Source of the DNA: Acidimicrobiales bacterium
GTDB lineage: Bacteria; Actinomycetota; Acidimicrobiia; Acidimicrobiales; SZUA-35
NCBI GenBank assembly: GCA_965216655.1
Contig: CBDCGP010000016.1
Coordinates: forward strand, 4,031-68,030
Length of the DNA: 64,000 bases
Reading direction: 5' to 3'
Part shown: in pieces, positions 1 to 64,000 of the stretch
How positions within the stretch are numbered: position 1 is the first letter of the stretch
Layout: each line of letters starts with the position of its first letter
Program-made: the position numbers and the translations under genes
The notes under the pieces: model-generated
Told to the model about the DNA's origin: nothing
Seen by the model: only the letters and a program-made list of their open reading frames with translations
The model's database searches: none

Positions 1-288
1 GTCTCACGTTCGCAACGCTGGGCCCCGGACGGTGCCGACGCCGGGAGCTCAGCCGGTGCAATCGCCGCCCCCTTCCCGGCCGTGGTGGCCGAGATTCGGG
101 TGAAACCGGGCGACACGGTGGACGGCGGCGATGTCGTCATCGTCATCGAGGCCATGAAGATGTTGCACTCCCTCAGTGCCTCGGGCGCCGGCACGGTCGA
201 CGAGATCCGCGTCGCCGTCGGCGACCAGGTCGAATCGAAACAGATCCTCATCACGTTCCAAATCGACGAAGCAGCCGACGACGGCTGA
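1..288 (+). CDS. C-terminal biotinyl (BCCP) domain of a biotin-dependent acyl-CoA carboxylase alpha subunit; 5' end lies outside the window
   Basis: Frame 1 is open from base 1. EAMKM biotinylation motif is present (VVIVIEAMKMLHSL). Confidence 0.8.
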   Translation, partial: VSRSQRWAPDGADAGSSAGAIAAPFPAVVAEIRVKPGDTVDGGDVVIVIEAMKMLHSLSASGAGTVDEIRVAVGDQVESKQILITFQIDEAADDG

Positions 289-316
289 ACCGCATCCGCC
301 CCAAGGAGAACAGACC

Positions 317-1489
317 ATGACCGCAACCGTTTCCTCGCTGCGACACCGCAACGCCTATATGACCGATGAGCTCCAGGCCATCTACGACCAGACCGTCGAC
401 TTCGTGACCAAGGAGGTCGTGCCCAACGGCGAGGTGTGGGAGGAGGAGGGCAAGGTTCCCCGTGACGTCCTGCGCAAGATGGGTGACCTGGGCATGCTCG
501 CCCTCCGGGTTCCGGAGGAACACGGCGGGTTGGGCATGGGCATGCTGGCCTCGGCTGCGTTCTCCGAGGCGCTGGGGGCCTCGACGTTCGCCGGCTTCGA
601 CGTGACCGTGCTGGTCCACACCGACATGGCCGGCCCCCACCTCGTCAACTCAGGATCACCCGAACAGCTCGAGCAGTGGATGCCGGGTGTGCTGTCGGGT
701 GAGACGATCCTGTCGATCGGCGTGACCGAACCGGACGCCGGCTCGGATGTGGCCGGCATCCGCACCTCGGCGGTGCGCGACGGCGACGGTTGGCGCATCA
801 ACGGCACCAAGACGTTCATCACCAACGCCGTCTACGGCGACATGACGATCGTGGCGGCCAAGACCGACCCCGACAACAAGTACGGCATCACCATGTTCCT
901 CGTGCCGGCCGACGCCGAGGGTTTCACCGTGGCCAAGAAGCTCGACAAGCACGGCTGGCGCTGCTCGGACACCGCCGAACTCGTGCTCGACGACGTGTTC
1001 GTTCCCGATGATCAGGTGCTCGGCACGGTTCACCGCGGCTTCTACGAGACGATGAAGAACTTCCAGAACGAGCGCATGGTGCTGGTCGGCATGGGCGTTG
1101 GTGCGGCCCAGGCCGCCATCGATCTCACCAACGGCTACACCCAGGACCGCAAGGCGTTCGGGGGCACGTTGTTCGACCTCGGCGCCATCCGCCAGCGCAT
1201 GGCCATGAACCAGGCCAAGGTCGACGCCGTACGGGCCTCCATGTACCATGCCGCCTGGCTCGGCGACCAGGGGGTCGACAACGTCAAGGAGATGTCCGGG
1301 GTGAAGGCGTTCGGGGCCGAGGTCGTCAACCAGGTGATGTATGACTGCGTGCAGTTCCACGGCGGTATCGGCTACATGCGGGAGTCGGCCATCGAGCGGA
1401 TGTACCGTGACGCCCGCATCCTGCCCATCGGCGGCGGTGCCACCGAGGTCATGCTCGAGGAAGTGGCCAAGCGCTCGTATGTGAGCTGA
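317..1489 (+). CDS. acyl-CoA dehydrogenase
   Basis: ATG at 317 is preceded by AAGGAGA. ACAD hallmarks include GVTEPDAGSDVAGIRTSA and the C-terminal QFHGGIGY...ILPIGGGATEV. The longer ORF from 176 overlaps the upstream gene tail. Confidence 0.9.
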   Translation: MTATVSSLRHRNAYMTDELQAIYDQTVDFVTKEVVPNGEVWEEEGKVPRDVLRKMGDLGMLALRVPEEHGGLGMGMLASAAFSEALGASTFAGFDVTVLVHTDMAGPHLVNSGSPEQLEQWMPGVLSGETILSIGVTEPDAGSDVAGIRTSAVRDGDGWRINGTKTFITNAVYGDMTIVAAKTDPDNKYGITMFLVPADAEGFTVAKKLDKHGWRCSDTAELVLDDVFVPDDQVLGTVHRGFYETMKNFQNERMVLVGMGVGAAQAAIDLTNGYTQDRKAFGGTLFDLGAIRQRMAMNQAKVDAVRASMYHAAWLGDQGVDNVKEMSGVKAFGAEVVNQVMYDCVQFHGGIGYMRESAIERMYRDARILPIGGGATEVMLEEVAKRSYVS

Positions 1490-1530
1490 CCGGGATTGAT
1501 CAACTCGACGGTGCTCAGGTGCGCAGGTGC

Positions 1531-2985
1531 TCAGCCCAGCGCCGACTTGTAGGCGGCAAGCGTACGCTCCCTGGCCGCTTTATGGTCGACGATTGGTTCC
1601 GGATAGGTCTCACCGAGGGTGAGGCCGGCTGCCGCCAGTTCGAGCGGGCCGAGTTTCGACGGCTCGTGGATGGCGTCGTCGTCGAGCGCCGCCAGTTCGG
1701 GCACCCAGCGCCGGATGTAGGTGCCGTCGGGGTCGAACTTCTCCGACTGTGACGTCGGATTGAAAATGCGGAAGTACGGGGCGGCGTCGGGGCCGGTGCC
1801 CGCCACCCACTGCCAGTTGCCGCCGTTTTGCGCCGGTTCACCGTCGACCAGTAGGCGCCGGAAGTGCCGTTCGCCCTCCCGCCAGTCGATCAGCAGGTCC
1901 TTGACCAGGAAGCTGCCGCAGACCATTCGGACCCGGTTGTGCATCCACCCGGTCTGGGCCAGTTGCCGCATGCCGGCGTCGACCAGTGGGTAGCCGGTGC
2001 GGCCCTCCTTCCACGCCTCCAGTTCGTCGGGGGCCGATCGCCAGCGGATCCGCTCGTAGTCGGGTCGGAGCGCTTCGTAGGGGAGCCGGGGCTGTTCGGC
2101 CAGGGTGTGGGCCCACCAGTCCCGCCAGGCGAGTTGGCGCACGAACGCCGCCCGCCCCGGTGAATGGGTGCCGACGACATCGAGAACGGCCCGGGCGGCC
2201 AGCGTGCCGAATCGGAGATCGGCCGACAGGCGTGACGTGCCCTCGACGCCGGGGATGTCGTGGGTGTCGGGATACTCGTCGACACGGTCGAGCCACTCGT
2301 TGAGGCGGTCCCAGGCCGCCTTCTCCCCGGCCGCCTGGTACAGGTCGACGTCAGGGTCGGCTTTCGGTGGATCGATGCTCGTGGCCACCACGATCTCAAC
2401 GTCGCCCGGCTCGGGCCAGGGAGTCATCGCGGTGTCTTTCCAGCGCCGATGGAAGGGGCTGAACACCTGAGACAGCCCTCCGGCCTTCGTGAGCACGGAG
2501 CCGGGTTCGTGGACGACGTTGCCGTGGTGGGTCTCGACGACGACGGACGAACTCCTCGTGGCAACTGCATCGGCCACGGCGTCGTCACGCCTCCGGGCGA
2601 ACGAGGAGTAGTCGGCGTTGTAGTGGAGCGCCGAGGCGTCCGTCTCGTCGAGCAGGCTGACGATGGCCTCCGGTGCCGGTCCGGGGCGAATCGTCAGACG
2701 ACCTCCGAGTTCGGCCAGGGATCGGTCCAAGGCATCGACATGACCGAGCAGCTGGCGGCGTCGGTGCGGCCCCGCCGCCGACACCAGGCCGGGTTCGATC
2801 ACGAAGAGCGCGATCAGGCGATCGTGGTGAGCGGTGGCGGCCGCCCAGGCCGGGTTGTCCTGGATCCGCAGGTCTCGTCGGAACCAAACGATCGCCGGCT
2901 GGTCAGGGTCTGGCCGGAGCCCAGGTGATCTGGATGGCTGGTCGGGGCCGGTCTGACCGGTTTCTTGTTCCGGAGTGGAGGACAT
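1531..2985 (-). CDS. phr: deoxyribodipyrimidine photolyase / cryptochrome family
   Basis: N-terminal [16 protein letters not shown] and the FAD-binding signature [20 protein letters not shown]. The start could be 2985 or 3009. Confidence 0.85.
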
Positions 2986-3538
2986 GGCGGGAGAACATGA
3001 ACATACCACCGGCTCGGCCGGTCAAAACGATCTCGTCGCGATGTCCGTCGAGGTTTCCGCTCTGGCGCTGCAGATCGGGTCGGCGATGACTGCCCGGTAT
3101 CAGGCGGGTGGCTCCGTTCTCGGGCGTGAAGTCGACCAGCGGCATGATGCCGGTGACACCTCTGGTCTGATCGACGTCGGACAACGGCAGGTCGTCGGCG
3201 TGGAGTTTCTGCGCCCCGAAGCCGGGGAATGGGCAGCGGAACGTCGCCTCTCCGACAACACCGGAGGGGCCGAGAATGCCGTGTACCGCCTCGACGACGC
3301 GTGGATGGGTGAGAATGCGGTCGACGAGATCCGGCAAGCGGTCGGCGAGATCGACGAGGCGGCGCGTTCCGGACCACGGTTTGTCTCCGGTTCGTTCGTC
3401 GTCACCGATGTCGACCAACCGTTCCAGGCAGTCCTCGGCCAACGTCGCCGCGTCGGCGGGCGAGATGATGTCGGGCAGGTAGGTCCAGCCGGCGTCGTCG
3501 GCGAACACGATCGGGTCGAATGACGTGGTTGTGGACAT
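2903..3538 (-). CDS. phytanoyl-CoA dioxygenase (PhyH) family Fe(II)/2-oxoglutarate oxygenase
   Basis: HADD ... GATRLIPGSHRRP pattern. The MSTTTSF start at 3538 was chosen over the upstream extension. Confidence 0.7.
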   Translation of the reverse strand: MSTTTSFDPIVFADDAGWTYLPDIISPADAATLAEDCLERLVDIGDDERTGDKPWSGTRRLVDLADRLPDLVDRILTHPRVVEAVHGILGPSGVVGEATFRCPFPGFGAQKLHADDLPLSDVDQTRGVTGIMPLVDFTPENGATRLIPGSHRRPDLQRQSGNLDGHRDEIVLTGRAGGMFMFSRHVLHSGTRNRSDRPRPAIQITWAPARP

Positions 3539-3645
3539 GGCTCGTCGTCCTGGTTCGCCTCGTCGGGTATGACACTCTATGATCGCCATCCGATAGGTCT
3601 GAATCAACCGGATTTCGTACCGGCTGAGGAAGGAGACGGTGACCA

Positions 3646-4437
3646 ATGGCCCTCTTGCCCGGTTATGAGACGATCGAGGTCGAGGTCGATGAGGCTGTTG
3701 GCCGTGTGACCCTCAATCGGCCGGCGAAGCTGAACCCTCTGAGCGCTGCCACCCTGTTGGAGCTGGTTGACGCGTTCTCGGCGCTCGACCGGGTCGACGG
3801 TCTCAAGGTGGTGGTCGTGTCCGGTCGCGGTCGGGCGTTCTCGGCCGGGGCCGATCTGGACTTCTTCGATGCGACCCCCGCGGACGGCGGTCTCGATCCG
3901 CGATCGGCCGCTGATGCCGGGCGGTTGATGGTCGAGTCCTTGGAGCGGCTTGGTGCGGTGACGATCGCGGCGATCCGCGGTCACTGCGTCGGTGGTGGAG
4001 TGGTCTTGGCGGCCGGCTGTGACCTGCGGGTGGCAGCCGGTGACACGCGGTTCTCCATACCGGAGGTCGACCTCGGCATTCCGCTGGCCTGGGGCGGCAT
4101 ACCCCGCCTGGTTCGTGAGATCGGTCCGGCGATGACCAAGGAACTGGTCATGACCTGTCGGCCGTTCGACGCCGAGGAGGCCCGGGCCCTCGGCTTCGTC
4201 AATCGCGTCGTTCCCGACGACGAACTCAGCGCCGAGGTCGACGCGCTGGTGTCGCACTTGACGGCCAAGTCGACGCTGACACTCCGGGCCACCAAGCGGC
4301 ACGTCAACGCCGTGACCGAATCGATGTCGGGCGCGGTTCGAAACTGGAACGACGCCGACAGCCTGGTCGTCGCACTCCACGACGAGGAGTCGCGAGCTGC
4401 GGCGTCGGTCTACCTCGACCGGATCCGTAGCGACTGA
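3646..4437 (+). CDS. enoyl-CoA hydratase/isomerase (crotonase) family
   Basis: VGRVTLNRPAKLNPL ... GRGRAFSAGADL oxyanion-hole motif. Confidence 0.9.
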   Translation: MALLPGYETIEVEVDEAVGRVTLNRPAKLNPLSAATLLELVDAFSALDRVDGLKVVVVSGRGRAFSAGADLDFFDATPADGGLDPRSAADAGRLMVESLERLGAVTIAAIRGHCVGGGVVLAAGCDLRVAAGDTRFSIPEVDLGIPLAWGGIPRLVREIGPAMTKELVMTCRPFDAEEARALGFVNRVVPDDELSAEVDALVSHLTAKSTLTLRATKRHVNAVTESMSGAVRNWNDADSLVVALHDEESRAAASVYLDRIRSD

Positions 4438-4664
4438 GGTCGCATCTCAAACTGGGTGATAGTTCCTATATATCGACCGTTGTCGCAGGCTTTTGGATGA
4501 ATCTTTACCTTGGTTGTCTCACCATTGGCTGGTAAATCCTTGAGGTTCCTTCTGCCTCCTGTTAGGTTGAGCCCTGGTCCGGGCGGGGCGGCGCCGTATG
4601 GCATCGAATAGTTGACGGGCCACTGATCCAATTAACAACTATCACCAGGCGGGCAAGGAGCAAA

Positions 4665-5381
4665 ATGTCACGTAAACCAATCACCCGGATTGTCACGGCG
4701 ATCGGGGTCGTCCTCGGACTGCTCGGCACGCTTGTCGCCTTCGGCATGATGAACGCCAGTGCGGCTCAGAATCCTCACCCCGACTACCTGGTCAACATCA
4801 TCGGTGTCGACAACCCCAAGAACGCCGACCTCGATGACAGCAGCCGGCGGACCATCTTCGTCAACCTCGAGGGTCTTTCGAAAATCAACCTCGTCGAGGG
4901 TGACTTCCAGGTCATCGACGGCAACGGCACCGATCGCGACGGTGCAACCTTCGCTCTCCCCGATCCCGATGTGGATGGTGATGGTGTCCTCGACGGAGCC
5001 TACGAGGTGTACGTCCGGCCGCTTGGAACCCCAGGCGGATCCGCCGTCATCTCGACCTGCGCAGAGCTTCTCTATCTCGGCCTGGAGTCGGAACTGTCGG
5101 GCCGCAACCGCCGGTCACTGCTCGAACCCGACGCCTACTGCACGCTCGAGGAGTACAACGTCGTCTTGGAGCGCAAGAAGGGCAAGTCCGATTGGGGCAA
5201 CGTGACCACCGAGTTGCTGACGGTCGCGTTCGAGATCAACATTTACGACGAGAACGGGAACATCAGTGGAACCGAAATCATCGAGATCCCGATCTTCGAC
5301 GATCGCCTCGAGGGCGAGTTCTGGGAGTACAACAACGACGGTCTGCGACTGGTGCAGGTTCGTTTCACGCTGACCGACTGA
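4665..5381 (+). CDS. secreted hypothetical protein (signal peptide, acidic, no recognisable family)
   Basis: N-terminal RIVTAIGVVLGLLGTLVAFGMMNASAAQ. RBS AAGGAG lies upstream. Codon usage and flanks are visibly AT-richer than the neighbours. Confidence 0.6.
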   Translation: MSRKPITRIVTAIGVVLGLLGTLVAFGMMNASAAQNPHPDYLVNIIGVDNPKNADLDDSSRRTIFVNLEGLSKINLVEGDFQVIDGNGTDRDGATFALPDPDVDGDGVLDGAYEVYVRPLGTPGGSAVISTCAELLYLGLESELSGRNRRSLLEPDAYCTLEEYNVVLERKKGKSDWGNVTTELLTVAFEINIYDENGNISGTEIIEIPIFDDRLEGEFWEYNNDGLRLVQVRFTLTD

Positions 5382-5417
5382 AGAAGTAAGCCGGTAGGCC
5401 CGCGGCGTTCCTGATTG

Positions 5418-5453
5418 ACGGGGAGGACTTCGGTCCTCCCCGTTTCCGATTTT
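5418..5453. terminator. GC-rich hairpin terminator between convergent genes
   Basis: acggggaggac-ttcg-gtcctccccgt is followed by ttccgatttt. It sits between the stop at 5381 (+) and the stop at 5472 (-). Confidence 0.7.
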
Positions 5454-5471
5454 GCGGGAAGCGTCGGTCGG

Positions 5472-6212
5472 TCACTGGAGGCTTCGGGTGGCGCCGCCGT
5501 CGACAGCCAGTGCCTGACCGGTGAGAAATCGCGCATGTTCGGAGCAGAGGAAGGCGACGATCCGCCCGAAGTCCTGCGGATCGCCCAACATGTTGGCCGG
5601 TACTGTTTCCGCCAGTTCGTCGATGTTGTCATAGATCGATCTGAGCCGGTCGGTGAGGTGAAGGCCGGGCTGTATCGAGTTGACGGTGACGCCGTCACCT
5701 GCGACCTCCCGGGCCGTCGTCTTGAGGAAGGCGGTGAGGCCGGCGCGGGCGGTGTTGGAGAGGATCAGACGGTCGATCGGCTCCCGAACCGAGGTGGAGG
5801 TGATGGCCACGACCCGACCCCAACCTCGCTCCTGCATGGCCGGCACGAACCGTTTGCACAGGTCGACGGTCGGTAGGAGGTTGAGGTCGACGGCATCGGC
5901 GTAGGCATCGAAGTCGGTCGACGCGAAGTTCCCGGCCGGCGGTCCACCGCCGTTGGCGATGATGATGTCGATGTGGCCCAGCGCGTCCTGCGCCTCGTCC
6001 ATCATCGACCGACGGCCGGCCAGATCGCTGACGTCGGCGGCAATCGTGACGGCTCCGGGAACGGACTCGGCCGCGGTCGCCAGCTTGTCCTCGGATCTGG
6101 ACGACAACGCCACCGTCACCCCCTCGGCCGCCAGCGCCTGGGCGCAGGCCAATCCCAGTCCAGCCGATGCCCCTGTCACCAGCGCGGTCCGTCCGTTGAT
6201 ACCGAGATCCAT
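5472..6212 (-). CDS. short-chain dehydrogenase/reductase (SDR)
   Basis: TALVTGASAGLGLA Rossmann motif and typical SDR length. Confidence 0.9.
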   Translation of the reverse strand: MDLGINGRTALVTGASAGLGLACAQALAAEGVTVALSSRSEDKLATAAESVPGAVTIAADVSDLAGRRSMMDEAQDALGHIDIIIANGGGPPAGNFASTDFDAYADAVDLNLLPTVDLCKRFVPAMQERGWGRVVAITSTSVREPIDRLILSNTARAGLTAFLKTTAREVAGDGVTVNSIQPGLHLTDRLRSIYDNIDELAETVPANMLGDPQDFGRIVAFLCSEHARFLTGQALAVDGGATRSLQ

Positions 6213-6219
6213 GGCGACC

Positions 6220-7017
6220 TCAGGACGCTGGTTCGAGCGAGGTGGTGACGGTGCCGAGCGGCCCGAAGTCGGCCTCGACCCGGTCGCCGGGCCCGATCGC
6301 CTTCATGGCCCCGAGGGAGCCGGTCATCAACACGTCACCGGCTCGCAGCGGGATACCGCGGGCCGACAGGGTGTCGGCCAGCCAACGGGCGGCGTTGAGC
6401 GGATGATGGAGGCAGTCCGAGCCAACACCGGTGGTCACCTCGGTTCCGTTGATCGACATCGTCATGGGCACGGTCCGCAGATCGAAGTTGTCGAGCGTGA
6501 CCGGCCGCCCACCGAGGACGTAGAGCCCACAACTGGCGTTGTCGGCGACCGTGTCGACGATGGTGATGTCCCAGTTGGCGATGCGGGAGTCGACGATCTC
6601 GATCGACGGTAGGGCATACGCGGTGGCGGCGATGATGTCGTTGAACGTGTGCCGACCGTGGTCGAGGTCGCGGTCGAGTATCAGGGCCACCTCGGCTTCC
6701 GCCCGAGGCTGGATGAGCCGACCGGTTTCGATCGGAACGCCATCGCCGTACTCCATGTCGGCGAACAACGTGCCGAAGTCGGGCTGGTCGACTCCGATCA
6801 TGTCCATGACCGCCTTGGCCGTGACGCCGATCTTGCGGCCGCTGACCCGGCGCCCGGCGGCGATGTCGGCTTCGGTGTTGAGGTCCTGGATGGCGTAGCC
6901 GACGTCGATGTCGGAGTCGGTTCCGACGATGGATCGGATCGGATCGATGGCGGTCAACGATTCCGACGCCTTGCGGAGCGCCAGGGCCGCCTCCTCGATG
7001 AGGTTCTGTTCAACCAT
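6220..7017 (-). CDS. 2-keto-4-pentenoate (2-oxopent-4-enoate) hydratase family (MhpD/XylJ-like)
   Basis: GRKIGVTAKAVMDMIGVDQPDFGTLFADMEYGDG and RAEAEVALILDRDL are typical of MhpD. The MVEQ start at 7017 overlaps the upstream tautomerase stop. Confidence 0.85.
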   Translation of the reverse strand: MVEQNLIEEAALALRKASESLTAIDPIRSIVGTDSDIDVGYAIQDLNTEADIAAGRRVSGRKIGVTAKAVMDMIGVDQPDFGTLFADMEYGDGVPIETGRLIQPRAEAEVALILDRDLDHGRHTFNDIIAATAYALPSIEIVDSRIANWDITIVDTVADNASCGLYVLGGRPVTLDNFDLRTVPMTMSINGTEVTTGVGSDCLHHPLNAARWLADTLSARGIPLRAGDVLMTGSLGAMKAIGPGDRVEADFGPLGTVTTSLEPAS

Positions 7018-7264
7018 CGGATGATCCTCCGTTCGCCTGCTGGGTCTCGGCGGTCGCGGCCGCAGCCGCGGCGCGAGCCTGCTTGTCGGCCAGCAGTTCA
7101 CCGCCGGCCATGTAGTCGAGGTTGGACATCTCGCTGATCCAGACCCGGACCGTCTCGCGCGGGGCGCCGAGGGTGTCGACGACCGCGTCGGTGATCGACT
7201 CCATCAACGCCTTCTTCTGCTCCGGGCTGCGGCCGGAGCCCATGTGGATGTTGATCAGCGGCAT
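7010..7264 (-). CDS. 4-oxalocrotonate tautomerase family protein with Ala-rich C-terminal tail
   Basis: Starts M-P-LINIH (catalytic Pro-1). The core is about 60 aa, followed by a ...KQARAAAAAATAE tail. Confidence 0.85.
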   Translation of the reverse strand: MPLINIHMGSGRSPEQKKALMESITDAVVDTLGAPRETVRVWISEMSNLDYMAGGELLADKQARAAAAAATAETQQANGGSSDG

Positions 7265-7278
7265 GGATTGCTCCTGTC

Positions 7279-8061
7279 TCAGATGGCGGTGACGGACACG
7301 TCGCCCAGTACGGAATATCGGGCCGTGGCCTGTGTGCCGGCGGTGAACGGTTTGGCGTCGGTGACGGCTCCGGCGAGGACGTGCCAACCGGCTTCGAGCT
7401 TTAGGCCGGCTTTGCCGACGTGGTTGGCCAGATGAGCGACACACGTCGCGGGGTCGCCGAGTAGCGCCGCACCGGTCGCCTCGCCGACCTGCTCGCCGTT
7501 CAGATCGAACCAGCAGTCGATGGTGGCCAGATCCTGATCGCGGGGGCCGATTCCGTCGCTGCCGAGCACCACCCGGGCGGCGGAGGTGTTGTCGGCGATG
7601 ACGTCGGGCAGGGTGAAGGAGAAGGCCTCGTAGCGGGAGTCGATGATCTCGATTCCGCCGACCACCGTCGCCGTGGCGTCGAGCACATCATCCGCCGTGA
7701 CGCCCGGACCGGCCAAGTCCTCGGCCAGCACGAAAACCAGCTCGGGTTCGCACCGCGGGTGGATCAACTCGTCGAGGGCGACCTCACCCCCGCTGGCCAC
7801 CACGGTCGAGGCCGGTACCCAGCCGTAGACGGGCTCCGAAACGCCCATCTGTTCCTGTTTGGCCACGGAGGTCAGACCGAGTTTGGCCCCCGCCATGGTG
7901 TCTCCCCGTCCCAGTTGGAGTTCCAACAGGGCGGCCTGGATGGCGTAGGCGTCGTCGATCGACAGTTCGTCGACCTGCTTGGTGATGGCCTGGAGTTCTC
8001 GTCGTTCGTCGACACCGGCGGCCAGATAGGCGGCCCAGTTGGCGTGGTCGATTGTGGTCAT
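7279..8061 (-). CDS. 4-oxalocrotonate decarboxylase / 2-oxopent-4-enoate hydratase family (XylI/MhpD-like)
   Basis: AGAKLGLTSVAKQEQMGVSEPVYGWV ... RCEPELVFVL. Paralogous to 6220..7017. Confidence 0.8.
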   Translation of the reverse strand: MTTIDHANWAAYLAAGVDERRELQAITKQVDELSIDDAYAIQAALLELQLGRGDTMAGAKLGLTSVAKQEQMGVSEPVYGWVPASTVVASGGEVALDELIHPRCEPELVFVLAEDLAGPGVTADDVLDATATVVGGIEIIDSRYEAFSFTLPDVIADNTSAARVVLGSDGIGPRDQDLATIDCWFDLNGEQVGEATGAALLGDPATCVAHLANHVGKAGLKLEAGWHVLAGAVTDAKPFTAGTQATARYSVLGDVSVTAI

Positions 8062-8078
8062 GACATCTCCGATGTGAT

Positions 8079-8861
8079 GTGGATGGACGGGTGCCCGGCG
8101 AGTTGACTGGTGCCGTGGACCATTCGCTCGAGGAACTGAATGATCGCGCCGTGCCGGGCCGGGAGCGACACCGTATCGGTCGCTGGGTGCTGCGTGCCGA
8201 TCGCGGCGCAACAGACCGCGCCAACAGCGTATGGCCGAGCGGTCATCCCGGCCAATCGCTCATGGCCGCGGTCGATGACGTCGAAGCCTGGTACCGGGCC
8301 CGCGGCCTGCGTCCGTGCTTCATGCTGTACGGCGGTGCCGACACGGGCCTCACTGCTGAGCTCGACGGTCGCGGCTATGTGGCCCACAGCCACACCCTGG
8401 TGTTGACCGGTGCGCTCGAGACGGTGATGGCCGAGCTGGACGCCGCGGGGGACGTGTCGCCATGGACGGTAACCGTCGAGGCCGGGCCGAGCACGGCGTC
8501 GAGGGCGCTCATGGGCGACGACGACCGTATGGCCGAGGTGACGGCCACAGCGCTCGACCAGCGATTCGTGACCGTGCTCGACAAGACCGGGGAACTCCTC
8601 GGCGGCGGCTTCACCACGATCGACGGACCGTGGTGCGGTCTGTTCGCCATGAAGACGGTGCCTTCCGCTCGCCGCCGGGGTGTGGCGTCGGTCGTCATGA
8701 TCGAGTTGGCTCGCGCCGCCACGGCCATTGGAGCGACACAGGCTTGGCTTCAGGTGGCTGTCGACAACTCCGCCGCCGTTGCCCTGTATCGACGGGCCGG
8801 GTTCGGTGACTCGAACCACTACCACTATCGGGCCGCCCCCGAACGGGAGCGGTCCCGGTAG
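8079..8861 (+). CDS. GNAT family N-acetyltransferase (two-domain type)
   Basis: WVLRADRGATDRANSV N-domain and C-terminal acetyl-CoA site RRRGVASVVM...AVALYRRAGF. The start is uncertain (GTG 8079). Confidence 0.7.
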   Translation: MDGRVPGELTGAVDHSLEELNDRAVPGRERHRIGRWVLRADRGATDRANSVWPSGHPGQSLMAAVDDVEAWYRARGLRPCFMLYGGADTGLTAELDGRGYVAHSHTLVLTGALETVMAELDAAGDVSPWTVTVEAGPSTASRALMGDDDRMAEVTATALDQRFVTVLDKTGELLGGGFTTIDGPWCGLFAMKTVPSARRRGVASVVMIELARAATAIGATQAWLQVAVDNSAAVALYRRAGFGDSNHYHYRAAPERERSR

Positions 8862-8907
8862 TGGAGGGGCCGTCGGCCACCTGATTCGTCGAACCGGGTC
8901 GGCCCCA

Positions 8908-10170
8908 TCAGGTTTCGGACAGGTTCTGGCGGTTGGCCTCGGCGTTGCGGTGCAGCTGTTTCATCTCGTCGGCCTGTGGGCTGTAGCGCATCGATCCGTT
9001 GTCGATCCAGTCGATGGCGAACTCCGCACCGCGGCCGAACTTCGAGCGCTCCAGCGGCAGCTTGATGACATCGTGAGGTTCGCGCACGACGGCGACCGGC
9101 GGGTCGTCACCGTTGCGCACGGCGTCCATGCCCTCGCGGTACATCCGCCGGCATGCCACCACACCGACGTCGCTCTTGGTCAGCTTCTCGTTGGTGCGGT
9201 CGGCGACGTCGCCCTGGGTGACCCAGGCCATGATGTCCTGACCCTCGATGTAGTCGACGATGAAGGTGCCGTCATCACGTTTCCACTGATACTCGTAGTC
9301 GACGGTCGGCGGATTCTCGGGTAGCTCGGCCCCGTCGGGGGCGTGCACGGTGTAGAAGAGCATCCAGGTGTGGGTGTCGTCGATCGGCACCCGGATCTGC
9401 ATCTGGTAGACACCGTTGCCGCCGACCCACATGCAGTAGGGGAAAACGAGCGGATGTCCGATCTTCCAGTCGTCGTCGTCCTCGCTCTGGCCCTCGAGCA
9501 GGCGGCGCTTGATTATGCCGTGCTCGAAGGGATCGAACGCGACCTTCTCGTGTTTGTTGCCGCCGAACGAGCCGGGCATCGGTGTGCCCTGCTGCTCGGC
9601 GATGAACTCGAAATAGTTTCCGTGGAGAGCCTCGACGTGGTAGGGGTCGACGGCGTTCTCCATGATCTGGAGCCAGCTGCACGGCAGGACGGAGTGCCCG
9701 ATGTCTCGGATCCCGTCCATGACGTAGGCCTCGTAGCGGGGGAGCTCCGGAGCGGGATCCTTCCCGATGTAGGCCCAGATCAGACCGCCCATCTCCCTGG
9801 CCTGTCCCGCCGGGATGCCGCAACTCTCACGGAACTTGGGGGAGGACCCGGGTTCGGCCAGGATGTCGGTGCAGTTGCCGCCGGTGTCGAACTTCCAGCC
9901 GTGGTAGCCGCAGCGGAGCCCGTCGGGTTCGACGATTCCGTAGACCATCGAGGCCCCACGGTGGGGGCACCGCTCGGCGACGATGCCATAGCCTCCGTCG
10001 CCGGTCTTGAACACGGCCCAGTTCTCACCGAGCAGCCGGGCCTTCCGGACCGGGAACTCGTCGAGTTCACGGGTGATCGCCACCGGGTACCAGTAGTGGC
10101 GGAGGAGCTCGCCCATCGGTGTGCCCGGCCCGACCTGAGTGAGCTCGTCGTTCTGTTCTTGGGTGAGCAT
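8908..10170 (-). CDS. Rieske [2Fe-2S] non-heme-iron oxygenase, alpha-only (phthalate/KshA-like class)
   Basis: CPHRGASM...CGYHGWKF Rieske motif and NAVDPYHVEALHG mononuclear-iron motif. No beta subunit, ferredoxin or reductase lies adjacent. Confidence 0.9.
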   Translation of the reverse strand: MLTQEQNDELTQVGPGTPMGELLRHYWYPVAITRELDEFPVRKARLLGENWAVFKTGDGGYGIVAERCPHRGASMVYGIVEPDGLRCGYHGWKFDTGGNCTDILAEPGSSPKFRESCGIPAGQAREMGGLIWAYIGKDPAPELPRYEAYVMDGIRDIGHSVLPCSWLQIMENAVDPYHVEALHGNYFEFIAEQQGTPMPGSFGGNKHEKVAFDPFEHGIIKRRLLEGQSEDDDDWKIGHPLVFPYCMWVGGNGVYQMQIRVPIDDTHTWMLFYTVHAPDGAELPENPPTVDYEYQWKRDDGTFIVDYIEGQDIMAWVTQGDVADRTNEKLTKSDVGVVACRRMYREGMDAVRNGDDPPVAVVREPHDVIKLPLERSKFGRGAEFAIDWIDNGSMRYSPQADEMKQLHRNAEANRQNLSET

Positions 10171-10269
10171 GATGTCCTCGAGTTCTGTTCGTCGGCTACG
10201 TGTCTTGGGATTCTGTGCCTGTCAGCTCCAGGTTCTTGGAGCTGACAGGCGCAGAACGTGGTGGATGGG

Positions 10270-12081
10270 TCAGTCGAGCACGGTGACCGATCCGGTCGAA
10301 CCGTCGACCCGGATCATCTGCCCGTTCTTGATCTGCGAGGTTCCGAATCCGGTGCCGGTCACCGCGGGGATGCCGTATTCGCGGCAGACGATGGCGGCGT
10401 GGCTCATCATCCCGCCGATGTCGGTCACGCACGCTCGGATCTTCGGGAAGACGGGGGCCCACGACGGAGCGGTGATCGGGGCGACGAGAATCTCGCCGTC
10501 CTCGATGTCGCCGATGTCGTCGGGGCTGAATATCAAACGGGCCGGACCCTCGGCCGTGCCGGGGGAGGCGGCCATGCCGGAGATGCCGCCGTCGCCGTCG
10601 GCGCCGAGCCAGCCGGCCACGGAATCCGACGTGATGCCCCACAACATGATGGTGAACGGCTCGGTGACCACGGCGGGCGGGTCACCGAGAGCCTTCGGCG
10701 GCTTCCACTCCTCCATCTTGGCCACGATCTCGCGTCGACGGGCGATCCGCGGTGGCCAGTACTTCGAGCCCCGATTCGGCGCGTTGACGGCCCACGACGA
10801 GTACACGTCGAACAGCACCTCGTCCATCTCGTCGCGACGGATGTAGAAGACGTCGTCGACCGCACCGAGGATCCCCTCCTTCACGAGTGTGGCTCCCAGC
10901 TCCCGGAGCTTGGCCCAGATCACCGACATGGTCCAGTGCTCGATGTAGAAGTTGTGGTTCTCCACGTAGGGGAACACAACCCGGGCCAGGCCGAGCTTCT
11001 CCTGGAACGCCTGCCGGTCCTCGTCGGTTTCCAGCAGCTCCCCATACTCCGACACCACACGATCTCGTTCGGCGGTGATGGCGTCGATCGGTCGGGAGAT
11101 GTCCTCGCCGGCCTCGATCTTCGTGATGTAGTCGGCGATGAAGGCGTACGGGATTTCCGGGTGGTCCTTCCACGTCTTGTCGTAGTGGTAGAAGCCGGTG
11201 CCGGCACTGAAGTTGAACCACGGGTCCTCGACCGCGTTCCAATGGGCTTCGACGGCGGTACCAGCGAGCTTCGACTGGATGCCGGCCACGTCGTCCGGGT
11301 TGTCGAACACCCGGGCCAACCCGGCGTCGACGGCCATCTGAGCCATGACCTTCAGCTCCTCGTTGGGGCGGAACAGGTCGACCTCGATCCCGGCGACCAT
11401 CTTGGCGATGCCGAGATCGGGGATCGACGGGAACGCCTCCTTGCAGAACCCGAAGAAGTCGAGGTAGGCGGCGTAGCCGAGGTTGAGGAACTCGAAGTGG
11501 TACTCCCAGACCCGCAGAATCAGATCCTTGAACCGGTGGTAGTCCGATTGCAGGCGGGAGCCCGAACCCGATCCGAGCCCTTCGGTGATGACCGACGGGT
11601 CCTCCATCTCGGGTAGCGGGGAGAAGTCGAGACCCTCGATCTCGGAGATGGTGGCTTTGATCTTCCCCAACCAGTTCTCGTAGAGATCCCCCCAGTTCAT
11701 GAAGTAGTGGCCGGCCCGCTCCATGAAGTCGGGGACCCGGCTCTCGATTCGGGCGCCGTCCTCGATCGTGACCGGGGTGAGGTAGGGGTAGCCGTAGAGC
11801 ACCCGGAAGTCGATGCCGTCGGCCGGAGGGATCCGATAGTGCCGAGAGTTGAACTGGCTCAGCGCCGAGATGGCCAGCTCCAGGAAGACCGAGTCCCACG
11901 GGGTCATGGCCCGACCCCAGTGCATGGAATCCCAGAACCAGAACCGGCTCTCCTCGTACTCCTTCAGGTCCTCGGAGAAGACGACGCTGTACGGATACAG
12001 CTCCTCCCACCCATCAACGCCTTCGGGTCCTTCGACCCCGAACGGGCTTGGAAATCGCTTCTCGGACGGTGTTTCTGACAT
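10270..12081 (-). CDS. PEP-utilising enzyme with C-terminal mobile phospho-histidine domain (phenylphosphate synthase alpha-like / split PEP synthase)
   Basis: C-terminal ...GEILVAPITAPSWAPVFPKIRACVTDIGGMMSHAAIVCREYGIPAV swivel-His domain. It is preceded by a ~500-aa substrate domain with no ATP-grasp. Confidence 0.8.
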   Translation of the reverse strand: MSETPSEKRFPSPFGVEGPEGVDGWEELYPYSVVFSEDLKEYEESRFWFWDSMHWGRAMTPWDSVFLELAISALSQFNSRHYRIPPADGIDFRVLYGYPYLTPVTIEDGARIESRVPDFMERAGHYFMNWGDLYENWLGKIKATISEIEGLDFSPLPEMEDPSVITEGLGSGSGSRLQSDYHRFKDLILRVWEYHFEFLNLGYAAYLDFFGFCKEAFPSIPDLGIAKMVAGIEVDLFRPNEELKVMAQMAVDAGLARVFDNPDDVAGIQSKLAGTAVEAHWNAVEDPWFNFSAGTGFYHYDKTWKDHPEIPYAFIADYITKIEAGEDISRPIDAITAERDRVVSEYGELLETDEDRQAFQEKLGLARVVFPYVENHNFYIEHWTMSVIWAKLRELGATLVKEGILGAVDDVFYIRRDEMDEVLFDVYSSWAVNAPNRGSKYWPPRIARRREIVAKMEEWKPPKALGDPPAVVTEPFTIMLWGITSDSVAGWLGADGDGGISGMAASPGTAEGPARLIFSPDDIGDIEDGEILVAPITAPSWAPVFPKIRACVTDIGGMMSHAAIVCREYGIPAVTGTGFGTSQIKNGQMIRVDGSTGSVTVLD

Positions 12082-12121
12082 CTGACGATGCTCCCCTTTA
12101 TCAGTTGGACTGTGACTTGAA

Positions 12122-13204
12122 CTATGAGTTGTTGTCTTTGTTGTGCATGGGTGACAGCAGCGTGGACACGATCGAACGCATCGGGTCTCCGGTCTTCGCC
12201 CCCACCGCCTTCCTCGGTTTCCGGGACCACACCGTCTCCGGCCTCGACTGCAGCATCACGACGTTCTCACCGGGCGGCAGATGCCGGTCGATGGCCCACT
12301 CGACGTCTTGCGGACAGCCGTAGTGCTTCTCGGCCCGACGGGCCAGGATCGTGATGGCCACCAGATCCTCATCGGAGACACACGAGGAGTTGCGCCGATC
12401 GGCATCGACCTCGGTCTTCTCCACCACACCGCCATCGGTCAACCGGTACTCGATCGCCTTGTCGGAGATCTCGCGGTGGACCACCTCCCGAAGAACCTTG
12501 TCGACCAGGAAATTGTCGGGTGTGACCTCGCCCGACACCACCGCCTCGCCCAGTCCCCACGAGGCATCGATGGCCACCTGTGAGCGATCGCCGTTGGTCG
12601 GGTTGAGCGTGAACGCCACCCCTGACGCAATCGGTTCCACCATCTTCTGTACGCCGACCGACATGGCGATTGCCTGGTGGAGATACCCCATGGAATGCCG
12701 GTAGGCGATCGCCCGGTCGGTGAACAGCGACGACCAACACTTCTTGACGTTCTCGACGACGTTGTCGGCCCCGACGATCCAGAGGTACGTGTCCTGCTGC
12801 CCGGCGAACGATGCGTCGGGCAGGTCCTCGGCCGTGGCCGACGACCGGACGGCGACCGGCACGTCGTCGACATCACAATGGCGACACAGTGCTTCGTACG
12901 CCTCGACGATGTCGCTCGCCACCTGGTCGGGCACTGGATTCTGCTCGATCCGGTCCCTGATCTTGGCCGAGATCTCCCGGTTGGCGGCCACGTCGTCGTG
13001 GTCGATCGATCGCAGGAGATCGTTGACGTCGTTGACCAGGGTCTCGTCGTTCCAGATCAACCCGTATGCGTTGGTGGTGACCGCGAAGCCCGGCGGCACC
13101 GGAAGCTCGGCCCGCATCATCTCGCCCAGGCTCGAGTTCTTCCCGCCGACGAACGGCTTGTGATCCGCCTCGTAGCGATCGAACCACACGATGTGATCAG
13201 TCAT
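12122..13204 (-). CDS. PEP/pyruvate-binding (PPDK_N, ATP-grasp) domain protein (phenylphosphate synthase beta-like)
   Basis: VGGKNSSLGEMMRAELPVPPGFAVTT and SSATAEDLPDASFAGQQDTYL are typical of the N-terminal nucleotide-binding part of PEP synthase. The MTDHIVWF start at 13204 was chosen. Confidence 0.8.
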   Translation of the reverse strand: MTDHIVWFDRYEADHKPFVGGKNSSLGEMMRAELPVPPGFAVTTNAYGLIWNDETLVNDVNDLLRSIDHDDVAANREISAKIRDRIEQNPVPDQVASDIVEAYEALCRHCDVDDVPVAVRSSATAEDLPDASFAGQQDTYLWIVGADNVVENVKKCWSSLFTDRAIAYRHSMGYLHQAIAMSVGVQKMVEPIASGVAFTLNPTNGDRSQVAIDASWGLGEAVVSGEVTPDNFLVDKVLREVVHREISDKAIEYRLTDGGVVEKTEVDADRRNSSCVSDEDLVAITILARRAEKHYGCPQDVEWAIDRHLPPGENVVMLQSRPETVWSRKPRKAVGAKTGDPMRSIVSTLLSPMHNKDNNS

Positions 13205-13315
13205 GGTTGCGTCGACCTTTCTCGCGGTGAAGGATCGGATTGTCGGTAGCTCCTTGGCCCAATCGATGACGGGGCAGGCTTCGCACATGTTCGTCTCCGC
13301 TGCTCTCGCGCCCGC

Positions 13316-14566
13316 TCACGTGACGCTCGGGGGCCCGGTCAGCTCGGACGGATCGGCGAAGCCCGACCAGTCGTCGATGACCGACCATTGTGGTAGCTGA
13401 TCGATTCGGGGGACCTTGATCTCCTGGACACGGTTGCGATAGGCCACGGTGGCGTCGGCGCCGCCCGTGGACTCGGTGCCCGGGCGCGCCGGGGGCGCCA
13501 GCAACTTGATGCGAACGTGTTCGGTGTTGTAGGGCTCGCCAGGGTCGTAACCCAGCGCCGACACCGCCACCGCCCGGATACAGCCGGAGTGGGTGGCGAT
13601 CGCCAGACGGGCACCGGGGAAGTCGTCGGCCAGCGAGTTGATCCCAGCCCAGAACCGGCGAACGCACATCGCCGGCGGCTCGAAGTGGACGAGCGGGATC
13701 GTGAGCCAGTGCTGGATCGGGTCGCCGCCACCCTGCTGGGTACGCCAGAAGCGATCCATCTCCACCAGCCACAACGGGCGATCACTGCGGGCCGACCGTT
13801 CGAACTGCTCGAGCAGGGCGTGGTACTCGCGGAAAGCGGCGGTCACGTCCTTCAAACCGTCGGGGGCCGCGAACCCGAAGTTGCGGAACTCGGCCATCGG
13901 TTCCGGCTCGACGATGGTGATCTCCTTCTCGTACTGCTCGAGCCCGTCGGCCAGGCCGCGGCGGATCTGCTCGGACGTCTCCCGGGCCCGATTGGTGGGG
14001 GCATGGCGGAAGACGACGGTCTCGCCGGAACGAATCCGGCGGGCCAGGGTTCGCCCGTAGCTGTGGGACTGCCAGGCGCCCTGAGGGGTGAGCCCGGAAT
14101 CCGTCGAGTAACCCTGGGTTTCGCCGTGGCGGATCAGGTAGACGTCGTTGGTGACCTGCCGGAACGCCTCCGGCGGCGCCGAGATCTCCTTGTTGCGATT
14201 GTCCTCGGTCAGCGACTGCTGGACGGTGAGGTCGGCTCGCTGCCACAGCGGCTTGTCGCTGTCCTCGGGACGCTGATGCGCCGTTCGCTCCCGGAATCGC
14301 TGCAGGTACAGCGGTGCGCCGTCCGGCCGGGCCGGGCCGTCGAGGCCATCGACCGGTGTTGCCGTGCCGTTTCCGGCGTGTGCGCCCGATTCGGGGGCCG
14401 TTTCGAGGTCGCTGCCGGTCGACTGCTGTCGCTCCCGGTAACGGGCCAGATACATCGGCGCCTCGTACCGGTCGGTCACGCGCTTGCGCACGCCGACCGG
14501 CTGGGCCGACTGGCCGTTGCGCCTCGGAGTGGCGGGTCCTGGATTGGGTTGCTTCTCGTCTGCCAT
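13316..14566 (-). CDS. histidine phosphatase (phosphoglycerate mutase-like) family protein with long low-complexity N-terminal extension
   Basis: VYLIRHGETQGYS (RHG catalytic motif) and a later IATHSGCIR. The N-terminal ~130 aa carries a duplicated APxYLxRxRER motif. Confidence 0.75.
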   Translation of the reverse strand: MADEKQPNPGPATPRRNGQSAQPVGVRKRVTDRYEAPMYLARYRERQQSTGSDLETAPESGAHAGNGTATPVDGLDGPARPDGAPLYLQRFRERTAHQRPEDSDKPLWQRADLTVQQSLTEDNRNKEISAPPEAFRQVTNDVYLIRHGETQGYSTDSGLTPQGAWQSHSYGRTLARRIRSGETVVFRHAPTNRARETSEQIRRGLADGLEQYEKEITIVEPEPMAEFRNFGFAAPDGLKDVTAAFREYHALLEQFERSARSDRPLWLVEMDRFWRTQQGGGDPIQHWLTIPLVHFEPPAMCVRRFWAGINSLADDFPGARLAIATHSGCIRAVAVSALGYDPGEPYNTEHVRIKLLAPPARPGTESTGGADATVAYRNRVQEIKVPRIDQLPQWSVIDDWSGFADPSELTGPPSVT

Positions 14567-14591
14567 TGCGTTTGATCCGTTCCCCGGTGGT

Positions 14592-15509
14592 CTAGGAGTG
14601 CACCGTCATGAATCGTTGGTCGACCTGTCCGCGGTAGCAGAACACGGCTCGGCCCATCTCGGACTCGGTCCAGGTGGTCGGCTCGTCGTCGGGGTCGAAC
14701 CAGTAGCCGCCGGTGTAGACCTCGTTTCGGTTGCCCGCCGGGTCGAAGAAGTAGAGGCCACAGCCCCGGGTGGCGCCGTGGCGGGTCGGGCCGGCGTCGA
14801 TCTCCACGCCGTGGTGGGCGCAGGTGTCGGCGGCGTGCTTGAGGTCGCTCCACTCGTCGACCCAGTAGGCCACGTGGTGAAAGCCGCCGTTGGGGCCGGT
14901 GAGGAACGCGATGTCGTGGGGTGTGTGGGTCCGCTCCAGGAAGGTGGTGAGCTGGTGACCATCGTCGGCCACGATCTGCTCGGTCAGGCGAAATTCGAGC
15001 ACGTCGGTGAAGAACCTGGTGACGCCGTCCACGTCCTCGCAGAGCAGGAAGATGTGGTCGATCCGAGGCGGGTGGATGCCGACGAGGCCGTCTGGTCGGG
15101 GAGGGGGGTTGATGAGCGACAAACCGTTGCCGACCTGACCCTGCCCGCACTCCAGATCGATGACGTGTCCGCTCGGCCCGACGAACCGGGCGATCCGCCC
15201 GGAGGCGACATCGAGCTCGCCCGGGGCGTGGTGGCTGACGGTGATCCCCGCCGTCTCGACCTTGGCCGCCAGTCGTTCGAGTTCGGATTCCTCCATGACC
15301 TTGAAGGCCAGCGCGTTGAGCCCGTACGTGGGAGAGGCGGTGAGGATCAGGGAGTGGTGCTGGTGCTCGTCCCAACCCTTGAGGTAGGCCTTGTCGGTGG
15401 TGCGACCGGTCTCGACGAGGCCGACCACCTCGACGTAGTAGGCGAGTGCCAGCTCGAGGTCGGGCACCCGGACCTCGGCGTGGGAGAGTCGAAGAATTCC
15501 GTCAGTCAC
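14592..15509 (-). CDS. extradiol ring-cleavage dioxygenase (catechol 2,3-dioxygenase type, two-domain VOC)
   Basis: ILRLSHAEVRVPDLELALAYY, HDIAFL and HHVAYWVD motifs. About 305 aa. Confidence 0.9.
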   Translation of the reverse strand: MTDGILRLSHAEVRVPDLELALAYYVEVVGLVETGRTTDKAYLKGWDEHQHHSLILTASPTYGLNALAFKVMEESELERLAAKVETAGITVSHHAPGELDVASGRIARFVGPSGHVIDLECGQGQVGNGLSLINPPPRPDGLVGIHPPRIDHIFLLCEDVDGVTRFFTDVLEFRLTEQIVADDGHQLTTFLERTHTPHDIAFLTGPNGGFHHVAYWVDEWSDLKHAADTCAHHGVEIDAGPTRHGATRGCGLYFFDPAGNRNEVYTGGYWFDPDDEPTTWTESEMGRAVFCYRGQVDQRFMTVHS

Positions 15510-15521
15510 GCTTCCTACTCC

Positions 15522-16430
15522 CTACGTGTGGACCGTCGCGAAACGTTCGTTGATGACGCCCTCGTAATAGAAGACCGCTCGTCCGGCCTCCTCGTCGGTC
15601 CACGTGATGGTCGGGAAATCCGGGTCCGGCCGGTAGCCGCCCGAGAACACCTCGTTGCGTGTTCCCATCGGGTCGAAGAAGTAGATCGTGTTGCCCCGAG
15701 TGAGGCCGTGACGAGTGGGCCCGATGTCGACGCTCACCCCGTTGTAGGCCAGGATGTCGGCGGCCCTGCGCACGTGATCCCAGTCATCGAGCCAGAACGA
15801 GAAGTGGTGCAGCGCGCCGTTCGGTCCCTGTACGAAGGCGATGTCGTGGGGTTTGGCCGAGCGTTCGAGGAAGGCGATCATCTGATGGCCGCCACCGTCG
15901 AGCAGCTGCTCGGTCAATCGGAAATCGAGCACGTCGGTGAAGAAGCGGGCGACGGCCGGGACCTCCTCGGCGTGGACGAGGAGGTGGTCGATCCTCGGTG
16001 GTGCGATCCCGACGAGGTCGGCGACCATCGGCGGGGGATTGACGAGCGGGAGCCGCCCGCCGACCTTCTCGACGTCGGCCACCAGCTCCATCTCGTGGCC
16101 GGAGGTCAGCTCGAAACGAATCGACTCGCCCTGACCGATCTCCTCACCCTTGGAGATGCGCTGCACCGGATGGCCGGCGTTCTCGATTCGTGACTCGAAG
16201 TGGTCGAGGTCGTCCTCGTGCTCGACTTTGAACGAGAACCGATCGAGTCCGACCCTGGGGTCGTGGCGGATGGCCAGACAGTGGTGATCTCGCTCGTCCC
16301 AGCACTTGAGGAAGATGCGATCGTCGGTGCGTTCGGTGATGTCGAGACCCATCACCTGGGTGTAGTACGCAGCCGCCAGTTCCAGGTCGGGGCAATGAAT
16401 GTCGACGTGGCTGAGGCGGAGGATTCCCAT
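15522..16430 (-). CDS. extradiol ring-cleavage dioxygenase, tandem paralogue
   Basis: ILRLSHVDIHCPDLELAAAYY, HDIAFV and HHFSFWLD. Colinear with 14592..15509. Confidence 0.9.
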   Translation of the reverse strand: MGILRLSHVDIHCPDLELAAAYYTQVMGLDITERTDDRIFLKCWDERDHHCLAIRHDPRVGLDRFSFKVEHEDDLDHFESRIENAGHPVQRISKGEEIGQGESIRFELTSGHEMELVADVEKVGGRLPLVNPPPMVADLVGIAPPRIDHLLVHAEEVPAVARFFTDVLDFRLTEQLLDGGGHQMIAFLERSAKPHDIAFVQGPNGALHHFSFWLDDWDHVRRAADILAYNGVSVDIGPTRHGLTRGNTIYFFDPMGTRNEVFSGGYRPDPDFPTITWTDEEAGRAVFYYEGVINERFATVHT

Positions 16431-16524
16431 GTGACCGACGCTACATCAACCGTTTCTCCTAGTGGGAAACTATTCCGTATGCAGGGACGACACGGTGGGT
16501 GGACCGTGGCTACAGTTGTCGGCC
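16431..16524. promoter_or_regulatory. divergent promoter/operator region between dioxygenase operon and IclR regulator
   Basis: 94-bp intergenic region with short inverted repeats (gtttc-N9-gaaac; ggaa-acta-ttcc). Inferred from position only. Confidence 0.35.
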
Positions 16525-17298
16525 ATGTCGGGGAATCGGCTCACTTCGGTAACCAATGCCGTTCGGCTGATCAAGGCGTTCACCCCGACCCGAACCACGT
16601 GGGGCGTGTCCGAGCTGTCCAGGGAGCTGGGCATCTCGAAGTCGTCGGTGCACCGGATACTGGCCACGCTGACCGACGAGGGCATGCTGGAACAGGAACC
16701 GGAGACCGGCCGCTACCGGCTCGGGCTCGCGATGTACGAGCTGGCCGCTGCCGTGCCGTCGCAGCGCGATCTGCACGAGGCCGTGCTCCTGCCGATGACC
16801 GAGCTGCGCAACCGTACCGGGGAGACCGTGCAGGTCGGTGTGCTCGACGGCATTCACGTCGTCTACATCGAGCGGCTCGACAGCCCGAACACGCTCCGGC
16901 TGTTCACCGACGTCGGTCGACGCAACGAAGGGCACTGCACCGCCACCGGAAAGGCGCTGCTCGCCCACCTGCCGGTGGAACGCCGAGACCGGATCCTGCG
17001 TGAAATGACCCTCACCAAACGCACGGCCTACACGATCACCTCGCCCCGGAGGTTCAGGGAGGAACTCGAGAAGATCAGGGCGCAGGGCTATGCCGAGAAC
17101 CGCCACGAATCGGAGGTCGGAGTTGTGTCGGTTGCCGCCCCGATCCGCGACTCCGGGGGTGCGATCATCGCCGCCATCAGCGTGGCCGGGCCGGCCGAAC
17201 GAGTTGATCCCCTGCGCAGTCAGATGGCGCAAGCCGTGCAGCGGGCCGCCGGACTGGTTTCGCACCGTCTGGGTTACCGCGGGGGCGGCGAACCGTGA
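16525..17298 (+). CDS. IclR family transcriptional regulator
   Basis: N-terminal wHTH (VSELSRELGISKSSVHRILATL) followed by an IclR effector domain. The ATG at 16525 was chosen. Confidence 0.9.
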   Translation: MSGNRLTSVTNAVRLIKAFTPTRTTWGVSELSRELGISKSSVHRILATLTDEGMLEQEPETGRYRLGLAMYELAAAVPSQRDLHEAVLLPMTELRNRTGETVQVGVLDGIHVVYIERLDSPNTLRLFTDVGRRNEGHCTATGKALLAHLPVERRDRILREMTLTKRTAYTITSPRRFREELEKIRAQGYAENRHESEVGVVSVAAPIRDSGGAIIAAISVAGPAERVDPLRSQMAQAVQRAAGLVSHRLGYRGGGEP

Positions 17299-17321
17299 AG
17301 TTGATCTGGGAAAGTTGAACC

Positions 17322-17987
17322 GTGAAAGACCCTGATATCGATGTTCTGCTGCTCGACTTCGGCGGCGTGTGCCTGCTCAACCCGGTCGAACTTCACCGCA
17401 AGACCGAGCGCGAGCTCGGCCTGGCCGCCGGGTCGCTCGACTGGATGGGGCCTCTTGACCCCGACAGCGATCCGCTCTGGAAGCGGATGATCGCCGGCGA
17501 CGGACTCACCGAGCGCGACTACTGGCACCAACGGGCGGCCGAACTCGGCGAGGCCGGCAGGCGGGATCTCACCCTTCGGGACTACATGGCCCTCATCTAC
17601 AATCCGCCGTCCGACGACCTCGTGCGTCCCGGGGCGAAACGGGTGGTGGCCGACGCGCAGAGCGCCGGCTATCAGGTTTCGGTTCTGACCAACGATCTCC
17701 GAGACTTCCACGGTCCCGACTGGGAGCACGGGATCGGCCTCCTCCAGAAGATCGACCATCTCGTCGACTGCTCCGACACCGACATCCTCAAACCCGACCC
17801 CCGGGCGTTCGAGCGGGCGGTCGAGATCATCGGCGCCCCTGCCGAGCGAGTGTTGTTCGTCGACGACCAACCGCTCAACGTGACCGGCGGGTCCGACTGC
17901 GGTCTTCAGGCGATGTGGTTCGACATCGCCAACGCCGAACGATCATGGGACGACGTGGCCACGCGCCTCGGTCTGGTCGCCGGCTGA
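17322..17987 (+). CDS. HAD superfamily hydrolase (subfamily IA-like)
   Basis: Motif I LLLDFGGV, motif II VLTND, KPD, and motif IV LFVDDQ. Confidence 0.8.
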   Translation: MKDPDIDVLLLDFGGVCLLNPVELHRKTERELGLAAGSLDWMGPLDPDSDPLWKRMIAGDGLTERDYWHQRAAELGEAGRRDLTLRDYMALIYNPPSDDLVRPGAKRVVADAQSAGYQVSVLTNDLRDFHGPDWEHGIGLLQKIDHLVDCSDTDILKPDPRAFERAVEIIGAPAERVLFVDDQPLNVTGGSDCGLQAMWFDIANAERSWDDVATRLGLVAG

Positions 17988-18802
17988 TGGCCACCGTCGG
18001 CGATTCCGGAGTGCTCGACGCTGAGACCGTGGCCACAGTGGCCGCCGAACTGTGGCGAGCCGAGCAGTCCGGGCAGGCGGTCGACCTCCCCTCGAACCGA
18101 TTTCCCGGATTCACCTGGGCCGACGCCCGGTCGGTGGCCCGAGCGGTCGACGGCCTTCGTGCCGCCGACGGACACCAGCTGATCGGCTACAAGCTCGGTT
18201 GGACCTCGGCCGTGATGCGGGAGGCGCTCGGGATCGACCGGCCGAATTGGGGAACGTTGTGGGACTACCAGATGGTCGACGGGAGCGACCGGGCGACCGT
18301 GGACATTGCGGCGTTGCGCCACCCCAAGGTCGAACCCGAATTGGTCTACCGCGGCGGTCGTGACCTGGTCGGCTCCGACGTCGATCGTGCCGACGTTCTC
18401 GCAGCGGCCGACGGCTGGGCGCTCGGCCACGAGATCGTCCATCCCCGATACCCGGACTTCGGCTTCACATGGCTCGACAACACCGCGGACAATTCGTCGT
18501 CCCAAGCCGTCGTGATCGGTTCCTTCGCAGCGCTCGACGGTGATCCTGCCGGCGTCGAGATCACCTTCGGCAACCGGCGGGAGGTCCGCACCGGATCCGG
18601 TGCCGCCGCCATGGACTCGCCGGCCGACGCGGTCGCCTGGCTCGTGCGATCACTCCATGGCGAGGGCGGCGGGCTCCGGGCGGGCCACATCGTGTTGACC
18701 GGGGGTCTGGCCAAGCCGTTCGACCTGGTGTCGGGAGATCACTACCATCTCGAAGCCGATGGACTGGATTCGGTCGGCTTCGATGTGACCGCGACCCGAT
18801 GA
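17987..18802 (+). CDS. MhpD/XylI-family hydratase/decarboxylase paralogue
   Basis: LIGYKLGWTSAVMREALGIDRPNWGTLWDYQMV. The start ATG overlaps the HAD stop (TGATG). Confidence 0.75.
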   Translation: MATVGDSGVLDAETVATVAAELWRAEQSGQAVDLPSNRFPGFTWADARSVARAVDGLRAADGHQLIGYKLGWTSAVMREALGIDRPNWGTLWDYQMVDGSDRATVDIAALRHPKVEPELVYRGGRDLVGSDVDRADVLAAADGWALGHEIVHPRYPDFGFTWLDNTADNSSSQAVVIGSFAALDGDPAGVEITFGNRREVRTGSGAAAMDSPADAVAWLVRSLHGEGGGLRAGHIVLTGGLAKPFDLVSGDHYHLEADGLDSVGFDVTATR

Positions 18803-19665
18803 ACACCACACCGAACGTCGATCCCGGGCACCAACGTCATGTGGAGGCGGCTCGTCTGCTGCTCGACGCCCGACGGACCGGGCAAACCTTGGCTGCGCTG
18901 CCCGGCGATCTTCGCCCCGACACCTTCGCCGACGGCTACCGGATTCAGGATGCACTGATCGATCTGGACGGCCGGTCGATCGGACTGATCAAGGTCGGTT
19001 GCACCACCATCGAGACGCAGCGGATCATGAACCTGGCCGAACCGATCGGCGGTTGCCTGGCCGCCGAGGCGGTGCACCGGTCCGGCGCGACCGTGGAGGT
19101 GGCGACGTTCCACCACCCTCCGCTGATCGAATGCGAGTTCGCCATGCGGGTCGCCGTCGACATCACCCCGGACCGAACGTTCGCCACGGTCGACGACGCG
19201 ATCTCGGTGGCCGACGCAGTCGCTCCGGCACTGGAACTGGTCGACGGCCGATACGACACCCAGCTCGGCATCGACGGACCGAGTGTCGTGGCCGACAACT
19301 CGATGGCCACCGCCGCCGTGCTCGGTTCCGCCGTCGGGCTCGGAGACGGCGGCTTCGATCCTGCCGCCCTGGCCTCGACCGTGGTGCGACTGGTGGCCGA
19401 GGCAAATGCTGACGGAGGGCCCGAGGAGCTGGTCACGGAGGGATTGGGGGCCAACGTACTCGGTGACCCCTGGCGGTCGTTCCACTGGGCGCTGGGGCAT
19501 CTGGCCGCTCGAAAGCGGCCGGTCGCAGCCGGCACGTGGATCATCACCGGCAGCTGTTCGGGTGCGCCGGCCGCCCCGCTCGATCGCCGTCTGACCGCCC
19601 GGTTCGCCGGCCTCGGCGAGGTGTCGGTCACGATCACCGGGAGCCCGGCAGAGGATTCGAGGTAA
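18799..19665 (+). CDS. MhpD/XylI-family hydratase/decarboxylase paralogue (divergent)
   Basis: GYRIQDALIDL...LIKVGCTT...PLIECEFAM. ATGA overlap with the upstream gene. Confidence 0.7.
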   Translation: MNTTPNVDPGHQRHVEAARLLLDARRTGQTLAALPGDLRPDTFADGYRIQDALIDLDGRSIGLIKVGCTTIETQRIMNLAEPIGGCLAAEAVHRSGATVEVATFHHPPLIECEFAMRVAVDITPDRTFATVDDAISVADAVAPALELVDGRYDTQLGIDGPSVVADNSMATAAVLGSAVGLGDGGFDPAALASTVVRLVAEANADGGPEELVTEGLGANVLGDPWRSFHWALGHLAARKRPVAAGTWIITGSCSGAPAAPLDRRLTARFAGLGEVSVTITGSPAEDSR

Positions 19666-19721
19666 AAAGATTCGTGGCAAAAGGTGAGGCTTGGCCGCGC
19701 CGTTTGCTTCAATTGGTGCCG

Positions 19722-20180
19722 ATGCCTGAATCCGAACCCCAGCCGAGCGAGCCACTGGTCAAGCCCCGAGGTGCGTTTCCCCACCTCCGGCGGGCGGGGG
19801 GAGTCGTCTACGTGTCGGGAACGAGCGCGCGACGGCCTGACAACACGATCGCCGGCGCGTCGGTCGATGAGATGGGAACCACCGACCTCGACATCGGCGT
19901 GCAGACCACGGCCGTACTCGAGAACATCGAGCGGCTGTTGGGCACGGTCGGGCTCGACCGCAGCCACCTCGTCGACGCCACCAGCTTCCTGGTCAACATG
20001 AACGACTTCGGCGGCTACAACCGGGCCTGGGCGGCGTTCTTCGACGGTGGGGAGGCTCCGGCCCGAACCACGGTGGCCGTCCACCAGCTCCCGCATCCCC
20101 ACCTGCTGATCGAGATCAAGGCCACGGCTGTCGATCCCGCGTCCGTTCAGACGAGCGACGGCGATGGAGGTTCCGCCTGA
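19722..20180 (+). CDS. RidA/YjgF family enamine/imine deaminase (2-aminomuconate deaminase-like context)
   Basis: GVVYVSGTSARRP...TTAVLENIERLL...ARTTVAVHQLPHPHLLIEIKATA. The ATG at 19722 was chosen. Confidence 0.85.
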   Translation: MPESEPQPSEPLVKPRGAFPHLRRAGGVVYVSGTSARRPDNTIAGASVDEMGTTDLDIGVQTTAVLENIERLLGTVGLDRSHLVDATSFLVNMNDFGGYNRAWAAFFDGGEAPARTTVAVHQLPHPHLLIEIKATAVDPASVQTSDGDGGSA

Positions 20181-21238
20181 TGGTTTTCGAATCCGGATCT
20201 GCGGTCACGTTGGCCCACCCGCCGCGGGTCGACATGCACGCCCACTTCTACCCGCTGATGAGCCGCAAGGAGGCATCCAGCCTCGGACTGGGCCAGTCGA
20301 CGCCGTGGCTGCGCGACAACGGCGACGGTACCGGACACATGATGGTCGGCGAGCACGAGTACCGGCCGGTCGAGGCCCGCCTGTGGGACCCCGCGGCCCG
20401 CGTGGCCGAGATGGACGACCATGGCGTTGCCGTGCAGGTGATGTCGGCCACGCCCATGCTGTTCGCCTACGCGGCGGAACCGAAGCGGGCGCTGCGGTGG
20501 TCGGCGTGGATCAACGACCTTGCGGCGGAGATGGGGGAAACCGACCCGGTTCGCCTCCGCACGCTGTGCCAGGTGCCGCTCCAGGACGTCGACGCCGCCT
20601 GCGCCGAGATCACCCGGGCCAAGGAGGTCGGGCACGTCGGGGTCCACATCGGCAACCACGTGTGCGGCCGCAACCTCGACGACCCGGAGCTGGTGCGTTT
20701 CCTGAACCACTGCGCCGACACCGAGATGGCGGTGCTCGTGCATCCCTGGGACATGATGGCCGGCGAACGCATGGTCAAGTACATGCTCAAGTGGCTCGTC
20801 GGTATGCCGGCGGAGACCCACCTGGCCATCCTGTCGCTGATCCTGTCGGGGGCCTTCGAGCGCCTACCCGACCACCTGCGTATCTGCTTCACCCACGGCG
20901 GCGGCAACTTCGCCCAACAGCTCGGCCGGGTCGACAACGCCTGGCACCGGCGCGACATCGTGCGGGCCGACTGCCCCAACCCGCCCTCGAGTTATGTCGA
21001 CCGGTTCAGCGTCGACTCGGCGGTCTTCGACGACGCCACGCTCGGCTTTCTCGTCGGGGTGATGGGGTCCGAACGGGTGATGCTGGGATCCGACTACCCG
21101 TTCCCGCTGGGGGAGCTGGAGCCCGGAGAGCTGGTGGCCGAGTCGGCGATCCTGACCGATGATGACAAGGCCCGGGTCGCCGGCGGCAACGCCGCCCGGT
21201 TCTTCGGCCTCGGCCCGCTACCGGGGTCAGGCGAGTAG
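20180..21238 (+). CDS. amidohydrolase-2 family decarboxylase, ACMSD-like (2-amino-3-carboxymuconate-6-semialdehyde decarboxylase family)
   Basis: VDMHAHFYP, LVHPWDMM, WLVGMPAETHLAILSLILSGAFERLP, CFTHGGGNF and LGSDYPFPLGELEPG are colinear with my recollection of eukaryotic and bacterial ACMSD. Confidence 0.85.
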   Translation: MVFESGSAVTLAHPPRVDMHAHFYPLMSRKEASSLGLGQSTPWLRDNGDGTGHMMVGEHEYRPVEARLWDPAARVAEMDDHGVAVQVMSATPMLFAYAAEPKRALRWSAWINDLAAEMGETDPVRLRTLCQVPLQDVDAACAEITRAKEVGHVGVHIGNHVCGRNLDDPELVRFLNHCADTEMAVLVHPWDMMAGERMVKYMLKWLVGMPAETHLAILSLILSGAFERLPDHLRICFTHGGGNFAQQLGRVDNAWHRRDIVRADCPNPPSSYVDRFSVDSAVFDDATLGFLVGVMGSERVMLGSDYPFPLGELEPGELVAESAILTDDDKARVAGGNAARFFGLGPLPGSGE

Positions 21239-22207
21239 CTCCCGGAGCCCGAACCAGGGACCGCTGTCGAGATCGCCGGCCGCGATCTTGCGGTCCTCGG
21301 GATCGGCCACCTCGGCCAGCAGCTTCTCCGCGTTTCGATGGGCCACCGTGGCCTCGTCGTCGCGGCCGAGGCAGGCCAGCGCCCGAGCCGTGGCCTCGGT
21401 GGCGTAGAAGTGATCGAAATCGGCAGCGTCGGCGATGCCGGAGGTGATCGCCGCGCACAGCTCGGCCATACGCAGCGCAGCGACGCCGTCGCCGGCCGCG
21501 GCGTGGCAGCGTGAACAGAGCCAGGCCGCCCGGGCCGCATTGATCGATTCGGGGCCGTTCACCGCCCGCCAGTGATGGGCGGCGGCGTAGGCCCGGCCCA
21601 GCAGATCGAAGGCCTGATCGAGGGTCAAGCCCGGCACATCGTGCTCGGCCGTCGGGCCCAGCAGCTCCCACGCCGAGTTGTTGGCCTCCACGGCGAGCGT
21701 GCGGTGCCACCGGCGGTCGATGTCATCGATGTCGTCGGCCGATACCGGCTCGGGGACGTCGACGTCGCCGAGCGGCTCGCCGGTCTCGAGCAGCGTCTTC
21801 ATGCCGTCGAGAATCGCCTCCCAGCCGTCCTTGACGTTGGCCCACGTCTTCGGGCTGAGGCCGAGGTCGTAGTGTCGAACCTGCACCCGGGTGACGGAGC
21901 CGTCGTCGCTGGCGGGGGAGAGGATCCACTCCACTCGGCCCGGCGGTTCGGCCGCGAGGTCGGCGTCGTACAGCGCCTGCCAGGTCAGCACCAGCCGCCG
22001 TCCCGGCTCGACCACCTCCAGGTCTCCTGCCGCCGCCGTCTCGCCGTCGGGCAACACGTAGCGATATCCACTTCCCGGTTCGAACGACGACTCGATCGCC
22101 GTCCGGTGGAAGTAGCGGGTGGTGAACTCAGGATCGGTGATGGCCTGCCACACCCGCTCGGGAGTGGCCTTGATGTAGATCTGGTACAGGTGCTGTGGGG
22201 TGGCCAT
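21227..22207 (-). CDS. SRPBCC (AHSA1/START-like) domain protein with extra helical C-terminal domain
   Basis: YIKATPERVWQAITDPEFTTRYF ... VEWILSP. Sits directly downstream of an ArsR regulator, which is a common pairing. Confidence 0.7.
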   Translation of the reverse strand: MATPQHLYQIYIKATPERVWQAITDPEFTTRYFHRTAIESSFEPGSGYRYVLPDGETAAAGDLEVVEPGRRLVLTWQALYDADLAAEPPGRVEWILSPASDDGSVTRVQVRHYDLGLSPKTWANVKDGWEAILDGMKTLLETGEPLGDVDVPEPVSADDIDDIDRRWHRTLAVEANNSAWELLGPTAEHDVPGLTLDQAFDLLGRAYAAAHHWRAVNGPESINAARAAWLCSRCHAAAGDGVAALRMAELCAAITSGIADAADFDHFYATEATARALACLGRDDEATVAHRNAEKLLAEVADPEDRKIAAGDLDSGPWFGLRELLA

Positions 22208-22209
22208 GG

Positions 22210-22551
22210 TCAGACTCCTTCGTGCGTTCCCGTCGAGGAAAGACGGCGCGACAGCTCGGTCAGCGTCTCGGTTGTCGATTGGGCGTACTTGGCGATCCAC
22301 CGGTCGTGGATCTGTTGGATGGGAACCGGATTGAGGTAGTGGAGTTTGGATCTCCCCACCTTCTCGGTGACGACCAGATTGGCGTCGGCCAGGATTCCGA
22401 GGTGCTTCATCACCCCGAACCGGGTCATGTCGGGCAGGACGTCACAGAGCTCGACGATCGATTGACCGTCGTGCTCGAACAGGGCGTCCATCAGCGCCCG
22501 CCGGCCCGGATCGGCGATGGCTCGAAAAACGTCGGCCTCGGCGTCTCCCAT
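22210..22551 (-). CDS. ArsR/SmtB family transcriptional regulator
   Basis: FRAIADPGRRALMDAL...VELCDVLPDMTRFGVMKHLGILADANLV. The MGDAEAD start at 22551 was chosen. Confidence 0.85.
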   Translation of the reverse strand: MGDAEADVFRAIADPGRRALMDALFEHDGQSIVELCDVLPDMTRFGVMKHLGILADANLVVTEKVGRSKLHYLNPVPIQQIHDRWIAKYAQSTTETLTELSRRLSSTGTHEGV

Positions 22552-22652
22552 GCTGCGACAATACGTGACCATGCGGTCACGTGTCAATCGGCCATTCCCG
22601 TTCTGAGGAGCTCGGGTGACACTGGGTGTCACCTGAGCTCCTATATTTCGGG

Positions 22653-24068
22653 TTACATGCGGACGTATTCGAAGTCGACCGGCTTCTGGTGAATGCCGGT
22701 CGACGGGGGAGCGACCCAGCCGGCCATCTTCCCCGGTTCGGTCACGCCGACCATCAGTGATTTGACGTGTTCGCGCTCGGCGTCGGTCGGCAGCCAACTG
22801 GTCACCGAGGCGTACCAGTCCTCATCGCTGATCAGGCGGCCGTCGGGTGAAACGTGGCTGCTCCGGAATGTGCCGACGTCCCGGTGGAAGCCGACATGCG
22901 GGAGCTTGATCTCGAAGTCGATCCCGGCCTTCGCCATGGTGCGGTTCCAGCGGTCGATGCCCTTCTGGCAGTCCTCGATGTAGTCGTCACGCAGCGTTTC
23001 GTTGAGAGCGGAAAGCTCGGCCACCTCCTTTTCGACGATGCCCTCGTCGGTCACCTCGGGCACCATGCGGGTGGTCGACTTGAGCACGTGATCGTCATCA
23101 CGCCGCTCCTCCTGGAAGCGGCCCTTCAGCCCGGCGGCGAAGTAGTTGGCGGCGTTGGTGGACGTCTCGGCCCCGAACAGGTCGAGTGACACCGAGTAGT
23201 GGAAGTTCACGTACTTCTGCAGCAGATCGAGGTTGATGCCGCCGTGGGGGTGCACGTCGTCGGTGTCGTACTCCTTCATCAGCTCGATGGTCCGCTCCAC
23301 GACCCGGCCCACGCCGGTGGCGCCCACGAACATGTGATGGGCCTCCTCCTTCAGCATGAAGTCGCAGGTGCGCGACAGCGGATCGAACGCCGACTCTCGA
23401 AGCGAGGCCAGCTGGTACTTGCCGTCGCGATCGGTGAAGTAGGTGAACATGTAGAACGACAGCCAGTCCGGGGTCTCCTCGTTGAACGCCCCGAGGATGC
23501 GGGGGTTGTCGGGGTCGCCGGAGTGGCGTTCGAGCATCTCGTCGGCCTCGTCGCGGCCGTCGCGGCCGAAGTAGCGGTGGAGCAGGTAGACCATGGCCCA
23601 CAGGTGGCGCCCCTCCTCGACGTTGACCTGGAACAGGTTGCGCATGTCGTAGAGCGACGGAGCGGTCAGCGACAGGTGGCGCTGCTGTTCGACCGAGGCC
23701 GGCTCGGTGTCGCCCTGCACCACGATCAGGCGACGAAGATCGGAGCGGTACTCGCCCGGCACCTCCTGCCACACGTCTTCGCCCTTGTGGTCGCCGAACG
23801 CGACCTTGCGGTCGGGCTCCGGCTCGGCCAGGAAGACCCCCCAGCGGTATTCGGGCATCTCGACGTGGTCGAAGTTGGCCCAGCCTTCGCGCCCAACGTC
23901 GATCGCGGTGCGGAGATAGACGGGGTTGTTCTTGAACGCCGATGGGCCGAGATCCTCCCACCAGCGGATGAACTTCGGCTGCCACTGCTCGAGCGCCCGT
24001 TGCAGGCGCCGGTCACCGGCCAGGTCGACGTTGTTCGGGATCTTGGCGTCGATGTCGACGGTAGTCAT
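22653..24068 (-). CDS. boxB: benzoyl-CoA 2,3-epoxidase (benzoyl-CoA oxygenase) component B
   Basis: MTTVDIDAKIPNNVDLAGDRRLQRALEQWQPKFIRWWEDLGP matches the BoxB N-terminus. Di-iron EExH-type region LKEEAHHMFVG. The 471-aa version was chosen; the upstream part of the 642-aa ORF is Arg/Pro junk. Confidence 0.9.
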   Translation of the reverse strand: MTTVDIDAKIPNNVDLAGDRRLQRALEQWQPKFIRWWEDLGPSAFKNNPVYLRTAIDVGREGWANFDHVEMPEYRWGVFLAEPEPDRKVAFGDHKGEDVWQEVPGEYRSDLRRLIVVQGDTEPASVEQQRHLSLTAPSLYDMRNLFQVNVEEGRHLWAMVYLLHRYFGRDGRDEADEMLERHSGDPDNPRILGAFNEETPDWLSFYMFTYFTDRDGKYQLASLRESAFDPLSRTCDFMLKEEAHHMFVGATGVGRVVERTIELMKEYDTDDVHPHGGINLDLLQKYVNFHYSVSLDLFGAETSTNAANYFAAGLKGRFQEERRDDDHVLKSTTRMVPEVTDEGIVEKEVAELSALNETLRDDYIEDCQKGIDRWNRTMAKAGIDFEIKLPHVGFHRDVGTFRSSHVSPDGRLISDEDWYASVTSWLPTDAEREHVKSLMVGVTEPGKMAGWVAPPSTGIHQKPVDFEYVRM

Positions 24069-24097
24069 GGTTGCAGAGCTCCTTGCTGGACGCGGTG

Positions 24098-25801
24098 TCA
24101 GACGCGGTGGGGGTCGAAGTCGGGACGGGATCCGGTGCCGAAGCGGCGCAGTGCTCCTTCGGGGCCGACGGCATTGGGACGCTGGAAGATCCAGTTCTGC
24201 CAGGCCGTGAGCCGGGCGAAGATCTTGGTCTCCATGGTTTCGGGGCCGACGAAGCGGTAGTTGGCCTCCATGCCGGTGAGGGCGTCGGGGGAGAAGCTGT
24301 TGCGCTCTTCGAGGGTGAGGCGCACCTCGTCCTCCCAGTCGAGGTCGTCGGGGGCGAAGGTGATCAGTTCCGCTTCGAAGGCGTCTTCGGCCAGAAGTTC
24401 CTTGCCGGCGGTCTGGACGGCGCGGGCGAGGGCGTCGGGGCGGCCCCAGAACCTGGTCTGCAGCCGGGTCAGGCCGTTGGACATCGGATACCACCCGCCG
24501 TCGGTTCCTCCGTCGGCTCCGACGTTGGCCGGGCCGAGACGGATAGTGACCGGTTCGGGCGGGTCGTCGAGATCCTCCCACGTGCCGGTGAGCATGAAGC
24601 TACGGTCGGCGGCCAGGGCGAGTTCGGCCAGCGTGCCGCCGAAGCAGCTGCCGGGCTCGATCAGGGCGATCAGCGAGCGGGCGGAAACGTCGATCCGCTT
24701 GAGGGTGCGAGCCCAGAACAGGCGGATCTCCCGGACCAGCCAGTGATCGGGTTCGTTGGCCAGGACCTGCTCGGCCTGGGCGACGTGATCGAGGCTTCCC
24801 TCGGTCTTGAACACCCAGTTGCCGATGTCGGTCTCGTTGAGGCGGAGGTGGAGGATGGCGTCGTCGAGTTCCCGGGCCGATCGGAGGATCCAGGCGTCGG
24901 CTCCGGCGGCCGCGAGGTCATCGGCCGTCGTCGGCTCATCACCCTCGGGGCCCTTGACGGTGATCGTGGCGGTGCCGGTGGAGCGATCGATCGAGACCGA
25001 CACCGTGGAGTAGGTGATCGTGTCGTCGTCGACGGTGCGGTCGATGGGGGTGAGCGAAATGCCGTCGGCCTCATCCGGCCGGTCGGACTCGGCCGCTCGG
25101 GCCGCCGCCCGCTCGGCGATCAGCTCGTCCCAACCGCTGGCCGGAGCAAGGTGGTCGACGAGTTTCCATTCGACGGCGGTGTCGCCCCTGATGCCTTCGG
25201 TGCGCGTGGCGAAGGCATCGGCCAGGTCTCGGCGGACATGACGCTTGTCAACCACCCGGGTCAGCCCACCCGTTCCCGGCAGCACGGCCAGGAGGGGAAT
25301 CTCGGGCAGCGAGACGGCCGACGCCTTGTCGTCGATCAGCAGGATCTCATCGCAGGCCAGCGCCAGCTCGTAGCCACCGCCCGCAGCCGTGCCGTTGACG
25401 GCCGCAATCCAGATCTGGCCGGAGTTCTCGGTGGCGTCCTCGATGCCGTTGCGGGTCTCGTTGGTGAACTTGCAGAAGTTCACCTTGTGGCCGTGCGTCG
25501 AGCCGGCGAGCATCTGGATGTTGGCCCCGGCGCAGAAGATCTTGTCGAGTCCGCCGGTGACGACGACGACCTTGACGGTCGGGTGCTCGAAGCGGAGCCG
25601 CTGCACGGCGTCGTGCAGTTCGATGTCGACGCCGAGGTCGTAGGAATTGGTCTTGAGTTCGTAGTCGTCTCGCAGGCCGGACTCGGGGTCGACCTCCATC
25701 GTGAGGGTGGCGACCGGTCCGTCGACCGCGAGTTTCCAATGGTGGTACTGATCAGGCGACGTTCTGAAGTCGATCATGTCGACGGTCACGGGTCCTCCCA
25801 T
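24098..25801 (-). CDS. boxC: 2,3-epoxybenzoyl-CoA dihydrolase (benzoyl-CoA-dihydrodiol lyase)
   Basis: DFRTSPDQYHHWKLAVDGPVATLTM...YELKTNSYDLGVDIELHDAVQRLRFEHP...FCAGANIQML...VNFCKFTNETRNGIED. The start could be 25801 or 25777. Confidence 0.9.
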   Translation of the reverse strand: MGGPVTVDMIDFRTSPDQYHHWKLAVDGPVATLTMEVDPESGLRDDYELKTNSYDLGVDIELHDAVQRLRFEHPTVKVVVVTGGLDKIFCAGANIQMLAGSTHGHKVNFCKFTNETRNGIEDATENSGQIWIAAVNGTAAGGGYELALACDEILLIDDKASAVSLPEIPLLAVLPGTGGLTRVVDKRHVRRDLADAFATRTEGIRGDTAVEWKLVDHLAPASGWDELIAERAAARAAESDRPDEADGISLTPIDRTVDDDTITYSTVSVSIDRSTGTATITVKGPEGDEPTTADDLAAAGADAWILRSARELDDAILHLRLNETDIGNWVFKTEGSLDHVAQAEQVLANEPDHWLVREIRLFWARTLKRIDVSARSLIALIEPGSCFGGTLAELALAADRSFMLTGTWEDLDDPPEPVTIRLGPANVGADGGTDGGWYPMSNGLTRLQTRFWGRPDALARAVQTAGKELLAEDAFEAELITFAPDDLDWEDEVRLTLEERNSFSPDALTGMEANYRFVGPETMETKIFARLTAWQNWIFQRPNAVGPEGALRRFGTGSRPDFDPHRV

Positions 25802-25862
25802 GGGCTCGGTGGGATCTCCCAATATTCTACACTTCCATAGCGTCACGTCAAGATGATGTGGT

Positions 25863-26771
25863 ATGTTGTGTTCCATGTCCACAACTGATTCGATTTCGAT
25901 TGCACCGTCGCCGGCGCTGGCGCCAGTGCTCGGGGCGAATCGAGACGGCTCGACCATCGCTGATTCGAGCCGTGGCCTACTCATCACGGTGATGGGCGAG
26001 TTCGTCCTCCCGACCGGCGGTTCGGTCTGGACCCAGACCCTCATCGCCCTGATGGAGCACCTCGGCGTCCAGAGCAAGGCGACGCGGCAGGCGCTCGCCC
26101 GCATGGAGAAGGGCGAGTGGTTGAAGCGTGATCGGGTCGGCCGCCGCACCCGGTGGCTGCTGACCGAATCGTTCACCGAGTTGCTGGCCGAAGGCGCCCA
26201 ACGCATCTACGGCTTCGGCGCGCAACCGCGCCCGTGGGATCGGCGATGGCTCGTCGTGCTGGCCAGCGTGCCCGAGCGCGACCGCAACATCCGCTACCGG
26301 ATGGGACTCGGTCTGAACTGGGCGGGAATGGGGTCGCTCGGCCAGGGTCTCTGGATCTGCCCGTGGGTCGACCAGGAGCCGGCCGTCACCGAGCTGCTGA
26401 ACCGCCTCGGCGTGATCGGCACGACGTTCCGCGCCGAGCTCGGCGCCCTCGGCTCGGGACCCGAGCTGGTGGCCCAGGCCTGGGATCTGCCCGACCTCGC
26501 CGAGCGCTACCAACGGTTTCTCGCCGCTACCGACGCGCTGACCGACGCGGCCACCGCGGATCTCGACGGGTCCGCCGCAGCCGTCGAGTTGGCCGGCCTC
26601 GTGCATCACTGGCGGCGCTTCCCGTTCCTCGATCCCGACCTCCCACATGAACTGCTGCCGGCGGACTGGCCCGGCCCGCTTGCGGCCCGCCGCTTCGGCG
26701 AGGTCCGGGAGGCGTTGCTCGAGCCGGCCCGAACCTGGTGGACGGAAACCGACGCCCTCTACGCCGGTTGA
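25863..26771 (+). CDS. PaaX family transcriptional repressor-like regulator
   Basis: LLITVMGEFVLPTGGSVWTQTLIALMEHLGVQSKATRQALARMEKGEWL is typical of the PaaX N-terminal wHTH. Divergent from boxC. Confidence 0.85.
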   Translation: MLCSMSTTDSISIAPSPALAPVLGANRDGSTIADSSRGLLITVMGEFVLPTGGSVWTQTLIALMEHLGVQSKATRQALARMEKGEWLKRDRVGRRTRWLLTESFTELLAEGAQRIYGFGAQPRPWDRRWLVVLASVPERDRNIRYRMGLGLNWAGMGSLGQGLWICPWVDQEPAVTELLNRLGVIGTTFRAELGALGSGPELVAQAWDLPDLAERYQRFLAATDALTDAATADLDGSAAAVELAGLVHHWRRFPFLDPDLPHELLPADWPGPLAARRFGEVREALLEPARTWWTETDALYAG

Positions 26772-26784
26772 TTCGGGTCCGGCC

Positions 26785-28287
26785 TCAGCCGTTCATGGGG
26801 CCGGGGTCGAGCCAGGGCACCCTCGGCAGTTCCGGCATTGGTGCCACCGGCACGTCCTCGCAGCCTTGGGGCACGGCCTGGGACGGATGGGGTGCGTCGC
26901 CGAGTCGGGCCTGCTCGCGCCACATCGCCGCCTTCAATGCGTCGCGTACCTCGGCGTAGGTCGGGTCGTCGTGGACGTTCCGCAGCTCCTCCGGATCGGC
27001 CTCCAGGTCATAGAGCTCCCACTCCGGCGGGTAGGTGAACGACGAGGTGAACGGCAGGCCGAATCCGTCGTTGTAGTAGTAGATCAACTTGTACCGATCG
27101 GTGCGGTAGCCGTAGTGGGCCGGCGCCTTGTGGATGACGTCGTCGTTCTCCCAGTATCGGTAGTAGAACCCCTCCACCGGTGGCTCGTCGGCTGGTCGCG
27201 CACCGAGCAGATCGGGCCAGATGCTGCGGCCTTGCATCGCCTCGTGGTGCGGTGCGCCGGCGGCGTCGAGGATGGTCTGGGCCATGTCGACGTTGGTGAC
27301 GATGCCGTCGAAGGTCCGGCCGGACTCGACGCGACGCGGGTACGACAGCACGAACGGCATGCGAACGGACTCCTCGAACATGAGCCGCTTGTCGAACCAG
27401 CCGTGATCGCCGAGGAAGAAACCCTGGTCCGAGGAGTAGATCAGCAACGTGTCTTCGAAGTCGTCGCGGTCCCGGAGCCAGTCGATGAGCCGCCCGACGT
27501 TGTCGTCGACGGAATGGACGCAGGCCAGGTAGTCGCGCATGTACCGCTGGTACTTCCACACCGCGGCCTCCTCATAGGTGAGGCCGGTCGGTGGATCCTC
27601 CTTGAGGTCCTCGGAGTTGAGGTGATCGGCCACCCGCATGGCCGTTCGCCGGACCGACGCGCTGCGGGTCGAGTAGTCGTCCCAGAACGTCGACGGAATC
27701 GGACGGGGTGCCTCATAGAGGGCCTGGTGTTCGGGTTTCGGCTCCCACGGCCGATGGGGTGCCTTGTGCCAGACGAGCATGCACCAGGGGTCGTCGCCGT
27801 CGAGCGAGTCGGCCCAGTCGATGGCCAGGCCGGTGATGATGTCGGTGGCGTAGCCGTCGATGACCCGCCGGCCGCTCGGGTTGAGGAACGTCGGGTTCCA
27901 GTAGTCGCCTTGGCCCGGGACGACGTCCCAGTAGTCGAATGCCTGCGGGTCGTGATCGCCGCCGTGACCCAGGTGCCACTTGCCGATCATGGCGGTGCGG
28001 TAGCCGGCCTCCCGCAGCTGCGAGATGAACGTGGGCTGGGAGGCGTCGATCGGCGTGAACAGCGAGTAGACGCCATTCACGTGGCTGTAGGTTCCGGTGA
28101 GAATCGACGCCCGCGACGGCGTGCACAGCGAGTTGGTGACGAAGCAGTTGTCGAAGCGCCATCCGTTGGCCGCGATCTCGTCGATCCGCGGCGTGTCGTT
28201 GGCCACTGACCCGTAGCAACCGATGGCATGAGCGCCGTGGTCATCGGTCAGGACGAAGACGATATTGGGCCGACGCGGCTTGGTCAT
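26785..28287 (-). CDS. sulfatase (formylglycine-dependent type I), no signal peptide
   Basis: PNIVFVLTDDHG and the CTPSRASILTG formylglycine motif. The MTKPRRPN start at 28287 was chosen. Confidence 0.9.
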   Translation of the reverse strand: MTKPRRPNIVFVLTDDHGAHAIGCYGSVANDTPRIDEIAANGWRFDNCFVTNSLCTPSRASILTGTYSHVNGVYSLFTPIDASQPTFISQLREAGYRTAMIGKWHLGHGGDHDPQAFDYWDVVPGQGDYWNPTFLNPSGRRVIDGYATDIITGLAIDWADSLDGDDPWCMLVWHKAPHRPWEPKPEHQALYEAPRPIPSTFWDDYSTRSASVRRTAMRVADHLNSEDLKEDPPTGLTYEEAAVWKYQRYMRDYLACVHSVDDNVGRLIDWLRDRDDFEDTLLIYSSDQGFFLGDHGWFDKRLMFEESVRMPFVLSYPRRVESGRTFDGIVTNVDMAQTILDAAGAPHHEAMQGRSIWPDLLGARPADEPPVEGFYYRYWENDDVIHKAPAHYGYRTDRYKLIYYYNDGFGLPFTSSFTYPPEWELYDLEADPEELRNVHDDPTYAEVRDALKAAMWREQARLGDAPHPSQAVPQGCEDVPVAPMPELPRVPWLDPGPMNG

Positions 28288-28416
28288 TGCGAAGGGTCCC
28301 TTCGAGCTCGGGCAACGAGCCTTCGACACTAGACGATCTCTGGTTGGCTGCGCGCCCAACCCTGCTGTCATTCACGGGTGAGAACGACCACAGCAAAGTG
28401 CTGGATCGCCAGCACG

Positions 28417-29202
28417 CTACACCTTGCTCGCGGATACCGGTAGTAGCTCGGCGGTTTCGAGGAGTTGCCGTAGGTCTGCGGCGAATCGTGCGGCCGGGGC
28501 TCCGTCGACGATCCTGTGGTCCACCGTGATGGTCAAGTTCATGATGTCTCGGACCGTCACCTCTCCGTCCAGGACACGGGCTTGGTCGGAGATGCCTCCG
28601 ACGACGACCCCCAGCGTCGAGAGCGTCGGGGCTGCTATGCCGAATCCAGCGCCGCCACCGAACATCCCGATCGCGGTGAGCGAGACGGTACCGACCCGGC
28701 GCCTCAAGCGGACCGATCGGTTGGCGAGGCGGTAGGCAAGTCGGACGAGTCCGGGCACGGCGGCGATCACCGGAAGGGCTTCGTCGAGCTGCCGTTGGCT
28801 GTGACTCCGCTTCGGAGCGTGCTGGATGGCCCTAATCTCGCCGGTGATGTCGGCAACCGACCGCGAGTCGGCATCACGGACGAGGTGGGCCAAGGGGAAT
28901 GTTCCCGCAGGTGTCGGCACCTCGATCAGTGTTGCGATGTCGACGTGGCCGTGGAGCACCAACCGGCCCCGCCAGTTGCGGTACGCGTGGACCTCAGGAT
29001 GTTGTGCGGCCGCACGGCCGACACAGGCCGCCACGAAGGCCGTCATCGAAAGCGGAGGGTCGAACGTCATCAGACGCTCGCGGGCGCAGGTTATGTCCGC
29101 GTCAATGAGCCCATGCACCGGGATCTGGCTGCGCCCCACCTTCAGGGCATCGACGACGAATCGCCTGATCCTGTTCACCTTCCGGACTTCCACCGAACGC
29201 AT
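28417..29202 (-). CDS. 2-oxoacid dehydrogenase acyltransferase (E2) catalytic-domain-only protein
   Basis: C-terminal ITVDHRIVDGAPAARF (DHRxxDG active site). No lipoyl or E3-binding domains. Confidence 0.75.
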   Translation of the reverse strand: MRSVEVRKVNRIRRFVVDALKVGRSQIPVHGLIDADITCARERLMTFDPPLSMTAFVAACVGRAAAQHPEVHAYRNWRGRLVLHGHVDIATLIEVPTPAGTFPLAHLVRDADSRSVADITGEIRAIQHAPKRSHSQRQLDEALPVIAAVPGLVRLAYRLANRSVRLRRRVGTVSLTAIGMFGGGAGFGIAAPTLSTLGVVVGGISDQARVLDGEVTVRDIMNLTITVDHRIVDGAPAARFAADLRQLLETAELLPVSASKV

Positions 29203-29364
29203 ACCGTCATTGGATGGTGATCGGGCGCACACTCGGTAGAGGCCAAGGTCCAGTGGTTCGACCCGGCTGTGTCACGAGCTCGAACCGGGACTGTTCTTCA
29301 GCTGATCGGGTGAGGTGCTCCGCAGCTCGTACGTACGCCCCGGCACCCACTCTGGCAGCCGAGT

Positions 29365-29402
29365 GACATACGACAGGCATACGTGTATGCTTGATGTATG
29401 TC
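29365..29402. promoter_or_regulatory. nested palindromic operator overlapping the antitoxin start codon
   Basis: GACATAC-gacag-GCATAC-gt-GTATGC-ttgat-GTATGTC. Both arm pairs are exact reverse complements. ATG at 29398. Confidence 0.6.
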
Positions 29403-29652
29403 TGATGTGATACCGGATAGGCCGAGGCGTAAGTCGATGTTCCTTGGCCCGAATGCGCTCCGCAATCTTGCTGTGACGGCTTCTCGTCGCCGAACGGAAC
29501 GCGAAGCGGTCGAGGACGCACTTGAACTCCTCGCTGCGCACGATGCTCAACGTGATGCCATGCAGGAGTTCGTCGACTGGGCAACCGCTGAGTGGGGATT
29601 ACCAACGGAGGCTGAGCGAGCGAGGGCCGACGAGATTTGGTCTGCTCGGTGA
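29398..29652 (+). CDS. type II antitoxin (VapB-like; family not recognised)
   Basis: 84-aa ORF immediately upstream of, and overlapping, a PIN toxin. Operator palindrome at its start. Confidence 0.6.
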   Translation: MSDVIPDRPRRKSMFLGPNALRNLAVTASRRRTEREAVEDALELLAAHDAQRDAMQEFVDWATAEWGLPTEAERARADEIWSAR

Positions 29653-30005
29653 TCTTCGACCCAGGGGTGTTCATTGCCTTGGAGAACCCTTCGCAACGCA
29701 GGGTCGTGCTCGCCTTGGTCGAGAAGATGCAGTCCGAGGGTGTCGAGCCGGCCACCAATGACGCGGCGCTGGCTCAAGCATGGCGTGACCCGGCAAAGCA
29801 GGTGCCCATGGCCATGTTGGTCAAGGCCACCACGGTGTACCCCTTTGGGGATCCCAGGGTCATCGGCCGGCGGTGCGCCATCGCCGGTACGAGCGATGTG
29901 GTCGATGCAAGCCTTGCGGTGCTGGCCGATCAACTCGACATGACGATCGTGACCTCCGACCCTGCCGACATCGTTCGCCTCGATGTCGCCTTCCGCGAGC
30001 TGTAG
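29649..30005 (+). CDS. vapC: PIN-domain ribonuclease toxin (VapC-like)
   Basis: VIFDPGVFIALE (first acidic motif), DASLAVLA and IVTSDPADI. GTG 29649 overlaps the antitoxin stop (GTGA). An alternative start lies at 29637. Confidence 0.8.
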   Translation: MIFDPGVFIALENPSQRRVVLALVEKMQSEGVEPATNDAALAQAWRDPAKQVPMAMLVKATTVYPFGDPRVIGRRCAIAGTSDVVDASLAVLADQLDMTIVTSDPADIVRLDVAFREL

Positions 30006-30222
30006 GCCCGATAACGACCCAGGTTCCTGACGGTGGCCTCGGCCGTGCTGCGAGCACGTATCCGTAGTTGTCGTTCGCCCGCCTGTCTCCCACACCGATG
30101 AGAGGAGACACCAGTATCACCCATCCGGGGCGAGGAGGAACGGCACTTGCAGCCCAGGCCAGTTGCCGACGGTGACGCCGTCCCGGCGCCGACGTTGTCG
30201 CTGTGCGGCCCCGTTCGTCTGT

Positions 30223-30885
30223 TCAGGGATCTTCCTCTCCCAGCCCGAACATCGCACTGCAGGCCTCGAACCCTTCGACCCGAATATCGGAGTCGGAGCG
30301 GGACTCGACCCAACGTTGCCTGGTGAGGAGGTAGCGGACCTGTTCTGTGCGCATTCCTCGACTGTTCACGATATTGGTTCCGTTGGGCTCGTAGCCGGTT
30401 GCGAGCGAGACGCGCTGTGATGCCAGGTTGTCCTTCCTTGCAGCGCTGGTGATCGCCATGGCTCCAAGACATTCGAATCCGAAATGCACGACCGCTCGTC
30501 GCATTTCCTTGCCGATGCCCTTGCCCTGATGAGCGATACCGAGCCAGGAGCCGGTCTCGGCGGTCCGCAATGTCGGGAAGTCACTGGCGGTGAGGTTCTG
30601 GACACCGACGACGGTCCCGTTGCTGATGACCGCAAACGGGAGATCCCAGCTGGCGGCTGAGAAGTTGGCTCGACATCTCCACCAATACTTCAGTGCGCCG
30701 CGCTCGAGCTCTGGTGACTGCGTGTCAGTCCACTCGGTGGTGAACGGCATCGTATCGGGGTCGTGTATTCCGCCGAGCACCAGCTCCACTAACTCGGTGA
30801 GGTCGGCATCGGTTGGTGTTCGCAGCTCAAGCGAGGGGGTCCGGATTCGGAGCTCGAAGAGCGGCCAGTGGTCCGACAGCGTCAT
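30223..30885 (-). CDS. GNAT family N-acetyltransferase (RimJ/RimL-like)
   Basis: LRTPTDADLTELVEL...WLGIAHQGKGIGKEMRRAVVHFGF...ARKDNLASQRV. Confidence 0.8.
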   Translation of the reverse strand: MTLSDHWPLFELRIRTPSLELRTPTDADLTELVELVLGGIHDPDTMPFTTEWTDTQSPELERGALKYWWRCRANFSAASWDLPFAVISNGTVVGVQNLTASDFPTLRTAETGSWLGIAHQGKGIGKEMRRAVVHFGFECLGAMAITSAARKDNLASQRVSLATGYEPNGTNIVNSRGMRTEQVRYLLTRQRWVESRSDSDIRVEGFEACSAMFGLGEEDP

Positions 30886-31132
30886 ACGCGTAGTTTGCCC
30901 GAGCTCGACCGACGCCGCTGCCACTTTCATTTCGCCCTCCGGGCATCACAGTGGCGGCCAAGACCGCACCAGCCCGGCATCCCGTCATGTGGTCCGAGAT
31001 GCCGCGAAGACTATCACCGGCATTTTGTCGCGCTGGAGGCTCGGGATGTCCCTGGGTTGGACATTGAGCTGGTCGAGCTACTGGAGGTGACAACCTCGAC
31101 GGGAGCGAGTCTAGAGGACTGCCGCCGGGCAT

Positions 31133-31226
31133 GACGAAGGCCGCTGCCAGGATGTTTGGCCTGGTCAGCGGCCTGCGATGTGGTACGCCCCCTGGGACTT
31201 GAACCCAGAACCTGCGGATTAATAGT
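31133..31226. repeat. distal direct repeat of island: copy of the tRNA-Lys 3' half (31181..31226) plus terminator hairpin
   Basis: 94-bp gapless alignment with 40947..41040 and 9 mismatches. The tRNA-derived 42 nt (31181..31222) are identical. Confidence 0.8.
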
Positions 31227-31421
31227 TCCCAGAATATTTTCCAGGGAGTCCGGTGCAGTCCGCTGAGCAGGGCTTTGTCCGGGTGTCGGTCCGGTGAGTC
31301 CAGTGGATTCCGGTGAGACACGGGGAGTTTGGCACCCACTTTGGCACCCGACAGATTTGAACTAGTTGCGGTGTGTGGGATGTTCGTGGTCGAGGAGGTG
31401 TTGCGGATCGCTTCGGCGAGT

Positions 31422-31436
31422 TGTACGATTCGTACA
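31422..31436. promoter_or_regulatory. palindromic operator TGTACGA-T-TCGTACA abutting the yefM-like start
   Basis: Perfect 7-bp arms. TGTAC(A) is the core described for YefM-type operators. Confidence 0.55.
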
Positions 31437-31687
31437 TGAGCGAAGTGGCAGTCAGCGATGCCCGCAACCGGCTTGCCGAAGTGATCGAGGAGTCCCGTCG
31501 TTCCGGTGAACCGATCTCGGTGACGCGTCGGGGGCGACGGGTGGCGGTGATCATCGACTCTGATGCGTTCGATCGTCTCGTCGAGATCGCCGATGATGTT
31601 GATGATCGTCGGGAACTCGACGCGGCCAGAGCCGATGACGACTATGTGCCCTGGGATGATGTGAAGGCGATGCTGGGGCTCGAGTGA
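31436..31687 (+). CDS. Phd/YefM family antitoxin
   Basis: MSEVAVSDARNRLAEVIEESRRSGEPISVTRRGRRVAVIID is a canonical YefM N-terminus. Confidence 0.85.
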   Translation: MSEVAVSDARNRLAEVIEESRRSGEPISVTRRGRRVAVIIDSDAFDRLVEIADDVDDRRELDAARADDDYVPWDDVKAMLGLE

Positions 31688-31944
31688 GCCGCTATCACGT
31701 CGATGTTGCGCGCCGTGCGGTGAAGTCGATTGCCAAGCTTCCACGAGCAGATCAGCAGCGGGTGCGGGCGGCGATTGATCTGCTGGCGGATGAACCTCGC
31801 CCCCCGGGTTGCACCAAGCTTGCCGGGGAGGATTCGGTGTATCGAGTGCGTGTCGGTGACTACCGGATCCTCTATGAAGTCATCGATGCGCGCCTGGTGG
31901 TTCACGTTGTGCGAGTCGGCCATCGCCGTGACGTCTACCGGTAG
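31684..31944 (+). CDS. RelE/ParE (StbE-like) family toxin
   Basis: AIDLLADEPRPPGCTKLAGEDSVYRVRVGDYRILYEVIDARLVVHVVRVGHRRDVY. GTGA overlap with the antitoxin stop. Confidence 0.85.
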   Translation: MSRYHVDVARRAVKSIAKLPRADQQRVRAAIDLLADEPRPPGCTKLAGEDSVYRVRVGDYRILYEVIDARLVVHVVRVGHRRDVYR

Positions 31945-32228
31945 CGCCCCCGCGCCCGCTCGACGTGGACCGATTGGCGAGCGGCCTGGCCGGTCTGATC
32001 GTCGGTAACCGAGTCTTTCCCCAGGCCGTCGTCGAGCCACGGAACGCTCGTCACGCCCACCGCAGTCTCGTCCCCGCTCGCTCTATGCGGGGCAACACGC
32101 TGGTTGCCGCTTGCCTTGCGCCCAGGTCAGGTCGCTCGTGGGTGATATCGGATAATCGGCCGGGATGCGACTCGCTGAAGCCACCGCCCGTTCGGGTCGG
32201 ATGGGTCCCTGCCGGCATCGCCCTGGGG

Positions 32229-33716
32229 TCAGTACGAACGGGCTATGTAGGCCACGAGACCGGGCTCCGACTCGTCGTCTGGCAGGGACCCATCGGCCCT
32301 GGTCAGGCAGCGGACGGTCACTGCCTTGGCCCGCAACCGCTGTTCGCCTCCACTGACCAGCTTGTCCCAGGCGATACGGGCCCATCCCGTCGCTGCGGCG
32401 TCCAGCGCCTCGTCGATCGATGAGACATCAACGATGGAGGCATCTCGGAACACCTCGGCCTGGGCCAGAAGCTCCTCCTGAACCTGTGCCAAGCGGTCGA
32501 CGACGAAGCGGGCCGCCCCGCTCAGGGGGATGGCCGCCTTGGCCTCCTCTGTCCTGGCTCGAACCCCGACCTGTTGCCGATCAAGATCTCGACGCCCGAT
32601 CTCGATGCGGACCGGCACCCCTTTCAGTTCCCAGTCGGTGACGCGGCGCCCAAAGGTCTGCTCGGTCCGGTCGTCGACCCGGGCCCTCTGCCCGAGGGCC
32701 CGCAGCTCGCCGGCCAACGTGTTCGCTGCTGCGGCGACATCACCATCTTCTCCGATCTGGAGGATCACGGCCTGAGTCGGCGCAACGGACGGAGGGAGGC
32801 GGAGACCCTGGTCATCGCCGTGGGCCATGATCAAGCCGCCCACCATCCGGGTCGACGTGCCCCACGACGTCGTCCAGCAGAATCGGCGGTCGCCTCCGGC
32901 GTCAAGGAAGTCCATGCCCGAAGCTCGGGCGAAATTCTGCCCCAGCTCGTGGCTCGTCCCCATCTGCAACGCCTTGCCGTCGGCCATCACCGCCTCACAC
33001 GCCATCGTGTTGACGGCACCAGCGAAGCGCTCCGATGCTGGCTTGATCCCGGTGACAACCGGCACGGCGAGCGCTTCCCGCATGTGAGGCACGTAGACCT
33101 CATCGAGGATCATCCGTGCATATTTGCTGGCTGATTCCCGGGTGCTGTGGGCCGTGTGGCCTTCCTGCCACAGGAACTCGCTGGTACGGAGGAAGATTCG
33201 GGGCCGGAGTTCCCACCGCACCACGTTGCACCATTGGTTGAGCAGTAGCGGCAGGTCCCGGTAGCTCTGGATCCACTTGCTCATGTACTGGCCAAACACG
33301 GTCTCAGACGTCGGCCGAACAACAACCGGCTGATCCAGTTCCTTGCCTCCAGCATGAGTCACGACGGCCAGCTCCGGGCTGAAACCCTCGACATGCTCGG
33401 CCTCCCGTTCGAGGTAGCCCTGAGGTATGAACAGCGGCAGATAGACGTTCTCTGCGCCCACTGCTTTGATCCTGCGGTCCATGTCGGCCTGGATGTGTTC
33501 CCACACCGCGAACCCGTAAGGCCGGATCACCATCGTTCCGCGGACCGGGCCGTTCTCGGCCAGCTCGGCCTTCGCCAGGACGTCCTGATACCAGCCGGGG
33601 AAGTCATCAGCCTGGGCGGTGAGCACCTTCTCAGAATAGGTCAAGACGGTTCCCAGCCGAGGCCGATCGATAACGGCCAAAAACAAGGGCCTCGAGCCGG
33701 CCACGCAGGACGGCAC
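32229..33716 (-). CDS. proS: proline--tRNA ligase, archaeal/eukaryote-like short form (no INS editing domain)
   Basis: FPGWYQDVLAKAEL, VVRPTSETV, RIFLRTSEFLWQEGHTAH, and a C-terminal ...YIARSY ending in Tyr. The true start may be TTG at 33644. Confidence 0.9.
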   Translation of the reverse strand: MPSCVAGSRPLFLAVIDRPRLGTVLTYSEKVLTAQADDFPGWYQDVLAKAELAENGPVRGTMVIRPYGFAVWEHIQADMDRRIKAVGAENVYLPLFIPQGYLEREAEHVEGFSPELAVVTHAGGKELDQPVVVRPTSETVFGQYMSKWIQSYRDLPLLLNQWCNVVRWELRPRIFLRTSEFLWQEGHTAHSTRESASKYARMILDEVYVPHMREALAVPVVTGIKPASERFAGAVNTMACEAVMADGKALQMGTSHELGQNFARASGMDFLDAGGDRRFCWTTSWGTSTRMVGGLIMAHGDDQGLRLPPSVAPTQAVILQIGEDGDVAAAANTLAGELRALGQRARVDDRTEQTFGRRVTDWELKGVPVRIEIGRRDLDRQQVGVRARTEEAKAAIPLSGAARFVVDRLAQVQEELLAQAEVFRDASIVDVSSIDEALDAAATGWARIAWDKLVSGGEQRLRAKAVTVRCLTRADGSLPDDESEPGLVAYIARSY

Positions 33717-34288
33717 TGGCTAGTGCCGCACTCGGTATCACCGGTAGCCCAATCCGAGCCGCCACATATTGTGACGTCATAGCCGACGACAAGCTGGTCA
33801 CGCTTGCGCAGCGTGAGTGATTCTGTTCTCGAGCGGTCGGCCCGGGCGACTTCGCCGGTTCCCCGGCGGTTCGGTGGCGACCGCTGGGTCACATGGCTTG
33901 TGTGGCTATGACGAGCGGTGAGCCATGGGATTAGGACCGGACAGGGCATTGGATATCACCGGGGCTCGGGCGGACCACCTTGTCGCCCCGGTCGAGGGGT
34001 TTCTTGGCCATGAGCGTGACCGGGTGGGCTGGTTGTTGCCGGAGGCTCCCGTTCGGTCGTCGTGTCCCGGTCGCTACGAGGACCCTTCGAGGCCAGTCAG
34101 CTCGCAATAACCGGTCGCTCGACAACCCTGGCGAGGCCCGACGCTGCAGCCGATAATCGCTGGCAGCTCGTGAACGTTGAGGGTATGTTGATCTTGGGGT
34201 CCCCGATCGGCCAGGCACTGAATATCGAAGCGGCATGCCGGGGATATCTGAGCAGACTCTGAATGTCGAGTCACAAAATGGAGGGAGA

Positions 34289-35091
34289 ATGATGGAAAGA
34301 ATTGCGACGGACTTTGGTCACGTGGAAGGAGAGATTGTCGGCCAAGGGCCGCCTGTGTTGTTGATACACGGGTCGATCGTGGCCGACGGCTATGAACCGT
34401 TCCGCACCCAGGAATCGCTTACCGGCAATTTCCAAATGGTGTCTATCATCGGCGCGGATTCAGCGGGTCGGCCGATCACGACGGGCCGTTCAGCATCGCC
34501 CAACAGGCAGCGGAGGCCGTGGCCGTTCTGGACCATTTCGGAATCGACCGTGCCCACCTTGTCGGCCATTCCTATGGTGCGGTAACCGCCCTGCAGGTTG
34601 CCCTCGACGTGCCCGAGCGCGTCCGCTCACTGGTCCTGGAGGAGCCCCCGTTGTACTATGTGCCGTCGGCTGCGGCCTTCGGCGAGGCCATGGAGCAGAT
34701 CGGTGCGCTCTATGGATCAGGTGACAAGGCAGGCGCTCTCGAAGCGTTTCTCGTCGGGGTCGGTGGGCCCGACTACCGTGAGCGCATCGATCCGCATCTG
34801 CCCCCGGGTTGGTACGAGCAGGCATTGGCCGAGATCGACTTGTTCTTCCAGGTGGAGGCTCCTGCGCTTGGGGAATGGCCGTTCGGCCCGGATCAGGCCC
34901 GGACGATCAAGGCGCCTGCGTTCGCCGTCGTCGGCGAGGAGTCCGCCCCCTTTCTTCAGGACGGCGTCGGCTTCCTCAACGAGCATCTCGGTGCCGAGCG
35001 CGTCGTTGTTGCCGACTCCGCACACTCATTGCACATGTCGCATCCAGAGGTGGTAGCGGACGCGATCGCCGACTTCCTGCTTCGGCATTAG
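34289..35091 (+). pseudogene. alpha/beta hydrolase with a frameshift near 34440-34450
   Basis: Frame A reads MMERIATDF...GQGPPVLLIHGS...NFQMV. Frame B reads YHRRGFSGSADHDGPFSIAQQAAEAVAVLDHFGIDRAHLVGHSYGA... to 35091. The RBS GGAGGGAG lies before the ATGATG. Confidence 0.7.
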
Positions 35092-35594
35092 CCCGGCAGT
35101 CGCTCACACAACCAGGGTTGTGCGGTGGGTCGTCTGTGACCCGGATCGACACGACCGAGCGGGAGCAGCTCGATGACCTCGTGGTGCCGACCACGTTGAT
35201 GGGTAGCGCCCCCAACCCCGGTGGCTGGTCGACCGTGACCGGCTGAAGGGGGTGGGGGTGCGCCGGGTTCTGGCCGGTCATGGGTTCAACATCGGTCGAG
35301 CCGCTGCCGTCGGCGTCAACAGAGTCACCTGATATCTCGGACTGGGCCTGCGCCGTTGCTTCGGCGAGGTCGTTGCTCGAACCCGATCCGCAAGCTGTGC
35401 TGACCGTCACTGCGTCGACCTGTCCGAGGACGCGACGAACCGAGCGCTGAGGAGCCCCGGGCCGATCGTGGAGACGACCGGCTACCTCGAGACACCGGCG
35501 GTGACCGGAGCTGGGATCTCCGGAGGGCGACACTATTCGAGTTGGCCGGCAACTTGTGAGCGGGGGCTGGAGATTCTGATCGCCAGGTGCCGGT

Positions 35595-36980
35595 GTGTCG
35601 GGCCGTGGCGGTGATACTGGCAGTGTGAAGGACGAGGTTTGGCGGCTCGACGCTACGGGGCAGGCCGAGCTTGTTCGGTCAGGGGCGCTGAGCGCGGTCG
35701 AGTTGGTGGAAGCAGCGTTGGCCCGGGTGGGTGAGCTGGCTGGGCTCCACGCGGTGACGGTCTTGTTTGGTGATCGAGCGCTGAGGAAGGCGGGCGAGGT
35801 GTCGGGCCCGTTTGCTGGGGTGCCCATCTTGTTGAAGGATGCCGGCCAGGAGCTGGCTGGCACGCCAATGTGGATGGGATCGAGGGTGCTGAAAGAGGTC
35901 GGCTATGTCTCGGCGGCGACGACCGAACTGGCGGGCCAACTTGAGGCCATGGGTTTTGTCGTTATTGGTAAGGCAGCGGTCCCTGAGTTGATGATCGGGA
36001 TCACGACCGAGCCACCGATTGGTCCGCCGACCGAGAACCCGTGGGCCAGAGATCGGACGGTGGGTGGTTCCAGCGGCGGTTCCGCTGCTGCGGTGGCGGC
36101 CGGGATCGTCCCCATCGCGCATGGCTCGGACTCATCTGGTTCGCTGCGGTTCCCGGCCAGTTGTTGTGGTGTGCTCACCCTGAAGCCCTCGGCTGGGCGT
36201 ATCTCGTCTCGGTTCCCCGGTGGTGTGCCCGACCCCACCAACCGGCACACCGATTTCGTGTTGGCCCGATCTGCCCGTGACCTGGGCGAAGTCTTTGCGT
36301 TGCTCGCTCGAGCGCCGCAGTCCGCAGGAGGCCGTCTCAAGAGGGTCGCTCGGTTGGAGGCCATGCCGTTTGGGCTCTCGCTCGCTCCCGCTGTCGAGCA
36401 GGCGCTGGACGATGTTGCTCGCCGGCTGACCGATCATGGGTTTGAGATCGACCACATCTCGCCCTCGTTCTTGGAGGACTACGGGACGGTGGTGCGCCAG
36501 ACGGTCCCGACTCTCGCTGATGCCCATCTGGCAGCCGTGGTCGATTGGATCGAGGCTCAGATCAAACGACCTGTGGCGGTTGGGGATCTGTCGGCGACCA
36601 CCATCGAAGCTGTCGAGCGCAGTCGCCAACTCGGACCAGAAGCCATCCATGACGCCCACGCGGCGTTCATCAGAGCGGCACGAGTGGCAGCATCGTGGAC
36701 GAGGCGCTTCGACGTCCTGCTGCTACCGATCCTCGACGTGGTCCCCTGGCCCAACGGGACGCCAAACCCCACCAGCGAGCTTGGCGGCCTGCTGTGCAGC
36801 CTCGCCAACCTCTCAGGTCAGCCCTCGACGGTGATCCCCACCGTGCACCACGGGCTACCGGTCGGCGTCCAACTCCAAGCACCGCTGGACCACGACGAAG
36901 CCCTGATCGAGGTTCTGCAGGCCATCAGTCCCACGGCACCTCCAAGCCCGCTCATGAGCATCGACACCATCAGCGCGTAG
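35595..36980 (+). CDS. amidase (amidase-signature family, GatA-like)
   Basis: GGSSGGSAAAVAAGIVPIAHGSDSSGSLRFPASCCGV. Confidence 0.9.
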   Translation: MSGRGGDTGSVKDEVWRLDATGQAELVRSGALSAVELVEAALARVGELAGLHAVTVLFGDRALRKAGEVSGPFAGVPILLKDAGQELAGTPMWMGSRVLKEVGYVSAATTELAGQLEAMGFVVIGKAAVPELMIGITTEPPIGPPTENPWARDRTVGGSSGGSAAAVAAGIVPIAHGSDSSGSLRFPASCCGVLTLKPSAGRISSRFPGGVPDPTNRHTDFVLARSARDLGEVFALLARAPQSAGGRLKRVARLEAMPFGLSLAPAVEQALDDVARRLTDHGFEIDHISPSFLEDYGTVVRQTVPTLADAHLAAVVDWIEAQIKRPVAVGDLSATTIEAVERSRQLGPEAIHDAHAAFIRAARVAASWTRRFDVLLLPILDVVPWPNGTPNPTSELGGLLCSLANLSGQPSTVIPTVHHGLPVGVQLQAPLDHDEALIEVLQAISPTAPPSPLMSIDTISA

Positions 36981-37173
36981 CGGCCAAGGACCGCACGGGA
37001 ACAGGTACTTTCTCCGCACTGCAGTACACCGGACCGCCTAGCGTCCCGGCCACCGACGGTGGCGACCAGGTGGTCGTCGACCTGGCAGCGCTCATCACTC
37101 CCTCTGCGGTCGCGCTCCACCCCACTCGCGTATTCTCGAGTCCCACAACATAGGGATGACGAGGCCATTGCGT

Positions 37174-37497
37174 TCAGGCGTCGCCGCCAGCAGCCTTCCT
37201 TATCAGCGTCTCGCGATCCGGTTCGACGGTACGAATATCCTGTAGCTGGACATCTGCGCGGAGCTGTCTTCGTGCATCCCAGAAGCTGTCCTTCAATACC
37301 ACGAAGTCGATGGTGCCGTCAATGTACCAATGGCAGGCTTGACATGTGTCAAGCAACGCGTTCCGAGATCGGAATGACATTGAGACGCCAGCAGGACCAT
37401 AGAGCTCAGCAAGAACCTGATCAGCTACGCTCTCGAGCTCCTGTTTGTGCTCCACGATGTAGCGGTGATGTCCTGGCGGCAGATCGTTGTCGCGCAC
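37174..37497 (-). CDS. hypothetical protein (107 aa) in a low-GC patch
   Basis: ORF only; contains CQACHWY. Lies downstream of a small TM ORF. Confidence 0.4.
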   Translation of the reverse strand: MRDNDLPPGHHRYIVEHKQELESVADQVLAELYGPAGVSMSFRSRNALLDTCQACHWYIDGTIDFVVLKDSFWDARRQLRADVQLQDIRTVEPDRETLIRKAAGGDA

Positions 37498-37542
37498 CGC
37501 ACCGAGCAGGCGAAATACTCGCGGATAGTGATTAAGGCGCTC

Positions 37543-37716
37543 TTAAACCAGCCTACCTAGAAAGGCGCTATCGACCGTGATTCGCTTCTCCAGTTGCCAC
37601 TGCCGGCGTTCGGAGCGAAGCTTGTATAGGGTGACGCCAACTGAAACCAGGGCGACGAGGGCTGTTGTGAGCGCAGCGACCGTAGCTAGATCAATCGCTG
37701 TTGTTTCGCCTCCCAT
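37543..37716 (-). CDS. small (57 aa) single-pass membrane protein, not in the ORF track
   Basis: My translation is MGGETTAIDLATVAALTTALVALVSVGVTLYKLRSERRQWQLEKRITVDSAFLGRLV. Confidence 0.35.
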   Translation of the reverse strand: MGGETTAIDLATVAALTTALVALVSVGVTLYKLRSERRQWQLEKRITVDSAFLGRLV

Positions 37717-38030
37717 CTAATTGCCCCTCTCTTGATCAGGGTGCAATCCTATCCTCCACCGATACGTCCGGAGATGACGGATCGGCCCCGATCGCTCGAG
37801 GATGGCAGGGCTAGGCCAACATGAGGGCGGTGGCACTGTTGAACTGGGGACGTCATCCCGACCCTTGGTCGGACGCAGATCGGGCGGCCAGCGTCCTCTC
37901 CCGTGGGACTCACCCGTGCTATGTTCCAAGGAGCACAACCGGCTATTTCGGACTGAATACGAGTGCCATCACATCGTTAGCAGCGTTTCGTCCAGCGAGA
38001 CACTTCCTCGACCGCCGCCAAGGGGGAATT

Positions 38031-39320
38031 TTGACTACGTTCAGTCTTCGTCGCAGGCTAGGGCGCCTGATCGCAACGGAACTCGGATCTGATCGGGGCC
38101 GACGTGGTTCGGTTCGGGCCTGGAGAGCGGCAGGGTCGACAGCTCTATTTATCGCCATTTTCGTCAGTGTTGCCGTTGGGACGGTGTCGGCGGAATCGTC
38201 TGCCGAGAAGATCGCTATTCGCTCATCTGGTGGTTCGTTTCCCGGAGGCGGCGTCGACAGCCAGGACGCTGCATTCTTGGCCGGCACCTTCTACGTGTGG
38301 GCTTATGGTGACAGCGGCTCTGAGCGTCGTCTTTTCGCCGTCAGCGGGCAGAGCGTCTCCGAGATCGGTCCGGAGTACGAGTTCTCTGGTGGTAATCGAG
38401 CCGTCGAGTACAACGGCCGGATCTTGTTCCAGGCTTACGCGCCCGGTGTCGGAGTGAATGAACGACATCTGTGGGAATTCCACAGCGGAGCGATCCGGTC
38501 GCTTGGTGCAACCGGCCCGGGCGGCATGGGTGGCGCAATCGAGGTCGGCGATGACCTCTTCTTGGGCAACTATTACGGTCTGCGCCGTTTCGACGGGCAG
38601 TCAGTGCAGACGATTTCGACTGACCATGTTCGTGACACCGAGATGACCCTGGCGCCCGATGGTGAGACGCTCATCGTCCCGACCGACACAGGACTGTATG
38701 CCTTTGACGGGTTCGCACTGCAGAGTATCTACAGCGGGCATCCGCAGTTTCTGACGCGTTCGGGAGATCACCTGTTTTTTCACGAAGACGGTTGGTTGCG
38801 CGCGATGGACTGGGATACGAGATCGGTCACGAGTGTGCAAATCGGCAACACGAACAAGATGGCGGTTGCCGGCGGCGGGGTCTATCTGCGTGGAGACGCG
38901 GGGCCGCTGTTCTGCACTGCAGGGGCTTGTGCAATTGTCTCCGGGCCGTCGACGGGGGCTCCGAGCTTTTTTACCGAGGCCGGTGGTTTCGTCTACTTCC
39001 GGCAGGCCGACGCGTCTGGCAACGACCAGCTCTGGGCGGTCTCGCTTTGGCGGCGGCGTCGCAGCGACCCAACTTGCGATCTCTTCCACTGGCGCTTCGA
39101 ACCCGATGCCGCCCTCAAGTCCTTCGGTGGACGCCTCTATCTGAGACGAACGCAGATGATGGTGGCGGGACTGCGCTTTGGACCGTCAGCGGACTGGATG
39201 CGACGAAGCTCGCAGACACCAACGCAGCGGGAAGCGATGACCCAAACCCACTCGGCGCCAACTTCGAGTCCCTCTACTTCTCCGCTAGCGATGGCACGGT
39301 ACGCGAGTTGTATCGCGTTC
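38031..39320 (+). pseudogene. secreted beta-propeller-like repeat protein (LW/LY-x-x-x-G, ELWxxDGT-repeat-like), multiply frameshifted and 3'-truncated by an IS remnant
   Basis: TTG 38031 follows AAGGGGGA. Signal peptide STALFIAIFVSVAVGTVSA. The repeat logic requires frame changes near 39040-39145 (QLWAVS / GGGVAATQLAISSTGASNP / AALKSFGGRLYL / ETNADDGGGTALWTVSG...SLYFSASDGTVRELYRV). Confidence 0.5.
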
Positions 39321-39321
39321 C

Positions 39322-39990
39322 CGATGGTCAAGGGCCCGAACTCGTCGAACGCGAACGTGCGGTCTCTGGCGTGTTCCAGGCACCACTCGATCCGAGCCAG
39401 CTTCTGTTCTTTCAACGGATCCGGCGACTCTTTCCAGGTCTTGGTCCGCTGGAACGTGATCCCCTCAGCAGCCAGGATCTGACGGAGACGTTCACGACCG
39501 ATCCGCACCCGGCCACCGGGCTTGGTGGCCAGATAGTCGACCAATTTCCGGATCGACCAGCAAGTGAATGGGCGCCCCAGCTTCTCGGGGCGAGTCTTGG
39601 CCGTCTTGACGATCAACTCGCGGTCAGTCGTCGTGATCAGGCGGGGACGGCCACCCGCCCACTGAGGGTCCAGCGATCGCATCCCCAAATCGTTGAACCG
39701 GTGGATCATCTCCCGGACCCGATCGGGTGAGGTCTGCACCAACCGGGCGATCACCGCCACATCGTTCCCACCGGCCGAGGCCAGCACCACCATTGCTCGC
39801 CGCCAGCGCACCGACCGGTCGGACTTACCGCCCCGCCGCACGATCGCCTGTAACTCGCGGCCTTCCGCGTCGTTCAATCGACGCACACGCACACGTTCTG
39901 CCATCCCCCTCAAAACAGACCCAGAACACCAAACGGTGGACGCGACCCACCAACCATCATGGGGGCTGGCACTCTTTCTGAGATTGTACA
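39322..39990 (-). mobile_element. IS630-family element remnant (N-terminal ~195 aa of transposase only)
   Basis: MAERVRVRRLNDAEGRELQAIVRRG... HTH region runs through ...RTFAFDEFGPL (first DDE Asp) and then loses the transposase frame. Start at 39904. The ends are not resolved. Confidence 0.7.
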
Positions 39991-40616
39991 TCTCCGATGT
40001 GCAGTACTCGATTGATGCGGGTCCGACGCAGTCGATGTCTGTGTCAGGAGCGACGGCGACGGCTACGGTCGGGGCTGATCTGTCGCCAGGGGTCTATCAA
40101 GTTGATGTCCGTACCAGGGATCTTTCGGGCGTGGTGTCCGACCCGACCAGAGTCATCCTCGTGGTCTATGACGCGTCCAGCGGGTTCGTGACCGGTGGTG
40201 GGTGGATCACGCCATCTGGTGCTAGCTCTGATGCCGGTGATGAGCTTCCGGGATTGGATGGGACGTCGAAGGCGAACTTCGGGTTCAACGTGAAGTATCA
40301 GAACGGTCAGGCGACGGTTCCTAGTGGTCACTTGTTGTTCCAGTATCAGGTCGCAGATTTCCGGTTGAGGTCAGCGGATTTCGAGTGGCTGGTGGTCACG
40401 AACACGAACTGGGCAAAGTTTCGCGGAGTTGCAGAGATCGACGGCATGGAGGGTCTGTTCCCGTTTACAGTTGACGCCCGCGACGGCAGCCAGGGCCAGC
40501 CCGATCGGTTCATCATCAAAATCTGGGCTCCCGGTGACAACCCGGATGTGAATGGGATCTTGTACAAAGCATCGGGTGATCTCGAGGGTGGCAACATCAA
40601 GATTCACGCCACCTAA
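39990..40616 (+). pseudogene. 5'-truncated C-terminal fragment of a secreted protein
   Basis: Open frame ...VQYSIDAGPTQSMSV...FVTGGGWITPSGASS...FIIKIWAPGDNPDVNGILYKASGDLEGGNIKIHAT. It has no plausible start or signal peptide and abuts the IS remnant. Confidence 0.45.
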
Positions 40617-40946
40617 GCCTCACCTAAGCCCGAACTCCAGGCGCCGCCATTCTGGCGCAGCATCCAGGTGCTGAGCTGGATTGCGGTTGTTCGGTGAGCC
40701 CTGAGATCGGTCCGGTACTGTGCGGTCTCAATTGCTGCGCCATGCTGGTGCAGGGGGAAGGAATGATCACGGCGTCACGACGCCGACGTTCGGCGGAGCG
40801 GATCATCCCTAAACTCGCTTAGGGCCAGAAACTCCTCGCCTCGCAGTGGTCCCCACCGCTTCGAGCGTTCGCTCCGCGCCCGGTCGAGTCTAACGGCAGT
40901 CTAACGAGCCCAGAGTTAGGCACCCACTTTGGCACCCGGCGGGGCC

Positions 40947-41040
40947 GACGAAGGCCGCTGACAGGGTGTTGTCCCTGGTCAGCGGCCTGTGGAGTGGTAC
41001 GCCCCCTGGGACTTGAACCCAGAACCTGCGGATTAAGAGT
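40947..41040. repeat. proximal direct repeat of island (terminator hairpin + 3' part of intact tRNA-Lys)
   Basis: Aligns with 31133..31226 (see that entry). Confidence 0.8.
40953..40987 (-). terminator. hairpin immediately 3' of tRNA-Lys
   Basis: GGCCGCTGAC-AGGG-tgttgt-CCCT-g-GTCAGCGGCC. The U-tract is weak. Confidence 0.45.
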
Positions 41041-41070
41041 CCGATGCTCTGCCAATTGAGCTAGAGGCGC
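40995..41070 (-). tRNA. tRNA-Lys (anticodon CTT), CCA encoded
   Basis: The reverse complement GCGCCTCTAGCTCAATTGGCAGAGCATCGGACTCTTAATCCGCAGGTTCTGGGTTCAAGTCCCAGGGGGCGTACCA folds as a cloverleaf by hand. Confidence 0.9.
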
Positions 41071-41121
41071 TTGTAGTACGACGGCCCGATCGAGGCTGAC
41101 CCCGGTCGGCGGCGTTCGCAT

Positions 41122-41198
41122 TGGGTGACCGAGGGGATTCGAACCCCCGACATCCAGGATCACAACCTGGCGCTCTAACCAACTGAGCTACGGCCACC
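41122..41198 (-). tRNA. tRNA-His (anticodon GTG) with genomically encoded G-1
   Basis: The reverse complement is G-GTGGCCGTAGCTCAGTTGGTTAGAGCGCCAGGTTGTGATCCTGGATGTCGGGGGTTCGAATCCCCTCGGTCACC. The extra 5' G opposes C73. CCA is not fully encoded. Confidence 0.85.
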
Positions 41199-41343
41199 AT
41201 GTCATGCAGTGAAGCCCTGCAATGCTAGCCCCAAATCGCACGATCGACGATGGGTTATCGCCAACTTCAGCCTAGCTTCGACCGCCGTCTCGCTGGGCTG
41301 AATTCGCCGGTCGCCGTGATGGCCGAGACGGTAGGCTGTCTCT

Positions 41344-41417
41344 GCCCCCGTAGCTCAGCTGGACAGAGCGCGTCACTTCTAATGACTAGGTCGCAGGTTC
41401 GAATCCTGTCGGGGGTG
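41344..41417 (+). tRNA. tRNA-Arg (anticodon TCT)
   Basis: GCCCCCGTAGCTCAGCTGGACAGAGCGCGTCACTTCTAATGACTAGGTCGCAGGTTCGAATCCTGTCGGGGGTG folds as a cloverleaf by hand. Confidence 0.9.
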
Positions 41418-41767
41418 CCGACCTTGTGGGTTTGCGCGGTTTCGGGTGGTCAGCGCGCACAACTGCGCAAACCTTGTCGGTGTGTCGTTGATGCGCCCGT
41501 TTAGGCCATTTGTGACCGATGCCACACACTCGGCGACACGGTCGGAAATCGCCATGATTTCGGCGCTCTCGAGCAATTCCCGCAACAACTAACTACAATC
41601 ATGTAATTCCCCCAACGTGACTCTCGTCACTCGGAGGTGTGTTACGTGTCCGTAACGTGGTTAGCGTTCCCAGCTGGCAGACAAGGCAATGGCGCGCGAT
41701 TCGAACGGCGCCCAAACGTATCGTTTGTTAGTCCCGACGGCGGGTCGGGCAAGGAGTCAACACCGAC

Positions 41768-42724
41768 ATGGTAGGAAACTCGCATTCACCCTCTCCTTCT
41801 TCGCGTGCCCGTGAAGCGCTCGAGGATGTGGGAGCCCGAATCCAGGACATGTGGGATCACCGGACGTCGATTCGCCCTGAGACGGTGCGCCGAGCCGGCG
41901 TGCTGGCGGTCATCGCCGCGGCGGCGGCAGCCCTGCTGATACTTCCCCAGCCCGATGACGACCCGGCGGTTGAGGCCTACGCCCTGCAGGCGCTGGCCGA
42001 TCCGAGTTCGGACGGCCGATCCCAGGCGGTCACCGAGCCGACCTTCGAGGTGGCCGATCAGACGGTCGAAACCAATCAGCTCGAAAGCTGGACGGCCGAC
42101 AACGAAGCGCTGGCGGCATTCGAACTCTCGATGTTCCGCCAACGGGCCGCCACCACGGTCGCACCGACCACAACCGAGGCGCCGACGACGACGGCTCCGC
42201 CCACCACGGCTGCACCGGTGACGACGACAACGGCCGCCCCGACGACCGAGTCGGACGCGGAGACGACCGAGGCATCTCAACCCGAGACGTCGGCCGATGA
42301 GGAAACCACTGCTTCGTCCACCGACGACTCGTCCACCGACACCTCCGAGACGACCGGAAGCACCGACTCGGACGGCACGAAGACAACCGACACCACGGTC
42401 GAGGAAACAACCACGACGGCGGTGCCCACGACGGCCGACAACGGTTTCGTCGATGCGGGCCACGGCGTCTACGTGCCTCCGATCCTGCTCGAGATCCGCT
42501 ACTGCGAATCGAGGGACAACTACCAGGCGGCGAATCCCTCCTCCTCGGCCCGAGGCGCGTATCAGTTCCTCACCGGTAGCTGGGAGGCCTATGGGCACGC
42601 GGCGCGTTACGGCGTCTCACAGGCGCACCTCGCCACCAACGCCCAGCAGGACGAGGCGGCACTCATCACCTGGCAGCGCGACGGCACCCGGCCCTGGAAC
42701 GCGAGCAAGCACTGCTGGGGCTAG
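41768..42724 (+). CDS. membrane-anchored Thr/Pro/Glu-rich protein with C-terminal transglycosylase-like (Rpf-like) domain
   Basis: TM segment VLAVIAAAAAALLIL, a TTEAPTTTAPPTTAAP linker, and C-terminal YCESRDNYQAANPSSSARGAYQFLTGSWEAYG. Confidence 0.7.
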   Translation: MVGNSHSPSPSSRAREALEDVGARIQDMWDHRTSIRPETVRRAGVLAVIAAAAAALLILPQPDDDPAVEAYALQALADPSSDGRSQAVTEPTFEVADQTVETNQLESWTADNEALAAFELSMFRQRAATTVAPTTTEAPTTTAPPTTAAPVTTTTAAPTTESDAETTEASQPETSADEETTASSTDDSSTDTSETTGSTDSDGTKTTDTTVEETTTTAVPTTADNGFVDAGHGVYVPPILLEIRYCESRDNYQAANPSSSARGAYQFLTGSWEAYGHAARYGVSQAHLATNAQQDEAALITWQRDGTRPWNASKHCWG

Positions 42725-42781
42725 GCGCCTGAACCGATCTCGTTCGTAACCCAGAGAGGGTGCACCTTGCACAGCCCCGGA

Positions 42782-43690
42782 TCACTGATCCGGGGCTGCT
42801 GCGTTTTTGTTGGCGAGGTGACTGGCGACGGCGGTGGCCACGGCTCCGCCCGCCGCGAAGGCCACAACGACCCACAACCACGGGAAGCCATCGTCGTCGT
42901 CCGAGAAGGCAATCTCCTCGGGAGACGGGTTGTCGGCACCGGTCGTTGATTCCGTGGTGGCGATCGACGACGCTGATGACGTTGTGGCATCGGCAGCGGT
43001 TTCGGCGGAACTCGATGCCAAGGAGCTGCTGGACGCCGTTGATGCGGGTGCGGTCGACGACGGTGCGGTCGACGTCGTCGTGCTGGCCGTTGTCGGCGGC
43101 GGCGTGGTCGGGGCCGCGGTAGTCGGCGGGGCCGTTGTCGGTGGTGCCGTGGTCGGGGCTTGGGTGGTGGGTGGCACCGTTGTCGTGTAGTGCGCCGTGT
43201 CCTCGTGGACGAAGGTTGCACTCACGTCGAAATCGAAGGCCTTGACCCGGCCGACGTTGGCGCTGGTGATACCCGGTCCGCCGGCCACGACCGAGGCCAC
43301 GCAGAAGAAGGACTCGCCCTTCGACAACGGCCCCGGATGCCCGTTGGTCCCGTCGGGCTGCCCGTCTCCGTCGACGTCACAGTTGGGGTTTCCACCGCCG
43401 GATTCATTGGTGACGATGAAGTCGTAGAGCGGGTCGGCGGAGGCCACGGTGACGATGTAGCGAAGCTGAACCGTCGAACCGCTCGGGACGGACGGCCCCG
43501 GAGCGGAGTCGGCCGGCTCGCCGTTGGCCGTGGTCTCGATGAACAGCTCGCCGTCGGCGGCCGCCGGGGCCACACCGATGACACCCACCGTCACCGCGGC
43601 GACGAATGTGCCGACGGCGACGAGGCCGAATGCGGAATTGCTGATGGTCGAGCCGAGCGTTGACGCGGCCCGTACCGCCCGATATCTCAC
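42782..43690 (-). CDS. secreted surface protein with PT-rich linker and C-terminal membrane anchor
   Basis: Signal/TM segment AFGLVAVGTFVAAVTVGVIGVAPAAA, PPTTQAPTTAPPTTAPPTT repeats, and C-terminal WLWVVVAFAAGGAVATAVA. Confidence 0.55.
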   Translation of the reverse strand: MRYRAVRAASTLGSTISNSAFGLVAVGTFVAAVTVGVIGVAPAAADGELFIETTANGEPADSAPGPSVPSGSTVQLRYIVTVASADPLYDFIVTNESGGGNPNCDVDGDGQPDGTNGHPGPLSKGESFFCVASVVAGGPGITSANVGRVKAFDFDVSATFVHEDTAHYTTTVPPTTQAPTTAPPTTAPPTTAAPTTPPPTTASTTTSTAPSSTAPASTASSSSLASSSAETAADATTSSASSIATTESTTGADNPSPEEIAFSDDDDGFPWLWVVVAFAAGGAVATAVASHLANKNAAAPDQ

Positions 43691-43859
43691 CTGCCCGATT
43701 CCTCCTACGAACCCTAGACGTGGAGGTCGCCCGCTTCGGGATCGGAGTCGGAGTGTCTCCGGCTCACTCGAAGGCGGTTCGACCTGTTCGTTTCAGGTCG
43801 GCCGCTTCGTTCGCGAGTTGAGAGATCCGCGGGTTGAGAGGAGGCGTGGGTGGGGCCGG

Positions 43860-45158
43860 CTACAGATCGAGCGGGAAGGAACTGAGGCGCTCCGATCCCG
43901 TCTCGGTGATCAGGTACTGCTCCTCGAGCTTGACGCCTTCGGCCTCGCCGGCCCGGTCACCGACGTAGGCCTCGGTCGTCAGCACCATGCCCGCTTCGAG
44001 CGTGCCGTCGAAGCCGATCTCGTCCCAGTGTTCGGGAAACACGATGTCGGGGAATTCGTCGCACTGGCCGACGCCGTGGAAGAGGACGCAATAGTGACGG
44101 TAGTCGTCGAGCGGCGGGGTCCAGGCCTTGTCGGTGAGTTCGCGGAACGATCGGCCGGGGCCCAGCAGTTCCGAGTTGCGGTCGATCTGCTCCCGGGCGA
44201 GGTGGTAGGTGTTGAGCTGTGTCGGCGTCGGACGGCGGTCGCCGGCGATCCAGGTTCGCGAGATGTCGACCATCATCCCGTAGGCTCCCACGAGATCGGT
44301 GTCATATCCGACGAGGTCGCCGTCGGTGATCACCCGGCTGGAGGCCTCCTGCATCCACGGGTTCGTGCGAGGGCCCGACGCCAGGATCTGGGTTTCGATC
44401 CATTCGCCCGCCCGGCGAATGTTCCCCTCGTGCAGCATCGCCCACAATTCGCGCTCGGTCATCCCCGGCTCGAGCGCGGCCCGCATCTCGGCCATTGTCG
44501 TCTCGCAGGCGTGCATGGCGCAGCGCATGGCGGCGATCTCGTCGGGCCCCTTGATGGCCCGGGCCAGCTCCATGACCTCTTGGCCGGAGCCGATCGTGAC
44601 GCCGCCCTCCTCCAGATACCGGTAGCAGAGGTACTGGCACTGATCGATGGCGATCCTCGGGCGGGGGCCGCAATGGGTGGCGATCACATCGAGCATCTCC
44701 GACGACCAGCGCCGCGCTTGTTCCTCGTAGCGCGGGCCGGCGAGGAAGTAGGTGGTGCCAATGGCCGGTCGGACCTCGGTGACGATCGGATTGTGACCGG
44801 CCATGAAATCACACTCGTAGAACTCCCACACGATGACCGACCCATCGACGCCTACCCACGCGTAACGGGACGCGTTGTGCATCACCCACACTTGCATATT
44901 GGTGGTGTCGGTGGTGTAACGGATGTTCATCGGGTCCATGAGGATGGCACCGTCGTAGCCGAGCCTCTCGAGTTGCGATCGAACCCGCTCGATCCGGTAG
45001 CGGCGCATCGAATCGAGATCGGGCAACGTCAGCCCGGCCGCCGTCCACTCCGCCTCGAGCTGCTTGCCGGGACCCATCCGGATGTGATGGGTCTCGTGAC
45101 CGGCCCGAACGAAATGGCGTCCTTTCTCGGCCAAACTACGAGCGATCTTGTCGCCCAT
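43860..45158 (-). CDS. M24 family metallopeptidase-fold enzyme, DddP-like (possible DMSP lyase)
   Basis: LTLPDLDSMRRYRIERVRSQLERLGYDGAILMDPMNIRYTTDTTNMQVW. The GYDTDLVGAYGMMVD (D-x-D...D), HGVG and E...E ligand pattern is as I recall for DddP. Confidence 0.75.
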   Translation of the reverse strand: MGDKIARSLAEKGRHFVRAGHETHHIRMGPGKQLEAEWTAAGLTLPDLDSMRRYRIERVRSQLERLGYDGAILMDPMNIRYTTDTTNMQVWVMHNASRYAWVGVDGSVIVWEFYECDFMAGHNPIVTEVRPAIGTTYFLAGPRYEEQARRWSSEMLDVIATHCGPRPRIAIDQCQYLCYRYLEEGGVTIGSGQEVMELARAIKGPDEIAAMRCAMHACETTMAEMRAALEPGMTERELWAMLHEGNIRRAGEWIETQILASGPRTNPWMQEASSRVITDGDLVGYDTDLVGAYGMMVDISRTWIAGDRRPTPTQLNTYHLAREQIDRNSELLGPGRSFRELTDKAWTPPLDDYRHYCVLFHGVGQCDEFPDIVFPEHWDEIGFDGTLEAGMVLTTEAYVGDRAGEAEGVKLEEQYLITETGSERLSSFPLDL

Positions 45159-45283
45159 CGGCTCACCTCATCGTCTCGAATTTCGGAGTGTCCGGCCGCT
45201 GTCAGTCGAAGGCGTCGGCCGCTGGATCTGAGCAAGTATGGCCCATATCGGTTCGGGGGGAAAGGCCTCTGTATCATCTCGTG

Positions 45284-46120
45284 ATGGAACTGGTGACGGT
45301 GCGACGCAACGGCGGATTTCAGAGCGGGCGGATCGAGGGTGACGACATCGTGCTGCTGCCCTGGCCCACCGTGAAGGAGCTGCTGGCCGATGACGGCTTG
45401 GAGGAGGCGGCGGCATCGGACGACGGCGATGTGATCGCCCGGGCGACGGCCGAGCTGGCCCCGATCGTGCCCCGGCCCGACAAGATCATCTGCGTCGGCG
45501 TCAACTACGCCGATCACATTGCCGAGCTCGGTCGGACCGCACCGGACTTCCCGACGTACTTTGCCAAGTACCACCGGGCCCTCATCGGGGCGAACGACGA
45601 CATCGTTTTGCCGCCGGCCGAGGCGTCGACGTCGATCGACTGGGAGTGTGAGCTGGCGCTGGTGATCGGACAGCCGGTCCGAAACGCATCACCGGCCGAG
45701 GCGCTGCATGCCATCGCCGGCTACTGCGCGCTCAACGACGTCTCCGTGCGTGACTGGCAGAGGCGGACGACGCAGTTCGTTGCCGGCAAGACGTGGGAGT
45801 CGACCACGCCGGTCGGTCCGGTGCTGGCCACCGACGAGGACCTGGGTGACGGTCGGGGTCTCGGTCTGTCGACCACGGTGAACGGGGTGGTGAAGCAGCA
45901 GTCTTCGACCGACCATCTGGTGTTCGGGCCGGTCGAGATCGTGGCCGATCTGAGCCGCATCATGACCCTCGACCCGGGCGATGTCATCGCCACCGGCACA
46001 CCGGGAGGAGTCGGGTTGGCCCGCAATCCGCCCGAATTCCTGACGCCGGGCGACGAGGTCGTGGTCGAGGTGGAGGGGGTTGGCCGCCTGGCCAATCGCT
46101 GCGTGCAGGGCCAGGCCTGA
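45284..46120 (+). CDS. fumarylacetoacetate hydrolase (FAH) family protein
   Basis: PDKIICVGVNYADHIAELG...DWECELALVIG...SVRDWQ...KTWE...GDVIATGTPGGVG. Confidence 0.85.
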   Translation: MELVTVRRNGGFQSGRIEGDDIVLLPWPTVKELLADDGLEEAAASDDGDVIARATAELAPIVPRPDKIICVGVNYADHIAELGRTAPDFPTYFAKYHRALIGANDDIVLPPAEASTSIDWECELALVIGQPVRNASPAEALHAIAGYCALNDVSVRDWQRRTTQFVAGKTWESTTPVGPVLATDEDLGDGRGLGLSTTVNGVVKQQSSTDHLVFGPVEIVADLSRIMTLDPGDVIATGTPGGVGLARNPPEFLTPGDEVVVEVEGVGRLANRCVQGQA

Positions 46121-46132
46121 GCGGGAGGGCGA

Positions 46133-46810
46133 TCAGCTTCGTTGGGCGACGAGAATCCGCTCGGCGGTGAATGCGCTGATTCCGACGACCCTGTTGTCGA
46201 CCTCGAGTGTGGTGGTGCCGTCGGGTGAGATGGCAAGCACCTTCGCCGTGGTTCCCGGCAGCACTTGGTTGTCCTCCAGGAACTCCAGGAGCCCGGGTGT
46301 GAACTCGAGCTCCTCGGGGATCCGGGTGATGACCATGTCGGCGTCGCGGGCGGCGTCGACGAGCGGGATGAGTTCGGGTTCGACGTAGTCGGATCCGGGG
46401 ATCGGATTGCCGTGGGGGCAGGTCGTCGGATCGCCCAGCTGTTCGACGATGGCGGCCTCGACCCGGGGGCTGATCACGTGCTCCCACTTGCCCGCCTCGT
46501 GGTGAGCTTCGGCCCACGACAGGTTGAGGACATCGGTGAGAAATCGCTCGGCCAGCCGGTGCCGGCGGACCATGGTCTGGGCCAGGATCTGCCCGTCTTC
46601 GGTCAGCTCGATGACGCCGTTCTCCGTGGTGGCGACGAGACCTTCGTCGGACATGCGCCGCACCATCTCCGACACGGCGGGCCGGGAAACGTCCAATCGT
46701 TCGGCGATCCGGGCCTGGATGACCTGCAGGCCGTCCTCGTCGAGTTCGAAGATGGTCTCGCAGTACTCCTCGAAAGCAGGGTGATGCTCAGGCGAGACGT
46801 ACTCAGTCAT
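46133..46810 (-). CDS. DtxR/IdeR family metal-dependent transcriptional regulator with C-terminal SH3-like/FeoA domain
   Basis: IQARIAERLDVSRPAVSEMVRRMSDEGLV...RRHRLAERFL...AHHEAGKWEHV...CPHGNPIP. Confidence 0.9.
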   Translation of the reverse strand: MTEYVSPEHHPAFEEYCETIFELDEDGLQVIQARIAERLDVSRPAVSEMVRRMSDEGLVATTENGVIELTEDGQILAQTMVRRHRLAERFLTDVLNLSWAEAHHEAGKWEHVISPRVEAAIVEQLGDPTTCPHGNPIPGSDYVEPELIPLVDAARDADMVITRIPEELEFTPGLLEFLEDNQVLPGTTAKVLAISPDGTTTLEVDNRVVGISAFTAERILVAQRS

Positions 46811-46887
46811 GTGTCAACTATATCCCGGAAGCCTTGCCTCAATCATGGTGGAAGGCTGACTTAACACCAGTGCCGCCATCGGGCCGC

Positions 46888-47586
46888 TCACCACTCGACG
46901 GTCAGCAACAACGGAAAGTGGTCGCTCACGTGAAACTGTTGTCCGTCGACTTCGCGCGGCTCGTCGAGGACTCGCTGGCCCGCGATCCGCAACGAACCCG
47001 CCGTGAAGGCTCTGGTGAAATACGCCCGGAATCGCCCACTCTCGCCTCGAAACCGGTTGCGGTGGCCGTCCCAGGTGGGCCCCGGGGGTCTTGGTGCGGC
47101 AAACCCGAGCTCGGTGAAGGCCGGTTCCTCGTCGACCCGGGTGTTGGTGTCGCCGACCACCACCAGACGCTCGGTGGGACTGGTGTCGAGAACCGCCTCA
47201 AGTTGCCGGCGGCGCATGTCGGCCGATCCCCGGCCGGGCGCCAGATGGACGTTGGCAATCGTCAGGTCATGGGCGGCGAACGTGGTGAGTATCCCTGTGC
47301 GCGTCAACCCGATCGACCCGGGCTCGGGGTCCATCAACGCGTGGCTGACCAGCGTCGCAAGATTGCCGCTGTGGCTTCGCGGGTTGCTCCGAACCATGTC
47401 GTGGGTTTCGACGTAGGGCACGAGGCCCGGCAGCTCCTGGAAGGTGACCACATCCGGTTCGACGTCGAGCACCGTCTCCCGGACGGCGGCCTCGACATCG
47501 GATTGACCCCAGTACGTCGGGGCATCGGCCGACCGTTCGAACATGGCCAGATTCCAGCTCAGGACGGTGATCCGATTGGCCGTCAC
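46888..47586 (-). CDS. endonuclease/exonuclease/phosphatase (EEP) family protein
   Basis: ITVLSWNL...VVTFQEL...GDTN...VSDHFPLLLTVEW. GTG 47586 was chosen to avoid overlapping the upstream gene. Confidence 0.8.
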   Translation of the reverse strand: MTANRITVLSWNLAMFERSADAPTYWGQSDVEAAVRETVLDVEPDVVTFQELPGLVPYVETHDMVRSNPRSHSGNLATLVSHALMDPEPGSIGLTRTGILTTFAAHDLTIANVHLAPGRGSADMRRRQLEAVLDTSPTERLVVVGDTNTRVDEEPAFTELGFAAPRPPGPTWDGHRNRFRGESGRFRAYFTRAFTAGSLRIAGQRVLDEPREVDGQQFHVSDHFPLLLTVEW

Positions 47587-47596
47587 GGGCGAAAGT

Positions 47597-48271
47597 CTAC
47601 GGCAGGAGTCTGAGCGAGCCGAGGAAGCGTTCGGCGTCGTCCCGATCGTCGTCGTCGACATCCAGCATCGAGGCTGAGATCACGGTGTCCCCGACTCGAT
47701 AGGCGGTGCCGTGGAACGTTGCGATGGGGTCGCCGTCAACCTCCAGCACCCCCTCGAATCTGACCCCCGGGTTGTCATCGAGATCGACCGATTCCTCGGA
47801 GACGATGTCATACGTGACGGCACCGCTCGACTGTTGCTCTATGACGGCGGCGGAACCCTCGAGCGCACCGACGGCGGCCCGTTCGAAGTCGAAGGTTTCG
47901 CCCGGTCCGACTTCGAACTCGGTGATACCGAGGACGTCGAGGTTCTGCTCGGCCGTCCAGACGCCGAGGGTGAGACCGTCCTGCTCACCTTCGGTGTACT
48001 CGGGCTCGGTCGGAAAATCGATCGAGTACAGCCCCGAGGCGCTGGTGTAGTCGGCCCAGCCATCGGCATCGGCATCGACATCTGTATCGAAATCGACATC
48101 GGCATCCGAATCGGCGCCGACATCGGCTGGAGCACCGGCGTCCTCGATACTCTCGTCGATCGTCTCCTGCAGCCGGTCCAGCCCGTCGGCAACACCGCAT
48201 CCGGAAGCCATGAGCAACGGAACGAACAGGATCGTCACCGCCCTCCGGGCCGCCGTGCTCGCCTTCACCAT
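47597..48271 (-). CDS. acidic lipoprotein, function unknown
   Basis: Lipobox LLMASGC after a basic N-terminus. Asp-rich linker. Confidence 0.6.
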   Translation of the reverse strand: MVKASTAARRAVTILFVPLLMASGCGVADGLDRLQETIDESIEDAGAPADVGADSDADVDFDTDVDADADGWADYTSASGLYSIDFPTEPEYTEGEQDGLTLGVWTAEQNLDVLGITEFEVGPGETFDFERAAVGALEGSAAVIEQQSSGAVTYDIVSEESVDLDDNPGVRFEGVLEVDGDPIATFHGTAYRVGDTVISASMLDVDDDDRDDAERFLGSLRLLP

Positions 48272-48354
48272 GGCGCCATCGTACCCTTCGGCGTCGTTCG
48301 GGGATAGGGCGATGCTGTTGCCTCCTCGGGTGAAATCGTGCTGGACTCGATTCC

Positions 48355-50214
48355 ATGGTTGAGATCGACGAGCTCGTCGAACGTCTCGGTCGGTCCGAGT
48401 TGTTCAGCGAGCTGGACGACGAGTTGTTGCGGTGGGCGGCCGCACAGTGCACGATCGAGTACCAACGAACGGGAACCCGCCTCGTCGACTTCGGCCAGGA
48501 GAACAGCGACGTCTTCGTGATCATCAAGGGGGCGGTCGAACTACACAACCGCGACGGTGAGCTGGTCGGGAGAGTCGCGGAGCGCGACACGCTGGGGGTC
48601 GTGTCGTCGGCCACCGGGCGGTTGACCAGGAGCACCTGTGAACTGATCGAGGACAGCGTGTTCTGCCGGTTCGGCCCCGAACCGATCGGATGGCTGCGCA
48701 GCCATTCGATCGACTTCGACCGGCGGCTGATCTCGATCGTCGAGGATCGGGCCATCGCCGAACGGGCCGGCAACACGTCGGAGCGGCCGAGTCTGCTGAC
48801 CGTCAACTGCGGGTCGCTGGCGCGGAAGGCCCCGGTTTCGGTCCGAACGTCGACCCGGGTCGACGAAGCCGCCGCCATCATGACCGCCAACGGCGTGTCG
48901 TCGGTACTGGTGGTTGGTGACGACGGCGTTCTGATCGGCATCATGACCGACCGTGACGTCCGTAGCCGCATCGTGGCCGCCGGTCGTGACCTGACGACCC
49001 CGGTCATCGAGGTGATGACCAGCGAGCTCGTCACGGTGTCACCGGAGACGCCCGGTCAAACGGCGTTGTTGACCATGACGGAGAACAACATTCACCATCT
49101 GCCGATCGTCGATCCCGGCAAGCGTCCGATTGCGGTGATCTCGATCAACGATCTTCACGTGGCCCTCACCAGCGACCCGGTGTTCGTGGTCGGCAACATG
49201 TCGAAGGCGGCGGAGGTGTCCGATGTTGTGACCGCGGCGGCCCATGTTCCCCGGATGGTGCAGCAACTCATGGCCGCCGACGCCAAGGCCGAAACGGTCG
49301 GACGCCTCGTCACCTCCGTGACCGACGCGGCGTCGGTGCGTCTGGCCGAGCTGGCGGAGGCCAAGTTCGGTCCGCCACCCATGCCGTATGCGTTCGTCTG
49401 TTTCGGATCACAGGCCCGGATGGAGCAGACCGCTCACACGGACCAGGACAACGCGCTGATCCTGTCTCGCGACCCGACCGAGCCCGAAGCCGAGTACTTC
49501 GCCCAGTGGGCCCGCTTCGTCTGCGACGGCTTGGCCGAGGCCGGTTACCGGTTGTGTCCCGACGACATCATGGCCACCAACCCTCGATGGGCGGTGAGCC
49601 TCGACCGCTGGCAGGAGTACGTCACCGACTGGGTGACCTCGCCGACCCCGGAAGCCGTGCGCGACGCCGCCGTGTTCTTCGACGCCCGGCACCTGCACGG
49701 CGACGCCACCCTGACCCGCCGTTACCGAAACTGGAGCGTGAGCCAGGCGGCCGCCCATCCGCTGTTTCTCGGCCGGCTGGCCGGCAACGGGGTCGAGTTC
49801 AAACCACCGATCGGTTTCTTCCGTCGCTTCGTCGTGGAGAAGGACGGCGAACACCGGGACCGTCTGGACCTGAAAGGTCGAGGGGTCACGCCGGTCATCG
49901 AGTTGGCCCGGGTCCTGGCTCTGTCGGAGGAGCTGGATGCGACGAACACCTTCGACCGGTTGCGGGCCCTGGGACCGACCCCGGCGCTCGCCCCCGCTGA
50001 CGCGCTCGACCTCGAGGTGGCCCTCGAACACGTCGGGTATCACCGTTTGCAGCACCAACGCCGCCAACTCGAGCGAGGGGAGCAGCCCGACAACCATCTC
50101 GACCCCGACGAACTCAGCCGTCTCGAACGTGAAGTTCTGAAGCGGGCGTTCGTCGCCATCAGCGCCCACCAAGACGGTCTCCGGCGTCGGTTCGGCTCCG
50201 GGTCGACGGGCTAG
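48355..50214 (+). CDS. cNMP-binding + tandem CBS + DUF294-type nucleotidyltransferase signal-transduction protein
   Basis: cNMP domain (GDVFVIIKGAVEL), CBS pair (VLVVGDDGVLIGIMTDRDV; IHHLPIV), and NTase core PYAFVCFGSQARMEQTAHTDQDNALI. Confidence 0.85.
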   Translation: MVEIDELVERLGRSELFSELDDELLRWAAAQCTIEYQRTGTRLVDFGQENSDVFVIIKGAVELHNRDGELVGRVAERDTLGVVSSATGRLTRSTCELIEDSVFCRFGPEPIGWLRSHSIDFDRRLISIVEDRAIAERAGNTSERPSLLTVNCGSLARKAPVSVRTSTRVDEAAAIMTANGVSSVLVVGDDGVLIGIMTDRDVRSRIVAAGRDLTTPVIEVMTSELVTVSPETPGQTALLTMTENNIHHLPIVDPGKRPIAVISINDLHVALTSDPVFVVGNMSKAAEVSDVVTAAAHVPRMVQQLMAADAKAETVGRLVTSVTDAASVRLAELAEAKFGPPPMPYAFVCFGSQARMEQTAHTDQDNALILSRDPTEPEAEYFAQWARFVCDGLAEAGYRLCPDDIMATNPRWAVSLDRWQEYVTDWVTSPTPEAVRDAAVFFDARHLHGDATLTRRYRNWSVSQAAAHPLFLGRLAGNGVEFKPPIGFFRRFVVEKDGEHRDRLDLKGRGVTPVIELARVLALSEELDATNTFDRLRALGPTPALAPADALDLEVALEHVGYHRLQHQRRQLERGEQPDNHLDPDELSRLEREVLKRAFVAISAHQDGLRRRFGSGSTG

Positions 50215-50221
50215 CGCGCCA

Positions 50222-50965
50222 GTGGTGTTCGGGCTGCGACATCGGGGACGCCGTCGGGTCGTCGCCGACTTCGTGGCGGAGGGCCGGGAACGGGAGAAAG
50301 ACGGCGGCGCACTGGCCCGCTACTACGCGGATCCCGTTGAGTTCGACCCCTCAGAGCCGTGGCACGAAGCCTCGTATCTCGTGCTCGATGTCGAGGCGAC
50401 GGCAATCGATCCGGACGAAGGGCATCTGTTGTCGATGGGCTGGGTTTGCGTCGACGGGGGAGTGGTGGACGCCGGCTCGGCCCGTCACCATCTGATCCGT
50501 CCGCCGTCGTCGGTGGAGGTGGGCCAGTCGGCGGTCGTGCACCACATCACCGACACCGAGGTCAGCGATGGCGATGATCCCGACGACGTCGTCGACTTGT
50601 TGCTCGGTGATCTGGTCGGGCGAATTCTCGTGTGCCACTTCGCCCAGATCGAGCTTGGGTATGTCACCAAGATCTGTCGGAATCGATGGGGGATCGGGTT
50701 CTGGCCGTGGCAGCTGATCGACACCATGCAGTGGCATGTCGACCGGTCGCGTCGCCTCCTCGAACTCGAGGCGGCCCAGAACGTGAGGTTGTATTCGCTA
50801 CTCGACCGCTACGGTCTTCCCCCGGTTCGCAGCCACCACGCACTCTCGGATGCCTACGGCACGGCGATGCTCCTGATGGCTATGGGAGGCGGCTCAGTGG
50901 AAGGGGGTCGGGGCGGCGTTCGCCTGCTCGACGACCTGCTCGACGGCCGCTCCTGGTCGCCGTAG
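50222..50965 (+). CDS. DEDDh 3'-5' exonuclease (DNA pol III epsilon-like)
   Basis: YLVLDVEATAIDP (ExoI), VCHFAQIELGY, and HHALSDAYGTAMLL (ExoIII, H-x4-D). Confidence 0.8.
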   Translation: MVFGLRHRGRRRVVADFVAEGREREKDGGALARYYADPVEFDPSEPWHEASYLVLDVEATAIDPDEGHLLSMGWVCVDGGVVDAGSARHHLIRPPSSVEVGQSAVVHHITDTEVSDGDDPDDVVDLLLGDLVGRILVCHFAQIELGYVTKICRNRWGIGFWPWQLIDTMQWHVDRSRRLLELEAAQNVRLYSLLDRYGLPPVRSHHALSDAYGTAMLLMAMGGGSVEGGRGGVRLLDDLLDGRSWSP

Positions 50966-50988
50966 CGGTTGCCGGCGGCACCACCAGA

Positions 50989-52530
50989 TCACTTCGGAGG
51001 TTTGCCTCCGCCGTTGCCACCTCCGTTGCCGCCCCCATTACCTCCACCGTTGCCGCCGCCGTCGGTGTTGGTCCAGGAGCCGACGGCGTCGCCGGGGATC
51101 AGATCGGGTTGCCACGTGCGGCCGGCGGCCGTGAGGGCCTGGACCTCGAAGGTCAGCACGGCATCGGTGGCCATGGTGATCCGATTCCTGCCGATGGTGG
51201 CGATACCGCTGCTGTCGGTCGTGCCGGAGCCAACCGCGATCGGCGAGCCGTCGACCCGCCATTCTCCGGTCACCGACGCCGATGCAACCGGGGCGTTGTT
51301 CTCGTCGATGACCGTGATCGTGGCCGTGGCGTTCACCCCTCGACGTTTGGCCGAACCGCTCACATCGACGGTGGCGTCCATGTCGAGCGGCTGGGATGGC
51401 GGCCCGGCGGTGGTGCGGAACGGGCCCGTTATCTCGTAGGTGACCCCGGGGTTTCGCTGGGAGCTGACGTACATCCTCGTGCCCGAGGGATTGAACGCCA
51501 CGCCGGTCAACTCCGAGCCGCTGACGTCGAGCCGGAAGAACGGAGCGACCGTTCCCTCGGGGGTGAGCATGACGACCTCCATGTTGCCCCCGTCTTCGCA
51601 GACGAACACGTCGCCGGAAACGGAGACGGTCACGTTGTCGACCCCGCTCAGCACCGGGTCGGGGGAGGTGGCGATGTCATAGATCACCTCGAGCTGGTTG
51701 CCGGCCGGATCGAAGCGCCAGACCCGGTTGTCGCCCTTGGTGGTGAAGTACAGGTTGGTGCCGTCGAACCAGGCCCCCTCGCCACCGTCGAACACCTTGG
51801 CCTCCGCCACCTGGGAACGGGTTGCGGTCGACGAGGCCGACGGGTCTGGCACGGTGGCCCAGCCGAGCTGGCCGCCGACCTCGGTCATGACTTCGAGCGT
51901 TCCGGTGGAGAGATCGCCCCATGTGTCGGGCCGGAAGCGATAGAGCACGCCGTTCGACTCGTCTTCGGTGAGGTAGATGACCTGATTGTTCGGGTCGGCG
52001 GCGGCCGCCTCGTGGCGGAAGACGCCCATTGCCGGTCGCACGGCGGCGGGGCCGACACCGAGCGGGTCGCACTCCCAGACCCGGCCGGAGGAGGTCTCCT
52101 CGCAGCTGAGCCATGTGCCCCACGGGGTCGGTCCGCCGGCACAGTTGCGGCTGGTGCCCGTCAGGATCGATCGGGCGTCGACGATGGCGCCGCTCGAGTC
52201 GAATCGAACCATCGACGCGCCGCCACCGCCCGAACCCGTCTCGTCGTTGGAAACGTAGATCCAGCCTCCGTCGGGCTGGGCGAACGTGGCGCCGCCATCA
52301 GGGTTCGGATGCCAGGTGTAGCCCGTCGCCGCGACTGCGGCGCCGGTCACGGCGATGACCCGGGAGGAGAAGCCGGGAGGCAGTGCGATCCCGTTGCCGT
52401 CGGGCGTTCCGAGGGGCCCGTAGGGCGTGTCGCCGGCGACGGCGACAGAGGCGAAACGTGATCCGAGAAGGGCCAAACCACCGACGGCTATGGTCCCGTG
52501 TTTCAAGAAGGTGCGGCGGTGCATCGGCAC
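50989..52530 (-). CDS. Tat-secreted DUF839/PhoX-like beta-propeller protein with Ig-like domain and (GGGN)n tail
   Basis: Tat motif HRRTFLKHG. NCAGGPTPWGTWLSCEE is typical of the PhoX/DUF839 family. C-terminal GGGNGGGNGGGNGGGNGGGKPPK. Confidence 0.8.
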   Translation of the reverse strand: MPMHRRTFLKHGTIAVGGLALLGSRFASVAVAGDTPYGPLGTPDGNGIALPPGFSSRVIAVTGAAVAATGYTWHPNPDGGATFAQPDGGWIYVSNDETGSGGGGASMVRFDSSGAIVDARSILTGTSRNCAGGPTPWGTWLSCEETSSGRVWECDPLGVGPAAVRPAMGVFRHEAAAADPNNQVIYLTEDESNGVLYRFRPDTWGDLSTGTLEVMTEVGGQLGWATVPDPSASSTATRSQVAEAKVFDGGEGAWFDGTNLYFTTKGDNRVWRFDPAGNQLEVIYDIATSPDPVLSGVDNVTVSVSGDVFVCEDGGNMEVVMLTPEGTVAPFFRLDVSGSELTGVAFNPSGTRMYVSSQRNPGVTYEITGPFRTTAGPPSQPLDMDATVDVSGSAKRRGVNATATITVIDENNAPVASASVTGEWRVDGSPIAVGSGTTDSSGIATIGRNRITMATDAVLTFEVQALTAAGRTWQPDLIPGDAVGSWTNTDGGGNGGGNGGGNGGGNGGGKPPK

Positions 52531-52598
52531 AATCTACCAGACGCCTCTGCCTGCTCGCCGCTCTGCCCGTCGTCGGCCCGGCCAGTTCTTGAGATTGT

Positions 52599-55142
52599 GT
52601 GCCGGATGCCGAAGATACCACCATGTGTTGCACACGACATGGCCACGGTCGAACCCACCGAGCACGCCGTCGGATCCTCACCGTCATGATGGTGGCGACC
52701 CTGTCCTTGACCCTCATCGGTCTCGTCTCATCGCCCGCTTCTGCGGCGAGCCCGACGATTTCGACGGACGGATCGGTCACCGGAGCCCCGGGCTCGACGA
52801 TGTTCCCGTTCGCAAATGCGGTGATCTCGGGAACGGGCACGATGGAGGGGATCACCATCCGGATCGCATCGGGATTCAACGCCTCCATCGACCAGATGGG
52901 GACCAGCGGCTCTCATGCCGGGATAACCGTTTCCTACTCATCGTCGTCCGGCCTGCTCCGCCTGCGAGGCACCGCCACCATCGCCGACTATCAGGCTGCC
53001 TTGCGCGACGTCACCTATTCGCAGAGCTCGACGATCGAAGGAAGCCGAACGTTCATCGTCGTGGCGGGAACGGCAATCTATCTACCCGACACCGGCAACC
53101 TGTACGAGTATGTCGATACCGGTGCGAACATCACGTGGACAGCGGCCCGTGCTGCCGCCCTGGCCCGCACGTTCGGCCCCTACAGCGGTCACCTGGCCAA
53201 CATCTCGTCGCAGGTCGAGAATGACGTGGCCCTGGTCGAGCTGACCGGCAACACCTGGATTGGAGCTTCGGACGAGGCTGTCGAGGGCGAGTGGCGTTGG
53301 ATGGACGGGCCCGAGGCCGGCCAGTTCTTCTTCCAGCAGGCCGGTGCCGGTGGCACGGCGGTCGGCGGCTTGTACAACAACTGGCAGACCAACGAGCCGA
53401 ACGAGTACGGATCGGGTGAGGACTACGCCCACATGTTCGCCGGTTCCGGGCTCTGGAACGATTACCCGGACTCGTTGAGCGTACTCGGCTATCTGGTCGA
53501 GTACGAAGTCGACGACATCGGTTCGGTGGCCAGTCTCGTCCGTCTCCTGATCGGTGTCGACAGCGATGGCGACGGTGTTTCCGACAGCGACGAGACGGCG
53601 CAGAGCACCGATCCCAACGATCCCGACGACTATCTCGACACCGACGGCGACGGGGTGCCGGACTCCGTTGAGCTCGCGGACGGTACCGATCCGAACGACC
53701 CCGGTGATGCGAAGGACACCGACGGCGACGGCCTGTCCGACTATCAGGAGGGACGACTGGGCACAAGCCCGCTGACGAGCGACTCCGACGGCGACGGCGC
53801 GACCGACGGCGACGAAGTGGCCGCCGGATCCGATCCGAACGATCCCGCCAGTGTCCCGGACGCCGACGGCGACGGCGTTCCCGATCACGTGGAGACCAGC
53901 GACGGCACCGATCCGAATGACGCCCAGGACTTCGTCGACTCCGATGGTGATGGCGTGCCGAGTTACGTCGAGACGAACGACGGTACGGATCCCAATGACG
54001 CGGACGATTTTGTGGACGGTGACGCCGATGGTGTACCGGACTACGTCGAGACCGGTGACGGAACGGATCCCGCTGATGGCGACGACTTCGTCGATGGCGA
54101 TGGGGATGGTGTATCGGACTACGAGGAGTCCGGCGACGGCACCGATCCGAATGACGCCGCGGACTTTGTCGACTCCGATGGTGACGGCGTACCCAACCGT
54201 GTCGAGTCGAAGGATGGTACGGATCCCAATGACGCGGACGATTTTGTGGACGGTGACGCCGATGGTGTACCGGACTATGTCGAGACCGGTGACGGAACGG
54301 ATCCGGCTGATGGCGACGACTTCGTCGATGGCGATGGGGATGGTGTTTCGGACTACGAGGAGTCCGGCGACGGCACCGATCCGAATGACGCCGCAGACGT
54401 TCGCGACACGGATGGTGACGGCGTGCCGGACCGGGTCGAATCACGGCAGGGTACGGATCCGAACGACTCGACATCGGTCAAGGATTCAGATGCCGACGGT
54501 GTGACCGACTACGACGAGGAACGGGACGGCACGGACCCGGCGAAGGGTGACTCCGACGGGGATGGCGTCTCCGATGGCGACGAGGCGCTCGACGGCAGTG
54601 ATCCGCTCAGCAGCACCTCATTCCTCGACTCCGACGGTGACGGCGTGCCCAACCGCGTCGAGCTCGGCGATGGGACCGATCCGAACGACGCCGACTCGTT
54701 CGCCGACGCCGATGGCGACGGTGTGTCCGACTACTCGTTGGGCCGAGGCGCCAGGCCCCAGCCTCGCCACTGCGGATACGACTATGTGTCGTTTGCCGGC
54801 GTCGACGATAACCGTCAGGCCGTCACCCGCCTCTACCTGGTGCTGTTCCGACGGACTCCGGATGCGGCCGGTCTCAACTACTGGACGGGCCTCCTCGACG
54901 AAGGTGTGAGTCTCGAAGAGGTTCGGCGGTGGATGCTCGATGGCATCGAGTTCGCCGACCGCTACGGCTCACTCGACAACACGGCATTCACGTCGGCTGT
55001 CTACGACAACTTCTTCTGTCGACGGGTGGACCCGATCGGTGCGACCTACTGGGGTCAGCTCCTCAACGGCAACACGCTCGACCGGGCGTCACTAATCGAC
55101 TGGATGTTCGCCAGCAGAGAGTTCGGCACAAGGATCAGCTGA
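52599..55142 (+). CDS. large secreted protein: C-type lectin domain + many thrombospondin type-3-like Ca-binding repeats + C-terminal DUF4214
   Basis: Signal peptide ILTVMMVATLSLTLIGLVSSPASA. CTLD motif WIGASDEAVEGEWRWMDG...WNDYPDS. More than 15 D-x-D-G-D-G-V-x-D/GTDPND units. DUF4214-like VTRLYLVLFRRTPDAAGLNYW. The start is uncertain (52599 or 52623). Confidence 0.8.
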   Translation: MPDAEDTTMCCTRHGHGRTHRARRRILTVMMVATLSLTLIGLVSSPASAASPTISTDGSVTGAPGSTMFPFANAVISGTGTMEGITIRIASGFNASIDQMGTSGSHAGITVSYSSSSGLLRLRGTATIADYQAALRDVTYSQSSTIEGSRTFIVVAGTAIYLPDTGNLYEYVDTGANITWTAARAAALARTFGPYSGHLANISSQVENDVALVELTGNTWIGASDEAVEGEWRWMDGPEAGQFFFQQAGAGGTAVGGLYNNWQTNEPNEYGSGEDYAHMFAGSGLWNDYPDSLSVLGYLVEYEVDDIGSVASLVRLLIGVDSDGDGVSDSDETAQSTDPNDPDDYLDTDGDGVPDSVELADGTDPNDPGDAKDTDGDGLSDYQEGRLGTSPLTSDSDGDGATDGDEVAAGSDPNDPASVPDADGDGVPDHVETSDGTDPNDAQDFVDSDGDGVPSYVETNDGTDPNDADDFVDGDADGVPDYVETGDGTDPADGDDFVDGDGDGVSDYEESGDGTDPNDAADFVDSDGDGVPNRVESKDGTDPNDADDFVDGDADGVPDYVETGDGTDPADGDDFVDGDGDGVSDYEESGDGTDPNDAADVRDTDGDGVPDRVESRQGTDPNDSTSVKDSDADGVTDYDEERDGTDPAKGDSDGDGVSDGDEALDGSDPLSSTSFLDSDGDGVPNRVELGDGTDPNDADSFADADGDGVSDYSLGRGARPQPRHCGYDYVSFAGVDDNRQAVTRLYLVLFRRTPDAAGLNYWTGLLDEGVSLEEVRRWMLDGIEFADRYGSLDNTAFTSAVYDNFFCRRVDPIGATYWGQLLNGNTLDRASLIDWMFASREFGTRIS
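53982..54397 (+). repeat. near-identical 234-bp tandem duplication inside the TSP3-repeat region
   Basis: Over roughly 180 nt, the copy from 53982 and the copy from 54216 differ at only about three positions by eye. They then diverge. Confidence 0.75.
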
Positions 55143-55156
55143 GAGGCGTTGTCCGG

Positions 55157-55560
55157 TCAGCTGCGAGCGCTCGACGCCTCTTCGGGTGTCTTGATGCCCT
55201 CGGCGCCGGTGAACAGGCCACCGGCGGGCACACCGACCTCGATGAACGGCCCGTAGTCCGAGCGGCTCGAGAACTCCGTTGGCGCCGACGCGAGCCTCTC
55301 GCCGTCGAAGTAGTCGACGAACAGCGTTTCGATCGCCGCCGATCGCTCAGGCGCGCCGCTCGGTGGCGGATCGGAGTCCGACAGATCGCCGTCGTAGACG
55401 AACCTGACGTAGTTCGACGAGCCGATCATGTCGAAGTTGAGCATCGCCGCGATGTCATCGATCTGGTTCTCGGTCAGATCATCGACGTAGGCTTGTGACC
55501 CCAGCAGGCCGGACTCCTCGGCACCGCAGCAGAACGACTGCTGCAGCGACGATCCATGGG
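55157..55560 (-). pseudogene. remnant of an M28 family aminopeptidase (C-terminal part only)
   Basis: ...FCCGAEESGLLGSQAYVDDL...MLNFDMIGSSNY...RSDYGPFIEVGVPAGGLFTGAEGIKT. An in-frame stop lies upstream, and no N-terminal catalytic half or signal peptide is found. Confidence 0.6.
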
Positions 55561-55778
55561 GTGCGACGACATCTCATCATCCGTCCCGTCCGATCTGTGG
55601 TGTTCGCCGTCGATCGTATTGTCGGCGACACAACGAGCGTAGACGCGCCGTGATCGGCCGAACAAATGTGACGTTGACGCCGCGGTCGGGTGGTCGACTC
55701 GGGTCTGCCCGAAACCCCTTCCAGCCCGAAGCGCGAGTCCGGGGAATGGCGTGCTGGGAACGTCGGTTACCAGGGTTC

Positions 55779-56450
55779 ATGGCGCATAGTGTGCGCATCA
55801 GGTTGGCTGCGGTGGTGGCCGTGGCCGTCGGGTTGGTCGCTGTCGCGCTCCTGTCCGGAGGTGGTGGTACCGGTTCGAATCCTCCCAGGCTGCGGGTCTC
55901 TGTTCCTGGTCTCGACAACGAGGTCGACCTCTTCGCCGACCAATCCGAACCCGACGGTGACGAAGGATCCCGATCCGATCTGATCGAGATCGACAGCGTC
56001 GACCAGATTCAGGCGGCGTTCGACGCCGGCCAGGGCCACCCTCGACTCATTCTCCTCGTCGACCCCATATGACCGACATGCATCGCCGGCGCCCGTGAGG
56101 TGCACGACCAACTCACCGCCCACCCGGACACCGACTCTGACAACGACGTGACGGTCCACGTCATCTGGGCGCCGGTGTTGGGCGGTGATCGGCAACGAGC
56201 CCGGCAGGCAACCGCCGCCATCAACGGTCCCAACGTGATCCACTACTGGGACCCCGGCGCCGTGATCGGTGAGTGGGCCCACTCCCGGCTGCCGTGGCCG
56301 CTGGACCACGGCCCGGCGTGGGACGTCTTCTACCTGTTCGACGGAGAGGCCGTCTGGACCGACCAGCCTGGACCGGTCGTGGCCACTGGTTACACGATCG
56401 TCAGCCACCGAGACGACTTGGCCACCGGGTTGGCCCAAATTCGCGAGTGA
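55779..56450 (+). CDS. membrane-anchored thioredoxin-fold protein interrupted by a single in-frame TGA (56070..56072) at the CxxC position; Sec-containing candidate or pseudogene
   Basis: ORFs 55650..56072 and 56100..56450 share one frame. Read through, the product is ...RLILLVDPI-[TGA]-PTCIAGAREVHDQL... with TM segment RLAAVVAVAVGLVAVALL. Confidence 0.5.
56088..56120 (+). other. SECIS-like stem-loop downstream of the in-frame TGA
   Basis: GGCG-(CCC bulge)-GUGAG-[GUGCACGACCAA]-CUCAC-CGCC. The apical loop begins with GU. Confidence 0.3.
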
Positions 56451-56491
56451 TTGTCGGGCGCGAGCGACCGTGCTCAGCGCCAGTGGCCCCT

Positions 56492-57361
56492 TCAGCTGTC
56501 GGCGACGGCGGCGCGGAGCTCGTTGAGACAGATCTCGCTGTGCGTCATGGCCAGCGCGTGGCCGGCGTCGGGTAGGAGGAGGGCGTGCCCGTTCTCGATC
56601 GCATCCTCCACTCGCCGGGTCATGGCTGCGCCGTCGAACACCGGGGACTTCGCTCCCGCCACGACGCGAACCGGCACACTGATCGACGCCAGTTGCTCAT
56701 CGGTGAACACCGGAAGCGGAGGCAGTGTCATCGGGTGTCCGATCGATCCCTTGAGGTGGGCGCTCACGTCGGCCTTCTCGTCGAGTATGGGTTGGCGTAG
56801 GCGGCGCCCGGCCCATCCGCGGATCGGTCCCGGTGCCATGGCGGCCAACGCGGTGGCGGCGCCCCACGCGATGAAGCGCACCATTCTCAGTTGGACGAGT
56901 CCCACCGGATCGAACAGGACGATCGAGCCGGCGGCGCCCTCTTGCACCGCATGCGAGAGCGCAACGTACCCGCCAAGCGACATCCCCGCGATGTGGGGCG
57001 CCGAGAGGCCGAGGAGGTCGATCGTCTCGCTCAGCCAGACGCCGAAGTCGGCCGCTGTCTCGAAGCCGACCTCGGGTTTGCTGTTGCCGACATCGCCCAT
57101 GATGTCGATGGCGACGACGTTGAACTCGGGAAGCTCCTCGGCAAACGGGATCCACCGGAACGACGTGTCGCCAACGCCGTGCAGCAGGACGACATCGGGA
57201 CCTTGCCCGGGCCAACGCAGCGCCCGCGTCGATCCGAAGCCGGTGGAGACGTCGATGGTCTCGGGCGGTGTGTCGGTGGCCTGTTCCCACCGGGCGGCAT
57301 CGGCGATCCGGAACCGCTGCTCGGCTCGGTCGCTCTTCCACGTCCCACGATATGTTTTCAT
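56492..57361 (-). CDS. alpha/beta hydrolase
   Basis: VVLLHGVGDTSFRW...HIAGMSLGGYVAL nucleophile elbow and C-terminal GHALAMTH. Confidence 0.85.
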   Translation of the reverse strand: MKTYRGTWKSDRAEQRFRIADAARWEQATDTPPETIDVSTGFGSTRALRWPGQGPDVVLLHGVGDTSFRWIPFAEELPEFNVVAIDIMGDVGNSKPEVGFETAADFGVWLSETIDLLGLSAPHIAGMSLGGYVALSHAVQEGAAGSIVLFDPVGLVQLRMVRFIAWGAATALAAMAPGPIRGWAGRRLRQPILDEKADVSAHLKGSIGHPMTLPPLPVFTDEQLASISVPVRVVAGAKSPVFDGAAMTRRVEDAIENGHALLLPDAGHALAMTHSEICLNELRAAVADS

Positions 57362-57398
57362 GGTACAGTTGTATCATAACAGGTGCTAGAGTCAAGAG

Positions 57399-58031
57399 AT
57401 GCCAAAGCAGGTCGACCATGATGCGAGGCGACGGGAGCTGACCGATGCGGTTTGTCGGCTGACGCTGCGGGGTGGTCTCGGGTCGGTCACGTTTCGAAAA
57501 GTCGCGGCGGAGGCCGGAGTCTCGGTTCGGTTGGTGCAGTACTACTTCGGCTCCAAACAGGAGTTGATGGCGGCAACCCAGGAGCACATCGCCGAGAGGT
57601 CGACCGAGCGCCTGATGGCCTGGATCAACGCAACCGACGGTTCGGCACGGGAAGTGCTGGGTGCCTTCATCAAGTCGTTCAATCCAGTCGATGAGGAGAC
57701 TCGCCTGGCGATGCTGATGTACGTGGCGCTCTACACCGAGGGTGTCGTCGCGGCGTTGGGAGATCCATCAGCCAACGAGAGTCGCAAGACCGAAGTACGC
57801 ATGATGCACGACACGATCCTCGAGCAGCTGAACCGGGGCCCACTGGCCGCCGGCGTCGACCCGGAAGCCGAAGCCCTTCTACTCACGGCTCTGTTGCCTG
57901 GGCTCGGGCAGTACGTCCTCGACGGGACGATAACTCCAGAGGCCGCCGCAGCCACGATCGATCACCACCTCGACCGCCTCTTCGATATCGCCGCGGGCGG
58001 TCGGCCAGGATGTCAAACTCGAAATACATGA
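57399..58031 (+). CDS. TetR family transcriptional regulator
   Basis: VTFRKVAAEAGVSVRLVQYYFGSKQELM HTH. Divergent from the hydrolase. Confidence 0.9.
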   Translation: MPKQVDHDARRRELTDAVCRLTLRGGLGSVTFRKVAAEAGVSVRLVQYYFGSKQELMAATQEHIAERSTERLMAWINATDGSAREVLGAFIKSFNPVDEETRLAMLMYVALYTEGVVAALGDPSANESRKTEVRMMHDTILEQLNRGPLAAGVDPEAEALLLTALLPGLGQYVLDGTITPEAAAATIDHHLDRLFDIAAGGRPGCQTRNT

Positions 58032-58049
58032 CCGCGAGGATCTGTCGTC

Positions 58050-58505
58050 GTGACCCGATTTGACGAAACGTCGAGATGGCCGTTGGCGCCCATGGCCCCA
58101 TCGGCCATCGAGTCCGGGGATCGAATCAGCTACCGACTGCGCATCGGGGAGCTGGCGATGTCACTCGCCCGAGGCGGGCCAGTTGGCGTCGGCCTTTGCG
58201 GATCGTCCGGCCATGGAACGGCGGTCGATGGATTTCCCCTCGTCGTGCTCGGTATGAGAGAGGTGCGGTTGGCCACACTGGACCATTCGAACGACTTGGC
58301 AGCAGGACCGGAGACATTCACGGGGATGATCTGGGCGCCCGATCTGACGTGGTGGGTCTCCACCGACATCGACCTCGATTACACCCTCATCGGAGCATCA
58401 GCTTCCGTCATCGATGCGCACCTCGCTGACCCTCGGTTCGAGTCTCTTGCCATCACGGGCGCGTTTGAGCTGCCATTAAGGGCTCAGATCGACGCGATCG
58501 GGTGA
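58050..58505 (+). CDS. hypothetical protein
   Basis: ORF only; no recognisable motifs. Confidence 0.35.
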   Translation: MTRFDETSRWPLAPMAPSAIESGDRISYRLRIGELAMSLARGGPVGVGLCGSSGHGTAVDGFPLVVLGMREVRLATLDHSNDLAAGPETFTGMIWAPDLTWWVSTDIDLDYTLIGASASVIDAHLADPRFESLAITGAFELPLRAQIDAIG

Positions 58506-58934
58506 GGAGTTGCGAGCGGACGACAGAGCTTTTTGGCTGCTACGGGTACTCTTTGTGCAACGGTCGTGCTGGTCAGGCTTCTACTACTCGTACTCGACGC
58601 CCTTCGGCTGACCGTCGCTGACGGTGTCGAGATTATCCCGTCGTGAAGCAAGTCGATAACGCCAGCACTCGCGCACGGTGGAGGAGCGTTTCCAAGCGGT
58701 GATACCCGAGCGGCCGCAAGGCGAAGCGACCGGATCAGTCCGCCCGCTCGTAGGTGCCGATCTGGCTCGGGTGGGGGTCGCTCTCGTGGCCAGCGATATG
58801 TGCGTCTCCGGCATTGGATGGCTGAGTCGATCAGATTTTTCTTGCGTGCGAGTGTCACAGTCGTGGTGTTCGTTGTCTCTTACTTCTGTGTGGCCGGCAT
58901 CGGGTTGGACACCTCGAGGAAAGAAGATGAGATC

Positions 58935-59246
58935 ATGAACGAAATGGCTGTGGAATTGGTGAGCTTCACGATTGACCCGGAAACGGAGGCGGACATGATG
59001 GCTGCACGTCCCGACGCGGTTGGTGCAATCCGCAGTGCGTGCCCGGGGCTGATCGATGCTCGCCTGTTTCGAGGCGAAGAGTCCGGAGCGTGGATCGACG
59101 TGTGGTTCTGGGAGAGCCTCGAAGCCGCGAAGGCCGCTGCCGAGATGGCGATGACGCTGCCGGAGGCGGGCAAGTTCTTCTCGTTCATCATCGCGCCGCC
59201 CGTTATGTCGCATGGCACTCTCGCCGCCGAGGATCTTGGTGACTGA
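58935..59246 (+). CDS. small dimeric alpha/beta-barrel (ABM-like) protein
   Basis: VELVSFTIDPETEADM...WIDVWFWESLEAAKAA. The ATG at 58935 follows AGGAAAG. Confidence 0.5.
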   Translation: MNEMAVELVSFTIDPETEADMMAARPDAVGAIRSACPGLIDARLFRGEESGAWIDVWFWESLEAAKAAAEMAMTLPEAGKFFSFIIAPPVMSHGTLAAEDLGD

Positions 59247-60084
59247 CACCGACCCGCTTTCAGCCACGGTGGCACGAGCCGTGAACGGCGATGCCGACGC
59301 TCTGGAAGTCGTCTGCCGGTCATTGCAGGATCCGATCTACCGACTTGCGATGCGGATGTTCTCACATCCCGAGGACGCCGCTGATGCGACGCAGGAGGCG
59401 TTGATCCGAGTAGTCACGAACCTTGCTTCGTTCGAGGGACGGTCGAAGGTGACGACTTGGGCGTACACCATCGCTTCCCATCAGTTTCTCCGGATGAAGA
59501 CGCAGCGGCTCGAAGCAACCGTCGGTAGCGCTGACGACTTCGGCAGCTGGATCGACCAGCACCGGTCGGTGCCGTCTGTGGAAGCGAGCTCAGCTGTGGA
59601 GTTCGATGAGCTGTGCGGTGATGTACGAATCGCGTGCACGTACGGAATGCTGCTGTGTCTGTCTCGGCCTGTGCGACTCGCCTATCTGCTGGGAGACGTC
59701 ATCGGTCTCAGCGATGTAGAAGGGGCGGAGGCCTGCGAGACGACGCCGGCAGCATTCCGGCAACGCCTCGCGCGGGCACGCAAGACGATGCGCTCGATCA
59801 TGGGTCAACGGTGCGGGTTGATCCGCGCTGACAACCCCTGCCGCTGCTCGCAACTCGTCGACTCGAGTATCGAGGCAGGAATCCTCGATCCCGAAAAGCC
59901 GCTGTTCGCAGACCACGTCGGCGTCGATGGGGTCATTGACCACGGCGTTCTCGCGGCTGCTGCCAGCGAGCTGGATCAGGCTGTGTCGATTGCAGAGGTC
60001 TACCGATCGGACCCCAAGTGGATCGGACCCAAACAAGTCATGTCGACCATCAGGGTGTCACTGCCGACGCTGCTCGAATCGTGA
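59236..60084 (+). CDS. ECF-type sigma-70 family sigma factor with ~95-aa Cys-containing C-terminal extension
   Basis: Sigma-2 region IYRLAMRMFSHPEDAADATQEALIRV...WAYTIASHQF. Sigma-4 region LGDVIGLSDVEGAEACETTPAAFRQRLARARKTM. This is followed by CGLIRADNPCRCSQLV... The start is TTG/GTG 59236-59239 or 59212. Confidence 0.85.
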   Translation: MVTDTDPLSATVARAVNGDADALEVVCRSLQDPIYRLAMRMFSHPEDAADATQEALIRVVTNLASFEGRSKVTTWAYTIASHQFLRMKTQRLEATVGSADDFGSWIDQHRSVPSVEASSAVEFDELCGDVRIACTYGMLLCLSRPVRLAYLLGDVIGLSDVEGAEACETTPAAFRQRLARARKTMRSIMGQRCGLIRADNPCRCSQLVDSSIEAGILDPEKPLFADHVGVDGVIDHGVLAAAASELDQAVSIAEVYRSDPKWIGPKQVMSTIRVSLPTLLES

Positions 60085-60802
60085 CAACGAAGTCTTTCGT
60101 CGCCGGTCTCGACGCGAAGCTCACAGGTGTCGCCGCCGAGAAGACAAAGCAATGGTGGGAGCGATACCTCAAGGGCGACGCGCTCCTCCGTGGTGTGAAG
60201 GTGGCAGACACCAGACGAGCCGTGACTGCCCTAGTCGAGGAGCACGGGTTCGACACAGGGAACGCTGCAGCAATATTCGAATACGCACATGCGTGCTTCG
60301 AGCAGCCATGGTCAGAGGACAAGCTTGCCGGGGTCCTGCTCCTGGCTGAACATGGTCTCCACGCTCTCACCATCGACGACATCGAGGCTCTCGCTGTACC
60401 GTTGGGCAGTTGGGCATCTCGCTGACTGGAACACAGTTGACTGGTACTGCGTCAAGGTGCTCGGACCATTCCTCACCACCGGAGTAGACGTCGAGGCGCG
60501 TTGTAGAACGCTGGCTGAGTGGGTCCCGTGCCGAGGGTCTCTGGCAGCGGCGCGCTGGAGTTGTCGCGTTCGTCAACCATGCCGCGCCGAGCCCTGAACT
60601 CTTCGACGGCTTCACCGACCTGCTCTTCGAGGTCGCCGACACAAACGCCACGGACCCGGCCCGGTGGAGCCAAACGAGTGTGGGTTGGCTGCTTCGCGAA
60701 CTCTCTCGACGCTGCCCGAACGAAGTCAAAGACTTCGTTCACGACCACCGCGCTATGAGCGACGAGGCGCGGCGGAATTCATTGAAGTACCTGAAACGCT
60801 GA
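60081..60802 (+). pseudogene. DNA alkylation repair (AlkD/AlkC-like HEAT-repeat) protein with two frameshifts
   Basis: Three consecutive frames read as follows: VTTKSFVAGL...WWERYLKGD...LAVPL / GHLADWNTVDWYCVKVLGPF...LAEW / AEGLWQRRAGVVAFVNH...VGWLLRELSRR...ARRNSLKYLKR. GTGA overlap with the sigma stop. Confidence 0.65.
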
Positions 60803-61014
60803 TCCTGCCTAGGCGATCAGAACAACGCTGTAGCGACCGCACACGCCCGCCCGCTATCCGGCAATGAGGAGCGGCCCTGCCCAAGGCCGGAAGCGAGCGG
60901 AGCCGCCTGTGGTGCCGCTCGACAACGTTCGGCTCCGGGCCAATCGAGGCGCAACACTGCGAAGCACGACTGGAGCGTCCGATATCGCTCTGCGCATGGC
61001 TGTGGCGCGAAGAT

Positions 61015-61581
61015 GTGTCGGTGCTGACGGAGGTGACGAGACCCAGGCACCCGGTGGTCGTCGAGATCGGCTGCGGACCCGGTGGTCGCCGCCAGACTGA
61101 TACAACGGCACCGTGGATCGGTGTTGATGTCGATCTAAGCGCCTTACAGATGGCAAAGCGCGATCCCAGCCGGAGGACGTACCTCTGCGCTGACGCTCTC
61201 GCCTTGCCAATCCGATCGTCAACCTGCGATCAGCTCATCGTCGAGTCCGTGCTCCACCACCTCGTACCGACCGATGACGCTCTACGGGAACTGGCCAGGG
61301 TTCTGACCCCGGCTGGTCGACTGCATATCACCGACGGTGTCGCCCTTTCCCCCGACGAGGCGGCAACACTCGACGCCGAGCTGCGGGCCGCCGGTCACCC
61401 AACCGAACCGGTCTACGGTTTCGACCTCGACGAACTGACGGTTATGGCTGCCGGAGCCGGATTGAGTGTCGTTGACATCCAACCCAATGGACGCTCGACG
61501 TTCGCCACGCCACCGTTCGTGTCCCGGACTTACTCCACTGAGCGATTCACCCTCATAGCTGAGCAGACCACCAACAGTTGA
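61015..61581 (+). CDS. class I SAM-dependent methyltransferase
   Basis: Motif I VVEIGCGPG, and later DQLIVESVLHHL. Confidence 0.8.
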   Translation: MSVLTEVTRPRHPVVVEIGCGPGGRRQTDTTAPWIGVDVDLSALQMAKRDPSRRTYLCADALALPIRSSTCDQLIVESVLHHLVPTDDALRELARVLTPAGRLHITDGVALSPDEAATLDAELRAAGHPTEPVYGFDLDELTVMAAGAGLSVVDIQPNGRSTFATPPFVSRTYSTERFTLIAEQTTNS

Positions 61582-61641
61582 GCGGCGAACCGAAATACCG
61601 AAGTCGCGGGACGAATCGAGATTTGATTCGCCGGAGCTGCG

Positions 61642-61713
61642 AGCGGACGATGGGAATCGAACCCACATCATCAGCTTGGAAGGCTGAGGTTCTAGCCGTT
61701 GAACTACGTCCGC
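61642..61713 (-). tRNA. tRNA-Gly (anticodon TCC)
   Basis: The reverse complement GCGGACGTAGTTCAACGGCTAGAACCTCAGCCTTCCAAGCTGATGATGTGGGTTCGATTCCCATCGTCCGCT folds as a cloverleaf by hand. Confidence 0.9.
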
Positions 61714-61763
61714 AGGAACGTCCAATCTAGCGGCACGAGGGGCGACGCGTGGCGATTTTGCCG

Positions 61764-63056
61764 CTACGAGGTAGTCGACGGGTCGGTTACCCGACCCAGG
61801 AACAGGATCGTGCCCGCACCCCGGTCGCGGATCAGGTAGAGGAACGGGCGGTCGATCATGACCGTGGGGCCGTGCGACGTCACCATTGCACCGCCGGTAG
61901 CCGCGGCCGCCCTGGTGCCCTCCTCGTCGACCTCGATGAAGGCCTCGTGTTCAACGGTGTCGAGCCACAGTCCACCGCCATCGAGCATCCCGGTGAAGTC
62001 GGCACCCGCCCCGAAGGCCGACGGCATACCCATCGAGCTCAATGCGTCGTTGAGCCGGACGTGGGTCCGGTCGCTGAACCGGGGGATGGTCAGGTGGATG
62101 CCGCCCTCGGTTAGCGAGTTGGTCACTGTGTCGAGCTTCTCCGCCGTCAGGTCGGCCTCGAACGCACCGAGGTCGGTTGGCTCGATGACGACCATCGAGA
62201 GCGCGCCGCCGGCGTAGGGCAGCTCCACGGCTTCGTAGTCGTCGCCAAACCCAGAAGGCAGGAACTCGCCGTAGCGCATCATCGGCACCTGCACCTGCGA
62301 CCGGTCGGCCAGCGTGAACGCACCGTTCGACGTCGACGCCGGGTCGAAGGGGAACTCCCACGGGGCGTCGAGCGCAATGGCGTTGACCAGAACCAGGCGG
62401 GTGCTCGGACCGATCGACCCGGCGGGGAACAGCTCGTCGATCCGGTCCCGGGTCCGCTCGGCCACCCAGTCGTTGATGACGCCTCGTTCGGATTCGGCGT
62501 CGGCGGCGAACTGCGCCTCGGCCAGCGGCGAGCCGTAGACACCGGTCAACACGTCGAGGTAGTCGTCCCGTAGCGGGAGGCCCGGTTCGGTCCACACCTT
62601 GTTGGCCGACCGCCACTCGGTCGGACTGCCGCTCGTGCGGGCGTGGAGGCTGAGGTCGTAGGCATTGATGCCCTCCTGCCAGTCGGCGGCCGGGAGTTCA
62701 TCGGCGTGCAACACCGAGCGCATCTCGGCGGCCGTGTCGCCAGCCGCTCCGGCGTAGATCATGCCGAGGGCGAACGTGACGCTGTAGGGGCTGGCCACGA
62801 AGTTGCCGTCCTCGGTGGCGGCCAGCGACCGGTACAGGTCGAGGGAGAACTCGTTGATCCCCTGAACGGCCGCCGTGACATTGGCGCCGTCGGCATCGAT
62901 GTCGATGTCTCGCTCGGTCAGTGCGCCGAAGCGCAACACCATCCCGTCGACCGGTGGGGCGATCGCGGCGGTCCCCGCATCCCCGCAGGCCACAGCCACG
63001 AGCGCCAAGACGACGGCGATCGCCGGCAGACGGAACAGAAGGCGTCGATGGTCCAT
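61764..63056 (-). CDS. serpin family serine protease inhibitor, lipoprotein signal
   Basis: Lipobox LVAVACG. SPYSVTFALGMIYAGA. Hinge/RCL EEGTRAAAATGGAMVTSHGP. DRPFLYLIRD. Confidence 0.9.
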   Translation of the reverse strand: MDHRRLLFRLPAIAVVLALVAVACGDAGTAAIAPPVDGMVLRFGALTERDIDIDADGANVTAAVQGINEFSLDLYRSLAATEDGNFVASPYSVTFALGMIYAGAAGDTAAEMRSVLHADELPAADWQEGINAYDLSLHARTSGSPTEWRSANKVWTEPGLPLRDDYLDVLTGVYGSPLAEAQFAADAESERGVINDWVAERTRDRIDELFPAGSIGPSTRLVLVNAIALDAPWEFPFDPASTSNGAFTLADRSQVQVPMMRYGEFLPSGFGDDYEAVELPYAGGALSMVVIEPTDLGAFEADLTAEKLDTVTNSLTEGGIHLTIPRFSDRTHVRLNDALSSMGMPSAFGAGADFTGMLDGGGLWLDTVEHEAFIEVDEEGTRAAAATGGAMVTSHGPTVMIDRPFLYLIRDRGAGTILFLGRVTDPSTTS

Positions 63057-63066
63057 ACAAATGTGA

Positions 63067-63096
63067 CGCACGGGAACACCATTCGGTTCCCGTGCG
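63067..63096 (-). terminator. 11-bp perfect hairpin downstream of the CHRD gene
   Basis: cgcacgggaac-accattcg-gttcccgtgcg. Confidence 0.5.
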
Positions 63097-63103
63097 CCAC
63101 ACG

Positions 63104-63142
63104 TCAGATCGGCTCCTTCAGATCGGCTCCTTCAGATCGGCT
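63104..63142. repeat. 14-nt tandem repeat (tcagatcggctcct) x ~2.8
   Basis: Direct inspection. Intergenic, between the stop at 63156 and the hairpin. Confidence 0.8.
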
Positions 63143-63155
63143 ACATCGTCGTTGG

Positions 63156-64000
63156 TTACTTCGAGAGCTGACCCCGGATCTCGCCCGACGGGACCGCCGT
63201 GGTGTGAATGTTGATGTAGTAGTTCTGCGGGTTGTTGCGGATGTCTCGGATCAGATCCGCATCGACGCCGCCGATACAGGCTTCGAACTCGGCGCTGTCG
63301 ACGCCGAGGTCGACGACCACGCCACCGTTCACTCCGGCCGCCCCGACGTGGATGTGTCCGGCCACGACGTCACCGGCGAGATCCTCGGCTTCGATCTCGA
63401 CACAGATCCGGCCTCGACCCTGGTTGAGGGTGACCTCGGCTTCGCCCGATGCGCCGGTGCCACTGGGCGGAACCTCGTTGGCCGACGACAGGTCCGCCTC
63501 CAGCTCGCGCCCGGCGTCGTCGTCGTTGTCGTTGTCGTCGGTTCGGACGATCTTGAACACCTGCCCGGTGGTTCCGACCGGGGTGAAGCCTTGCTGACCC
63601 ATCACATACAGCTCACCGCGGTCGTCCTCGCCGAACCCGGCGATGAACATACCGATCGGGCCACCGGCCGGAATCAGCTCGACCGTCTCGCCATCGTCGA
63701 TGGTGAACAGCCGGCCCAGGAAGTCGGCGAAGATATAGGCGTCGCGCAGGTCCTTCACCCGGTTGCTCCGGTAGACGAAGCCGCCCGTGACCGAGATGCC
63801 CTCGTCGTGGTCGTACTGGGCGATCGGATCGATCATCCCGGCCGGAACGCCGGGCGAGTCGGTCGTCGTGAAGCCTGGATCGGCGCCGTTCATGTCGAAC
63901 AGGAACGTGCCCTCCTTGACCGGCCACCCGTAGTTGCCGCCGCTGACCACGATGTCGACCTCCTCGATGTCGTTCTGGCCGACATCGGCGGCGTAGAGCT
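63156..64000 (-). CDS. PQQ-dependent sugar dehydrogenase-like beta-propeller with C-terminal CHRD domain; 5' end lies outside the window
   Basis: GNYGWPVKEG (SGDH motif). CHRD region ANEVPP...GHIHVGAAGVNGGVVVDL...NIHTTAVPSGEIRGQL. The frame is open to the window end. Confidence 0.8.
   Translation of the reverse strand, partial: LYAADVGQNDIEEVDIVVSGGNYGWPVKEGTFLFDMNGADPGFTTTDSPGVPAGMIDPIAQYDHDEGISVTGGFVYRSNRVKDLRDAYIFADFLGRLFTIDDGETVELIPAGGPIGMFIAGFGEDDRGELYVMGQQGFTPVGTTGQVFKIVRTDDNDNDDDAGRELEADLSSANEVPPSGTGASGEAEVTLNQGRGRICVEIEAEDLAGDVVAGHIHVGAAGVNGGVVVDLGVDSAEFEACIGGVDADLIRDIRNNPQNYYINIHTTAVPSGEIRGQLSK

Follow-up and report, generated by a model that had tools for sequence, protein, structure and literature searches.

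A conserved operon of uncultured Acidimicrobiia for the probable aerobic degradation of small phenols via phosphorylation

In aerobic phenolic catabolism, the succession of a kinase, a modifying enzyme and a phosphatase has precedents (PMC12167813, PMC9618137, PMC9549646). In Corynebacterium glutamicum and many Actinomycetes, the Cre pathway comprises the CreHI kinase, the CreJEF P450 system, the CreD phosphohydrolase and the CreG/CreC dehydrogenases, and leads to 4-hydroxybenzoate. The Hpe/Acv pathway for 4-hydroxyacetophenone and acetovanillone combines the HpeHI/AcvAB kinase with the biotin carboxylase HpeCBA and the NagD-type phosphatase HpeD. In Thauera/Aromatoleum, the phenylphosphate synthase PpsABC serves anaerobic phenol carboxylation. 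Because CreHI/CreJ/CreD and HpeHI/HpeCBA/HpeD are already known and operate aerobically, the principle of phosphorylating, modifying and dephosphorylating a substrate is not new, and given these two characterised precedents an aerobic phosphorylation route at the locus analyzed here is less surprising than the original prediction implied. In the literature we found no phenol-phosphorylating system combined with meta-cleavage and with both a Rieske oxygenase and a histidine phosphatase; if our reading is true, the operon is a third variant of this recently recognised strategy.

Gene content, conservation and proposed pathway

In the window, i.e. the whole stretch of 64,000 nucleotides that was analyzed, all six minus-strand open reading frames of the predicted gene string were found, in the order C23O-C23O-HisPhos-kinB-kinA-Rieske and separated by gaps of 12, 25, 27, 40 and 99 bp, and the predicted IclR gene lies divergent next to them. 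The features of the locus are the following:

17322..17987 (+), HAD-family hydrolase in the same direction as IclR, possibly a second phosphatase (PF00702, E = 2e-16)
16462..17298 (+), divergent IclR-family regulator (HTH_IclR and IclR_C, E = 1e-47)
16472..16488 (no strand), palindrome-like motif GTyCC-N7-GGrAy, here ATTCCGTATGCAGGGAC, candidate IclR operator in the 94-bp divergent promoter region
15522..16430 (-), C23O_a, XylE-like type I extradiol catechol 2,3-dioxygenase, first gene of the operon, 302 aa
14592..15509 (-), C23O_b, second catechol 2,3-dioxygenase paralogue, 305 aa
13316..14566 (-), divergent histidine phosphatase (branch 1), proposed aryl-phosphate phosphatase, 416 aa
12122..13288 (-), kinB, ATP-grasp (PPDK_N) subunit of a putative two-component dikinase, 388 aa from the first ATG
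10270..12081 (-), kinA, putative substrate-binding and swivel phospho-His dikinase subunit, 603 aa
8908..10170 (-), alpha-only Rieske non-haem iron oxygenase of the phthalate-dioxygenase family, proposed aryl-phosphate oxygenase, 420 aa
7279..8061 (-), 4-oxalocrotonate decarboxylase-like protein, DmpH/MhpD family (longest ORF to 8211)
7010..7264 (-), 4-oxalocrotonate (2-hydroxymuconate) tautomerase, 84 aa, starting MP- (catalytic Pro1)
6220..7017 (-), 2-oxopent-4-enoate hydratase (longest ORF to 7101)

Conservation of the gene order across genomes had been set beforehand as a test, and the order proved to be very strongly kept. About 150 Acidimicrobiia-type genomes carry the string, with identities of 58-90%. 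It usually runs on into meta-pathway genes of the 4-oxalocrotonate branch, and its order is maintained in essentially all of the 80 + 77 related loci. When only loci with room are counted, a C23O gene lies upstream of the phosphatase gene in 71 of 71, kinB and kinA are in place in 63 of 68 and 63 of 67, respectively, and the Rieske gene follows 3' of kinA in 63 of 64. The arrangement, seen again in nearly every related locus that is long enough, is far beyond chance. In agreement with the predicted lack of a gamma-subunit-like gene, a carboxylase, a ferredoxin and a reductase, the scanned window ORFs and the +/-10 kb around 80 related loci contained no carboxylase, PpsC-like, ferredoxin or reductase gene; that the Rieske enzyme has neither a ferredoxin nor a reductase gene nearby counts against the pathway proposed below. 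Three genomes (loci L140, L147 and L151) have an otherwise intact operon without kinB and kinA, which also counts against a phosphorylation pathway.

Most likely, the locus is a highly conserved operon of uncultured Acidimicrobiia for the aerobic degradation of small phenols via phosphorylation, and the predicted phosphorylation/dephosphorylation reading is supported at the sequence level. With slightly better than even confidence, we propose that the operon is controlled by IclR and degrades a small monocyclic phenol (phenol, p-cresol or a close analogue) via a temporary phosphate ester; substrate and regiochemistry are what we infer. KinB and KinA would convert ArOH + ATP to ArO-PO3 + AMP + Pi via a phospho-histidine at the swivel His561. 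The Rieske oxygenase, presumably receiving its electrons from a reductase encoded elsewhere, would bind the anionic aryl phosphate and hydroxylate the ring ortho to the ester, and the histidine phosphatase, by analogy with CreD and HpeD, would split the hydroxylated aryl phosphate to give catechol or 4-methylcatechol. Ring cleavage would fall to the two XylE-type catechol 2,3-dioxygenases, assigned by computed family membership, and the 4-oxalocrotonate tautomerase, the decarboxylase and the hydratase would degrade the cleaved ring further, in the direction of pyruvate and acetyl-CoA; 2-hydroxymuconic semialdehyde (HMS) dehydrogenase, DmpF and DmpG may also join this lower pathway in relatives. 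The gain from phosphorylation is probably twofold: a scarce phenol that can cross membranes is trapped, and the oxygenase is offered an anionic group for anchoring.

The two-component kinase

KinB matches PF01326 with E = 3e-113. Its alignments to relatives start at residue 29, i.e. at a start at position 13204, which is therefore probably the true one and yields the 360-aa PPDK_N protein that had been predicted. In KinA, the swivel domain of PEP-utilizers (PF00391, residues 526-597) is the single Pfam match, and H561 in the motif GGMMSHAAIVCRE is assigned as the catalytic His. The swivel domain had been taken for the only recognisable part of this 603-aa protein, which does not hold: the N-terminal ~500 aa are recognised as well, both by the PRK08296-type NCBIfam model NF006150 (795 bits, full length) and by their predicted fold. 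The AlphaFold2 model of KinA (pLDDT 86) retrieved rifampin phosphotransferase (RPH) as top matches in Foldseek, over about 610 columns with E = 1e-16; of PPDK and EI, only the ~120-aa swivel domain was matched. Together, KinA and KinB would make up the ATP-grasp, substrate-binding and swivel-His domains of RPH, but in the operon these are distributed over two polypeptides, the context is catabolic and the identity is only 18-20%.

The ~40 kDa plus ~67 kDa split, which had been likened to phenylphosphate synthase, is indeed the architecture of PpsAB, CreHI and HpeHI (PMC12167813). With the cre cluster of Rhodococcus oxybenzonivorans pRB98 as reference (IclR-P450-CreI-CreH-SDR-Fdx-FdR-HD-Aldedh), KinA is 52% identical to the CreH-type protein over its full length and KinB 51% identical to the CreI-type protein from residue 29 on. 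KinB furthermore matches the HpeI structure 9goj (E = 5e-80, residues 8-332), and an RPH-like fold such as that of KinA has been reported for HpeH (PMC12167813). KinA has Met at the position of the regulatory Thr and Ser before the catalytic His, the signature of the phenolic kinases PpsA and CreH, whereas in HpeH a Cys takes the place of this Ser (PMC12167813). The likeness to PpsABC, i.e. a ~40 kDa + ~70 kDa split and a Ser-His catalytic site, is one of architecture, drawn from the published description and not from sequence (PMC12167813), and the nearest kinase relatives found appear to be of the aerobic CreHI type. In contrast to the PpsABC system, the operon has neither PpsC nor a UbiD-type phenylphosphate carboxylase, and its neighbouring enzymes are all O2-dependent. 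In the kinA phylogeny, sequences from a Rieske context form one clade and 71 sequences from a Cre context another, so that the kinase tree tracks the catabolic context.

One might regard the pair as an ordinary split PEP synthase or an antibiotic-type resistance kinase without functional link to the neighbouring meta-cleavage operon, considering that the best NCBIfam and PDB matches of KinB are PEP synthase N-terminal domains and that the modelled KinA resembles RPH. This is highly improbable: the domain search found no PEP/pyruvate-binding domain in the split kinase, Met stands in place of the regulatory Thr, the kinase genes are internal to the operon (gaps of 27-99 bp), they are found together with the Rieske and phosphatase genes in about 150 genomes, with identities as low as 58%, and their tree follows the catabolic context. 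Likewise, the proposed test against gluconeogenic PEP synthase fragments gave no clustering with these, the CreH homology, the RPH-like fold and the HpeI match all pointing elsewhere. KinA and KinB are thus best described as a putative two-component dikinase of the PpsAB/CreHI/HpeHI kind, with computed homology and a predicted activity.

The Rieske oxygenase and the histidine phosphatase

No beta-subunit gene adjoins the Rieske gene, which is thus alpha-only as predicted. Its product contains PF00355 and LigXa_C domains and has complete metal sites, i.e. the CPH...CGYH ligands, the bridging Asp and the His/His/Asp iron ligands. These are shared with the phthalate 4,5-dioxygenase PDO_KF1 (7fjl), the best PDB match (E = 2e-48, 30% identity, 354 residues); RO_CH34 (7fhr) and 9ina are also near. 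All of these closest solved relatives have anionic aromatics as substrates. Nevertheless, PDO residues Ser179, Ser182 and Arg244 are replaced in the operon protein and Arg207 falls into a gap. As these carboxylate-binding residues are not conserved, anion binding is argued solely from a basic cluster seen at the sequence level: K206, H207, K221, R222, R223 and H239 are >95% conserved among 52 orthologues and located where PDO binds carboxylates. The operon also differs from the PDO system in having no PDR-type reductase gene nearby and in its context of kinase and phosphatase instead of pht genes.

The LigXa_C match, together with a weak match to VanA_C and the presence of DdmC and NdmA among the PDB matches, would fit an O-demethylase of the VanA/LigX/DdmC type acting on a phosphorylated methoxyphenol such as guaiacol to give 2-hydroxyphenyl phosphate and formaldehyde, the phosphatase then releasing catechol; the related kinase AcvAB indeed phosphorylates guaiacol (PMC12624787). 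We consider this quite unlikely, since the O-demethylase relatives are far weaker matches than the phthalate dioxygenases (E = 1e-14 vs 2e-48) and no formaldehyde-handling genes occur in the conserved neighbourhood.

The histidine phosphatase matches PF00300 (E = 7e-13) and has the predicted RHG motif at residues 146-148. R146-H147-G148, R193 and H326 do not vary among 30 homologues, and an N-terminal extension and a ~70-aa insert are both conserved. A single-sequence search found no PDB relative and a profile search of the PDB only 3eoz (E = 0.006), and the predicted structure is of low confidence (pLDDT 56), with generic PGM/PGAM5/PhoE fold matches only. Relatives are present in 169 species genomes. 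Across related loci, conservation of the phosphatase is no less strict than that of the kinase, and it still adjoins the Rieske gene where the kinase genes are missing, which argues that it processes the Rieske product.

The closest solved Rieske relatives are cis-dihydroxylating dioxygenases and not monooxygenases, yet a dihydrodiol dehydrogenase is not conserved with the operon in related loci, which counts against the proposed pathway. Eliminative dioxygenation with loss of sulfite, nitrite, amine or phenolate and angular dioxygenation by carbazole dioxygenase are established chemistry. After the same kinase step, the Rieske enzyme could accordingly act as a true dioxygenase at C1/C2 (ipso and ortho) of the aryl phosphate, the resulting gem-hydroxy phosphate ester spontaneously expelling phosphate to yield catechol directly. 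Such a reaction would fit the lack of a conserved dihydrodiol dehydrogenase and would suit relatives such as PDO, the IPDO-like 9ina and carbazole 1,9a-dioxygenase (E = 8e-18). The phosphatase would then be accessory, for instance for salvage of excess aryl phosphate or for control of the phospho-His enzyme, in line with its weak NCBIfam match to the phospho-histidine phosphatase SixA (E = 0.006). We hold this to be unlikely in view of the strict conservation of the phosphatase and its position beside the Rieske gene even without the kinase; moreover, the phosphatases of the two characterised systems take the modified phospho-intermediate as their substrate (PMC9618137).

Meta-cleavage, comparison with Cre and Hpe, and regulation

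Both predicted tandem extradiol dioxygenases exceed the curated TIGR03211 cut-off of 320 for catechol 2,3-dioxygenase, with 364 bits for C23O_a and 340 bits for C23O_b. C23O_a has XylE (1mpy, E = 2e-77) and LapB (3hpv) as its best PDB matches. The two paralogues are 52% identical, the His/His/Glu ligand motifs of C23O_a are retained in C23O_b, and the tandem pair is kept in relatives. Directly 3' of the Rieske gene in most relatives lies the decarboxylase-like gene (TIGR03218, 239 bits, below the curated cut-off of 350), whose 260-aa form agrees with the gene call in L081. The tautomerase gene (NF002571/TIGR00013, E = 5e-11 for the C-terminal 66 aa) and, 3' of it, the hydratase gene (NF008461, 321 bits, cut-off 350; TIGR03220, 259 bits, cut-off 409) are likewise kept. 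The gene for HMS dehydrogenase is absent from the window and occurs next to the operon in about 9 of 80 loci only, which counts against the proposed pathway.

Phthalate-family Rieske enzymes include methyl monooxygenases. In a Cre-like logic, the Rieske enzyme might take the place of the P450 CreJ. It would then attack the alkyl side chain of a 4-alkylphenyl phosphate, just as p-toluenesulfonate is oxidised by TsaM, and the phosphatase would yield a 4-hydroxybenzyl product; the dioxygenases would be needed later or for something separate. In favour of this are the kinase, whose closest match is the CreHI type, and an SDR gene further downstream in the window. However, only the closest relatives share this SDR, the operon is not accompanied by conserved alcohol or aldehyde dehydrogenase genes, genes for 4-hydroxybenzoate or protocatechuate are missing, and two catechol 2,3-dioxygenases and the meta pathway are invariably attached. 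A side-chain oxidation seems decidedly improbable to us. The ring hydroxylation that we favour would share with the aerobic Cre pathway a two-component ATP-dependent phenolic dikinase, an oxygenase acting on the phosphorylated phenol followed by a phosphatase, and an adjacent IclR-type regulator. The operon differs in that the Rieske oxygenase replaces P450/Fdx/FdR and the histidine phosphatase the HD-domain CreD, in the lack of CreG/CreC dehydrogenases, in its fusion to meta-cleavage genes and in the separate clade of its kinase. With Hpe/Acv, it would share the kinase-modification-phosphatase logic; it has no carboxylase, CoA ligase or hydrolase, and its phosphatase belongs to a different superfamily.

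The HAD hydrolase gene is found next to the IclR gene in most related loci. Its product has a weak match, below cut-off, to the epoxide-hydrolase-N-terminal-like phosphatase family; its motif I reads DFGGV, without Asp+2. The IclR gene itself is divergent and adjacent in most related loci. A conserved ATG and the motif upstream of it place its true start probably at ATG 16525, and the columns of this motif are conserved in the intergenic alignment of the window and 16 loci.

Layout and conservation of the operon

All six open reading frames (ORFs) that the original prediction had described on the minus strand were found at the predicted coordinates. They are separated by internal gaps of 12-99 bp, followed on the same strand by three genes of a meta pathway and preceded by a divergent IclR gene.

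Genes of the operon and its immediate surroundings (position in the window, strand, product)
16462-17298, plus: IclR gene, divergent, ORF as scanned
15522-16430, minus: C23O_a, type I extradiol dioxygenase, 302 aa
14592-15509, minus: C23O_b, type I extradiol dioxygenase, 305 aa
13316-14566, minus: histidine phosphatase, branch 1, 416 aa, PF00300 with E = 7e-13
12122-13288, minus: kinB, PPDK_N ATP-grasp protein, E = 3e-113
10270-12081, minus: kinA, 603 aa, C-terminal end is a PEP-utilizers swivel domain
8908-10170, minus: Rieske protein, 420 aa, LigXa_C-type catalytic domain
7279-8061, minus: DmpH-like decarboxylase, downstream of the operon
7010-7264, minus: 4-oxalocrotonate tautomerase, downstream
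6220-7017, minus: 2-oxopent-4-enoate hydratase, downstream

A GNAT acetyltransferase gene on the opposite strand (8079-8861) lies between the Rieske and decarboxylase genes, an arrangement shared only with the two closest relatives of the window. Only these two also have, like the window (5472-6212), an SDR gene after the hydratase, where other relatives carry DmpF/DmpG and some also an aldehyde dehydrogenase (compare the homologous locus L081, 15560-17573). No ferredoxin, reductase or carboxylase gene, in agreement with the original prediction, and no PpsC-like gene were detected among the ORFs scanned over the 64-kb window.

For the analysis of gene neighbourhoods, 80 genome loci were fetched with KinA as query (62-90% identity), and the proteins of the window were mapped onto them by tblastn. 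The nearest loci belong to metagenome-assembled genomes (MAGs) of Acidimicrobiales (KinA 90% identity). The order C23O_a-C23O_b-phosphatase-kinB-kinA-Rieske with the divergent IclR gene was found in essentially all sufficiently long loci, and the genes for decarboxylase, tautomerase and hydratase usually come straight after the Rieske gene. De novo clustering of all ORFs of these loci revealed DmpF in 27 and DmpG in 21 of them. In a second set, the phosphatase was used as bait and retrieved relatives from 169 species-representative genomes, all of which are Acidimicrobiia, Nitriliruptoria or unclassified Actinomycetota MAGs. Contig room permitting, the 77 new loci contained a C23O gene in 71/71 cases, kinB in 63/68, kinA in 63/67 and the Rieske gene in 63/64. 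A lack of conserved gene order, which had been named as an argument against the prediction, is thus clearly not observed. Since the order is kept across the 80 and 77 loci, the six-gene string is a real operon under selection.

The gene set, annotated as "PEP-utilizing enzyme / histidine phosphatase family protein", occurs in no fewer than 169 Acidimicrobiia genomes at species level and in over 1,000 sequence clusters formed at 90% identity. Members of this abundant, almost uncultured class live in sea water, sponges, sand filters, sediments and soils. For KinA, public assemblies held no exact sequence match.

The kinase pair KinA/KinB

As proposed, the two kinase subunits show the split architecture of phenylphosphate synthase, in which an ATP-grasp subunit of ~40 kDa (here KinB) is paired with a swivel-His subunit of ~67-71 kDa (here KinA). 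The Pfam scan recognized a single family in each protein, PF01326 in KinB and PF00391 (residues 526-597) in KinA, and no PF02896, the C-terminal PEP/pyruvate-binding TIM-barrel domain, in either. Scored with the PEP-synthase equivalog model, KinB reached 377 bits as compared to a cut-off of 598 and KinA 100 bits, and only the N-terminal and swivel portions align. With the PEP/pyruvate-binding domain missing and the scores far below the cut-offs, the pair is not a broken PEP synthase, an outcome that would have counted against the original prediction.

The catalytic motif was compared with published criteria for phenolic dikinases (PMC12167813). In KinA it reads GGMMSH561AAIVCRE and is located 43 residues before the C terminus, within the ~50 residues typical of the class. 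Met replaces the regulatory Thr and Ser precedes the catalytic His, as is also the case in PpsA and CreH (PMC12167813). Among 35 KinA homologues, G556, G557, M559, S560 and H561 never vary, and conservation of M558 is at least 90%. The uncharacterised PRK08296 models of NCBIfam cover KinA from end to end (795 bits). A Foldseek search with its AlphaFold2 model (pLDDT 86) retrieved rifampin phosphotransferase (RPH; 5fbt/5hv1/5fbu) with E values of about 1e-16 over 602-617 columns, and matches to PPDK, PEP synthase and enzyme I cover the swivel domain only (~120 residues). According to this model, the N-terminal ~500 aa of KinA are predicted to adopt the rifampin-binding-domain fold of RPH; the same RPH-like picture has been published for HpeH (PMC12167813). 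KinB matches the crystal structure of HpeI (9goj) with E = 5e-80. Overall, the pair shares the split, the catalytic motif, the RPH-like fold and full-length homology with the two-component phenolic dikinases PpsAB, CreHI and HpeHI, the homology being judged against a CreH/CreI-type pair and HpeI.

This CreH/CreI-type pair was found by a tblastn search of plasmids, which led to a Rhodococcus oxybenzonivorans locus (pRB98) resembling KinA/KinB and annotated as IclR, P450, PEP/pyruvate-binding protein, PEP-utilizing enzyme, SDR, 2Fe-2S ferredoxin, FAD oxidoreductase, HD-domain protein and aldehyde dehydrogenase. Judged by the known Cre components of 4-cresol metabolism (PMC9549646), this layout corresponds to a complete cre cluster; its CreH-type and CreI-type proteins are 52% and 51% identical to KinA and KinB, respectively. 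The placement of the kinase thus rests on a CreH-type orthologue named by its gene context, HpeI from the PDB and NCBIfam models. Scanning for the invariant KinA motif ENHNFYIEHW yielded loci of many phyla in an arbitrary selection, at least 116 of them with a KinA match. Among the 116 matches listed, 88 are Cre-type (KinA 46-60%), 15 have Rieske/phosphatase-type surroundings (58-75%) and 13 have neither within 8 kb. In a neighbour-joining tree, 71 Cre-context sequences formed an exclusive clade and 32 Rieske-context sequences, including that of the window, another. KinA/KinB are thus a sister lineage separate from CreHI, and the kinase phylogeny follows the partner enzymes. Variants on the kinase genes were also seen: a Bradyrhizobium MAG (L215) has the order kinB-kinA-SDR-Rieske (30% identity)-HAD, and in two Acidimicrobiia loci the operon is followed, a few kb downstream, by an additional and distantly related kinB-like gene (40-41%; L075, 16646-19021; L077, ~19439).

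The surroundings of the kinase genes differ from those of the Cre, PpsABC and Hpe/Acv systems. In contrast to the operon, the Cre pathway comprises the P450 CreJ, the redox partners CreE/CreF, the HD-domain phosphohydrolase CreD and the dehydrogenases CreG/CreC, and its kinase belongs to the CreH clade, outside of which the kinase of the window is placed. A tblastn search with the Cre proteins of pRB98 detected no ferredoxin, ferredoxin reductase or HD homologue in the window or the 80 loci, but only one unrelated P450 and scattered weak SDR matches. The anaerobic PpsABC route has a PpsC-like subunit and an adjacent UbiD/UbiX-type carboxylase, whereas no such Pfam families occur near the operon of the window or of L081. 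Likewise, the biotin-dependent carboxylase HpeCBA and the CoA ligase/hydrolase adjacent to the kinase in Hpe/Acv systems are absent from the operon neighbourhood, as judged from the Pfam-annotated neighbourhood and the conserved families of the 80 loci.

Oxygenases and phosphatase

The best solved relatives of the Rieske protein are phthalate 4,5-dioxygenase (PDO_KF1, 7fjl; E = 2e-48, 30% identity over 354 residues), the orphan RO_CH34 (7fhr) and 9ina; carbazole dioxygenase, NdmA, SxtT and DdmC rank much lower. The motifs CPH/CGYH, ENAVD-PYH-VEALH and GQD align with C70/H72/C89/H92, D178, H181, H186 and D343 of PDO, so that the Rieske ligands, the bridging Asp (D178) and the His/His/Asp iron ligands (H181/H186/D343) are all kept. 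A beta-subunit gene is not present with the Rieske gene. By these features, the protein can be assigned to the alpha-only phthalate-family Rieske oxygenases. It is not a phthalate 4,5-dioxygenase proper, because the carboxylate-binding residues Ser179, Ser182, Arg207 and Arg244 of PDO are not kept: in an alignment region of low confidence, Ser179 is changed to Pro, Ser182 to Val and Arg244 to Ile, and Arg207 falls in a segment missing from the Rieske protein. K206, H207, K221, R222, R223 and H239 are more than 95% conserved in 52 orthologues and, at the level of sequence, map to the stretch that forms the anion-binding face of PDO. A negatively charged substrate, for instance an aryl phosphate, would agree with this basic cluster.

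In 8 loci of a clade of Acidimicrobiia further removed from the window, and also in Kineosporia, a cysteine-rich ORF of ~98 aa with the pattern RFCPxCG...CxxCGW...VIGHExEH lies directly 3' of the Rieske gene (e.g. L053, 12998-13294; L062, 13153-13449). It is absent from the window and is no recognisable ferredoxin.

The histidine phosphatase scores 49 bits against PF00300 (cut-off 21.7). The RHG nucleophile motif (R146-H147-G148), the second Arg (R193) and the C-terminal His (H326) are invariant in 30 homologues, so that this predicted branch 1 member should be catalytically competent. A single-sequence search found no solved relative and a profile search only a marginal one. The fold search gave just generic matches to PGM, PGAM5 and PhoE because the AlphaFold model is poor (pLDDT 56). 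An almost invariant insert of ~70 residues is located at about residues 231-298. Furthermore, the protein has an N-terminal extension (14266-14470, minus strand; residues ~33-100) with a strongly conserved duplication of consensus P(M/L)YLxR(Y/F)RER. A variable linker of low complexity lies between the copies of this twin motif, RYEAPMYLARYRER and APLYLQRFRER, which are predicted helical; the motif may serve as a docking element.

C23O_a and C23O_b (52% identity) exceed the curated cut-off of 320 bits of the catechol 2,3-dioxygenase equivalog TIGR03211 with 364 and 340 bits, respectively. Among solved structures, XylE (1mpy, E = 2e-77) and LapB (3hpv), which acts on alkylcatechols, are nearest to them. 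Both contain the extradiol signature H-x7-[LI]-Y-FF-D-P-x-G-x3-E and His/His/Glu as metal ligands, and are predicted to be type I catechol 2,3-dioxygenases of the single-ring class. A gene resembling 2-hydroxymuconic semialdehyde (HMS) dehydrogenase (Aldedh) follows the hydratase directly in only about 9 of the 80 loci and is absent from the window. A pyrogallol route, in which cleavage leads straight to 2-hydroxymuconate and HMS dehydrogenase is not needed, was set aside on account of the Aldedh gene in these about 9 relatives.

Proposed route, regulator and flanking genes

The analysis establishes the family membership of each enzyme, the conservation of the operon and the lineage of the kinase; from these we infer the following route. 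The dikinase KinA/KinB would convert a small phenol and ATP to an aryl phosphate, AMP and Pi, the Rieske enzyme would oxidise the aryl phosphate ester, and the histidine phosphatase would strip the phosphate after oxidation. The resulting catechol would then be channelled by the two dioxygenases into the 4-oxalocrotonate branch. In meta pathways, this branch suits catechol or 4-methylcatechol, which would point to phenol or p-cresol-like compounds as substrates. For the Rieske step, an ortho-monohydroxylation is favoured on two grounds: the phosphatase equals the kinase in conservation, and its gene neighbours the Rieske gene in all variants observed. An eliminative 1,2-dioxygenation of the aryl phosphate with direct release of the phosphate is the chief alternative; oxidation of a side chain or O-demethylation by the Rieske enzyme appear less likely. 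We regard it as an even question whether Acidimicrobiia indeed possess such an unrecognised aerobic route from phenols to catechols, with ATP-dependent O-phosphorylation providing an anionic handle for ring hydroxylation by a phthalate-dioxygenase-type Rieske enzyme and dephosphorylation by a new histidine phosphatase subfamily.

Some observations do not readily fit the proposed route. There is no electron-transfer partner for the Rieske enzyme near the operon in any of the 80 loci, and the HMS-dehydrogenase-like gene is rare. Three loci from Ilumatobacteraceae/Acidimicrobiaceae keep the dioxygenase, phosphatase, Rieske and meta pathway genes intact and miss the kinase genes (L140, 8001-10309; L147, 8001-10626; L151, 8001-10312). 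In these, phosphatase and Rieske genes are directly adjacent (L140, L151) or separated by a gap of ~390 bp (L147). With the closest kinase as query, kinAB was not found elsewhere in the three genomes among the matches listed, which suggests that they may lack these genes. The cultured Kineosporia sp. A_224 (L254, 1987-7630) has an IclR gene and kinB-kinA-Rieske with 56%, 58% and 58% identity to the window, and no phosphatase or dioxygenase in the 8 kb examined. A small zinc-ribbon-like ORF (CxxC...CxxC) after the Rieske gene and, further on, a hydratase/decarboxylase homologue are present. This strain could possibly serve as an experimental model.

The order of kinase, modification and phosphatase has been experimentally established in the Cre and Hpe pathways (PMC12167813, PMC9618137). 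Phosphorylation as a first step is an established principle, which limits the novelty to the apparently undescribed combination of enzymes. The operon is widespread in a poorly studied class. The literature search found no description of a Rieske oxygenase combined with a new histidine phosphatase subfamily and directly fused to catechol meta-cleavage. If the proposed route is correct, the dikinase, Rieske oxygenase and histidine phosphatase would join the small set of phenol-phosphorylating aerobic pathways as a third branch of phosphate-directed aromatic catabolism with a mechanism of its own, and as the first case in which a phosphate group directs ring oxygenation and feeds meta-cleavage. 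Phosphate would then be a directing group for Rieske oxygenases, as for the P450 CreJ, which would be of relevance to regioselective biocatalytic phenol hydroxylation, and a function could be assigned to a very widespread gene set. The operon also matters for the interpretation of metagenomes, because pps-like genes are at present usually taken to indicate that phenol is degraded anaerobically; phenol-degrading potential would have to be read differently.

Regarding regulation, a conserved ATG at 16525 is the likely start of the IclR gene, which leaves a divergent region of 94 bp. Within it, a conserved palindrome, GTyCC-N7-GGrAy (16472-16488), is a candidate operator. A promoter/terminator scan gave nothing exceeding chance. 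Downstream of IclR, five co-directional, overlapping or abutting genes on the plus strand (17322-21238) encode a HAD hydrolase, two MhpD/DmpH-family hydratase/decarboxylase paralogues, a RidA-family protein and an Amidohydro_2 protein. Motif I of the HAD hydrolase is DFGGV, without the Asp+2 of HAD phosphatases. Of this divergent group, just the IclR and HAD genes are widely conserved with the operon, and the group as a whole was not counted with the system.

Phenylacetate-type genes lie nearby (22653-26771); they encode a PaaA/PaaC-like protein, an enoyl-CoA hydratase-domain protein and a PaaX-family regulator, and are followed by a sulfatase gene (26785-28371). Of four tRNA genes, three are clustered at 40998-41417 (two minus-strand, one plus-strand) and the fourth stands alone at 61642-61713. 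Finally, an unusual assortment of secreted-protein-like genes, unconnected with the operon, is found in the regions 50989-55142 and 61764-63950. Its products are a PhoX-type alkaline phosphatase, a serpin, a CHRD-domain protein and a protein of 847 aa that combines bacterial TSP3 repeats with a C-type lectin domain and DUF4214.
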